From positions 3,173 to 35,172 of the forward strand of contig DAIUEN010000001.1 of NCBI GenBank assembly GCA_036845085.1: a stretch of 32,000 bases of DNA. The letters are read 5' to 3'. This stretch comes from Candidatus Nanopusillus sp. (GTDB lineage: Archaea; Nanobdellota; Nanobdellia; Nanobdellales; Nanobdellaceae). Position 1 is the stretch's first letter. The number at the start of each line of letters is the position of its first letter. The position numbers were made by a program, and so were the translations under genes. The notes under the pieces are model-generated. The model saw only the letters and a list, made by a program, of their open reading frames with translations. It was not told the DNA's origin and did not search any database. Below are positions 1-32,000 of the stretch, one piece after another.

Positions 1-686
1 ACTGTAATTTCTTGTCTAGATATCCTTAAGTTCATATTAGGTTTGTCATTTCTTATCATATATACAGAAGCAACTAAGTTTGCTGCAGCATTGGCCCAAC
101 AATTTCCACATATCCCTTGATTTTGAACTGGTGGTAAATAATTTTTTCCATTTACATTACCCCAAAAAAATCTTTTTTGTCCATTGTATTCAAATAAACA
201 TCCTTCTTTATTCATTTGATTATTGTTATTATTTTCGTTATTATTTTCATTGTTACTTTCTTTTTCTTCTGTACTTTCGTTTCCAATTATATTAAATATG
301 TCTACTAGTGGTTGGGGTGTAGAAACGTTAATTATTATGTAAGGTGGATTTATATAAAAGTTTATTTCTTTTCCTTCTTTATTAATTAAGGAAACATTTT
401 CTGGCAATATAATTGAGAAATTTTTACCATAATACTCAAAAATTAGACTATTATTTTCTTTATATACTAATACACCTTCTGGAATATTTAATAATATAAT
501 ATAGTTGTACGGAAAGGAATACATTGCATATACCAAATCTTGTAAGTTGTTTAAATAATTTTGAAATAAAATATATTCTTGTTGTTTTTTTGTATTATAA
601 CTATATGAAAAATATATCATTAAAGCCAATCCAACAATTAATAATAATATACCAACGTTTAATATATTTAATTGAGATCTATTCAT
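1..686 (-). CDS. Partial CDS (3' end beyond window): N-terminal pilin-like/TM anchor, unknown domain, Asn/Glu-rich linker, then start of a papain-family (C1) cysteine peptidase domain
   Basis: Manual translation of the minus strand from ATG at 686..684, with no stop to position 1: MNRSQLNILNVGILLLIVGLALMIYF...SNNENNNENNNNNQMNKEGCLFEYNGQKRFFWGNVNGKNYLPPVQNQGICGNCWANAAANLVASVYMIRND. QGICGNCWA matches the C1 active-site signature Q-G-x-C-G-S-C-W-A (catalytic Cys codon 99..101). Absent from the ORF track because it is truncated. Lies 24 nt downstream of, and co-oriented with, the 711..1169 gene. Confidence 0.7.
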   Translation of the reverse strand, partial: MNRSQLNILNVGILLLIVGLALMIYFSYSYNTKKQQEYILFQNYLNNLQDLVYAMYSFPYNYIILLNIPEGVLVYKENNSLIFEYYGKNFSIILPENVSLINKEGKEINFYINPPYIIINVSTPQPLVDIFNIIGNESTEEKESNNENNNENNNNNQMNKEGCLFEYNGQKRFFWGNVNGKNYLPPVQNQGICGNCWANAAANLVASVYMIRNDKPNMNLRISRQEIT

Positions 687-710
687 AATGAAAATATAAT
701 TAAAAAGTTT

Positions 711-1169
711 TTAAGTCTTTATGGGTAATAACGTTATTGTCACCGTATCTGGTTTTGTTTTTTCAATCAATAGGTTTAGTATTTGATAATCTTTTCCATA
801 AAAAGCGTAATAATATGTTCCGTTTTTATAGTATTTTAATGTTTTATCTTCAGAGTTTATTTCTATTTTACAAGTAGACTTGTATGTATGATTTTTGTTA
901 TAATTTCCATAATTTATAGAACATATCAATTCATAGTCTCTAGATAAAACAAAATTCAAATATTTATATGCATAAAAGTCATAATATATTTTAGTTTCGT
1001 TAATAGAATAGCAAACTCTTTCTATATATTTATATAATATTTGACATTGATTTATTTGTTCATATAAATTCTTAGTTTGGGTATTTATATTTAGAAATTT
1101 ATAATATAGTCCTAAAGATATTGCAAATATGGCAATTCCAATACCTATCCAAAGCCATTTATCCATCAT
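711..1169 (-). CDS. Small membrane-anchored/secreted protein, possible minor pilin-like subunit
   Basis: 152-aa ORF. N-terminal hydrophobic helix MMDKWLWIGIGIAIFAISLGLYY, 4 Cys, N-x-S/T sequons (NET, NHT, NGT). ATGA overlap with the upstream gene at 1166-1169. No recognisable family. Confidence 0.55.
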   Translation of the reverse strand: MMDKWLWIGIGIAIFAISLGLYYKFLNINTQTKNLYEQINQCQILYKYIERVCYSINETKIYYDFYAYKYLNFVLSRDYELICSINYGNYNKNHTYKSTCKIEINSEDKTLKYYKNGTYYYAFYGKDYQILNLLIEKTKPDTVTITLLPIKT

Positions 1170-1573
1170 TGTAATTCTAATTCAATATATTGACCATTAT
1201 ATTTGATTATAACAAAACTTTCATCTTTTATTGTAAATGTACATCTTTTCATTACTACATCTGGATTATAGCTTTTTACAAGGTCTAACAATTCATCGCA
1301 GTTTATATCTTCTCCTTTATATTGTACAACATAACAAGTACCAATCTTTTTTTGATTATAGCATGAAATAATATTTAGGGCTAATGTATTTGGATTATCT
1401 ACATTTCTTTGTACATTTACATCGGCAGTATTATTTTTATTAAACATTGTGTCTATATAACTAGAAGCATTTGTTTTAAATTTTACTATTAAACCGATTA
1501 GCGTTGCTGTTACAATTAGTCCCATAATTATTAAAAAAGTATATTTTATAGGATCTTGACTTTTCATTGCCAT
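1166..1573 (-). CDS. Small pilin-like protein with putative class III signal peptide
   Basis: 135-aa ORF with N-terminus MAMKSQDPIKYTFLIIMGLIVTATLIGLIV (K-S then Q, followed by a ~20-aa hydrophobic helix) and 4 Cys. Starting at Met3 (1567) would give an ATGA overlap with the upstream stop, like the other junctions in this operon. Confidence 0.55.
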   Translation of the reverse strand: MAMKSQDPIKYTFLIIMGLIVTATLIGLIVKFKTNASSYIDTMFNKNNTADVNVQRNVDNPNTLALNIISCYNQKKIGTCYVVQYKGEDINCDELLDLVKSYNPDVVMKRCTFTIKDESFVIIKYNGQYIELELQ

Positions 1574-2049
1574 AATATTATTTTACTTTCATTGTATATT
1601 ATAAATATACTTCTCATTGGATAAAATTCATTGCTATTATTTGAGGAATAAAAGTCTAATCTATCAGGATTAAATTGAGAATACTTATTTACATATTCTT
1701 TTATTTCGTTAAAGTTTATTATTGTATCACTATTGCTTATATAAAAGTCATAACACAATGAAAATAATAAATCTGAACCGTAATATTTGTTATAGCAACT
1801 AACAATTAAACCAGTTATAATCTTTAGTATTTCATCTTTATTGGAGGAATTTATTTTTATTTTTTCTGTATTTGGATAATAATCTTTACATTCTGGAGAA
1901 AATGCTTTTTGGGTGGCTAGCTGACTACAATAATAGTTTTGAGATTTACTTAAGAATAAAGTATAAATCATATATATTAATGTTGCAATTGAAAATAATG
2001 CTATTATTAGTATAAATATTTGATCAATAGTTAAATCACTTCTTTTCAT
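1564..2049 (-). CDS. Small pilin-like protein with putative class III signal peptide
   Basis: 161-aa ORF with N-terminus MKRSDLTIDQIFILIIALFSIATLIYMIYTLF (KRS then D, followed by a hydrophobic helix). 4 Cys, sequons (NSS, NNS, NES). ATGA overlap at 2046-2049. Confidence 0.55.
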   Translation of the reverse strand: MKRSDLTIDQIFILIIALFSIATLIYMIYTLFLSKSQNYYCSQLATQKAFSPECKDYYPNTEKIKINSSNKDEILKIITGLIVSCYNKYYGSDLLFSLCYDFYISNSDTIINFNEIKEYVNKYSQFNPDRLDFYSSNNSNEFYPMRSIFIIYNESKIILWQ

Positions 2050-2330
2050 TTGTAAGTAATATTACCTTGATATATATAAATTATTCTGTATCCTTCTGGT
2101 ATTTCAATTCCATTTATAGTACAATTACCCCTAAGATAACCTTTTTTTTGAACGACTCTATAATAACTTTCATTATAATATCTATATATATCAATACAAG
2201 TTATAATAGATTCTTCTTTTTCTTCTGTTAAATTCTTAATTTTACTCAGATAATAGAAAGAAAATATAGCTCCTATTAATATTAATATAAAGGATAAAGT
2301 GATCCAGTAATAGTTATATTGATTTTTCAT
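2046..2330 (-). CDS. Small membrane-anchored protein, possible minor pilin-like subunit
   Basis: 94-aa ORF. N-terminal hydrophobic helix YWITLSFILILIGAIFSFYYL, 2 Cys, sequons (NLT, NES, NCT, NIT). ATGA overlap with the platform gene at 2327-2330. Confidence 0.5.
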   Translation of the reverse strand: MKNQYNYYWITLSFILILIGAIFSFYYLSKIKNLTEEKEESIITCIDIYRYYNESYYRVVQKKGYLRGNCTINGIEIPEGYRIIYIYQGNITYK

Positions 2331-4297
2331 ATTTGGAAAGACGTTGGTATATATGGGCCAAATATTGTATTTACGGCTATTAAACCAAGAGTGGAAAATA
2401 TTACATAGAATATTGTACCAACTATTAAGTTTCTTCCTATATAATAATATATCATTGTTTCATCGAATCCGTATTTAATACCTGCTGTGAAAAAAGAGGT
2501 TATTATTACAAATTCTATGAAAAATATACCAATTATTGCTTGGAAATATGATGGGGGAATTAAATTAGCTAAATTAAATGTTGAAATTATTAATTGAGAT
2601 AAATCTGCAGCCCCCGATAGACCAAAAGCTGCGCTAATGGTCTGGAAAAAATACGCTATTGCAAATAGCATAGATATTATTGCACTATTAAATATTGTTA
2701 CTAAAGAAGACATAAATGGTACTATACTTTTTGATACATTATCTAATAACCCTATAACTTCATCTAACATTCTTCTTACCTGAATTCTTATATCTACAAC
2801 TTGCTCTAAATTCTTAGATACGTTATAACATATTTGAGATAAAACTTTAGGTCCTTTATTTGTGGAATATATAATTAGCTGTAATGTTTCATAAATAATT
2901 TTGGAAGGATAATAATTAATAGATCCATAATTTTTGTCGAATATTGATTGTATTAGATTTAATCCTTTCCTTAAATTAAATATTGTGAGCTTTAAAAAAT
3001 TTTCTAATATTCCTGAAAGTTTTATAATCTTATAATTTTGATATGTTTTTTCTAATACTATTTCCATTGGATATCCATCTTCTAATAATGATGCAAACTC
3101 GTATACTATAACAGGGAATTCAAATTCCATTTCTTCTATTTCATTAGCTCTTTTAACCTTTTGGAAGGAATTTAAATAAAAATAAGATCCTATAGATAAT
3201 CCAATACCTAATGGTAGAGTTAGCATTATTAATGCATTTATTACAGATCTATCTTGAAAAATAAAGTTAAGATAAGTGGATAGAGCTCCTTCTGGAATAT
3301 AAAGTAATTTTATTGATATTTGTGCTAAATGATATATTGCAGGAATTGATAATGTAGCAAATAATATTATGAAAGGAAAGATTGATACTTCTTTATTTCC
3401 AATTTTAACTCTATTCTTTTTTGGTAAGTCTTTAGCTAATGAGAGATCTGGAGTTGAAAATGCGAATGGATTTTGAGATAATAAATTTTGTATAACTAAA
3501 AAAGTTAATATTGGTAAGATAATTATATATCCAAATGCTATAAAGTAAAAACTAACATTATTTAAAAGGAATACCGACATTATTGGTAGCATAAGTATAC
3601 TAACAATTGGCAAAACAATTAAAAAAGAAGTTATAGCAACAGCAGGCTGTTTTAGTTTTTCTACATATTCATACGATTTTTGGTAAGCTTTTTTTAGTAT
3701 CCAAGATAATAATCTATCTAATAGCGCATTTATTTCTTCCTCAGTTCTTCTATATTTTATATTTAATAAGTGAGACATTATATATACAAAATCTGGTGAT
3801 AAATAGAACCATCTTATTGCATAATATTCTAAAGCTTCTTCTAATATTCTAAATCTTTTGTTTTCTAAATCATATAATAATTTTTTAAAATCTGTTGCTA
3901 TGATACCTTTCATATAATATGCTACGTATTGTATTGCTTTTTCTAAATTTGGATTTCTCTTTAAATATAAAACTAAGTATAAAGTAACCCACACAGATTC
4001 TGAAGTTGCAGCAATTTTTACTATTTTTGTATAAAATATGGGAAAATATGCTAAATAAAAATCTATGATTAATAATGCAATTAGTAAAGAAAAAGCAAAT
4101 TGAAAAGAAATAAGTGATAATATAAAATATAATATAAAAGATAATATTAATAGAAATAAAACTGATGAAAAAATATTTGTAGAAGTAGTTTCTAGTTTAT
4201 TTAACCATAAATTAAAATTATAAATTTTTTTAAGTTTTCCGGGAGGGTCTATTTTAAATAAAGAAAAAGTATTATAAAAAAATTCAAAAAAATTCAT
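2327..4297 (-). CDS. Polytopic membrane platform protein of the type IV pilus/archaellum family (FlaJ/ArlJ/TadC-like, two T2SS-F domains)
   Basis: 656 aa with many TM segments and two soluble helical regions resembling T2SS-F domains: NLEKAIQYVAYYMKGIIATDFKKLLYDLENKRFRILEEALEYYAIRW...EKLKQPAVAITSFLIVLPIV and YPMEIVLEKTYQNYK...LRKGLNLIQSIF...KGPKVLSQICYNVSKNLEQVVDIRIQVRRMLDEV. Surrounded by pilin-like genes. Assignment is by pattern recognition, not a search. Confidence 0.65.
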   Translation of the reverse strand: MNFFEFFYNTFSLFKIDPPGKLKKIYNFNLWLNKLETTSTNIFSSVLFLLILSFILYFILSLISFQFAFSLLIALLIIDFYLAYFPIFYTKIVKIAATSESVWVTLYLVLYLKRNPNLEKAIQYVAYYMKGIIATDFKKLLYDLENKRFRILEEALEYYAIRWFYLSPDFVYIMSHLLNIKYRRTEEEINALLDRLLSWILKKAYQKSYEYVEKLKQPAVAITSFLIVLPIVSILMLPIMSVFLLNNVSFYFIAFGYIIILPILTFLVIQNLLSQNPFAFSTPDLSLAKDLPKKNRVKIGNKEVSIFPFIILFATLSIPAIYHLAQISIKLLYIPEGALSTYLNFIFQDRSVINALIMLTLPLGIGLSIGSYFYLNSFQKVKRANEIEEMEFEFPVIVYEFASLLEDGYPMEIVLEKTYQNYKIIKLSGILENFLKLTIFNLRKGLNLIQSIFDKNYGSINYYPSKIIYETLQLIIYSTNKGPKVLSQICYNVSKNLEQVVDIRIQVRRMLDEVIGLLDNVSKSIVPFMSSLVTIFNSAIISMLFAIAYFFQTISAAFGLSGAADLSQLIISTFNLANLIPPSYFQAIIGIFFIEFVIITSFFTAGIKYGFDETMIYYYIGRNLIVGTIFYVIFSTLGLIAVNTIFGPYIPTSFQI

Positions 4298-4306
4298 TAT
4301 CTAAAT

Positions 4307-5086
4307 TTACGAAGTTCTTTTTGCACCACCAGAATAAGAATTTAATATATGTTCTGGAATATGAGTTAATACATCACATAGAGGCAGAATATTTACATCC
4401 CCAGTAAATCCTAATTCTTTACATTCTCCACTTGCTTCTACATTTAGACTTCTTGTTTCGTCATCTATGACTATATTGAATTCTACTCCGTCACATTTTG
4501 TTGTACTATAATAGTTTAGTACGTTCTTAATTGCTTTAAATATTTGATTTTCTATCCAAGTAGGTATTCTACCACCACATGATCTTTGAGGTCCAGGATT
4601 TAATATTTTTGAAGGATTTGAGAATGAAATAGATATAGAATTTTCTCCAAATTCTATATTAGAATATTGACCAAATACTTCTTTTGTAGCTTTATCTGGA
4701 TCAAAATTTAAATCAAATATATAGTATTTACACATTATTTGCATACAGTAAACTGGAGTCAAAGAATATCCTTTATAAGAACAGGCTGTATCTCTTCCAT
4801 ATTGTTGCATTACAACAGAACATGGTACAGAATCTGCACAAACGTAATAACCACTTGTTAGCTCTGTAAATCCTCTTCCAATTGCTACATATCTTTGACA
4901 AAATTCTACTGGACTGTTACATACTTCAGAACATGTAGAAACAGCTTGTTGTATTTCTGTATTAGCTATAGTACCTACTTTTGAGGCTTGCTGTGAAAAC
5001 ATTCTTAATGCAATTACTACTATTACTAACATTACAATTATTATAAATACTAATTGTATAGCCATGTCTAATGCTCTTTTCCTCAT
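4307..5086 (-). CDS. Cys-rich type IV pilin-like protein (putative class III signal peptide), first gene of the operon
   Basis: 259 aa with N-terminus MRKRALDMAIQLVFIIIVMLVIVVIALRMF. The R-A then L junction followed by a ~22-aa hydrophobic helix fits the archaeal prepilin peptidase motif [KR][GA][LIFQ]. 12 Cys in the mature part. Confidence 0.6.
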   Translation of the reverse strand: MRKRALDMAIQLVFIIIVMLVIVVIALRMFSQQASKVGTIANTEIQQAVSTCSEVCNSPVEFCQRYVAIGRGFTELTSGYYVCADSVPCSVVMQQYGRDTACSYKGYSLTPVYCMQIMCKYYIFDLNFDPDKATKEVFGQYSNIEFGENSISISFSNPSKILNPGPQRSCGGRIPTWIENQIFKAIKNVLNYYSTTKCDGVEFNIVIDDETRSLNVEASGECKELGFTGDVNILPLCDVLTHIPEHILNSYSGGAKRTS

Positions 5087-5107
5087 AACAATACTAGAGG
5101 TTTCGAA

Positions 5108-5120
5108 TCTTATAAACTTT
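5108..5120 (-). promoter_or_regulatory. Candidate TATA box for the pilus-like operon
   Basis: The minus strand reads AAAGTTTATAAGA, with the TTTATAA core about 24-31 nt upstream of the ATG at 5086. This spacing fits a leaderless archaeal transcript. The background is AT-rich, so specificity is low. Confidence 0.3.
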
Positions 5121-5140
5121 ATATATTGTGAATTTATAAA

Positions 5141-5548
5141 TTAATATCTTATTATAAAAGAAAATTCTTTTTCTTCTCTTATTTTTTCAATTACTTTTCT
5201 TTCTATATCAATAGCTGATTTTTCTGAATTGATTGCTATAGTTCTACTATCTATGTAAGTGCTTTTTCTTATTACAATACTATTTTTATCTGAAAAAATT
5301 AAATTTTTATGGCCGTATGCGTAAAATTTGTCTATAATGTCGTCAACTTTTATTATTATTTCTATTTTGTTTCCATTTAGTAAATATTCTTTTAAATCAT
5401 TTGGTAAATCACTTGCAGAATGGGAGGCCTTTATTCCTATTATACAGTCTCCTCTTTTTGTTAAATAGTTGTCTTTAGTAATTTCTAAGGTAGATTTGTG
5501 TGTTGCTCTTATATTTTTATGTCCATAAACCTTAATTACGAATTCCAT
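5141..5548 (-). CDS. DUF371 family protein
   Basis: 135 aa. VYGHKNIRATHKSTLEITKDNYLTKRGDCIIGIKA matches the conserved GH-x-N-I-x-A-T-H-x-T-T-x-E-x-T...RGDCIIG pattern of archaeal DUF371 proteins. Overlaps the upstream ATP-grasp gene by 17 nt. Confidence 0.6.
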   Translation of the reverse strand: MEFVIKVYGHKNIRATHKSTLEITKDNYLTKRGDCIIGIKASHSASDLPNDLKEYLLNGNKIEIIIKVDDIIDKFYAYGHKNLIFSDKNSIVIRKSTYIDSRTIAINSEKSAIDIERKVIEKIREEKEFSFIIRY

Positions 5549-6401
5549 TTAAATATTTCAATATATCTCTCATTACATTTTTACCAACATATTTTTCAAA
5601 ACCTTCAAATTGAAATATGTGATGTATGTCTATTACATAATACTCATTATCTTTTATTAATATGTCGAAGGCAAATATTTGTAAATCAAGTTTTTCAGAG
5701 ATTTTATAACATATTTCTTTTAATTCTTCATTTAGTTCAAATGGTTTTCCATATCCGCCCTGGCTTATATTAGCTTTAAATGTTCCTTGATTTATTCTTT
5801 GCATACCCCCATATGGTTCCCCTATGAATATTATTCTTACATCTTTTTCATATGGTATATATTTCTGGAAAATTAAAAATGGAAGCTTTCTTATATTTTC
5901 TGGATTATTCATGAAGAAATCTTTTAATTCTTCTCTATTATTAATTAAATATACAAATTCTCCTCTATGTCTTAGAGAATGTTTTATTACTAATGGATAA
6001 CCAATATATTTTTCTATAAGATGTAAATTATTCATAGAATATATCTTGATAAATTTTGGTATATTTACAATTTTATTAACGCTATCATACATCAAAGTTT
6101 TATCTATTAGTCTGTACTTTTTATATATGCCATTTATTATGATTTTTCCATTTTCATCTAAATATTTCGCTAAAAAATTTGTATCATATTTTGTTGATGC
6201 GCCTACAAAAAAATAGTAGATATCATCTTTAAGTATATCTTCGTTAAAAGGATATGTTATTCTAGATTTTAATTCTATTATTTTTATATTTTTGAAGTTT
6301 GCTATTTCTTCCTTTAATCTTCTAATTCTATAATCTCCATCATAATAACTTCCAATTAAAATTGTAATATTTGCCATAATTTTTATAGAAAAATTAGTCA
6401 T
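5532..6401 (-). CDS. ATP-grasp ligase, RimK/LysX/MptN-like
   Basis: 289 aa. GYPLVIKHSLRHRGEFVYLINNREEL, DVRIIFIGEPYGGMQR, FKANISQGGYGKPFEL and FAFDILIKDNEYYVIDIHH follow the RimK-type ATP-grasp layout. The start may instead be Met9 (6377), which leaves room for the divergent promoters. Confidence 0.6.
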   Translation of the reverse strand: MTNFSIKIMANITILIGSYYDGDYRIRRLKEEIANFKNIKIIELKSRITYPFNEDILKDDIYYFFVGASTKYDTNFLAKYLDENGKIIINGIYKKYRLIDKTLMYDSVNKIVNIPKFIKIYSMNNLHLIEKYIGYPLVIKHSLRHRGEFVYLINNREELKDFFMNNPENIRKLPFLIFQKYIPYEKDVRIIFIGEPYGGMQRINQGTFKANISQGGYGKPFELNEELKEICYKISEKLDLQIFAFDILIKDNEYYVIDIHHIFQFEGFEKYVGKNVMRDILKYLNGIRN

Positions 6402-6427
6402 AAAAATTTTTTTAACTCAATAGTATA

Positions 6428-6754
6428 ATGGTATCTTCTAAGAAAAAATCTAAAAAAGATAAAGAAAAATACGAGAAAAAAGTTGTAAAACCTGTTAGAA
6501 AGCCAGAAGAAATTGATATTTCAGAACATTTCTTAGTTCCAAAACATATATTACTAAATGAAGAAGAAAAGAAAGAGTTATTGAATAAATTGGGTTTAAA
6601 TGAGAAAAACTATATGATGTATTTGCCAAAAATAAAGGCTAGCGATCCTGCAATAAAGAAACTAGGAGCAAAACCTGGAGATATAATAAAGATAATAAGA
6701 CCTTCCCAAATTTCTGGAGAAAGTATATATTATAGAGTTGTAAAAGAAGATTAG
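6428..6754 (+). CDS. rpoH: DNA-directed RNA polymerase subunit H (Rpo5)
   Basis: HFLVPKHILLNEEEKKELLNKLGL...LPKIKASDPAIKKLGAKPGDIIKIIRPSQISGESIYYRVV is the canonical RpoH core. Preceded by a ~30-aa Lys-rich N-terminal extension. Positioned upstream of rpoB. Confidence 0.9.
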   Translation: MVSSKKKSKKDKEKYEKKVVKPVRKPEEIDISEHFLVPKHILLNEEEKKELLNKLGLNEKNYMMYLPKIKASDPAIKKLGAKPGDIIKIIRPSQISGESIYYRVVKED

Positions 6755-6786
6755 TCTTATAAATATATTTAGTAAATATCTCTAAA

Positions 6787-8310
6787 GTGGCGGGAGATAT
6801 AAGAGATAAATATATTTTGTTGTATAAATATTTAGAAGATAAGGGGGTTATTGAAAGCAATATTGAATCTTTTAACTATTTTGTAGATCATGAAATGACA
6901 AAAGTCGGAAGGGCAATGGGATTTTTTTCTCCGAGAGTGTTACCGCAAGGACTCCACGATTTGAAATTCAAAATAGAGAGATTGTGGTTAAGCAAAGCAG
7001 ATTTTATGGAAAAAGAAGGTATTATTAGAATTATATACCCAAATGAAGCTAGGATAAGAAATATAACTTATAGTGGTACTGTTTTCATGGAATTTTCTGT
7101 ATATGAGAATGAAAGTTTCAAGAATAAATACCAAATAAGTATAGGAAAGCTTCCTATAATGGTTAGATCAAAATATTGTAATACTTATGGATTATCCCCA
7201 GAAGAATTAATAAAAATTGGCGAAGATCCATATGACTTTGGCGGATATTTTATAATAAATGGTAGCGAAAAAGTCTTAGTTCTTTCTGAAGAGTTATCTA
7301 CAGATAAATTTTTTGTTCAAGAAGAAAGTGGTGGGGTAGTTAAGTACAAAGGATTTTTATTATCTGAATCTTTGGTAGTTCAATATCCACATAACATAGA
7401 AATGACAAAAGATAGTCTTTTATATGTATCATTTGAAAAATACAAGAGAATTCCTCTAATTCCTCTACTTAAAGTTTTAGGTATGGATAGAGATGATGAA
7501 ATATATAGTTTTATTAATGAAGATGATAATTTTGAGGAAACATATATTAACTTATTAGAATATCAAGATCTTCAAACACAAGATGATGTTATAAAATATC
7601 TAGCAGATAAGTTAAGATTGACTGGTTCTTTCGAAGTTAAAAGAGAAAAATTATATGGAATTATTGATACAAAATTATTACCTCATGTAGGGACATCTCC
7701 TAATGATAGAATGTTTAAAGCATATATATTAACAAAATATGCTAGAAAAATATTACTGTTAGCTCATGGTATTATAGGAGAAGATGTTAAAGATCACCTA
7801 AAGAATAAAGTAGTAAGGACACCCGGAGATTTAATTAGGGATTTATTTAGAGTAGTTTTAAAGACATTCGTACAAGATGCAATGTCTCAATATGATAGAT
7901 TGGCTAGAAGGGGTAAAATACCATCTTATACTTCTATATTTAGAGCAAAAGTTTTTACAGATAGATTCCAATCAGCATTTGCTACTGGTAAATGGACTAG
8001 AAATAGAGTAGGAGTTTCACAACAATTAGATAGAACAAATAGGTTGTCTGTTCTTTCTCATCTTACTAGAGTTTGGTCCTCTATAGAAGGTGAAGCTGAG
8101 CTATATGAAGCTAGAATGGTTCATGGTACCCATTGGGGAAGATTGGATATGATCGAGACGCCAGAAGGTAAAGAGACTGGATTAAGAAAAAATTTAACTT
8201 TGTTTGCTAAGATAAGTTTTGAAGAGATAGATATTAATAATTTTATTTCACAACTAGAAAAGCTTGGATTGAAATCAGTTAAAAATAAAAACTTTTCTAG
8301 AAATAATTAA
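6787..8310 (+). CDS. rpoB2: DNA-directed RNA polymerase subunit B'' (Rpo2 N-terminal part)
   Basis: 507 aa with IESFNYFV, GGYFIINGSEKVLV and a typical Rpb2 N-terminal half, ending before the B' gene. GTG start at 6787; the first in-frame ATG lies after the conserved SFNYF motif. Confidence 0.93.
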   Translation: MAGDIRDKYILLYKYLEDKGVIESNIESFNYFVDHEMTKVGRAMGFFSPRVLPQGLHDLKFKIERLWLSKADFMEKEGIIRIIYPNEARIRNITYSGTVFMEFSVYENESFKNKYQISIGKLPIMVRSKYCNTYGLSPEELIKIGEDPYDFGGYFIINGSEKVLVLSEELSTDKFFVQEESGGVVKYKGFLLSESLVVQYPHNIEMTKDSLLYVSFEKYKRIPLIPLLKVLGMDRDDEIYSFINEDDNFEETYINLLEYQDLQTQDDVIKYLADKLRLTGSFEVKREKLYGIIDTKLLPHVGTSPNDRMFKAYILTKYARKILLLAHGIIGEDVKDHLKNKVVRTPGDLIRDLFRVVLKTFVQDAMSQYDRLARRGKIPSYTSIFRAKVFTDRFQSAFATGKWTRNRVGVSQQLDRTNRLSVLSHLTRVWSSIEGEAELYEARMVHGTHWGRLDMIETPEGKETGLRKNLTLFAKISFEEIDINNFISQLEKLGLKSVKNKNFSRNN

Positions 8311-8312
8311 AA

Positions 8313-10121
8313 ATGTCTTCCGAAGTTTATCTAGATGATATCTTTATAGGATATGTAGATAATCCGTTAGAGTTTATTGAGAAATTTAAAGAAAGTAGAA
8401 GAAAAGGTGTTATTCCATATTTTATCAATATAGGATATGACGAAAAAACCAATACAGTTCATATTTCTGCTAGAAAAGGTAGATTACTGAGACCCTTAAT
8501 TGTTGTAAAAAACGGAAAACCTCTATTAACTGAGGAACATATAGAAAAATTGAAAAAAGGTGAGATTAGATGGAAAGATTTAGAAGAACAAGGAATTATA
8601 GAGTACTTAGATCCTTTGGAAGAAGAAAATGCTGTTGTTGCTTTGGAAGAGAAAGATATAAATGAAAATACAACGCATCTGGAATTATCTCCTTTGGTTA
8701 TATTCGGTATTATAACTTCTTTAGCTCCGTTTTCGAATCATAATCAATCTGCTAGATTAAATAGGGGAATAAGGCCTATGAAACAGTCTCATGCTATTTA
8801 TTCTTTAAACTACCCCATTAGATTTGATACTGATATATCTGTTGCATATTATCCTCAAACTCCAATTGTTAGAACTTTTTCTCATGAAATTTTCAAAGAA
8901 CAAGATGCTATAGGACAAAATGTCATTGTTGCGGTAATGACTCAAGAGGGTTATAATATAGAGGATGCTATTATTCTTAATAGAGCCTCTGTAGAAAGAG
9001 GGTTATTTAGATCTGTATATTTTAGATCATATGAATTAGAAGCATTGAAATATCCTAGTGGACTACAAGATGATATAACTATACCAGAACCAGATGTTTA
9101 TTTATATAGAGGAAGAGATAAATACAAATATTTAGAAGATGATGGAATTGTTGCATTAGAGTCTTATGTTAAAGAAGGTGATGTACTTGTAGGAAGGGTT
9201 TCTCCTCCAAGATTTAGTGGATTGGTATCTGAAAGTTTAACTGGTTCTCTTGGAAAAAGGGATACTTCTTTAGCTGTTGAATATGGACATGAAGGTTATG
9301 TAGATTCTGTAATTTTAACCGAATCTGGAGATGGAAATTTATTAATAAAAGTTAGATTGAGAAGTTTAAGAATTCCTGTTTTAGGTGATAAATTTGCTGT
9401 CAGGCATGGACAGAAAGGTGTTGTTGGTATGATTGTAGATGAATCAGATATGCCATGGACAGCTTCTGGAATAAAACCGGATATAATTTTTTCACCTTTT
9501 GGTATTCCTTCTAGAGAAACGGTGGGATTGTTACTAGAATTGCTTGCTGGAAAAGTGGGAGCTTTAAGTGGAAGATGTGTTGATGGTACTCCTTGGTTTG
9601 GTGAAAAAGAGGAAGACTTAAGAAAAGAGTTACTAAGATTAGGTTTTAGAGAAGATGGAACAGAAACAATGTATAATCCTTGGACAGGTGATGAATTTAA
9701 AGTTAAAATATATATTGGAAGCTTATATTACATGAGATTGAAACATATGAGTAAAAACAAATTACAAGTTAGAGCAATAGGACCTGTTACTTTGTTAACG
9801 AAACAACCTACTGAAGGAAAATCTAAAGGTGGTGGTCTTAGGTTGGGAGAAATGGAAAATCTTGTTTTAGCAGGTCACGGAGCTTCCATTTTATTAAGAG
9901 AAAAATTCTCCTCTGATGACTGGGTTATACATGTATGTGAAACTTGTGGTTCCATAGCTGTTGAAGATAAAGCTAGAAATAGAGTTTACTGTCCAGTATG
10001 TAATGAAACAGAAAAAATATCAAAAATTAAAACATCTTATGCCTTTTTTGTTCTAATTAGAGAATTGATGTCTTTAGGTATATGGCCAAGACTTAAACTA
10101 AAGTATAAATTTGAAAAATGA
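8313..10121 (+). CDS. rpoB1: DNA-directed RNA polymerase subunit B' (Rpo2 C-terminal part)
   Basis: 602 aa with GYNIEDAIILN, GDKFAVRHGQKGVVG, GGLRLGEMENLVLAGHGAS and the C-terminal Zn ribbon CETCG...CPVC. Confidence 0.95.
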   Translation: MSSEVYLDDIFIGYVDNPLEFIEKFKESRRKGVIPYFINIGYDEKTNTVHISARKGRLLRPLIVVKNGKPLLTEEHIEKLKKGEIRWKDLEEQGIIEYLDPLEEENAVVALEEKDINENTTHLELSPLVIFGIITSLAPFSNHNQSARLNRGIRPMKQSHAIYSLNYPIRFDTDISVAYYPQTPIVRTFSHEIFKEQDAIGQNVIVAVMTQEGYNIEDAIILNRASVERGLFRSVYFRSYELEALKYPSGLQDDITIPEPDVYLYRGRDKYKYLEDDGIVALESYVKEGDVLVGRVSPPRFSGLVSESLTGSLGKRDTSLAVEYGHEGYVDSVILTESGDGNLLIKVRLRSLRIPVLGDKFAVRHGQKGVVGMIVDESDMPWTASGIKPDIIFSPFGIPSRETVGLLLELLAGKVGALSGRCVDGTPWFGEKEEDLRKELLRLGFREDGTETMYNPWTGDEFKVKIYIGSLYYMRLKHMSKNKLQVRAIGPVTLLTKQPTEGKSKGGGLRLGEMENLVLAGHGASILLREKFSSDDWVIHVCETCGSIAVEDKARNRVYCPVCNETEKISKIKTSYAFFVLIRELMSLGIWPRLKLKYKFEK

Positions 10122-12793
10122 TGAACGAGATTTTTCCTAAAAGAATAGGATTCATACAATATTCATTATTGAGTCCTGACGCGATTAGAAAAATGTCTGT
10201 AGCTAAAATTATTGTTCCAGAACTATATGACGAAGAAGGAATGCCAGTGAGAGGTGGTTTAATGGATTTAAGACTTGGTGTTGTAGATCCTGGTCTTGTA
10301 TGTGAAACCTGCGGGAAGAGTGTTGGTAAATGTCCTGGTCATTTTGGCCATTTAGAGTTAGCAAGGCCGGTATTTCATATAGAATTTATTCCAATAATTA
10401 AAGAACTTGTTAATGCAGTATGTACAAATTGTGGTAGGGTTAAATTGACCGAAGAGGAAATTGATTTTGCAGAGAAAAAAATTGAAAAATATAGAAGAAA
10501 TAGGAACTGGAGGCTATTAGATAAATTTTTAAGAAAATATGTCTATTATAAGGCAAAAAAAAGATTGAAATGTCCGCACTGTGGATTTGAAAATCAAAAG
10601 ATAGAATTCAGAAAGCCATATATATTTTACATTAAGACACAAGACGGAGAAAGAAGAATATTTCCTACGGAAATAAGGGCTATATTTGAGAAAATACCTG
10701 ACAGAGATGCTTTCGTTTTAGGATTTCATCCAGTTTATGCTAGACCTGAATGGACGATATTGACCGTTTTACCAATACCTCCAGTTACAATTAGACAGTC
10801 TATAATATTAGAAACTGGAGAAAGATCTGAAGATGATCTTACTCATAAGCTTGTAGATATAGTTAGATCAAACCAAAGATTAAAGGAAGCTATAACAACC
10901 GGAGCTCCTCAGACAGTAATTAGAGAATTATATGATCTGCTGCAATATCATATTTCTACATATTTCCACAATAATGTTGCTGGTTTACCAGTAGCAATTC
11001 ATAGATCTGGGAAGCCAATAAAATCTCTTGTAGAGAGAATAGTTGGTAAAGAAGGTAGAATAAGATATAATTTACTTGGAAAGAGAACAAATTATAGTGC
11101 AAGAGCTGTTATATCCCCAGATGTAAAAATAAAATATAACGAAGTTGGAGTTCCTATTAAAGTTGTAATGTCTTTAACAATTCCTGAAAGAGTTACAGAA
11201 TATAATATAGATAAATTAAAAGAATATGTACTTAATGGTCCTAATAAGTATCCTGGGGCGAATTATGTTATTGCTCCTGATGGTAAAAGGAGGGTTATAA
11301 CTGAAGAAAATAAAGAAACACTTGCGTCTCAATTAGAACCTGGATGGATTGTTGAAAGGCATATATTAGATGGAGATATTGTGTTATTCTTAAGGTATCC
11401 ATCTTTACACAGATTATCTATGCAAGGACATTATGTTAAGGTTCTTCCTGGCGATACATTTAGATTACACCCCGCAATTGTTAAACCATATAATGCAGAT
11501 TTTGATGGAGATGAAATGAATATATTTGTACCTCAAAGTGAAGAGGCTAGAGCTGAAGCAGTGTTATTACTAGAAGCATCTAATCATGTAATATCTATAA
11601 AACACGGAGAATTTATGGTTGGAGCAATTCAGGAAGCAATTACTGGTTTATACTTATTGACAAAAGACAATCCAGAAATACCAATAGATATTGCAATGCA
11701 ATTAGTATATTGGTCTGGAAATAAAGAGGTATATATAAATAAATTAATAAGATTCATTAAAAAAGCAAGAGAAGAAAATAGAGATTATTTGACTGGATAT
11801 GAAATAGCATCAGTATTTTTACCGGATGATTTAAACTATAAAGATGATAAAATTACAATAGAAAATGGAGTTATTGTTGACGGATATCTAGATTCTTCTT
11901 TAGTAAAAGCAGAAAAAGGAAAATTATTTGCTTATGTATATGTAAATTATGGAAAAGATATTGCTTCCGATTTAATTAACTCATATTTTTTACTAGGGGT
12001 TTATTATCAGTATATATTGGGAATTACTATGAGTATTTCAGATCTAGATTTACCTGAAGAAGCCAAATTAGAGATAAATAACATAATAGAAGAAACGATG
12101 AAGAAGATAGAAAAGATATATGATGACTTCAAAGAAGAAAAATTAGAAAGAATACCTGGCAAAACATTAAAGGAAACATATCAATTAATGACAATTCATG
12201 AAATATCAGGATCTTTAACACAAATACAGAAGGTATTAATGAAATATATGAAAAAAGATACCGGAACTTACGTAATGTCTATTACAGGAGCAAGAGGAGA
12301 CTGGACAAATATAACAAAAATGGTGGGATCTCTAGGTTTTCAAGTATTTAGAGGGAAATTCATAGAATTTGGATATAATGATAGGAATCTATCTATATTT
12401 CCAAAGGGATTATACCATCCTCTTTATTATGGTTGGGTTGTTTCATCATTCTTAGATGGTTTAAAATCTTGGGAGATGTTTTATCACTCACTTACCGGAA
12501 GAGATTCTTTAATGGATACTGCTATAAGAACGGGACAATCTGGATATTTCTATAGAAGATTATCTCATAGTTTATATGAATTATATGTAAGTTCTAATTT
12601 GGTTGTAAAAGATAATTTTGGCAGAATAGTACAATTTTTATATGGGGATGATGGTATTGCAGTACATAAAACACCATCTGGAAAAATTGATATTAACATG
12701 TTTATCGAAAAGGCTTTAAAAATGTATTCTGAAAATAAGAAGAAGGATGGAGATACCAAAAAAACTACTAGAAGAACTAAGAGAAAAAATTAA
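10118..12793 (+). CDS. rpoA1: DNA-directed RNA polymerase subunit A' (Rpo1 N-terminal part)
   Basis: 891 aa with the Zn motifs CETCG...CPGHFGH, the catalytic NADFDGDEMN, and YPSLHRLSMQ. ATGA overlap with rpoB1. Confidence 0.95.
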   Translation: MMNEIFPKRIGFIQYSLLSPDAIRKMSVAKIIVPELYDEEGMPVRGGLMDLRLGVVDPGLVCETCGKSVGKCPGHFGHLELARPVFHIEFIPIIKELVNAVCTNCGRVKLTEEEIDFAEKKIEKYRRNRNWRLLDKFLRKYVYYKAKKRLKCPHCGFENQKIEFRKPYIFYIKTQDGERRIFPTEIRAIFEKIPDRDAFVLGFHPVYARPEWTILTVLPIPPVTIRQSIILETGERSEDDLTHKLVDIVRSNQRLKEAITTGAPQTVIRELYDLLQYHISTYFHNNVAGLPVAIHRSGKPIKSLVERIVGKEGRIRYNLLGKRTNYSARAVISPDVKIKYNEVGVPIKVVMSLTIPERVTEYNIDKLKEYVLNGPNKYPGANYVIAPDGKRRVITEENKETLASQLEPGWIVERHILDGDIVLFLRYPSLHRLSMQGHYVKVLPGDTFRLHPAIVKPYNADFDGDEMNIFVPQSEEARAEAVLLLEASNHVISIKHGEFMVGAIQEAITGLYLLTKDNPEIPIDIAMQLVYWSGNKEVYINKLIRFIKKAREENRDYLTGYEIASVFLPDDLNYKDDKITIENGVIVDGYLDSSLVKAEKGKLFAYVYVNYGKDIASDLINSYFLLGVYYQYILGITMSISDLDLPEEAKLEINNIIEETMKKIEKIYDDFKEEKLERIPGKTLKETYQLMTIHEISGSLTQIQKVLMKYMKKDTGTYVMSITGARGDWTNITKMVGSLGFQVFRGKFIEFGYNDRNLSIFPKGLYHPLYYGWVVSSFLDGLKSWEMFYHSLTGRDSLMDTAIRTGQSGYFYRRLSHSLYELYVSSNLVVKDNFGRIVQFLYGDDGIAVHKTPSGKIDINMFIEKALKMYSENKKKDGDTKKTTRRTKRKN

Positions 12794-13865
12794 AGATTTA
12801 CCAGAAGAAAAGCAAAGAGAAATAGAAGAAGAATTTATAAATTTCTATAAAAAATTTTTAATAGATCCTGGTGAACCTGTGGGGATTATTGCATCTCAAT
12901 CTATTGCAGAGCCAACTACTCAGATGATACTAAAGTCATTCCACTTTGTTGGTGGTGGTTTTGAATCTAAAGCTTCTTTGGGTTTGCCAAGATTGTTAGA
13001 AATAGCTGATGCAAGAAAAAAAGTAAAAAATAAGGTTACTAAAATATATTTAATAGAAGAATATAAAAAAGATTATCAAAAAGCATATGAAGTTGCTTTG
13101 AGAATTAAAGAAGTTGTTTTGGAAGATTTAACTTCTGAAATAGCTTTGGATATATTCGAAAATAAGATAATTATATCATTGGATGAAAAAAAATTAGAAA
13201 AAAATAATCTAAGCGAGGAAGAAGTTTATAACATATTAAAAAAGAAATTAAAAAAATATAAAGTAGAGCTAGAAGGAGGAAATATAGTCATATTTGCTGA
13301 AAAAATAAAATCAAAGGATTTGTATTTGCTTAAAAACAACATAAAGAAAATACACATAAAAGGTATACCTGGAATTAAAGATGTTACTATAAAAAGGGAG
13401 GATGAAGAATATGTTATATACGCATCTGGTTCTAATTTAATGGAACTAATGAAAATACCAGAAATAGATTATAGAAAGATATATACTAATGATATAAAAG
13501 AAATAGAAAAAGTTTTTGGTATAGAAGCAGCTAGGGAGGCTATATTTAGAGAGCTAGTAAAATTATATGCTGAACAAGGTTTTAAAGTAGATCCAAGACA
13601 TTTCGCATTATTAGCAGATGTTTTAACCTGGCATGGAGAATATCTCGGTATCAATAGATATGGTCTACAATCTGAAAAGGCATCGACATTATCTAAAGCA
13701 TCATTTGAAGTACCTATTAGGATATTAATGACTGCTGCTTTAAGAGGGGAAGAAGATCCTGTTAGTTCATCGATAGATAACTTAATAATGAACCAAGTTA
13801 TTCCGCTTGGTACTGGTCTATATGACATATATTATAAAGGAGAAATGAATAAAAAAGTTTCATAA
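12747..13865 (+). CDS. rpoA2: DNA-directed RNA polymerase subunit A'' (Rpo1 C-terminal part)
   Basis: 372 aa with DPGEPVGIIASQSIAEPTTQM (trigger-loop region) and VPIRILMTAALRGEEDP. Overlaps the rpoA1 3' end by 47 nt, with no alternative ATG before the conserved motif. Confidence 0.9.
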   Translation: MEIPKKLLEELREKIKDLPEEKQREIEEEFINFYKKFLIDPGEPVGIIASQSIAEPTTQMILKSFHFVGGGFESKASLGLPRLLEIADARKKVKNKVTKIYLIEEYKKDYQKAYEVALRIKEVVLEDLTSEIALDIFENKIIISLDEKKLEKNNLSEEEVYNILKKKLKKYKVELEGGNIVIFAEKIKSKDLYLLKNNIKKIHIKGIPGIKDVTIKREDEEYVIYASGSNLMELMKIPEIDYRKIYTNDIKEIEKVFGIEAAREAIFRELVKLYAEQGFKVDPRHFALLADVLTWHGEYLGINRYGLQSEKASTLSKASFEVPIRILMTAALRGEEDPVSSSIDNLIMNQVIPLGTGLYDIYYKGEMNKKVS

Positions 13866-13877
13866 ATATACCTAAAA

Positions 13878-14153
13878 ATGGTCTCGTTTGATGATATAAA
13901 AAGAATGATTAATATGGAGAAAAATAGAGTAATATTAGGAACAAATATGACTATAAAAATGATTAAAAATGGAAAAGTTGAAAAAGTATTTTTAGCAAAA
14001 AATGCTCCTGAAGAAATTAAGAGAGATATATTATACTATTCAAAGCTAGGTAATTTTGAAGTAGAGGAACTAAATTATACCAATGAAGAAATAGGGATTA
14101 TATTGAAAAAGCCTTTTAAAATATCTGTTATTTCTATATTAAAAAATGGGTAA
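13878..14153 (+). CDS. rpl30e: 50S ribosomal protein L30e (eL30)
   Basis: 91 aa. [38 protein letters not shown] is typical eL30, in the conserved position after rpoA2. Confidence 0.85.
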
Positions 14154-14574
14154 TGGTTTGTTTGCTGCTAAAAAACTAATTGAAAAGAGAAAAAAATTTA
14201 GATGGGCTAAAAAAGAGTGGAAAAGGAGAATACTGAGATTGAAGGAAAAATATGATCCATTTGGAGGCGCGCCAATGGCTTCTGGAATAGTATTAGAGAA
14301 AGTTCAGATAGAAAAAAGGCAGCCATATTCTGGTATGATAAAATGTGTGAGAGTGCAGCTAAAGAAGAATGGAAAAGTTGTTACTGCATTTGCACCAGGA
14401 GATAAGGCAATAAAGTATATAGATGAACACGACGAAGTTTTACTAGTATACATAGGTGGTCCTAAAGGTAGGGCTATTGGTTCTATTCCTGGAGTAAGGT
14501 ATAAAGTTGTATTAGTTAATGGTCAACCACTAGAGCTTTTAAGAACTGGAAAAATAGAAAAAGCAAGGAGGTAG
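14146..14574 (+). CDS. rps12: 30S ribosomal protein S12 (uS12)
   Basis: 142 aa. [46 protein letters not shown]...GVRYKVV is canonical archaeal S12. Confidence 0.93.
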
Positions 14575-14577
14575 AAA

Positions 14578-14598
14578 TTTTTATTTGTTATTTTTCAG
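14578..14598 (+). terminator. Candidate oligo-T archaeal terminator after rps12
   Basis: TTTTTATTTGTTATTTTT lies immediately after the S12 stop codon. Archaeal termination uses T-runs, but the AT-rich background makes this weak evidence. Confidence 0.3.
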
Positions 14599-14648
14599 TA
14601 AATAAATTTTGTAATTAAATATATAAAATTTCTTTACTAAATTATAAA

Positions 14649-15464
14649 ATGGTCTTTAGCGATACTATCATGGCCTTTGTGTATTATTTTGGATTTTTGG
14701 TAGTATCATTAGTAGTAGCATTGATAGTAGGATTTGTAGCATATAGAGTATTAGATAGAGTATTAGATAGATTAATAGAACCATACTATAATAAGTTTTA
14801 TGAAGAATTAGGAACAAAGAGACCAGTAGATTTTTCAACAACGGTATCTGTAATATTAAGTGTATTATTTGGAGTATTGTCTTTTACTTGGGCATTTAAC
14901 AATTTAATGAGTATAGTATCTTTAGATTATTATACGATATTGACTCCATATATTGAAGTAACTTTAGCTGCAGCTGCTACAATATTTGGAGTTACTGGAG
15001 TAATATTTCTAATATTTGTAGGTACATTCTTTGCACTATTCTTTAGCTGGTACATATATAGGATGGTTTCTCCATATAGAGAAGATGTAGCATCACTACT
15101 AAGATTATTGCTATTCATAGGTTTAGTATATGTTGTTTCTGTATCTTCATTAAGTGCATTAAACCTTGATGATGCAGAAATATTTGGATACATATTGGGA
15201 GCATTTGTAGTATTGTCAATAGGATGGGCAATTATAGAATTTGTTATGGAAAAAGTATCGAATACAAAGTCATTTGAAGAAATAAAACCATTCTTAGAAT
15301 ATTTCCTATTTGGAATCTTTATACTTTCAGCTTTATCCGTTTTAACCTTAGGATATAATGCAATTTCACAATCAACAATAAATATATTTGCCTGGGCCTT
15401 TGTTTTGATATTAGTAATAGCATTGGTACCTTTTGTTATAAAGGCAATAAAATCTATATATTAG
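14649..15464 (+). CDS. Polytopic integral membrane protein of unknown function, inserted between rps12 and rps7
   Basis: 271 aa with about 6 hydrophobic segments and no family motif recognised. Flanked by AT-rich promoter-like and T-run sequences. Confidence 0.6.
   Translation: MVFSDTIMAFVYYFGFLVVSLVVALIVGFVAYRVLDRVLDRLIEPYYNKFYEELGTKRPVDFSTTVSVILSVLFGVLSFTWAFNNLMSIVSLDYYTILTPYIEVTLAAAATIFGVTGVIFLIFVGTFFALFFSWYIYRMVSPYREDVASLLRLLLFIGLVYVVSVSSLSALNLDDAEIFGYILGAFVVLSIGWAIIEFVMEKVSNTKSFEEIKPFLEYFLFGIFILSALSVLTLGYNAISQSTINIFAWAFVLILVIALVPFVIKAIKSIY
14745..14768 (+). repeat. Perfect 12-bp tandem duplication inside the membrane-protein gene
   Basis: AGAGTATTAGAT occurs twice in tandem (14745-14756 and 14757-14768), encoding RVLD-RVLD. 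Confidence 0.9.
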
Positions 15465-15495
15465 TTTTTTAACCTTTTTCTTAATATTTTTTTAA

Positions 15496-16098
15496 ATGAA
15501 TAATATAGATGAATTAAAATTCCTTGGAAGATGGAAATATGAGATAGATGTAGAAGATGAAACATTAAGGAGAGTAATGAATCTAAGACCGTATATTTTA
15601 CCTAGGACAGCTGGAAGATTTCAAAAGAAGAAATTTGGTAGAATTAATATTCCAATAATAGAAAGATTAATTGGTAAGTTAATGACACCTGGACATCTTG
15701 GTAAAAAACATAAATTTACATCTTATAGGGCAACTGGAAAGTATTATAAAAATTTACTAATTGTTGTTAAAGCATTTGAAATTATAGAAAAAGAACTAAA
15801 GGAGAATCCTATAAGGGTATTAACAAAAGCCATAGAAAATGCTGCTCCAAGAGAAGAGATTACTACCATAGAAATGGGTGGTGCTAGATATCCAAAAGCA
15901 GTTGATATATCTCCATTAAGAAGAGTTGATTTAGCAATTAGACATATTGTGATTGGAGCATATCATAAATCTAGGAACAAATCCGATATGGCTAGTGCAT
16001 TAGCTAAGGAAATAATCTTAGCTTATAAGAATTCTGTAGAATCTTTTGCAATTCAAAAGAAGTTAGAGTTAGAGAAATTAGCTTCTTCATCTAGATAA
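15496..16098 (+). CDS. rps7: 30S ribosomal protein S7 (uS7)
   Basis: 200 aa. NPIRVLTKAIENAAPREEITTIEMGGARYPKAVDISPLRRVDLAIRHI is canonical archaeal S7. Confidence 0.92.
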   Translation: MNNIDELKFLGRWKYEIDVEDETLRRVMNLRPYILPRTAGRFQKKKFGRINIPIIERLIGKLMTPGHLGKKHKFTSYRATGKYYKNLLIVVKAFEIIEKELKENPIRVLTKAIENAAPREEITTIEMGGARYPKAVDISPLRRVDLAIRHIVIGAYHKSRNKSDMASALAKEIILAYKNSVESFAIQKKLELEKLASSSR

Positions 16099-16112
16099 AA
16101 GATTATTTTCTA

Positions 16113-16943
16113 TTATTCAAATACTTTTTTGTATATATCTTTTAGTTGTGTTGGGACAACATGAGTATATACCTGTGTAATACTCAATGATGAGTGACCC
16201 AATAATTCTTGTATAAATCTAATATCAACACCTTTTGACAGTAAAGTTGTAGCTAAAGAATGTCTAAGAACGTGTGGAGTTACTTTTTTATTTATACCAG
16301 CTTTAATGGTAGCGTTTTTTATTATTCTTTCTACTTGTCTAGTTGATAGCGGAAATATTCTATCACTATTAGTTTCTTTAATATATTCTCTTAATTCATT
16401 TAATAGAAAGCTTGGTATTGGAACAATTCTTTCTTTTCCACCTTTTCCATATATCTTTACAAAACCATCAGTCCAGATTATATCACTCTTTTTTATATTG
16501 ACTAATTCGCTTACTCGGACTCCGGTATAAAATAAAAACTTTATAATTAATCTATCTCTTTTATTATCTACAGCTTCTAATAATCTATTAAATTCTTCTA
16601 AAGTTATAAATTTAGGCAATTTTTTATCAACTTTTGGTGCTTTTATTTGTTTTGCTAATTGCTCATTATCTAAAAATTTTAAAAAAGAAGATATAGCTCT
16701 GACGTATAATCTTAAAGAATTATAATCTAGGTTTTTGTTTACTTTTATATTTGCAAGAAATTTGAATATCAAATTTCTGTTCATATATGTTTGTAATACG
16801 TACATATCTATTTCGTTTGCTTTTAGCTCATTTTTTAGGAAATCTAAAAGCTTTTTTATTACAATAGAATATGTTTTTATTGTATTTTTTGATTTACCCT
16901 GAAGTTCTAACCATACTTTGTATTGATCTAAGATATTATCCAT
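16113..16943 (-). CDS. xerA: Tyrosine recombinase, XerA/XerC/XerD-like
   Basis: TGVRVSEL, HVLRHSLATTLL and LLGHSSLSITQVYTHV supply the R...HxxR...H...Y catalytic set, and the N-terminal SAM-like domain is YKVWLELQGKSKNTIKTYS. The ORF extends to 17012, but Met24 (16943) fits family length and leaves a TATA-like AAAAATATAAATATT upstream. Confidence 0.85.
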   Translation of the reverse strand: MDNILDQYKVWLELQGKSKNTIKTYSIVIKKLLDFLKNELKANEIDMYVLQTYMNRNLIFKFLANIKVNKNLDYNSLRLYVRAISSFLKFLDNEQLAKQIKAPKVDKKLPKFITLEEFNRLLEAVDNKRDRLIIKFLFYTGVRVSELVNIKKSDIIWTDGFVKIYGKGGKERIVPIPSFLLNELREYIKETNSDRIFPLSTRQVERIIKNATIKAGINKKVTPHVLRHSLATTLLSKGVDIRFIQELLGHSSLSITQVYTHVVPTQLKDIYKKVFE

Positions 16944-16998
16944 TGTTATAATGGAATACTTTAGAATATTTATATTTTTCTCTAAATAGAATATATTA

Positions 16999-17051
16999 TC
17001 CCCACATGCCATGCACTAGGGATAATATGAACTAGTTCCTCCATGTGGGGA
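16999..17051. repeat. GC-rich inverted repeat (10-bp stem, 33-nt loop) spanning the stop codon of the nucleotidyltransferase gene
   Basis: TCCCCACATG (16999-17008) pairs perfectly with CATGTGGGGA (17042-17051). An inner ACTAG/CTAGT pairing is possible (17015-17019 with 17032-17036). The region is visibly GC-richer than its surroundings. Confidence 0.85.
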
Positions 17052-17714
17052 ACAAAAATGAAGATGTTGGCTTGAAGCTGAAGAGTGATGAATACGGCTA
17101 CTCAGATAATTAAATAACCCGCAAATATATTCTTTAGCAGTTTTAGCATGTTTTTTATATTTATTAGAATATTTTTCAAATATGTTTGATAATAATTCTT
17201 CATTAATTCCATGTTTCATTGCTAAAGTAAGTAATGTAAATACATCCATCAGATCTTTTTCTTCTTTTCTATTTAAATATGTAAATATTTTATCAACTAA
17301 TAGCCATTCTAATCTAGCAACCCTCACTTTGATTTTTCTTTTTCCAATTTTTATTTCTAAGTCTTCGTATGGTATTTCTTCATTACTAAATAATATACTT
17401 ACTTTAGGACCATTTTCGTAAATTATTTCTATACCATCTTTTCCAAAAATTTTACGTTCTATTATTTTCTTTATGTCATTAATTCTATATACTATAGATT
17501 TAATATATATTATATCTTTTTCTTTTGCCAATAAGTCAATATCCTCTGTTTTTCTATATTTTATAACATCAAGTCCTGCATCTATTAAATATACCGCTAC
17601 AGCCATTCCGCCCATTAGTATTGGTTTTTTATCATCATCAAATGACTTTAATATATCATCTAAGACTTTTATAGTTCTAGCTTCTGTTAGCGAATAAGTA
17701 TATTTATTTGGCAT
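17016..17714 (-). CDS. Nucleotidyltransferase-fold protein (AbiEii/DUF2204-like)
   Basis: MGGMAVAVYL...RKTEDIDLL fits the G-G/S...D-x-D minimal NTase motif. VARLEWLLVDKIFTYLNRKEEKDLMDVFTLL resembles the C-terminal R/K-D...D motif of AbiEii-type proteins. The last ~30 aa (SSRIHHSSASSQHLHFCSPHGGTSSYYP) are compositionally atypical and overlap the GC-rich element. Confidence 0.5.
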   Translation of the reverse strand: MPNKYTYSLTEARTIKVLDDILKSFDDDKKPILMGGMAVAVYLIDAGLDVIKYRKTEDIDLLAKEKDIIYIKSIVYRINDIKKIIERKIFGKDGIEIIYENGPKVSILFSNEEIPYEDLEIKIGKRKIKVRVARLEWLLVDKIFTYLNRKEEKDLMDVFTLLTLAMKHGINEELLSNIFEKYSNKYKKHAKTAKEYICGLFNYLSSRIHHSSASSQHLHFCSPHGGTSSYYP

Positions 17715-17780
17715 TACATTATATAGTATAGAAAATTTTATAAAAGTTACTTAAGAATTATCTACCAAAAAATGATCATA

Positions 17781-18638
17781 TTATAGATTTAGCTTTTCTT
17801 TTAGCGCCAATGCCCTATTATTTGCAATTTTCAGCAATAATTCTATATTTTCTTTAGTAGGTATACCTGTGTGTAGCGATAACTTTATAGCATTCTGGTA
17901 CGTTTCTTTTAATAGCAATGACATATTTTCTTTAGTAGGTATACCAGCTTTTACTGATAATACTATAGATCTTCTAAATGCTTCTCTTAGATCTTCTACA
18001 TATTTCTCTAATGGTATATTTAATATATCTTGGTTGTAAAGTACATTTCCGTCATAAACTAGTACTAATCTTAATTTTACTTCTATCGGTTGTATATTGA
18101 ATTTTTGTAATAAAGATGCCAAGGATTCGTCAACTTTATCTCCTTTTTTAGCGACTACATGATCTTCAGCAATAACAATTTTTCCTCCTTCTACTTTAGT
18201 TTTTATATTAAACTTTTTCAATTCTGTTAATATAGGACCAGGGGTAAAATTAGTAGGACCTGCCTTTATTACAACATCTTGATCTAATACATCTCCAACT
18301 CTTGCAGATCTATAACTTTTATTTTCATCTAATATCTTTTTTAATAAAAAAGGATTTATATTATCTTTAGGTATCAATAATGCTACAGTAATTCTTTTGT
18401 TATTCTCTAATTCTTTTATCATCTCTTTCAATTTTTCATTATTTGTTTTTTCTAGAGTTTTTATTAATAAACTCTTTTTTACAACTTTTATAAAGAATCC
18501 TTGCTCTTTTAATTTTTTTCTTATTATTTGAAGTGCAGATGTTGGAACATCCATTACATTTGCTATTGCTATCACTTTACTTTTTGATATTATATCATAC
18601 AAATTATTTACATACATTATTTTTTGTTGTGAAACCAT
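17781..18638 (-). CDS. rpl10: 50S ribosomal protein L10 / acidic ribosomal protein P0 (uL10), short form
   Basis: 285 aa. The N-terminal uL10 domain (VIAIANVMDVPTSALQIIRKKLK...) is followed by two GIPTKEN-x-x-LLLK spine-helix repeats. Located downstream of rpl1. No acidic C-terminal tail. Confidence 0.85.
   Translation of the reverse strand: MVSQQKIMYVNNLYDIISKSKVIAIANVMDVPTSALQIIRKKLKEQGFFIKVVKKSLLIKTLEKTNNEKLKEMIKELENNKRITVALLIPKDNINPFLLKKILDENKSYRSARVGDVLDQDVVIKAGPTNFTPGPILTELKKFNIKTKVEGGKIVIAEDHVVAKKGDKVDESLASLLQKFNIQPIEVKLRLVLVYDGNVLYNQDILNIPLEKYVEDLREAFRRSIVLSVKAGIPTKENMSLLLKETYQNAIKLSLHTGIPTKENIELLLKIANNRALALKEKLNL
17845..17945. repeat. Exact 23-bp direct repeat within rpl10 (copies 78 bp apart)
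   Basis: ATATTTTCTTTAGTAGGTATACC occurs at 17845-17867 and 17923-17945. The copies encode the two GIPTKEN helix starts, 26 codons apart. Confidence 0.9.
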
Positions 18639-18643
18639 TTTAT

Positions 18644-19297
18644 TTATAATATTCTGTAAGCTTGGCTCATTGTAAGCTTTATATAAACACTCCTTATTGC
18701 ATTTTTTCCATCAGGTAGTCTATTTATTATATAATTTAATGCATAATTGGCGTTTTCTAATAGATCCTCTACTTTCATTTTTTCTGTACCAATTGGAATA
18801 CCAAATGTAATATGCTTTTTTACTTCTACTCTAACATATTTCTGTAATTTATCATATAAAGATTTCAATTGATCTTTTGTAAAATTATCTGGGAATACCA
18901 TACCATATTTGGGATTTGGCATTTTTCCTCTAGTGCTTAGATATTTACCCATATACTTACCTAAATCTATCATAGTTGATGCCTGTGCAACAAAAATATA
19001 ATATTTTTTTGCTATTTCTTTAGCTTTTCTCTTGTTTTGCCCTATATCTTTTAATTCATCTTTTGTTATTACATAATCGAATACATCTCTAGCTAGTTTT
19101 TCTAATTCTGGACCAACTATTGCTGCAATTGTATTTTTCTTTCCTCTACCTTTTGGCAGTTCTATATATTCTAAAAATTTGTTTTCATTTTTCTTTAGAT
19201 CATATGTTTTTTTTAGATTTATTATTAATTCAACTGTTTGTGTAAATTTTCTTTTTTTAGATTCTTTTAATAGTCTTTCTATGACAATACGGTCCAT
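18644..19297 (-). CDS. rpl1: 50S ribosomal protein L1 (uL1)
   Basis: 217 aa. FTQTVELIINLK...LPKGRGKK...GKMPNPK matches the uL1 pattern. Lies between rpl11 and rpl10. Confidence 0.9.
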   Translation of the reverse strand: MDRIVIERLLKESKKRKFTQTVELIINLKKTYDLKKNENKFLEYIELPKGRGKKNTIAAIVGPELEKLARDVFDYVITKDELKDIGQNKRKAKEIAKKYYIFVAQASTMIDLGKYMGKYLSTRGKMPNPKYGMVFPDNFTKDQLKSLYDKLQKYVRVEVKKHITFGIPIGTEKMKVEDLLENANYALNYIINRLPDGKNAIRSVYIKLTMSQAYRIL

Positions 19298-19328
19298 TGT
19301 TTGTTAAGTATAGATTATTTTTAAAAAG

Positions 19329-19811
19329 CTACTCTTTTAATAGGCGATCGTATTTACCTTCATCTATTTCTTTAATAATTTCTTTTGGATTTCTATTATC
19401 TACTGTTATACCCATAGACAATGCAGTTCCTAATACCATTTTTACTGCGTTTTTTAAATTTGAAGTATTCGTATCTTTAATTTTCATTTTTGCAATTTTG
19501 ATTACTTGTTGTAAAGAAACATTTCCTACAACTTCTTTACCAGCAGAATGGGCAGCAGTTTCTATCCCAGCTTCTTTTTTTAATAAAGAAGATGTTGGAG
19601 GTAAACCTACTTCTATAGTATATTTTTTTGTATCTGTATCTATTATTATTTTTACTGGAACCTGCATTCCTTTAAAATCTTTTGTAGCTTCATTTATTTT
19701 ATTAATAACTTCTCCCACATTCAGTTTTAGTTGACTTAGTCTTGGTGCTATTGTAGGACCTGCTTTAGCATTTCCACCTTCTACTAATAGTTCTATTACT
19801 TCTGTGCCCAT
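19329..19811 (-). CDS. rpl11: 50S ribosomal protein L11 (uL11)
   Basis: 160 aa. VEGGNAKAGPTIAPRLSQLKLNVGEV...PPTSSLLKKEAG is typical uL11. Confidence 0.9.
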   Translation of the reverse strand: MGTEVIELLVEGGNAKAGPTIAPRLSQLKLNVGEVINKINEATKDFKGMQVPVKIIIDTDTKKYTIEVGLPPTSSLLKKEAGIETAAHSAGKEVVGNVSLQQVIKIAKMKIKDTNTSNLKNAVKMVLGTALSMGITVDNRNPKEIIKEIDEGKYDRLLKE

Positions 19812-19851
19812 TTTTTCAAATTTTATAAATATATTTTAAAAACTTTGGAAT
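19812..19851. promoter_or_regulatory. 40-bp divergent intergenic region with back-to-back TATA-like boxes (rpl11 leftward, secE rightward)
   Basis: TTTTATAAATAT (19821-19832) is centred ~26 nt upstream of the secE ATG (19852). ATATTTTAAAA (19831-19841) is centred ~25 nt from the rpl11 ATG (19811). Both spacings fit leaderless transcripts. Confidence 0.4.
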
Positions 19852-20046
19852 ATGGGTAATTTTATAGAATCTATAAAAAGACTTAAAGATATATATGATA
19901 TAGCTTCAAAACCTAAATGGGAGGAAGTAAAGAAAATAGTATATATTACTATCTTGTTTTTCGCTTTAGTATCAATTGTTGCTTTTGCAGTATTAATATT
20001 TATAAACTTACAATTTAGTAGTTTATTATGCCAATATATGCCGTAG
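19852..20046 (+). CDS. secE: Protein translocase subunit SecE / Sec61-gamma
   Basis: 64 aa with an amphipathic N-terminus, the KPKWEEVKKI motif and a single C-terminal TM. Directly upstream of nusG, as in most archaea. Confidence 0.75.
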   Translation: MGNFIESIKRLKDIYDIASKPKWEEVKKIVYITILFFALVSIVAFAVLIFINLQFSSLLCQYMP

Positions 20047-20468
20047 TTGTAACAGCTGGAAAAGAAGAGTATGTTGCAGATATTATATATAATGTTGCTA
20101 AAAGATCAAAATTGGAATTATATTCAGTTATGGCAATACCTCAATTAAAAGGATTTGTATTTGTTGAAGCACCAAATAACTTAGAAGTTCAAAGGGCCAT
20201 ATTGGGTATAAGATATGCTAAAAGAGTACTACCTGAAGAAATTCCTATAGATGAATTAAAAAGATACTTTGAAGAAGAAAAAATAGAAGTAAATGTTGGA
20301 GATATTGTAGAAATAATCGTTGGTGGGTTCAAAGGCGCTAGGGCAAAGGTTGTAAAAATAGATAATAAGAAACAAGAGTTATTAGTAGAATTACTCGATG
20401 TACCAGTTCCTCTAAATATATCGATACCTATTAATAATGTAAAAGTTGTAGAAAAAAGTTCTAAATAA
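20028..20468 (+). CDS. nusG: Transcription elongation factor Spt5 / NusG
   Basis: 146 aa. NGN domain (IYAVVVTAGKEEYVADII...GFVFVEA) plus KOW motif (VGDIVEIIVGGFKGARAKVVKID). Confidence 0.88.
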   Translation: MPIYAVVVTAGKEEYVADIIYNVAKRSKLELYSVMAIPQLKGFVFVEAPNNLEVQRAILGIRYAKRVLPEEIPIDELKRYFEEEKIEVNVGDIVEIIVGGFKGARAKVVKIDNKKQELLVELLDVPVPLNISIPINNVKVVEKSSK

Positions 20469-21540
20469 CTTCTATTCCAAGTTCGCTCTCTAATTTTCCT
20501 TTTTCCTCTTTTGGTAATTCTGCTTCCTTTTTTATTCCTAATACAAAAGATGGTATTGACTTCAATTTTGTAATTACTACAGACACTCTCACATAATTTT
20601 TCTTATCTTCTTCAAAGGATATACCGTGTATTATCTTTGCTTTTGGATCTAATACCGCTTTTATATTTTCCAATATTTTATCTACATCTTGAGATGTTAT
20701 ATCTGGAGATGCACTAATCCTTATTAATGCTGCCTGAGCTCCTGCAATATCTATGTCAATTAATGGATTATTTAAGGCTCTTTGTACAGCTTCTGCAACT
20801 CTGTTCTCAGAATTTGATTCTCCTATACCAAATATACCATATCCAGAATTACTTACTATTGTTCTAAAATCTGCAAAGTCTACATTTATATATCCAGGTT
20901 TTGTAAGTAGTTCTGTTAATTCTTTTAGGGCATTTGCTAATAAATTATCTGCAGCTTTAAAAGCTTGTACAAGTGATAAATTTGGATATAATTGAAGTAT
21001 TTTATCATTTGGTATAATTATTAGTAAATCTACATTTTTTTCTAACCTCTCCAAAGAATATATAGCATTATCCCATATATTATTACCTTCAGAACTAAAT
21101 GGCCATGTACATACAGCAATAACAATAGCTCCCATCTTCTTTGCAATTTCAGCAACAATTGGGGCAGATCCACCCCCAGTTCCTCCACCAAGACCACAGG
21201 TTACGAATACGACATCTGCTCCTTCTAAAACTTTCTTTATTTCTTGCTCTGATTCTTTTGCAGCTTCTTCTCCAACTTTTGGATCTTTTCCAGCTCCTAA
21301 ACCTTTTGTTAGTTGTTTTCCTATTAAAATCTTTTTATGAGACTTTGTTACTATAAGATGCCTAACATCTGTATTTATTGCTATTAATTCAGGACCTTGA
21401 ACATTCATTTCATATAATCTGCTGATAGTATTACTTCCACCTCCACCACATCCAACAACTTTTATCCTTTTTACAGTCAAAGATAAAAACTCTTCCAACT
21501 CTTTATCAAATATGTTTGTATTCTGTCCCACATCAACCAT
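20461..21540 (-). CDS. ftsZ: Cell division GTPase FtsZ
   Basis: 359 aa with GCGGGGSNTISRL and the tubulin signature GLGGGTGGGSAPIVAEIAK. The 3' end overlaps the nusG 3' end by 8 nt (convergent). Confidence 0.93.
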   Translation of the reverse strand: MVDVGQNTNIFDKELEEFLSLTVKRIKVVGCGGGGSNTISRLYEMNVQGPELIAINTDVRHLIVTKSHKKILIGKQLTKGLGAGKDPKVGEEAAKESEQEIKKVLEGADVVFVTCGLGGGTGGGSAPIVAEIAKKMGAIVIAVCTWPFSSEGNNIWDNAIYSLERLEKNVDLLIIIPNDKILQLYPNLSLVQAFKAADNLLANALKELTELLTKPGYINVDFADFRTIVSNSGYGIFGIGESNSENRVAEAVQRALNNPLIDIDIAGAQAALIRISASPDITSQDVDKILENIKAVLDPKAKIIHGISFEEDKKNYVRVSVVITKLKSIPSFVLGIKKEAELPKEEKGKLESELGIEVI

Positions 21541-21639
21541 TTAATTTAAGTATAAATAAATTTTATTAATTTTATTTTTATGGTTTAGCCAAGATGATTA
21601 ATAAATACACATTTAAGCTTTTTTATTATTTATTCTTCC

Positions 21640-22215
21640 ATGAGATGGTTAGAAATAGAATATGAAATATATTCAGACGATAATAGATTATTTGAAAAGA
21701 CGGATAAACCTATAATTGTACCTATAGGTAAAAATCTTTTATTTGAATCTATAGAAAATAACTTAAAAGATGCAGAAGTTGGAAAAATATATAAATTCTT
21801 AGTTAAAAAACCTTATGGAGATAGATTAGATTCTTTAGTAATGATAGTTCCATTATCTGAATTCTTATCTAGAAATATAAATCCAATACCAAATTTAGTA
21901 GTTGAAATTGATGGGAAAATAGGAATTGTTAGGGCCGTGAGTGGCGGTAGAGTGATAGTTGATTTTAATCATCCTCTGGCTGGAAGGGATGCTATATTTT
22001 ATATAAAAGTAAATAGAGAAGTAACTGATCTAAAAGAAAAAATAAAAGGACTATTAAATCTATTATTTAAAATAGGCTATAATGATATAGATGTTTCTAT
22101 AAATGACAAAAAAATAATTATAAAAATAAAAGATTATAAACCAAACGATAATTTAAAGTCTATACTAAAAGAATATATAGATGAAATAAAAGATTTTGAA
22201 ATATCTTTTGAATAG
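21640..22215 (+). CDS. FKBP-type peptidyl-prolyl cis-trans isomerase (SlyD/archaeal FKBP-like with insert-in-flap domain)
   Basis: 191 aa. VDFNHPLAGRDAIFYIKVNREV matches the FKBP C-terminal motif DxNHxLAGKxLxFxxxV, and the N-terminal part fits the FKBP fold. Confidence 0.75.
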   Translation: MRWLEIEYEIYSDDNRLFEKTDKPIIVPIGKNLLFESIENNLKDAEVGKIYKFLVKKPYGDRLDSLVMIVPLSEFLSRNINPIPNLVVEIDGKIGIVRAVSGGRVIVDFNHPLAGRDAIFYIKVNREVTDLKEKIKGLLNLLFKIGYNDIDVSINDKKIIIKIKDYKPNDNLKSILKEYIDEIKDFEISFE

Positions 22216-22268
22216 TATATATCAATTTAAACTTTTTAATTTATCAACAATAAATAATTATATAAAAA

Positions 22269-22344
22269 GGGCCCGTAGCTCAGCTGGCCTTAGAGCGTCG
22301 GGCTCTTAACCCGAAGGTCGGGGGTTCGAATCCCCCCGGGCCCG
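22269..22344 (+). tRNA. tRNA-Lys (anticodon CUU), no encoded CCA
   Basis: Manual cloverleaf: acceptor GGGCCCG/CGGGCCC, D stem GCTC/GAGC, anticodon stem TCGGG/CCCGA with loop CT-CTT-AA, variable AGGTC, T arm GGGGG-TTCGAAT-CCCCC, discriminator G. 76 nt. Confidence 0.93.
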
Positions 22345-22374
22345 ATTTAAAATTATGTATATAATATAATAATC

Positions 22375-23115
22375 ATGATAAAAGTTGGTACTTGTGGTTT
22401 TCCTATTTCTAGAAAAAGATATTACGCGGAATTTAAGGTTATAGAATTAAACAATACTTTTTACAAAATCCCGGATTTAGAATGGTTAAAAAGAATAAAA
22501 GAAGAATCTCCTAAAGATTTTGAATTTACTTTTAAAGTATTTCAAGGAATAACCCACGATGTAAATTCACCTACATGGAAAAAATCAAATATAGAAAATT
22601 ATATTAACTTAAAAGGTAAAGTTGGATATTTAAGGAATACTGAAGAAATTTTTAATTTTTGGAAAATACAAGAAGAAATAGCAAAAATATTAGAATCAAA
22701 GATAATAGTAATGCAATTACCAAATAGTTTTACAGATAATAAAGAAAATATAAAGAATGCTAATGAATTTTTTAATTCTATAGGTAATAAAAAATATAGA
22801 ATAGCTATTGAATTTAGGGGTTGGAAAAAAGAAAATATAATAAGATTATGTGAAGAATTTAATCTTATCCCAATATTAGATATAAGTCATGAAGATCCAT
22901 TTTATGATAGTGATATAAAATACTATAGATTACATGGGAAATATGAAAATTCTAGAATAATATATAAATACCATTATAGTGCTGAAGAATTAAAGAAAAT
23001 AGCAGAAAAAGTTTTAAAATATAATAAATTCTCTAGTTATGTAATGTTTAATAATTCATATATGTATAAAAATGCAAAAGAGTTTTTAGAAATATTAAAT
23101 AATGAAGTCTTATAA
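22375..23115 (+). CDS. DUF72 (UPF0759) family protein
   Basis: 246 aa. The N-terminus IKVGTCGFPISRKRYYAEFKVIELNNTFYKIP matches the DUF72 pattern (GxxGW/F...Y...F..VE.N.TFY..P). Confidence 0.7.
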   Translation: MIKVGTCGFPISRKRYYAEFKVIELNNTFYKIPDLEWLKRIKEESPKDFEFTFKVFQGITHDVNSPTWKKSNIENYINLKGKVGYLRNTEEIFNFWKIQEEIAKILESKIIVMQLPNSFTDNKENIKNANEFFNSIGNKKYRIAIEFRGWKKENIIRLCEEFNLIPILDISHEDPFYDSDIKYYRLHGKYENSRIIYKYHYSAEELKKIAEKVLKYNKFSSYVMFNNSYMYKNAKEFLEILNNEVL

Positions 23116-23872
23116 TTATTTAGTTAGAATAAGCTATATAGGAGAAGGATTTCATGGAGTAGTTTTACAAAGAGAACAAAAAACAGTTTTGGGTGAAATA
23201 TTAAGATTCTTTAATATAAAAAATTTTAAGATTTCTATTGTTTCTAGGACAGATAAGGGTGTTAATGCTGATGAAAATTATTTTGTTATCTCTACAGATA
23301 AAGAATTGGATTTTTCTAAATTTAATGTGGAAAATATTAAAATATTAAATGTTTATAGATTAACTGGATATATAAATATAAGGAAATTTTCTACTGGGAA
23401 ATTGTATGAATATAGATTACCAGTTAATTTATTTGATAAAGTATATAAACCAAGATATTTAATAAAAGACGATAAAAAAATTATTTTAAACTATGAAAAG
23501 AAAGATTTTGATTTTAATTTATATCTCGAAGCTAGTAAAAGTTTTATTGGAGAAAAAAGCTTTCATAACTTTTGTAAGGGAAAATGTGATAAGCCGATAT
23601 GTAAAATATTTAAATTTGAAGTAAAAAAATTAGATAACTATTATATAAATATTATTGAAGGTAATAGATTTCTATACGAAATGATAAGAAGGATTATTAC
23701 ATTTTTAATATCTGTAGGACATGGTTTATATCCAATACAATATATTGACTTGGTATTTGATTATAAAATAGACCCAAAACCATTTCCAGCTGAAGCTAAA
23801 TATTTAACATTGAAAAAAGTATATCTTGATTGGAAAAAACTATATAATTACATAGAAGAGATAGTATTATAA
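23102..23872 (+). CDS. truA: tRNA pseudouridine synthase A (TruA/Pus1 family)
   Basis: 256 aa. YLVRISYIGEGFHGVVLQ and the catalytic-Asp motif SRTDKGVNA (consensus RTDxGVHA). Confidence 0.8.
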   Translation: MKSYNYLVRISYIGEGFHGVVLQREQKTVLGEILRFFNIKNFKISIVSRTDKGVNADENYFVISTDKELDFSKFNVENIKILNVYRLTGYINIRKFSTGKLYEYRLPVNLFDKVYKPRYLIKDDKKIILNYEKKDFDFNLYLEASKSFIGEKSFHNFCKGKCDKPICKIFKFEVKKLDNYYINIIEGNRFLYEMIRRIITFLISVGHGLYPIQYIDLVFDYKIDPKPFPAEAKYLTLKKVYLDWKKLYNYIEEIVL

Positions 23873-23895
23873 AAATATGTTTTTTATGAATTTTT

Positions 23896-24219
23896 ATGAT
23901 AATTGTAATAACATTTGTACCTAAGGGCAAAGGTGAGACAATTTCTAAAGAGCTGTTGAATAAGAGATATGCTGTAAGTATTAGCATTAAAGAAGTAAAA
24001 ACCTACAAAATAGAAAATGAAAATATAAAAGAATATGAAGAAGAGATGTTAATAATAAGGACTAGAAAAGAACTTTTTGATAGAATAAAAGATTATTTGA
24101 GTGAAAAAAATTTTTATAATATACCAGAAATATTAGAAATTAAAGTTTCAGACTATAATAATGAATTTTACAATATATTAGAAAGAGAAACTTCTATAAA
24201 AAAGATAAGAAATGTATGA
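23896..24219 (+). CDS. cutA: CutA1-like divalent-cation tolerance protein
   Basis: 107 aa. The pattern MIIVITFVP...E.ISKELL...AVSISI...EEEMLIIRTRKELFDRIKDYLSEKNFYNIPEILEIKV follows the CutA ferredoxin-like layout, though it is divergent. Confidence 0.5.
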   Translation: MIIVITFVPKGKGETISKELLNKRYAVSISIKEVKTYKIENENIKEYEEEMLIIRTRKELFDRIKDYLSEKNFYNIPEILEIKVSDYNNEFYNILERETSIKKIRNV

Positions 24220-25096
24220 AGAAATAAAAAAGGCCGCAAATATAGCAAAAAAAGTTAGGATTTTTTCTGAAAAATTATTAAAGCCAGAAGAAAGCCTTTT
24301 GAATATAGCTGAGCAAATAGAGCAAAAAATAATTGATCTTGGTGGTCTTCCAGCATTTCCTGTAAATATTTCTATAAATAATATTGCTGCACATTATACT
24401 CCAACATTTGATGATAAAAGTATACTAAAAGAAGGAGATGTAGTAAAAGTAGATTTTGGTGTACAATTTGATGGTTATATAATAGATACAGCATATACTG
24501 TTGAAATAAATGATAATAAATATGAAAATCTGATAAAAGCTTCTAAAGAAGCTTTGGAAAATGTTAGGAAGAATATAAGAAGAGATATGACTTTGGGAAA
24601 AATTGGTAGTATAATAGAAAATACAATAAAGTCTTATGGATATAACCCCATATATAATTTATCTGGACATAGAATAGATAGGTATATATTACATGCTGGA
24701 GAAAATGTACCAAACTATAATAATGGGTCTGATATAAAACTTTCTAGGGGTTTATATGCAATAGAACCTTTTGCCACCAATGGTAGTGGTTATGTAAAAG
24801 ATGGAGAACCATCAACTATATACATATTTATTAATATAAAACCGATAAGAGATCCTTCTATACGTAAATTTATGGAAGAGTTGTTCAACAAATACAAAAC
24901 CTTACCATTTTGTTATAGGTGGTTATACAAAGAGTATGGAAATAAAGTTAATGTTAAATTTGCTGTTGAATATCTGAAGAAGAATAAAATTATTTACGAA
25001 TACCCTGTATTGTTGGAAAATCCTGGATATGTAGTAACTCAGTTTGAAACTACCTTTTTTGTAAATGACGGGGTAGAGGACCTCATGTCGGAATAA
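24212..25096 (+). CDS. map: Methionine aminopeptidase, type 2 (archaeal)
   Basis: 294 aa. Metal-ligand motifs AAHYTP, VVKVDFGVQFDGYIIDTAYT, SGHRIDRY, YAIEPFATNGSG and TQFETTFFV. Confidence 0.9.
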   Translation: MYEEIKKAANIAKKVRIFSEKLLKPEESLLNIAEQIEQKIIDLGGLPAFPVNISINNIAAHYTPTFDDKSILKEGDVVKVDFGVQFDGYIIDTAYTVEINDNKYENLIKASKEALENVRKNIRRDMTLGKIGSIIENTIKSYGYNPIYNLSGHRIDRYILHAGENVPNYNNGSDIKLSRGLYAIEPFATNGSGYVKDGEPSTIYIFINIKPIRDPSIRKFMEELFNKYKTLPFCYRWLYKEYGNKVNVKFAVEYLKKNKIIYEYPVLLENPGYVVTQFETTFFVNDGVEDLMSE

Positions 25097-25192
25097 TATT
25101 TTGGTTTATGTTGAGATCAAATAGTATGATGAAGATCTTCCATCGAGGACAAAATAGAAAAATTTTTATATATGATTATACAATAATTATAT

Positions 25193-25420
25193 ATGGCAAA
25201 GAGGCAAACTCCATTACCAGTAGCTCCAGTATATAGAATCTTGAGAAAGGCAGGTGCTGACAGGGTAGGACAGGATGCAAAATTGGCAATGGTAGAGGTA
25301 CTATATGAAATTGCACAGAAGATCGCTAGAAGGGCGGCAGAATTAGCGAAACACTCAAAGAGGAAGACTTTACAGGAAGAAGACATAAGAATTGCAGTTC
25401 AAGAACTAAGGGGACTATAA
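25193..25420 (+). CDS. Archaeal histone (HMf/HMt family, single histone fold)
   Basis: 75 aa. LPVAPVYRILRKAGADRVGQDAKLAMVEVLYEIAQKIARRAAELAKHSKRKTLQEEDIRIAV is a canonical archaeal histone fold. The gene is visibly GC-richer than its neighbours. Confidence 0.88.
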   Translation: MAKRQTPLPVAPVYRILRKAGADRVGQDAKLAMVEVLYEIAQKIARRAAELAKHSKRKTLQEEDIRIAVQELRGL

Positions 25421-25493
25421 AAACCAATTATTTATTTTTTCAAAATATATTTTTATAATTTTTAATAAATTCTTGAAAAACTTAATATAGAAA

Positions 25494-25943
25494 CTATTTT
25501 TTAATATTATTTAGTTCTTTTATCTTTTCTAGTGCCCTTTCTGCATGTTCTTCAGGACTTTTCAAAGATTTTAATATATCAACTATATCTAAATCTTTAT
25601 TTATTATATATGTTATTCTAGCAGCTCCTTTACCTCTATCACTTTTTGCATTAAATAAATTAATAATCTTTAGATCTGGATCGGCAATTAAGGGAAATTT
25701 TGCTCCATATTTTTCTGCAAATTTTTTCTGAGTTTCTATATTATCATGAGATACACCTATTATTTCTGTATTATATTTTTTAAATTCTTCATATAATTCT
25801 ACAAATCTCTTTAATTCTCTTGTACAACCACTAGTAAAAGATTTTGGATAAAAGTATATTACTATAAAATCTTTCTCCTTTAATATATTACTTAAATTAA
25901 TTTTACCCATAGTGCTTTCTGCTTCGAAATCTTTTATCTTCAT
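25494..25943 (-). CDS. bcp: Thiol peroxidase, Bcp-type peroxiredoxin
   Basis: 149 aa. FIVIYFYPKSFTSGCTRELKRF matches the Bcp motif YFYPKxxTxGCTxE. Confidence 0.85.
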   Translation of the reverse strand: MKIKDFEAESTMGKINLSNILKEKDFIVIYFYPKSFTSGCTRELKRFVELYEEFKKYNTEIIGVSHDNIETQKKFAEKYGAKFPLIADPDLKIINLFNAKSDRGKGAARITYIINKDLDIVDILKSLKSPEEHAERALEKIKELNNIKK

Positions 25944-25993
25944 ACTAAAAAGATTTTGACAAATTTTAAAAAATATAACTATGTTATATATTA

Positions 25994-26608
25994 ATGGTGT
26001 TTATAGAGAGAAAGCCCATGTATTTTAAAAAAGAAAAGCCAGAGTTGTTTAGAATGAATGGGATTTCTCCTAGGACTGTAGAAGAGCATTTAAAACTTTA
26101 TGAAGGATATGTAGCTAAATTTAATGAAATTATGAAGAAAATAGAAGAATTATCTAATGAAGAATTAGAAAAAGCTAATCCAACATATTCTTTAATAAGA
26201 TCTCTAAAAGTTGAAATGACAAGGTCTTATGGAGGAATTATAAATCATGAAATATATTTCGGACATTTGGGTGGAAATGGTGGAAAGCCTGGGGGGAAAT
26301 TAATGGATCAAATAGAAAAAGATTTTGGATCTTACGATAGATTTTTAAAAGAATTGAAAGCTACTGCTATGGCTGCTAGGGGTTGGGCTTGGGTATTATG
26401 GTCTTATGATTTAGAAAGATTAATGATATCTATAGGAGATGAGCAAAATACATATATGTTTCAAAATAGTAGGATAATATTGGCTATCGATATGTTCGAA
26501 CATGCATACTTTATAGATTATGGAGTAAACAGAAAAGGATATATAGAAGCTTTCTTTAATAATTTAGACTGGAGTATTGTGGAGAAGAACTTTGATAAAA
26601 TAAGGTAA
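25994..26608 (+). CDS. sod: Superoxide dismutase, Fe/Mn family
   Basis: 204 aa. Ligand positions are present: EEH...YV, GGIINHEIYF and DMFEHAYFIDY (consensus DxWEHAYY). The start could be Met9. Confidence 0.85.
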   Translation: MVFIERKPMYFKKEKPELFRMNGISPRTVEEHLKLYEGYVAKFNEIMKKIEELSNEELEKANPTYSLIRSLKVEMTRSYGGIINHEIYFGHLGGNGGKPGGKLMDQIEKDFGSYDRFLKELKATAMAARGWAWVLWSYDLERLMISIGDEQNTYMFQNSRIILAIDMFEHAYFIDYGVNRKGYIEAFFNNLDWSIVEKNFDKIR

Positions 26609-26609
26609 G

Positions 26610-27110
26610 TTATATATTAATAAATTTTTTAGTTTTTTCATATTCCAATAATTTTTCTTTAAATTTTCTTCCTAATGGTGTATAATTAGATATATCATTT
26701 TCTTTAACAATTCTATGGCATGGAATTAAAATTATAAAAGGATTATTTCTTATAGCATTTAATATTTCTATCATACTATATTTTTTATTCAATTTATGAT
26801 ATAGCTGCTTATAGGTAATAGTTGCTCCATAAGGAATCTCTAATATTTTTTCATATACTTCTTTATATCTATATATATTTAATTCTATGTTAAATTTTTC
26901 TTTATTGTTTAATATTTTAACTATTTTTTCCATAAAAAATCTATCTATATTTTCATCAAAAATAAGATCTCCATTTATTCTATGAAATTTTGCAATTTTT
27001 TCCAGATTTTTTATCAATATATCAATATTTTCATTTAAAGAATAAGCCAAAATTTTACCACTAGCTATTATATATCCGGAATATAATTCGTAATCAAAAA
27101 TTTTTATCAT
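26610..27110 (-). CDS. ogt: Methylated-DNA--protein-cysteine methyltransferase (Ogt/MGMT)
   Basis: 166 aa. IPYGATITYKQL and the active-site motif IPCHRIV, followed by Y..LG. Confidence 0.85.
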   Translation of the reverse strand: MIKIFDYELYSGYIIASGKILAYSLNENIDILIKNLEKIAKFHRINGDLIFDENIDRFFMEKIVKILNNKEKFNIELNIYRYKEVYEKILEIPYGATITYKQLYHKLNKKYSMIEILNAIRNNPFIILIPCHRIVKENDISNYTPLGRKFKEKLLEYEKTKKFINI

Positions 27111-27307
27111 AAATTTATATTATAAAAAAAGTTTATATTATCCAAATATTAATTAAATTTTATGGGTTGCAAAAGAAAAAGAAAAAATGCAAATAATTAA
27201 AAAAGATTTTGGCAGCTCTGGCTAAATATAAAAATTTTATTTTATTTTTTAAATATTTTTTCGAATCTGAACGTTATCTTTATAAAGGTAATATAAAAAA
27301 TTATTAT

Positions 27308-27997
27308 ATGGACGCCGAATTTTATGAAGAACCTTTAAGAATTGGAAGCAAATTTCCAGAAATAGAAGTAGAAACGACTCATGGAAAGATAAAGCTACCA
27401 GATCATTACAAAGGAAAATGGTTTATATTATTTAGCCATCCAGCAGATTTTACTCCAGTATGTACTACAGAATTTGTAGAGTTTGCTAGGATGTATAATA
27501 AATTTAAAGAAATAGGAGTAGAATTAATAGGTTTATCTATAGATCAAACATTTTCGCATATAAAATGGATAGAATGGATAAAAGAGAAGTTAGGAGTGGA
27601 TATTCCATTTCCAATAATTGCTGATCACATTGGAACATTAGCAGACTTGTTAGGAATGTTGCCTGAAAATGGATCTACATCTACAGTAAGGGCTGTATTT
27701 GTTGTTGATCCTAATGGAGTAATAAGAGCTATTATATATTATCCAATAGAAGTTGGTAGAAATATTACAGAAATATATAGGTTAGTATTAGCATTACAAA
27801 CCTCAGATAAGTACAAAGTAGCATTACCGGCAAATTGGAATGTAGATAAATTAGAGTGGAAATCTTCATCATTAGTAGGAAATAAAGTTATACTACCACC
27901 TCCAAGAACTATTGAAAAAAAGAAAGAAATAGAAGAAAAAGCAAAGAAGAAAGAAGTAGAAATGTATGATTGGTGGTTTGTTTTCAAAGATTTATAA
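27308..27997 (+). CDS. Peroxiredoxin, Prx6-like (apparently 1-Cys)
   Basis: [19 protein letters not shown] is the peroxidatic-Cys motif, and no C-terminal resolving Cys is seen. The ORF track begins at a TTG (27209). ATG at 27308 ([13 protein letters not shown]...) gives the usual ~229-aa length. Confidence 0.88.
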
Positions 27998-28006
27998 CTA
28001 TAAAGA

Positions 28007-29029
28007 ATGATATTTTTATTTTTTGATCCTATCTATTTAGGATTAATGATTCTTGGTTATGCGTTAATGTTCCTATTAGCTTCAACGATAGCTCCAAAAG
28101 TAGCAGCAAAATTAAGTGGAAAGTTTACATTGTATACATCTATGATATTATTGTCTATATTAATAATAGGATCATTTTCTTTAGTTATTTATCTAATATT
28201 TTATTTTGCATTTCCAGAAACCCAAATATCTATATTTGGTTTAATTGCTTTTGTTGTCTTAATGAACCTTATAACTTATTTAATATCCCCATATATGATA
28301 AAATTTATATATAGAGTAAAAGAGGATGAAGAAATACAGAAATATGTAGATGAAATAAAGGAAAAACTAGGATATAAAGGAAAAATTATAGGAGCTATAG
28401 CAGATGTTGATTTTCCAAATGCATTTGCTTTTGGTAATATATTATCTGGTAAATATGTAGCAGTAACTAGTAGCTTAAAAGAAATAATGGGTGAAGAAGA
28501 ATTAAAAGCTGTCATTGGACATGAGATAGGTCATCATATGCATAGAGATAACCTTATAATGTTATTATTTGGTATATTACCTTCAATATTATTTTATATA
28601 GGTTATTCATTGCTATTAGGTTCTAATGATAGAGAAAGAAATATTGTTTTATTAGCTTTAGGTATTTTTTCCATACTAGTATCTTTTATAATTCAAATAT
28701 TAGTACTAGCATTTAGTAGATTAAGAGAATATTATGCAGACTATGCTGGAGCTTTGGCTACAAGTAAAGAAAGTATGCAATCAGCATTAGTTAGATTATA
28801 TTTACATTACAAAGAAAAACCAATAGAAAGTGAAGAAGAATCTTATGGGCAAAATATAGCAAAAGCTTTATTTATATATGGACTAACAAACGCATTAGCA
28901 AATCCATTAGTAGATAAAGATACAATAGATAAGATAAAAGAAGAAAAGTATTCTCCAATAGAAGAGTTCTTAGCTACTCATCCTCCAATTCCTAAAAGGC
29001 TTGCTTTTTTAGATAATCTAAAAATATAG
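28007..29029 (+). CDS. htpX: Membrane zinc metalloprotease, M48 family (HtpX-like)
   Basis: 340 aa with N-terminal TM helices, PNAFAFG, HEIGHHMHRD (HExxH), a downstream EYYAD and a terminal THPPIPKRL. Confidence 0.85.
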   Translation: MIFLFFDPIYLGLMILGYALMFLLASTIAPKVAAKLSGKFTLYTSMILLSILIIGSFSLVIYLIFYFAFPETQISIFGLIAFVVLMNLITYLISPYMIKFIYRVKEDEEIQKYVDEIKEKLGYKGKIIGAIADVDFPNAFAFGNILSGKYVAVTSSLKEIMGEEELKAVIGHEIGHHMHRDNLIMLLFGILPSILFYIGYSLLLGSNDRERNIVLLALGIFSILVSFIIQILVLAFSRLREYYADYAGALATSKESMQSALVRLYLHYKEKPIESEEESYGQNIAKALFIYGLTNALANPLVDKDTIDKIKEEKYSPIEEFLATHPPIPKRLAFLDNLKI

Positions 29030-29033
29030 TTTT

Positions 29034-29723
29034 TTATATTTCTATATGTTCTCCAGGATGTAATACTATTACTTCAGAATCTTTAACTATTTCTTTTAAT
29101 TCATGTGGATTAGCTTTTATTAGGCTAAATGTATTATAATGCATTGGAATAACCTTTGATGGTTTTAATAATTCTATAGCAATTTTTGCTTGTTCTATGT
29201 CCATAGTGAATAATCCACCTATAGGTAATAAAGCAAGATCTATTTTTCCTACTATATCTCTTATTAATTTCATATCACTAAAGACCATTGTATCACCTGC
29301 ATGGTATATAGTTCTATTGTCAATTTTTATTACAAAACTACCTGGATTTCCTAAATAAATTATATTGTCTCTATCATCTATTATTGAAGATGAATGAATC
29401 GCAGGAAATAGATAAATTTCTACATCTTTATATTTATATTTCCCACCGAAATTCATTCCAATAGTATCTATTCCAAATTTAGATAAATATACTGCTATTT
29501 CATATATTGATATAACCTTCGATTTATTTTTTGTAGCAATATCTATTGTATCTCCGAGATGATCTAAATGTCCATGAGTAACTAATATTAAGTCTATATT
29601 TAGTAAATCTTCTTCTCTATACTTTGCTACAGGGTTTTCTTTTATAAATGGATCTATCAATATTTTTTCTTTATTTCCCTTTATCAAAAAGCAAGAATGT
29701 CCGATCCACTTTACAACAACCAT
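29034..29723 (-). CDS. UPF0173-type metal-dependent hydrolase (metallo-beta-lactamase fold)
   Basis: 229 aa. VKWIGHSCFLIKG...LIDPF...ILVTHGHLDHLGD...AIHSS matches the UPF0173/MBL pattern. Confidence 0.8.
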   Translation of the reverse strand: MVVVKWIGHSCFLIKGNKEKILIDPFIKENPVAKYREEDLLNIDLILVTHGHLDHLGDTIDIATKNKSKVISIYEIAVYLSKFGIDTIGMNFGGKYKYKDVEIYLFPAIHSSSIIDDRDNIIYLGNPGSFVIKIDNRTIYHAGDTMVFSDMKLIRDIVGKIDLALLPIGGLFTMDIEQAKIAIELLKPSKVIPMHYNTFSLIKANPHELKEIVKDSEVIVLHPGEHIEI

Positions 29724-29758
29724 AAAATATTTATAAAAGAAAAAATAATTTAAAGGTA

Positions 29759-31084
29759 ATGAATATTATAACAGTTTTTTCTTACATAACTTTGGTAATA
29801 ATATTTATACAGCTACTAATTTCTATGTATACATTAATATTTATTTTAAATTATAAAAAGAAAATAGAAGATATAGAAATCAAGGAATATCCAAGGGTTT
29901 CTATAATAGTTCCAGCATATAATGAAGAAGATAATATATCTGATACGTTAGAAAGATTGTCTGAACTAAATTATCCAAAAGATAAATTGGAAATAATTGT
30001 AGTAGATGACGGATCTAAGGATAATACATATAATATAGCTAAAGAATTTGAAAGGAAATATAATTTCATTAAAGTATTCAGAAAAGAAAATGGTGGAAAA
30101 GCTTCAGCATTGAATTATGGGATAAAGAAAAGCACTGGAGAATATATAGTAACTTTAGATGCAGATTCTTATCCAAAGAAAGATGTCCTAATAGAAATGA
30201 TAAAATATTTTTATATAGATCCGGATGTTTCAATTGTAGTACCATCTATACAGACAAAAGATGTAGATACAATTATAAGGAAATATCAATATGTAGACTA
30301 TGCTATATACAATTTTTCTAGGTTAGTATTAGATCAGCTAGATTCTATATATATAGTACCAGGTCCATTTTCTATATTTAAGAGAGAAGTATTTGAAAAA
30401 ATAGGATATTTTGATGAAAAAAATATTACTGAAGATATGGAAATTGCTTTAAGGGCTAGAGCACATAATTTGAAAATAAAGTATTGTCCAAATGCAATTG
30501 TTTATACTATTACTCCAAAGACCTTTAAATCTTTATTCAAACAAAGAGTTAGATGGTATTTAGGATTTATAGATAATTATTTAAATTATAGAAATAAAAT
30601 AAAAAATGAATTTTTATCTGAAGTTGCTTTGGGAATTGCAATTTTATTGAAAATTATAATACCAGTTGCTTTAGTTGTAGCTGTATATGCGTCTATTTAT
30701 AATTTCTACCAGCATTTTATGTTTTTATATGTATCAAATTTCGATTTATATACCATATATGTAAAATCTTTTATGCTTTCTGATTTTTCCAAATTTATAG
30801 AAGATATTAGATTTACTATTATTAGGCAATTTTATCTTTTTTTATTTACTTTCTTAATGTTTTCTATGTTTTTGTTGTTTATTTTAATATATAGAAGGTA
30901 TGAAAAAGACCATAAATTTTCCAATGTTTTACTTTATATATTTATCTATTTACTATTTTCTTTATATCTTAATGGAATATTTATTTTATCTTCACTATAT
31001 TATAAAATATTTGGATCTGAATTAAGATGGGGTGGAATTACCTGGAGAAATAGTCTTATAAATAGATTAAGAAATATTACATGA
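29759..31084 (+). CDS. Membrane-embedded processive family-2 glycosyltransferase (PgaC/IcaA/NodC/cellulose-synthase-like)
   Basis: 441 aa. N-terminal TM, then VSIIVPAYNEE, VVDDGSKD, GGKASALNYG, TLDADS, ITEDMEIA and QRVRWYLG (the D, D, D, QxxRW signature), followed by about 4 C-terminal TM helices. Confidence 0.85.
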   Translation: MNIITVFSYITLVIIFIQLLISMYTLIFILNYKKKIEDIEIKEYPRVSIIVPAYNEEDNISDTLERLSELNYPKDKLEIIVVDDGSKDNTYNIAKEFERKYNFIKVFRKENGGKASALNYGIKKSTGEYIVTLDADSYPKKDVLIEMIKYFYIDPDVSIVVPSIQTKDVDTIIRKYQYVDYAIYNFSRLVLDQLDSIYIVPGPFSIFKREVFEKIGYFDEKNITEDMEIALRARAHNLKIKYCPNAIVYTITPKTFKSLFKQRVRWYLGFIDNYLNYRNKIKNEFLSEVALGIAILLKIIIPVALVVAVYASIYNFYQHFMFLYVSNFDLYTIYVKSFMLSDFSKFIEDIRFTIIRQFYLFLFTFLMFSMFLLFILIYRRYEKDHKFSNVLLYIFIYLLFSLYLNGIFILSSLYYKIFGSELRWGGITWRNSLINRLRNIT

Positions 31085-31740
31085 TGGATAATAGATCTAT
31101 AATAAAATTAGCAGTAATACTTTCTGTTTTATCCTTTTCCCTTGGAGTTATGATAGGATATTCTATATATAATCATATATTAAATAAAGTATTTGAAGAT
31201 ACAAATCAAATAGATTCTTTAGTAACTTCAGCATATTTATTTTCTTTATCTAAAAATATGACGTGTGAAAAAGAATATGAAGATTTTTTAAGATATTTAA
31301 AAGAAAAAATCGCAATAGTTGGTAGGAAATTGACATATTTAGAAAGCCCAGAAAATGTATTTTATAATAAAGAAGGTGTTGAACATATAAAATCACAATA
31401 CTTTAATATACAGTATCTTCATTTTATTATGATGAATAATTATATTAAATCTTGTAACGTATCCAATTTTACTTTAATATTATATTTTTATAATAATGAT
31501 TATTGTTATGAAGAATGTAATAAACAAGGAGGAGTTTTAACAACATTATATTTGAGACATTATTATGATTTATACATATATTCTTTTGATAGTTCATATC
31601 AGAATTATTTTATACAATATTACAATGAAAAATATAATATTACAACATGGCCTTACATTATATTAATTAAGTCTGATAAAGAATATCTATTTAAAGGATT
31701 CACAGATTTAGAAACATTAGAAAAATATATGACTACTTGA
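31081..31740 (+). CDS. Membrane-anchored protein with possible thioredoxin-like domain (CYEEC motif)
   Basis: 219 aa. N-terminal TM (IIKLAVILSVLSFSLGVMIGYSIY). The C-terminal part reads FTLILYFYNNDYCYEECNKQGG...TTWPYIILIKSDKEYLFKGFTDLETLEKYM, which resembles a strand / C-x-x-x-C helix ... x-P strand ... helix Trx layout. ATGA overlap with the GT2 gene. Confidence 0.45.
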   Translation: MMDNRSIIKLAVILSVLSFSLGVMIGYSIYNHILNKVFEDTNQIDSLVTSAYLFSLSKNMTCEKEYEDFLRYLKEKIAIVGRKLTYLESPENVFYNKEGVEHIKSQYFNIQYLHFIMMNNYIKSCNVSNFTLILYFYNNDYCYEECNKQGGVLTTLYLRHYYDLYIYSFDSSYQNYFIQYYNEKYNITTWPYIILIKSDKEYLFKGFTDLETLEKYMTT

Positions 31741-32000
31741 TGATTTTATATATATACAATATACACCCCGAAGGATCTATATATGAATGTTCTAATTTAA
31801 TGTTATCTATATTTATTTTAAAAGGAATTCCGCAGTTTGGTGAATATAATAAATATTGAGGATTAACAGCTTCTACTAAATATTTGGGATTATATGCAAT
31901 ATATACATCTGCTTTAGTATAATATGCTATAGCCGACCATTCAAAATTTGTTAATATAATTGATGCATTAACACTATTTATATATTTAGAAGCATCATAT
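31733..32000 (-). CDS. Partial CDS (5' end beyond window), hypothetical protein
   Basis: Manual minus-strand translation entering from 32000 has no stop for 88 codons (...YDASKYINSVNASIILTNFEWSAIAYYTKADVYIAYNPKYLVEAVNPQYLLYSPNCGIPFKINIDNIKLEHSYIDPSGCILYIYKIIK), with TAG at 31735..31733. Absent from the ORF track because it is truncated. Overlaps the upstream convergent gene by 8 nt. Confidence 0.5.
   Translation of the reverse strand, partial: YDASKYINSVNASIILTNFEWSAIAYYTKADVYIAYNPKYLVEAVNPQYLLYSPNCGIPFKINIDNIKLEHSYIDPSGCILYIYKIIK

Follow-up and report, generated by a model that had tools for sequence, protein, structure and literature searches.

Nanoarchaeota have been reported to encode two type IV pilus (T4P) systems and an archaellum as well as four FlaJ/TadC homologues, and the high density of non-synonymous SNPs in their T4P components has been read as host adaptation (PMC6142677). 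A census of secretion ATPases lists five for Nst1 and two for N. equitans (PMC4858521 supplement), and the same study reports one nanoarchaeal ATPase clade without identified cognate pilins and two nanoarchaea without a recognisable prepilin peptidase (PMC4858521). Sulfolobus sugar-binding proteins carry class III signals and depend on BasEF (PMC3047682; bioRxiv 10.64898/2026.04.22.720090), and Epd of Methanococcus maripaludis is a single transcription unit, in which some pilin-like genes have adhesin-like domains (bioRxiv 10.64898/2026.04.22.720090). The T4P loci of Pacearchaeota and Woesearchaeota are ordered as T2SS-E ATPase, platform and about ten small pilins, to which loci of the Pacearchaeota type add an A24 prepilin peptidase as the last gene. 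In the nanoarchaeal pilus literature that we compared, neither the operon analysed here nor its protease fusion is described.

We analysed a 32,000-nt stretch of Candidatus Nanopusillus sp. DNA (the window), which carries seven tightly packed, co-oriented genes on the minus strand between positions 1 and 5086 (Table 1). We read this operon as a derived version of the T4P locus that is widespread in Pacearchaeota and Woesearchaeota, presumably with an ATPase acting in trans and with modular effector pilins; the original statement that it could not be matched to a described type of archaeal pilus was thus too strong. With a probability of about 0.6, the operon descends from a DPANN T4P locus, has no ATPase and peptidase genes of its own and displays modular surface proteins at the contact with the host, which would make it a plausible, albeit putative, host-contact apparatus.

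The ORF map and direct reading of the junctions agree with the predicted arrangement. ATGA overlaps are located at 2327-2330, where the 94-aa gene is joined to the platform gene by translational coupling, as well as at 2046-2049 and 1166-1169. A further one at 1564-1567 applies if the 1166-1573 ORF starts at Met3 (1567) instead of Met1 (1573), and the non-overlapping junctions are gaps of 9 nt (4298-4306) and 24 nt (687-710). The short N-terminus with a helix of about 20 aa, predicted for every product except the 656-aa protein, was recovered as one hydrophobic segment at the N-terminus, about 20-30 residues long, with no other TM segment. Likewise, the leader junctions RKRA/LD, KRS/DL, MKS/QD and NRS/QL were all found, and a recount of the Cys residues in the five complete pilin-like products again yielded 12, 2, 4, 4 and 4. 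The claim of many N-x-S/T sequons is only partly true, the 259-aa protein having none and the remaining products two to six each. The Pfam scan confirmed the proposed upstream neighbours: one belongs to DUF371 (E 9e-48), the other is an ATP-grasp protein of the RimK type (E 1e-23). Within the spacer in front of the first gene, TATA-like elements of the TTTATAA type precede the ATG by about 25-50 nt. At a genome GC content of 25%, this makes the spacer no more than a possible operon promoter. Orthologous loci comprise 12-14 genes, and the window edge cuts the operon within the seventh. The seven genes in the window would be the promoter-proximal ones of an operon with 12 genes (12-14 in some genomes) and a length of roughly 11-12 kb, of which about five genes would lie past the edge; orthologues of the genes located there encode Cys-rich proteins of 412-552 aa.

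Table 1 Features of the operon within the window. A slash within a sequence marks the putative cleavage site.
Feature	Position	Strand	Basis
AT-rich 54-nt spacer, DUF371 to first gene	5087..5140	-	sequence read
259-aa pilin-like protein, one N-terminal TM helix, 12 Cys	4307..5086	-	ORF, TM/Cys positions, orthologues
656-aa polytopic membrane platform, divergent member of the T2SS-F/TadC/FlaJ/PilC superfamily	2327..4297	-	homology, fold, context
94-aa pilin-like protein, MKN/QYNYYW..., 2 Cys	2046..2330	-	ORF, TM/Cys analysis
161-aa pilin-like protein, MKRS/DLTIDQ..., 4 Cys	1564..2049	-	ORF, TM/Cys analysis
135-aa pilin-like protein, MAMKS/QDPIKYTF..., 4 invariant Cys	1166..1573	-	ORF, homologues, AF2 model
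152-aa N-terminally anchored protein, MMDKWLWIGIGI..., 4 Cys	711..1169	-	ORF, TM/Cys analysis
5' part of a gene of about 500-530 aa, 228+ aa seen, runs off the window	1..686	-	translation, Pfam, orthologues

The original prediction identified the 656-aa protein as a FlaJ/TadC-type platform and named a PF00482 search of this protein as a test that could refute it. The search against Pfam gave no direct match, PF00482 included. Among its sampled full-length relatives, however, 17 of 32 match PF00482 (best E 1e-15), and the family comprises at least 1446 clusters at 50% identity. The AF2 model (pLDDT 85, pTM 0.84) was compared using Foldseek, and the sole confident PDB matches were the cytoplasmic domains of EpsF/OutF (probability 0.95-1.0, TM-score 0.46-0.69). 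Moreover, the protein contains an internal duplication (N-half vs C-half, hhalign E 8.6e-5) and retains the residues that are invariant throughout the platform family (W163, P230, P238, P262, P277, E391 and E412). Its relatives in DPANN T4P loci align over the full length with 19-26% identity (E 1e-20 to 1e-50). In four independent DPANN loci, the relative is located directly after a T2SS-E ATPase of 700-770 aa and is followed by proteins with canonical class III signals ([KR]G/, KKG/-type or KKA/), with an A24 peptidase as the last gene in two of the four. Based on transitive homology, the AlphaFold fold match and the gene context of the relatives, the 656-aa protein is a genuine T2SS-F/TadC/FlaJ-type platform, as had been claimed. 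All of its homologues are named 'hypothetical protein' by the sources and have zero precomputed Pfam domains, and it is therefore probably not one of the annotated FlaJ/TadC homologues that earlier studies listed for Nanoarchaeota (Jarett et al. 2018; Makarova et al. 2016).

The pilin status of the surface proteins is only partly supported. Prepilin peptidases with PibD/FlaK specificity favour G or A at position -1. This residue is variable in the pilin-like proteins other than the 259-aa protein (S, N, L, G, T, V or I), which in most of the small proteins would not fit the known preference; most members have kept the Gln that directly follows the putative cleavage site. Judged from the sequences, only the 259-aa protein among the pilin-like proteins of the operon combines a canonical class III site (MRKRA/LDMAIQLVF..., with MKRRG/IDMAVQ... 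in orthologues) with detectable homology to a canonical pilin. Over approximately its first 95 residues it can be aligned by hhalign to a Woesearchaeota pilin of 116 aa (MKKRG/QEL...; probability 85%, E 6.5e-6), with five Cys in register. The protein has no sequence match in Pfam, NCBIfam or PDB; its orthologues are 32-45% identical and contain 12 Cys (10 in one of them, as called), and Cys counts are near-identical in orthologues from the five other genomes.

Regarding the smaller proteins, orthologues of the 94-aa protein (42-54% identity) share two conserved Cys and have N, S, L or G in front of the Gln. By hhalign, the 161-aa protein is a paralogue of the 135-aa family (85%, 104 columns) and weakly resembles pilins of 315-369 aa from loci of the Pacearchaeota type (51%). 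The 135-aa protein has 33 homologues, the named ones all from Nanopusillaceae or related Nanoarchaeota (N. acidilobi, Nanobdella aerobiophila, YN1), most of which keep the leader MA[IM][KR]S/QE; the family leader MAIKS/QEL resembles the Woesearchaeal MKKRG/QEL. Some members have been given the label 'UPF0333 family' by JGI. Its AF2 model (pLDDT 80.5) is composed of a helix (8-44), a flexible linker and an alpha/beta domain (53-135, pLDDT about 95). Neither a fold match nor a sequence match for this protein was obtained in PDB, Foldseek gave no solved pilin, and the matches to Flp1_like were sub-threshold. No Pfam or NCBIfam pilin HMM matches any small protein of the operon. After masking of the first 38 residues, zero profile-profile similarity to canonical DPANN pilins remained, so that the relationship to pilins depends mostly on the part that forms the N-terminal helix. 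Of the six proteins predicted to be pilin-like, the 259-aa protein deserves this name for its canonical site and pilin homology, whereas the non-canonical -1 residues speak against the others, as do the two proposed checks, i.e. the search with pilin models and, for the 135-aa protein, the structure prediction.

The product of the seventh gene had been regarded as pilin-like only, which overlooked a fusion. In this product, a pilin-like N-module (MNRS/QLNILNVG...) is joined through an Asn-rich linker to the first part of a cysteine protease domain of the papain family (C1), which includes the active-site motif QNQGICGNCW. Residues 182-227 match Peptidase_C1 (E 3e-6, 27.9 bits compared to the Pfam cut-off of 20.7), and the product is therefore not simply pilin-like. 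Full-length orthologues of 502-579 aa match C1 at E 5e-11 to 6e-18; Gln/Cys/His/Asn of the YN1 orthologue all align to cathepsin H, and the L012 sequence shows the corresponding motifs. The 152-aa protein shows 37-45% identity to the first 142 residues of a 579-aa protein of YN1 and a 256-aa protein of L009, and in strain YN1 this equivalent module is fused to the C1 protease. Across genomes, the C1 domain is carried by two different pilin-like N-modules, which argues for modular display. In one lineage (L009/L010) the protease domain is deleted, from which we conclude that the protease is not essential to the system.

This modularity would also suit a bindosome- or pseudopilus-like display and secretion device, a short membrane-proximal scaffold, formed by the platform and the small pilin-like proteins, that holds or releases the protease and the large Cys-rich proteins and serves the scavenging of host or environmental peptides as nutrients instead of attachment. 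We consider this rather unlikely, even if the pilin-like N-terminus is borne by non-pilin domains (the C1 protease and the downstream 412-552-aa proteins), which mirrors the BasEF-dependent Sulfolobus sugar-binding proteins (PMC3047682; bioRxiv 10.64898/2026.04.22.720090). The many distinct small subunits with no obvious single major pilin and the fact that Nanoarchaeota get most metabolites from their hosts point in the same direction. However, no substrate-binding-protein domain or ABC transporter is encoded in or near the operon, and one lineage dispenses with the protease; by sequence alone, such a device and an adhesive pilus look the same.

In agreement with the original prediction, both a Pfam scan (ORFs of at least 80 aa, with the RNA polymerase genes assigned from orthologues instead) and tblastn with DPANN ATPases and peptidases revealed no T2SS-E ATPase, KaiC/FlaH, A24 peptidase or archaellin in the window. 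The operons of six Nanopusillaceae genomes, including the part of the orthologues past the window edge, have no ATPase or peptidase within 10 kb, and no A24 peptidase is located in about 20 kb around any of them. The term 'ATPase-less' is thus appropriate for the operon but not for the organism, since several T4P ATPases are on record for nanoarchaeal genomes in published censuses (PMC4858521 supplement; PMC6142677). The expected conservation as a block was borne out: gene order is identical in the six genomes, the complete YN1 genome among them, and the block is flanked by rpo/RimK/DUF371 and, at its opposite end in the three lineages with an annotated downstream gene, by a convergent arginase gene. 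Identity across genomes amounts to 56-64% for the platform, which ranks with the best-conserved proteins in the block, vs 32-54% for the surface proteins. The operon is specific to hot-spring Nanoarchaeota of the family Nanopusillaceae.

That the platform and pilin genes represent a decaying remnant, non-functional or neo-functionalised after loss of ATPase and peptidase and no longer assembling a filament, is improbable. The absence of both genes from the operon in six of six genomes, leaders that drifted from the canonical [KR][GA] site, a platform diverged enough to escape PF00482 and the loss of the protease domain in one lineage are consistent with decay. However, all 12 ORFs are intact and the start/stop overlaps are kept in the six genomes although the platforms are 56-64% identical to that of the window, Cys counts are almost fully conserved, and the well-conserved platform has kept its invariant residues. 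Furthermore, about 11 kb (about 1.5%) would hardly be maintained without function in genomes of 0.6-0.8 Mb. Most improbable is that the locus is unrelated to type IV filaments, the 656-aa protein being a transporter or other membrane protein and the small proteins Sec-inserted type II anchors or secreted proteins, which would agree with the lack of a direct PF00482 match and of pilin model or fold matches, but not with the transitive PF00482 homology, the EpsF/OutF fold match at probability 0.95-1.0, the strict adjacency of platform relatives to T2SS-E ATPases and canonical pilins, the hydrophobic segments, which begin at residue 3-8 and, with 20-30 residues, are too long for Sec signal peptides, or the contrast with two other genes of the operon that encode true Sec-type signals with C-terminal anchors.

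We favour descent from a DPANN T4P locus, of which the ATPase and peptidase genes would no longer be part in Nanopusillaceae. This would leave the 656-aa platform and about ten secreted proteins, each with a basic leader of 2-5 residues, a hydrophobic N-terminal helix of 20-30 residues and a Cys-paired extracellular domain. The genes, translationally coupled by their overlaps, would be co-transcribed, and the pilin-like proteins would enter the membrane by their N-terminal helix. A T2SS-E/FlaI-family ATPase, encoded elsewhere in nanoarchaeal genomes, could then energise the platform in trans, and the platform would extract the proteins from the membrane and polymerise them, giving rise to a surface structure similar to a short pilus or a pseudopilus. 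This structure may display the large modular members, i.e. the papain-like protease fusion and the Cys-rich proteins of 412-552 aa, which would mediate contact with the host envelope and possibly local proteolysis. Such a logic would resemble that of bacterial 'modular pilins' and of the Sulfolobus bindosome, whose non-pilin proteins bear class III signal peptides.

Compared by organisation only, the operon resembles Epd of M. maripaludis (whose 11 genes include many minor pilins, and which has pilins with a +1 Gln) in its length, its many pilin-like genes and the Gln after the putative cleavage site in most members, whereas Epd has a dedicated peptidase and is assigned to System 1, which includes an ATPase (bioRxiv 10.64898/2026.04.22.720090). 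With the bindosome of Sulfolobus solfataricus (BasEF/BasABC) it shares, in its design, a filament-type platform and small pilin-like proteins serving non-pilin proteins with class III-type N-termini (PMC3047682; bioRxiv 10.64898/2026.04.22.720090). Bas, however, owns the ATPase BasE and serves sugar-binding proteins whose genes lie elsewhere together with those of ABC transporters, whereas the clients here would be an operon-encoded protease and Cys-rich proteins with no ABC transporter. As in the modular pilin PilB of Streptococcus sanguinis, which combines a pilin with a vWA adhesin module (PMC8179133), a functional C-terminal domain is placed on an N-terminal pilin-type module, but the protein here is archaeal, the domain is a papain-like protease instead of an adhesin, and incorporation into a filament is putative. 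In contrast to the DPANN T4P loci, the operon has no ATPase gene directly upstream and no terminal peptidase gene, a Cys-rich pilin gene is located upstream of the platform, the leaders are cut to 2-5 residues with a non-canonical -1, several of the 'pilins' are large and modular, one being a protease, and the platform escapes PF00482. What it shares with these loci is the same platform family, the series of small proteins encoded behind the platform, each combining a basic leader with a hydrophobic helix, and the homology of its 259-aa protein to the 116-aa pilin of one of them.

The window has a GC content of ~25% and is archaeal by content, carrying split rpoB genes, rpoA'/A'' and genes for ribosomal proteins, FtsZ and Spt5. 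All junctions between the seven genes were read directly, which confirmed the layout of the original prediction, including ATGA start/stop overlaps at 2327-2330, 2046-2049 and 1166-1169, a further one at 1564-1567 provided that translation of the 135-aa ORF starts at Met3, and intergenic gaps of 9 nt and 24 nt. The genes are probably co-transcribed.

Genes of the operon, in order of transcription, with their positions in the window
Product	Position	Strand	Type
259-aa pilin-like protein	4307-5086	-	ORF
656-aa platform	2327-4297	-	ORF
94-aa small protein	2046-2330	-	ORF
161-aa small protein	1564-2049	-	ORF
135-aa small protein	1166-1573	-	ORF
152-aa small protein	711-1169	-	ORF
Seventh gene, >228 aa, cut by window edge	1-686	-	ORF

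Each of the six products other than the platform has a single N-terminal hydrophobic helix of ~20-30 residues, which begins at residue 3-8, and the Cys counts of 12, 2, 4, 4 and 4 proposed for the complete ones are correct. The sole soft point of an otherwise accurate description is the statement that these proteins carry many sequons, which does not apply to the 259-aa protein (0), while the others carry 2-6. The start codon of the 135-aa gene is ambiguous: most of its Nanopusillus orthologues keep a longer leader, MA[IM][KR]S, before a conserved Gln, implying a 10-nt gene overlap, and the orthologues of strain YN1, the KM4331-08 lineage and Nanobdella start with MK[SNG]Q, implying an ATGA-type overlap.

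The operon is kept as a block in the complete genome of the nanoarchaeote YN1 and in five more Nanopusillaceae assemblies, where it likewise comes after rpo-RimK-DUF371, and it is followed by a convergent arginase gene in the three lineages with an annotated downstream gene. The related-locus search with a narrow platform alignment returned five loci. The conserved order is a ~250-aa Cys-rich protein, the 656-aa platform, proteins of ~94, 160, 135 and 150 aa, a fusion to a papain-like (C1) protease (502-579 aa), a ~274-aa Sec-type protein with 14 Cys, a 484-552-aa pilin-like protein, a 388-403-aa polytopic protein, a 409-439-aa pilin-like protein with 22-26 Cys and a ~215-aa pilin-like protein. 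Since the orthologous loci comprise 12 genes (14 in some genomes), the window holds the first seven only. The surface proteins evolve faster than the platform: the platform orthologues are 56-64% identical to the window protein, those of the cytoplasmic DUF371 protein 64-69% and those of the small surface proteins 32-54%, the Cys counts of the last being almost fully kept despite this divergence. Low identity with kept Cys is the pattern expected of extracellular proteins that are stabilised by disulfides and evolve under relaxed or diversifying selection. The 388-403-aa polytopic protein, located past the window edge (18264-19466, 11874-13040, 17616-18827 and 17596-18807 in the orthologous loci L001, L012, L013 and L014, respectively), has no Pfam match and no conserved Cys, and it shares four invariant His (HTRIL..FFxGxH ... 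HG ... H) and a GExLE motif; it could be a cofactor binder or an unrecognised enzyme of the system, e.g. a peptidase or oxidoreductase.

The original prediction had tied the identity of the 656-aa protein as a FlaJ/TadC-like platform to a match with PF00482 (T2SSF). No direct match was obtained, and searches of Pfam and NCBIfam returned nothing for this protein even at E ≤ 1, which, read literally, would refute the assignment. However, four independent lines of evidence overrule the missing match. PF00482 is matched by 17 of 32 full-length family members sampled from the top matches (best E 1e-15), and weakly by five of the 18 close and medium relatives. An AlphaFold (AF2) model built on 18 sequences (pLDDT 85.4, pTM 0.84) contains a helical-bundle cytoplasmic domain of the GspF/EpsF fold; in a Foldseek search against the PDB it matched the cytoplasmic domains of EpsF (2vmb, probability 1.00, target TM-score 0.67, rmsd 2.9 Å; 3c1q, probability 0.95, rmsd 5.5 Å) and OutF (5nbg, probability 0.98, target TM-score 0.69), with target TM-scores of 0.46-0.69 for the three, an rmsd of ~3 Å in two of them and a probability of ≤0.28 for all remaining matches. 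By sequence profile, the family reached the EpsF cytoplasmic domain in the PDB at E 0.04-0.19 only. The two halves of the protein (residues 60-290 and 330-656) aligned to each other in hhalign over 142 columns (E 8.6e-5, probability 60%), and two equivalent helical blocks are present in the secondary structure of the model, which argues moderately for an internal duplication as typical of PilC/TadC/FlaJ. From this indirect evidence, together with the genomic setting described below, we conclude that the 656-aa protein is a type IV filament platform. It belongs to a subfamily that escapes annotation and is new in this respect: the family comprises at least 1446 clusters at 50% identity (E ≤ 1e-3 against a profile of 18 relatives), and those homologues that carry a source name are all called "hypothetical protein", none having a precomputed Pfam domain. 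In a family of >1400 sequence clusters, HMM-based annotation thus misses the divergent end.

The fourth line of evidence is the genomic setting of more distant relatives, which was examined in four loci (L003, L005, L007 and L017), one from a Woesearchaeota MAG and the others from DPANN assemblies with adjacent Pacearchaeota-like ATPases. In all four, the platform relative (19-26% identity over the full length) lies directly downstream of a T2SS-E ATPase of 700-772 aa, and the small proteins encoded after it carry class III signals of classic form (KKG|, KRG|, KKA|). A Peptidase_A24 gene closes two of the four loci. The ATPases of L003, L007 and L017 (Pacearchaeota-type and Woesearchaeota) are 760-772 aa long and have a long N-terminal extension, and the ATPase of the canonical DPANN type IV pilus locus is conserved at ~70% identity across >100 assemblies. 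Directly before the A24 peptidase gene, L003 and L007 encode a highly basic ORF of 39-47 aa (KKREKKKHPYK...).

With moderate confidence we regard the small proteins of the operon as pilin-like, the 259-aa protein being the best-supported case and the 152-aa protein the weakest. The original claim is partly supported: their position, their N-terminal architecture and, for the 259-aa protein, a canonical site and an alignment to a canonical pilin speak for it, and the pilin models, the -1 residues of the other families and the fold search with one modelled protein speak against it. The small proteins are translationally coupled to a platform gene and sit where canonical pilins sit in the related DPANN loci. 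By architecture, their N-termini fit pilins and are clearly unlike the Sec-type signals encoded by two other genes of the operon. We rejected ordinary Sec signal peptides on the length and start of the hydrophobic segments; those two genes exemplify true Sec signals with C-terminal anchors. A canonical class III site is present in the 259-aa family (RKRA|L in the window, MKRRG|I in Nanopusillus sp.), and the first ~95 residues of this family aligned with a 116-aa Woesearchaeota pilin (MKKRG|QEL...) at a hhalign probability of 85% (E 6.5e-6, 92 columns), with five Cys in register. At -1, the archaeal prepilin peptidases known so far favour G/A. The other small-protein families vary at this position among orthologues, their conserved Gln/Asp being preceded by S, N, L, G, T, V or I, and a basic-small junction is missing in the 152-aa protein. 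Such minimal, non-canonical leaders, as predicted from the N-termini, are new.

Profile-profile comparison gave a probability of 68% for the 135-aa family against 54-aa DPANN pilins and of 51% for the 161-aa family against 315-aa DPANN pilins; with the first 38 residues masked, no canonical DPANN pilin reached a probability of 40%. Direct searches of Pfam and NCBIfam returned nothing for the small proteins, and curated pilin and archaellin models (e.g. PF07790, PF04021 and TIGR02537) gave no match at E ≤ 1 for any of the six products. Flp1_like (PF16982) appeared below threshold in five of 22 members of the 135-aa family (best E 0.003). This family has 33 homologues, of which all named ones come from Nanopusillaceae or related Nanoarchaeota, including N. 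acidilobi and Nanobdella aerobiophila; some bear the JGI label "UPF0333 family", and most have the leader MA[IM][KR]S|QE[LM]P, which is close to the Woesearchaeal KRG|QEL. The AlphaFold model of the 135-aa protein, the one of the six that was modelled (pLDDT 80.5), starts with a helix of 37 residues, which a linker modelled at low confidence joins to a confident alpha/beta domain, and Foldseek returned no solved pilin or other structure at a probability >0.13. Likewise, fold or sequence searches with the 135-aa and 259-aa proteins against the PDB gave no meaningful matches.

The seventh product had been taken for a plain pilin-like protein, which overlooked a C1 protease fusion. It starts with a pilin-like N-module (MNRSQLNILNVGILLLIVGLALMIYF...), continues with an Asn-rich linker and then reads QNQGICGNCWANAAAN. 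Even cut by the window edge, it matched Peptidase_C1 (PF00112, MEROPS C1) with 27.9 bits against a Pfam threshold of 20.7, and residues 188-197 (QNQGICGNCW) contain the catalytic Cys within CGxCW, with the oxyanion-hole Gln ahead of it. The catalytic His and Asn lie past the window edge and were therefore read from orthologues. Full-length fusions (502-579 aa) matched C1 at E 5e-11 to 6e-18; in the YN1 orthologue, the oxyanion-hole Gln and the catalytic Cys, His (GHA) and Asn (NQWG) all aligned with those of cathepsin H, and PHA and NSWG motifs were read in the equivalent region of the L012 orthologue. In the window, in the orthologous loci L011 and L012 and in two Nanopusillus sp. genomes, the C1 domain follows a module that stands alone (141-143 aa) in YN1 and in L009, a locus of the KM4331-08 lineage; in YN1, it is attached to the module that corresponds to the free-standing 152-aa protein of the window. 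In the KM4331-08 lineage (L009/L010 13201-14098 compared to L001 13201-14940), the protease domain is deleted, leaving a ~30-aa remnant at 13980-14075. A literature search on papain-like proteases in Nanoarchaeota returned nothing relevant, and the main text of the N. acidilobi paper makes no statement on pili or proteases. The fusion of a pilin-like module to a papain-type protease is new.

As originally noted, a T2SS-E ATPase and an A24 prepilin peptidase are absent from the window, and neither is encoded within ±10 kb of the operon in six Nanopusillaceae loci. From this we conclude that the lack of an ATPase is a real property of the operon and not an artefact of truncation. The locus accordingly lacks the complete type IV filament set of ATPase, platform, pilin and class III signal peptidase. 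This property is shown for the operon and not for the organism: the supplement of Makarova et al. (PMC4858521) gives five secretion ATPases for the nanoarchaeote Nst1 and two for N. equitans. Two type IV pilus systems plus an archaellum, with four FlaJ/TadC homologues, were described for Nanoarchaeota (Jarett et al., PMC6142677); two nanoarchaea have no recognisable prepilin peptidase, and the pilins of one nanoarchaeal ATPase clade could not be found (PMC4858521). Among the 120 matches listed in a DPANN ATPase profile search, which were of near-identical length and 67-92% identical to the query, there was no Nanopusillaceae entry, the named ones being Pacearchaeota or unclassified "Nanoarchaeota" or "archaeon" MAGs. 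A platform-plus-pilin operon without ATPase and peptidase is new; published censuses of archaeal type IV filaments require an ATPase in the locus (PMC4858521), and ATPase-anchored censuses would miss such a layout.

The best reading, to which we assign a probability of about 0.6, is a derived type IV filament system whose ATPase and any peptidase act in trans. Platform and subunits would have stayed in one operon, with the ATPase and any peptidase encoded at other genomic sites; subunits anchored by their N-terminus would be pulled out of the membrane by the platform and assembled into a pilus or a short pseudopilus, which would expose Cys-rich modules on the cell surface and, in most lineages, a papain-like protease as well. 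For an obligate ectosymbiont, the obvious uses would be host recognition, adhesion and envelope remodelling. An unlikely alternative is a bindosome-like display or scavenging device, to which the protease fusion lends itself, as the Sulfolobus bindosome also involves non-pilin proteins with class III signals. Of the bindosome set (BasE ATPase, BasF platform and ABC substrate-binding proteins), no ATPase is encoded in the operon or the window, nor is there a substrate-binding-protein domain or an ABC transporter in either. A decaying relic appears very improbable, given that the ORFs are intact and conserved in genomes this small. There is hardly any likelihood left for an operon unrelated to type IV filaments; a transporter operon was rejected on the platform fold and the genomic context.

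A further, improbable scenario would be a host-contact organelle of the Nanopusillaceae, in which the platform is uncoupled from a dedicated ATPase and from a canonical prepilin peptidase. The leaders of 2-5 residues with a conserved +1 Gln would be left unprocessed or be cut by an unrecognised enzyme, the four-His polytopic protein being a candidate, and a filament-borne papain-like protease on a pilin stalk would digest the host S-layer locally, giving rise to a cell-cell junction. If true, an archaeal ectoparasite would gain entry by means of a pilus-delivered protease. For the recognition of host cells by Nanoarchaeota and other DPANN ectosymbionts, and for attachment and connection to them, the operon offers a concrete, conserved candidate set: a platform without annotation, some ten pilin-like surface proteins and a tethered papain-like protease. 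It is present in the cultivated co-culture systems of Nanopusillus acidilobi, Nanobdella aerobiophila and strain YN1, and its main value lies in providing testable candidates in cultivable nanoarchaeal co-cultures.

Several other genes of the window deserve mention. A family 2 glycosyltransferase gene (29759-31084, plus strand; E 1e-39) is followed by a gene for a 219-aa protein that lacks a Pfam match and has a TM helix at its N-terminus (31081-31740), a pair that may be relevant to the glycosylation of surface proteins. Between the S7 gene and the L10/L1/L11 ribosomal cluster, a tyrosine recombinase gene (Phage_integrase, E 4e-42) adjoins one for an AbiEii-type nucleotidyltransferase toxin (E 1e-10) on the minus strand (16113-17714), which may represent a small mobile or defence insertion. 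A 271-aa polytopic membrane ORF without Pfam match (14649-15464, plus strand) lies between the S12 and S7 genes and is rich in Val, Ala and Leu, whereas its neighbours are rich in Ile, Lys, Asn and Tyr. An antioxidant cluster at 25494-27997 encodes two peroxiredoxins (AhpC/TSA) and an Fe/Mn superoxide dismutase, with an O6-methylguanine DNA methyltransferase gene between them, and is compatible with an oxygen-exposed habitat.

Type IV filament systems are known from DPANN archaea including Nanoarchaeota, and a likely role in host attachment has already been proposed for them (PMC6142677, PMC4858521, bioRxiv 10.64898/2026.04.22.720090). Among the described systems, the archaellum is out, as the window encodes no archaellin (FlaB), KaiC/FlaH or FlaI domain. 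The likeness to the Sulfolobus bindosome is one of functional logic alone, and the occurrence of the protease domain on differing N-modules resembles the bacterial "modular pilins" (PMC8179133).

Follow-up and report, generated by a model that had tools for sequence, protein, structure and literature searches.

The left edge of the window (the whole stretch of DNA analysed, 32,000 nucleotides) cuts a genuine gene of a Nanopusillaceae nanoarchaeon, which encodes a cysteine peptidase of the papain family (C1). We lean, with modest confidence, towards the view that its product is a modular cysteine protease, pilin-like and tethered at the cell surface, which forms part of a degenerate apparatus of the pilus type. 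A structural subunit would have acquired an enzyme, and the apparatus would thereby display a protease at the cell surface. Nanobdellota live obligately as ectosymbionts or parasites on Sulfolobales-type hosts and breach the host S-layer via an attachment organelle. A tethered protease encoded in a pilus-like cluster is a testable candidate for a tool that acts on a cell envelope.

A C1 peptidase gene is cut by the window edge

The peptidase gene lies on the minus strand at 1..686, where the window holds codons 1-228 of 436. Translation of the minus strand from the ATG at 686 to base 1 gave 228 codons with zero stops and exactly reproduced the peptides quoted in the earlier note, which had described an uninterrupted gene here. 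At the composition of the window (26.7% G+C), 228 stop-free codons would arise by chance with a probability of 3.9e-9, and 50 shuffles of the entire window yielded no open frame longer than 145 codons. The gene is indeed missing from the ORF list, for the sole reason that the program omits frames running off the end of the source. The contig Ga0212125_1014359 (L001) is 100% identical to window positions 1-1550 and carries the peptidase frame to a stop codon. With this leftward extension the gene was completed with an intact frame and with both the His and the Asn catalytic blocks. The full-length protein (P0001) has 436 aa; its last 208 codons and the stop fall outside the window, to the left.

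The encoded protein has a complete papain-like catalytic domain

The catalytic domain begins within the window at residues 163-228 (1..200, minus strand), as delimited by Pfam, PDB sequence matches and invariant columns. The oxyanion-hole Gln190 (117-119) and the nucleophile Cys196 (99-101) are found within QGICGNCW, at the coordinates first given for them. The window fragment alone matched PF00112 with 27.9 bits (gathering score 20.7; E 3e-6; residues 182-227), and the full protein matched it with 88.7 bits (E 7.6e-25) over profile positions 12-201 of 220. His352 is located in GGHAVLLVGF, and Asn380 and Trp382 in WIIQNSWG. Gln190, Cys196, His352, Asn380 and Trp382 were invariant in 4 aligned orthologues with 38-40% identity to the window protein, and the catalytic motifs are also present in the peptidases of Nanobdella aerobiophila and strain YN1. 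The C1 active-site block proposed from the fragment was thus borne out by the profile scores above the gathering score and by the full catalytic set. As a best explanation, the gene would encode a catalytically competent papain-family (C1) cysteine peptidase.

Sequence matches in the PDB included dipeptidyl peptidase I, cathepsins K, L and H, falcipain and papain, and they covered the whole C1A mature domain, starting at about residue 173, immediately past the linker. Like the papain family (PF00112, MEROPS C1A), the nanoarchaeal protein has the full mature domain and the Gln-Cys-His-Asn-Trp set in QGxCGxCW, GHA and NSWG. It differs from the solved C1A enzymes in its low identity to them (best E 2e-11) and in a 28-residue Cys-containing insertion between His and Asn. 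Many Cys residues and a C-terminal N-V-T sequon are conserved in the orthologue alignment, the sequon being invariant; as compared with C1A enzymes, the several conserved Cys would be consistent with disulfides. In C1A zymogens (though not in all C1 enzymes) an inhibitory I29 propeptide is typical; here its place is taken by a membrane helix, the 135-aa module and a tether of low complexity. No I29 propeptide was detected in the full protein by Pfam, nor any other significant domain at E <= 0.1, and the only extra signal was a faint Ost5 match below threshold. Since the propeptide is missing, regulation must come from elsewhere.

The earlier note regarded C1 peptidases as uncommon in archaea. 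This was contradicted by a single pattern scan, which found them in Altiarchaeales, Methanospirillum, Methanothrix, Methanoregula, Thermoplasmatales and Bathyarchaeota. The nearest C1 genes outside the family showed 22-30% identity and came from mixed anaerobic bacteria and archaea, and no horizontal acquisition could be shown from them.

We also considered whether the gene is a degenerate or inactive relic, that is, a pseudo-protease serving as a binding module, or an annotation artefact of the contig edge. The window does truncate the gene, and a word-index homologue search with the 228-aa fragment as query gave no match, the full-length query being needed. However, the frame reaches its stop on the identical contig, the catalytic residues are all invariant across genera, and two cultured strains with closed genomes carry the gene. 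A relic is scarcely credible, and the pseudogene or inactive reading was rejected on the intact frame and the invariant catalytic residues.

The N-terminus is pilin-like in topology

Residues 1-26 (609..686, minus strand) start with the basic tip MNR, which is followed by the conserved motif x-Q-[LI]-N-x-L and then by some 20 residues of hydrophobic helix, as judged from hydropathy and nine orthologue N-termini. The consensus was M-[NKR]-[RK]-x-Q-[LI]-N-x-L, followed by a hydrophobic stretch at 11-26. Q5 was invariant in alignment A4, and N7 and L9 were invariant in alignment A3 only. With its short basic leader directly before about 20 hydrophobic residues, the peptidase has the general layout of a pilin N-terminus. 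This layout implies a predicted N-in/C-out membrane anchor, because the hydrophobic stretch comes after basic residues and is not followed by a site of the signal-peptidase-I type. The many conserved Cys and the invariant N-V-T sequon near the C-terminus likewise point to an outward orientation. A simple Sec signal that is cleaved off, the alternative that had been raised for this N-terminus, does not fit, since small residues at -3/-1 are missing behind the hydrophobic stretch and the helix is predicted to continue to residue 56.

In a class III signal, Gly (or Ala and, in rare cases, Ser) occupies position -1 relative to the cut made by the prepilin peptidase, with Lys or Arg before it. In the nine orthologue N-termini, the residue preceding the conserved Gln was S, L, N, N, Y, V, N, N and D; Gly or Ala was absent from the prepilin cleavage position of the peptidase in all nine. 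The peptidase thus lacks the canonical cleavage motif of the class III signal that had been considered for it. What stood of the original description as pilin-like were the basic tip, the helix and the conserved N-domain, and what fell away was the cleavage residue, Gly or Ala. A conserved Gln at +1 is reminiscent of EppA substrates (PMC4390842), which we take as a lead only.

The N-module spans residues 1-135 (282..686, minus strand), as defined by the AF2 secondary structure and by stand-alone homologues. In the AF2 model it forms a helix at 3-56 and then six short beta-strands at 62-121, and with a pLDDT of 54-82 it is the best-scoring part of a model that was built on a four-sequence alignment and reached an overall pLDDT of 47. 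A Foldseek search of the peptidase model against the PDB returned no pilin, only ribosomal L6-like fragments with E > 0.03, which we treated as noise and did not count on either side of the pilin-fold question. The N-module profile gave no match in a sequence search of the PDB. The N-terminal 9 residues and the entire 135-aa module are conserved among orthologues at 30-37% overall identity.

The module is followed by a low-complexity Asn/Glu linker at residues 136-162 (201..281, minus strand; alignment A3 columns ~135-190; pLDDT 25-40), for which the previously given 196-262 was approximate. Orthologues have poly-Asn, poly-Gly or Pro/Ser linkers at the equivalent place; the length varies and the linker is always present. 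Both the N-domain and the low-complexity linker ahead of the protease, as first described, were therefore seen, and the helix and the ~135-aa domain are conserved. These results suggest that the peptidase N-terminus is pilin-like in topology, and we base its possible status as a pilin on topology and gene context only.

The peptidase gene belongs to a conserved pilus-type cluster

The peptidase gene sits in the middle of a cluster of about 12 co-directional genes. It had been taken for the last gene of an operon, but five more co-directional genes lie downstream in every genome examined. The cluster order is syntenic in Nanopusillus MAGs, in the cultured N. aerobiophila MJ1 and in strain YN1, and its chromosomal position in all of these is constant, beside rpoH/rpoB, RimK and DUF371. 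Only the platform protein of the cluster was seen in Nanobsidianus stetteri. Gene ends overlap by 4-10 bases according to the ORF coordinates, which suggests possible translational coupling.

Nine cluster proteins have a single N-terminal helix by hydropathy. Three of the small genes (1166..2330, minus strand; identified from ORFs, hydropathy and conserved order) encode products of 135, 161 and 94 aa, each with a short basic N-terminus and one hydrophobic helix, and their order is kept in loci L003, L004, L006, L013 and L092. When the small cluster proteins were compared all-vs-all with hhalign, probabilities stayed below 50% and concerned mainly the N-helix, and hhalign against the canonical pilins of a related DPANN locus (L008) gave probabilities < 10%. 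This weak N-helix similarity falls short of showing that the small subunits would descend from bona fide pilins.

The 656-aa polytopic membrane protein (2327..4297, minus strand) was characterised using AF2, Foldseek, Pfam and homologue neighbourhoods. Its AF2 model had a pLDDT of 86. The only high-probability Foldseek matches were the EpsF cytoplasmic domain (prob 0.99, TM 0.63) and a PilC model (prob 0.84), with poor E-values. PF00482 was the top family in 5/18 homologues, always below threshold (best 21.9 bits vs 25.2). All three distant homologues (3/3) adjoin PF00437 ATPases, and 2 of those loci also contain PF01478, the A24 prepilin peptidase family. The N. aerobiophila orthologue bears the submitter name 'type II secretion system protein'. 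An NCBIfam search and a PDB sequence search with the platform-protein profile gave no meaningful match. These results point to a very diverged T2SSF/FlaJ/TadC/PilC-type platform protein, by homology that is remote but consistent. An archaellum FlaJ was rejected as its identity, as YN1 has a separate FlaBDEHIJF set (PMC11420986).

The first gene of the cluster encodes a 259-aa Cys-rich protein (4307..5086, minus strand), delimited from its ORF, orthologue sequences and alignment A5. Its N-terminus, M-[RK]-[KR]-R-[AG]-[LI]-D-M-A-x-Q-L followed by a hydrophobic helix, contains a canonical-looking [KR][GA] class III (prepilin) signal, in contrast to the peptidase, which has none. A PDB sequence search with its profile gave no meaningful match. 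We regard it as the best candidate in the cluster for a true pilin. The pilus-like neighbourhood noticed at the outset is thus supported by the remote platform homology of the 656-aa gene and the canonical class III motif of the 259-aa gene.

Neither a T2SSE ATPase (PF00437) nor an A24 peptidase was found in the cluster or the 32-kb window, or within +/-10 kb of the cluster in the complete YN1 and N. aerobiophila genomes. Our literature search found no description of the cluster or of a nanoarchaeal C1 peptidase. The cluster is best read as a conserved, lineage-specific, degenerate pilus-type apparatus.

The downstream neighbour of the peptidase gene always encodes the same secreted, C-terminally anchored Cys-rich protein. 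This constant adjacency would suit a maturation or remodelling protease, one that trims or activates the Cys-rich secreted products of neighbouring genes (e.g. DUF333-like) or opens the cell's own S-layer for the apparatus. The absence of an I29 propeptide and the local replacement of the YN1 S-layer by the attachment cone (PMC11420986) also speak for such a role. However, the DUF333 similarity of the neighbour was below threshold in every orthologue and was not used as evidence. C1 enzymes are mostly broad-specificity endo- or exopeptidases, and this breadth sits poorly with a dedicated trimming role. We consider a maturation protease quite improbable.

The protease head is exchanged between cluster modules

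In strain YN1, the N-module is a stand-alone 141-aa gene, YN1_4400. The window N-module showed 40% identity (E 3e-24) to L006:15785-16207. Representatives of the stand-alone form, which is 141-142 aa in size, are P0029 and P0031, the latter metagenomic. Upstream of the peptidase gene, the window encodes a 152-aa protein with an N-terminal helix (711..1169, minus strand), which was assessed by comparison with its YN1 orthologue and the L006 gene table. The orthologue of this ORF is the N-terminal 142 residues of the YN1 C1 peptidase YN1_4420 (37% identity, E 4e-27). In addition to this module and the catalytic domain, the YN1 peptidase has an extra domain and a Pro/Ser linker, PSPSPPPSPSPSPGPSPGPSPLPPP. 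Because the N-module occurs as a stand-alone gene both in YN1 and in a metagenome, it can be regarded as an independent unit, and sequence comparison shows the protease head attached to two different cluster modules.

These results bear on whether the protein is a plain signal-anchored ectoprotease, with a type II anchor, which scavenges amino acids from extracellular or host proteins for an auxotrophic symbiont and has no role in a filament, although its gene lies in one operon with those of envelope proteins. The missing Gly/Ala cleavage residue agrees with this, as do the lack of an ATPase or A24 peptidase in cis and of any pilin among the Foldseek matches of the peptidase model. YN1 and its relatives also lack most biosynthetic capacity and depend on their hosts (PMC11420986). 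On the other hand, 9 conserved N-terminal residues and a conserved 135-aa module, which also exists as a separate gene, are needless for a mere anchor. A plain ectoprotease also does not account for the swapping of the catalytic domain between two cluster modules, or for the fixed position of the gene in a cluster that opens with a pilin and a platform protein. We therefore regard it as possible but rather unlikely, and prefer a modular pilin-like subunit because the N-module belongs to a set of subunits in a pilus-type cluster.

In the preferred reading, the peptidase would be held in the cytoplasmic membrane by its N-terminal helix, uncleaved or unconventionally processed, with its N-terminus inside, and a flexible low-complexity tether would hold the protease head outside the cell. 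The initial ~135 residues would make up a small pilin-shaped module, consisting of a long N-terminal helix and a beta-sheet head. The N-module may be one of several such subunits that are incorporated into, or dock on, a filament around the diverged platform protein and the class III-signal pilin. The protease would presumably cut host envelope or surface proteins, or remodel the symbiont S-layer where the apparatus emerges.

Comparison with known surface systems

The attachment organelle of Nanobdellota consists of a cone, a portal and a 6.6-8.2 nm intercellular filament (PMC11420986, PMC11104419, bioRxiv 10.64898/2026.06.04.730037). The same organisms, N. aerobiophila and YN1, carry the cluster. 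The filament diameter is within the type IV filament range, and the filament displaces the host S-layer, a job that a tethered protease would suit. No protein component of the organelle has been assigned so far, and its tie to the cluster is a hypothesis only. The cluster might encode the extracellular part of the organelle, that is, the intercellular filament and/or the portal. This part would then be assembled by a degenerate type-IV-filament machine in which the subunits no longer carry the canonical prepilin cleavage site, and the C1 peptidase, grafted onto one subunit or another, would locally digest the host S-layer so that the filament reaches the host membrane. We consider this proposal distinctly unlikely as it stands. 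The platform protein, the pilin, the pilin-shaped subunits and the tethered protease nonetheless make a concrete short list of attachment candidates, and the idea is experimentally testable since the cluster is present in two cultured strains with closed genomes (N. aerobiophila MJ1 and YN1).

Makarova et al. (2016) reported no A24 peptidase in two nanoarchaea and could not identify the cognate pilins for one nanoarchaeal ATPase clade (PMC4858521). The cluster may account for these 'missing pilins' of nanoarchaeal secretion ATPases. It also resembles the archaeal TFF subsystems in that report in being a locus with several small pilin-like accessory proteins. Sulfolobus builds sugar-binding proteins that bear class III signals into an assembly on a type-IV-filament base (Sivabalasarma & Albers 2026 preprint, bioRxiv 10.64898/2026.04.22.720090). 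This bindosome, with its BasEF base, is similar in that functional non-filament proteins have pilin-type N-termini and depend on a platform. However, the bindosome has canonical PibD sites and an ATPase beside the platform gene, whereas the Nanopusillaceae cluster has no ATPase or peptidase of the prepilin type in cis. The Nanopusillaceae platform protein also escapes all curated profiles, unlike its counterparts in the bindosome and the archaeal TFF systems.

Modular pilins with grafted functional modules are widespread in bacteria, where one peptidase module was found among 264 architectures (Raynaud et al. 2021, PMC8179133). As in Streptococcus sanguinis PilB and PilC, an N-terminal pilin-type module carries a grafted function in the nanoarchaeal protein, and the gene likewise lies inside a filament-machinery locus. 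In the bacterial proteins the class III signal is canonical, with Gly at its end, and the IPR012902 motif is present, whereas the nanoarchaeal peptidase lacks the cleavage residue. The nanoarchaeal case further differs in coming from an archaeon and in that the grafted module is a C1 peptidase. The occurrence of one protease head on two anchor modules provides a clean natural example in archaea of grafting a function onto a pilin.

The C1 Peptidase Gene Is Complete

The uninterrupted minus-strand frame that the earlier note had read from the ATG at position 686 was reproduced, together with the peptides quoted from it. Translation of the window gave 228 stop-free codons down to base 1, and a stop is expected about every 12 codons at the window's 26.7% G+C. 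The chance of such a run at this composition is ~4e-9, and no frame stayed open for more than 145 codons when the entire window was shuffled 50 times. The gene (window 1-686, minus strand) had rightly been described as missed by the ORF track, which omits it only because ORFs running off the source are not reported. The codons of the oxyanion-hole Gln (Gln190, 117-119) and the catalytic Cys (Cys196, 99-101) lay exactly where they had been placed. Even by itself, the fragment exceeded the gathering score of Pfam Peptidase_C1 (27.9 bits; threshold 20.7). Looking up the ORF at 711-1169 led to a public JGI contig (Ga0212125_1014359, L001), which matches window 1-1550 at 100% identity and extends beyond the window's left edge. 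This contig completes the gene to 436 codons, and the extension supplied the two catalytic blocks that the earlier note had proposed to look for, GGHAVLLVGF (His) and WIIQNSWG (Asn). The full protein matched PF00112 at E 7.6e-25 (profile positions 12-201 of 220), and an identical 436-aa protein (P0001) is also recorded from a 35-kb contig.

Residues ~173-396 matched dipeptidyl peptidase I, cathepsins K/L/H, falcipains and papain among PDB sequences (best E 2e-11). Word-index search returned only three homologues, 33-35% identical by BLAST over 89-95% of the length, one of them annotated 'C1 family peptidase [Nanopusillaceae archaeon]'. Gln190, Cys196, His352, Asn380 and Trp382 were invariant in the alignment with these three, as were many Cys residues and a C-terminal N-V-T sequon. 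The mature-domain alignment starts right after the linker, and an I29 propeptide is absent. Judged by its sequence, the protein is a family C1 member in every feature but this propeptide, which is not universal. A reading of the peptidase as inactive or as an artefact was contradicted by the data. The window's protein is the shortest member (436 aa versus 489-579) and alone lacks a Cys-rich insertion of 40-60 residues after the NSWG block (columns ~445-495 of the orthologue alignment A3), which is carried by P0002-P0004 and the orthologues at loci L092 and L006 (strain YN1).

An exhaustive profile search across 1.84 billion representatives yielded 7143 C1 relatives; the complete architecture of N-module (residues 1-135) plus protease was confined to four representatives. 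Three matches (141, 142 and 66 aa), from Nanopusillus and strain YN1, consist of the N-module alone. When 185,579 species genomes were scanned, full-length matches were restricted to Nanopusillus/Nanopusillaceae, and the next-best matches covered the catalytic domain only, at 22-30% identity. These came from Altiarchaeales, Methanospirillum, Methanothrix, Methanoregula, Thermoplasmatales and Bathyarchaeota, and from Dehalococcoidia and sulfate-reducing and syntrophic bacteria. Contrary to what the earlier note had supposed, C1 peptidases are thus no particular rarity among archaea, and a donor lineage cannot be named.

The N-Module Is Pilin-like in Layout and Swapped between Genomes

The first 26 residues run from a basic tip through the motif x-Q-[LI]-N-x-L into a hydrophobic stretch of ~20 residues. 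Since no small -3/-1 signal-peptidase-I site was found after this stretch, the N-terminus is not a plain cleavable Sec signal, the outcome that the earlier note had held against its own reading. The AF2 model, built on a four-sequence alignment (overall pLDDT 47), scored best in a single helix at residues 3-56 followed by six short strands at 62-121 (pLDDT 54-82), the order of secondary structure described for type IV pilins (PMC8179133). A Foldseek search with this model returned only noise, and the N-module profile had no match among PDB sequences. The residue ahead of the conserved Gln in nine orthologues was S, L, N, N, Y, V, N, N and D, never the Gly/Ala that defines a prepilin peptidase site. 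The N-terminus is pilin-like in layout, but it lacks the canonical class III cleavage motif. The methanococcal pilin peptidase EppA needs a conserved +1 Gln (PMC4390842), a likeness we take only as a lead. Because the protein fails one defining sequence test of a pilin, the -1 residue, and a pilin fold is only putative, we liken its working to that of a modular pilin (PMC8179133) or of a bindosome-type class III-anchored protein (bioRxiv 10.64898/2026.04.22.720090) and do not class it as a type IV pilin. The Asn/Glu low-complexity linker described earlier was recovered at residues 136-162 (pLDDT 25-40). In orthologues this position is taken by poly-Asn, poly-Gly or Pro/Ser tracts that vary in length.

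In the cultured strain YN1, which has a closed genome, the orthologous catalytic domain (39% identity, E 4e-59) lies within the 579-aa YN1_4420. The first 142 residues of YN1_4420 are orthologous to the product of the window's separate 152-aa gene (711-1169, minus strand; 37% identity, E 4e-27) and are followed by an extra Ser/Thr-rich domain and a Pro/Ser linker. The N-module of the window peptidase is found in YN1 as the stand-alone 141-aa gene YN1_4400 (40% identity over residues 3-114, E 3e-24). Nanobdella aerobiophila MJ1 has the same fusion as the window. The protease head has thus been grafted via a tether onto two different small subunits of one cluster, a sign that the role of these subunits goes beyond membrane anchoring.

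A Conserved Cluster Surrounds the Peptidase

The peptidase lies mid-cluster, in a co-directional order shared by Nanopusillaceae MAGs and N. aerobiophila: RimK-like ATP-grasp, DUF371, products of 230-259, 656, 86-94, 156-161, 135-139 and 140-152 aa, the C1 peptidase, and products of 249-298, 510-543, ~400 (polytopic), 409-474 and 214-216 aa. YN1 keeps this order save for module swaps and extra genes after the protease. With further co-directional genes behind it in all of these, the peptidase is, contrary to the earlier note, not the last gene of the operon. The cluster adjoins rpoH/rpoB, and gene ends in the window overlap by 4-10 bases or leave gaps of 9-24 bases. Nine products have a single N-terminal hydrophobic helix behind a short basic tip, and Cys and N-x-S/T sequons are abundant in most. 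The first gene (259 aa, window 4307-5086, minus strand) begins M-[RK]-[KR]-R-[AG]-[LI]-D-M-A-x-Q-L, which looks like a canonical class III signal. A DUF371 gene and a RimK-type ATP-grasp gene (5141-6401, minus strand) lie ahead of the cluster on the same strand in all genomes examined, including two closed ones; this may reflect a functional link or synteny alone.

Directly downstream of the peptidase in every genome is a gene for a Cys-rich secreted protein with the start NP[IM]AVYCEYGGG and a C-terminal membrane helix; its match to DUF333 was sub-threshold (best 23.1 bits against 25). It is located at L001:2185-2700, just past the window's left edge, at L003:8626-9522, L013:6110-6943 and L092:15104-15961 in other loci with the cluster, and in two YN1 copies (L006:14937-15788 and L006:16223-16741). 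Since the two genes are always neighbours, the product may be a partner of the protease, its substrate or its inhibitor. The ~400-aa product, encoded outside the window (L004:7709-8920, L005:4059-5264, L013:8565-9776, L006:18264-19466), adds another polytopic component to the cluster, with 10-12 membrane helices by prediction and the conserved motifs HTRY, G[IM]HY, GE[LF]LE and IHG; it had no Pfam or NCBIfam match.

The 656-aa Protein Is a Diverged Platform Protein

The 656-aa protein (2327-4297, minus strand), whose orthologues are 56-65% identical, had no match in Pfam, NCBIfam or PDB sequences. Its AF2 model, from 18 homologues, was confident (pLDDT 86). Foldseek against the PDB gave nothing at E 0.001; the only two high-probability matches were the cytoplasmic domain of EpsF from type II secretion (prob 0.99; TM 0.63 across all 115 residues of the target) and the chain for PilC in a type IVa pilus machine model (prob 0.84). 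When the 18 homologues were scanned singly, PF00482 (T2SSF) was the commonest family, with five matches that were all sub-threshold (best 21.9 bits against 25.2) and spanned the entire profile in either protein half. Genomic context was decisive. Of the distant homologues, three were examined (19-25% identity, E 1e-24 to 1e-54), and each directly adjoins a PF00437 secretion ATPase. A PF01478 prepilin peptidase closes two of these loci, and one of the two, examined in detail, abounds in small ORFs whose N-termini show the canonical [KR]-G. In N. aerobiophila, the submitters gave the orthologue the name 'type II secretion system protein'. We conclude that the 656-aa protein is a strongly diverged type-IV-filament platform protein. 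Identity with archaellum FlaJ was rejected, as YN1 encodes FlaJ elsewhere (PMC11420986).

Two distant DPANN loci, L008:6452-20566 and L090:5650-15269, are complete, canonical type-IV-filament loci. Each encodes a T2SSE ATPase of 762-766 aa, a platform protein of 720-742 aa that Pfam does not detect, an A24 peptidase, two 54-56-aa Flp-like pilins and several larger small-ORF products, which at L008, the locus examined for this, have [KR]-G N-termini. Curated profile libraries seem to lack the entire platform family.

Neither an ATPase nor an A24 peptidase was found in the cluster or among the housekeeping genes that fill the remainder of the window, nor within 10 kb in the closed genomes of YN1 and N. 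aerobiophila. This fits Makarova et al. 2016 (PMC4858521), who stated that nanoarchaea have secretion ATPases without identifiable pilins and that no A24 peptidase could be recognised in two of them. The observation of the earlier note was borne out and extended, and its interpretation is supported in part. The main rival is a common ectoprotease with a signal anchor that scavenges nutrients and has no more than an envelope operon in common with its neighbours. We regard it as rather unlikely: the missing Gly/Ala and ATPase speak for it, and an N-module that is conserved, exists independently and is swapped between genomes speaks against it. Less likely still is a protease for maturation or remodelling of the cluster's own secreted proteins or the symbiont's own S-layer. 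On balance, the peptidase is probably a subunit of modular, pilin-like build in a surface apparatus that derives, in degenerate form, from a type IV filament, and it would display an active enzyme outside the cell. Its N-terminal helix would anchor it N-in/C-out and the flexible tether would hold the peptidase outside, where the subunit might be incorporated into a filament or dock onto one.

Possible Relation to the Attachment Organelle

A literature search found no paper mentioning the cluster or a nanoarchaeal C1 peptidase. We describe here a pilin-like, modular protease together with the pilus-derived, lineage-specific cluster to which its gene belongs. N. aerobiophila, YN1 and YN4 have an attachment organelle whose 6.6-8.2 nm filament displaces the host S-layer and reaches the host membrane (PMC11420986; PMC11104419; bioRxiv 10.64898/2026.06.04.730037). 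The cluster, with its pilus-type platform, pilin, many pilin-shaped subunits and tethered protease, is conserved in at least two of these organisms. It is a distinctly unlikely idea, directly testable in two cultured symbiont-host systems, that the cluster encodes the filament or portal of this organelle and that the protease cuts the S-layer.

Elsewhere in the window, at 16113-17714 (minus strand), genes for a tyrosine recombinase (PF00589, E 4e-42) and for a nucleotidyltransferase toxin of the AbiEii type (PF08843) sit between the ribosomal S7 gene and the L10/L1/L11 operon; the recombinase could be the housekeeping Xer enzyme beside a toxin gene, or the pair a small remnant of integrated DNA. 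Two plus-strand ORFs, at 14649-15464 (271 aa) and 31081-31740 (219 aa), had no Pfam match at E <= 0.001 and lie amid otherwise well-annotated housekeeping genes.
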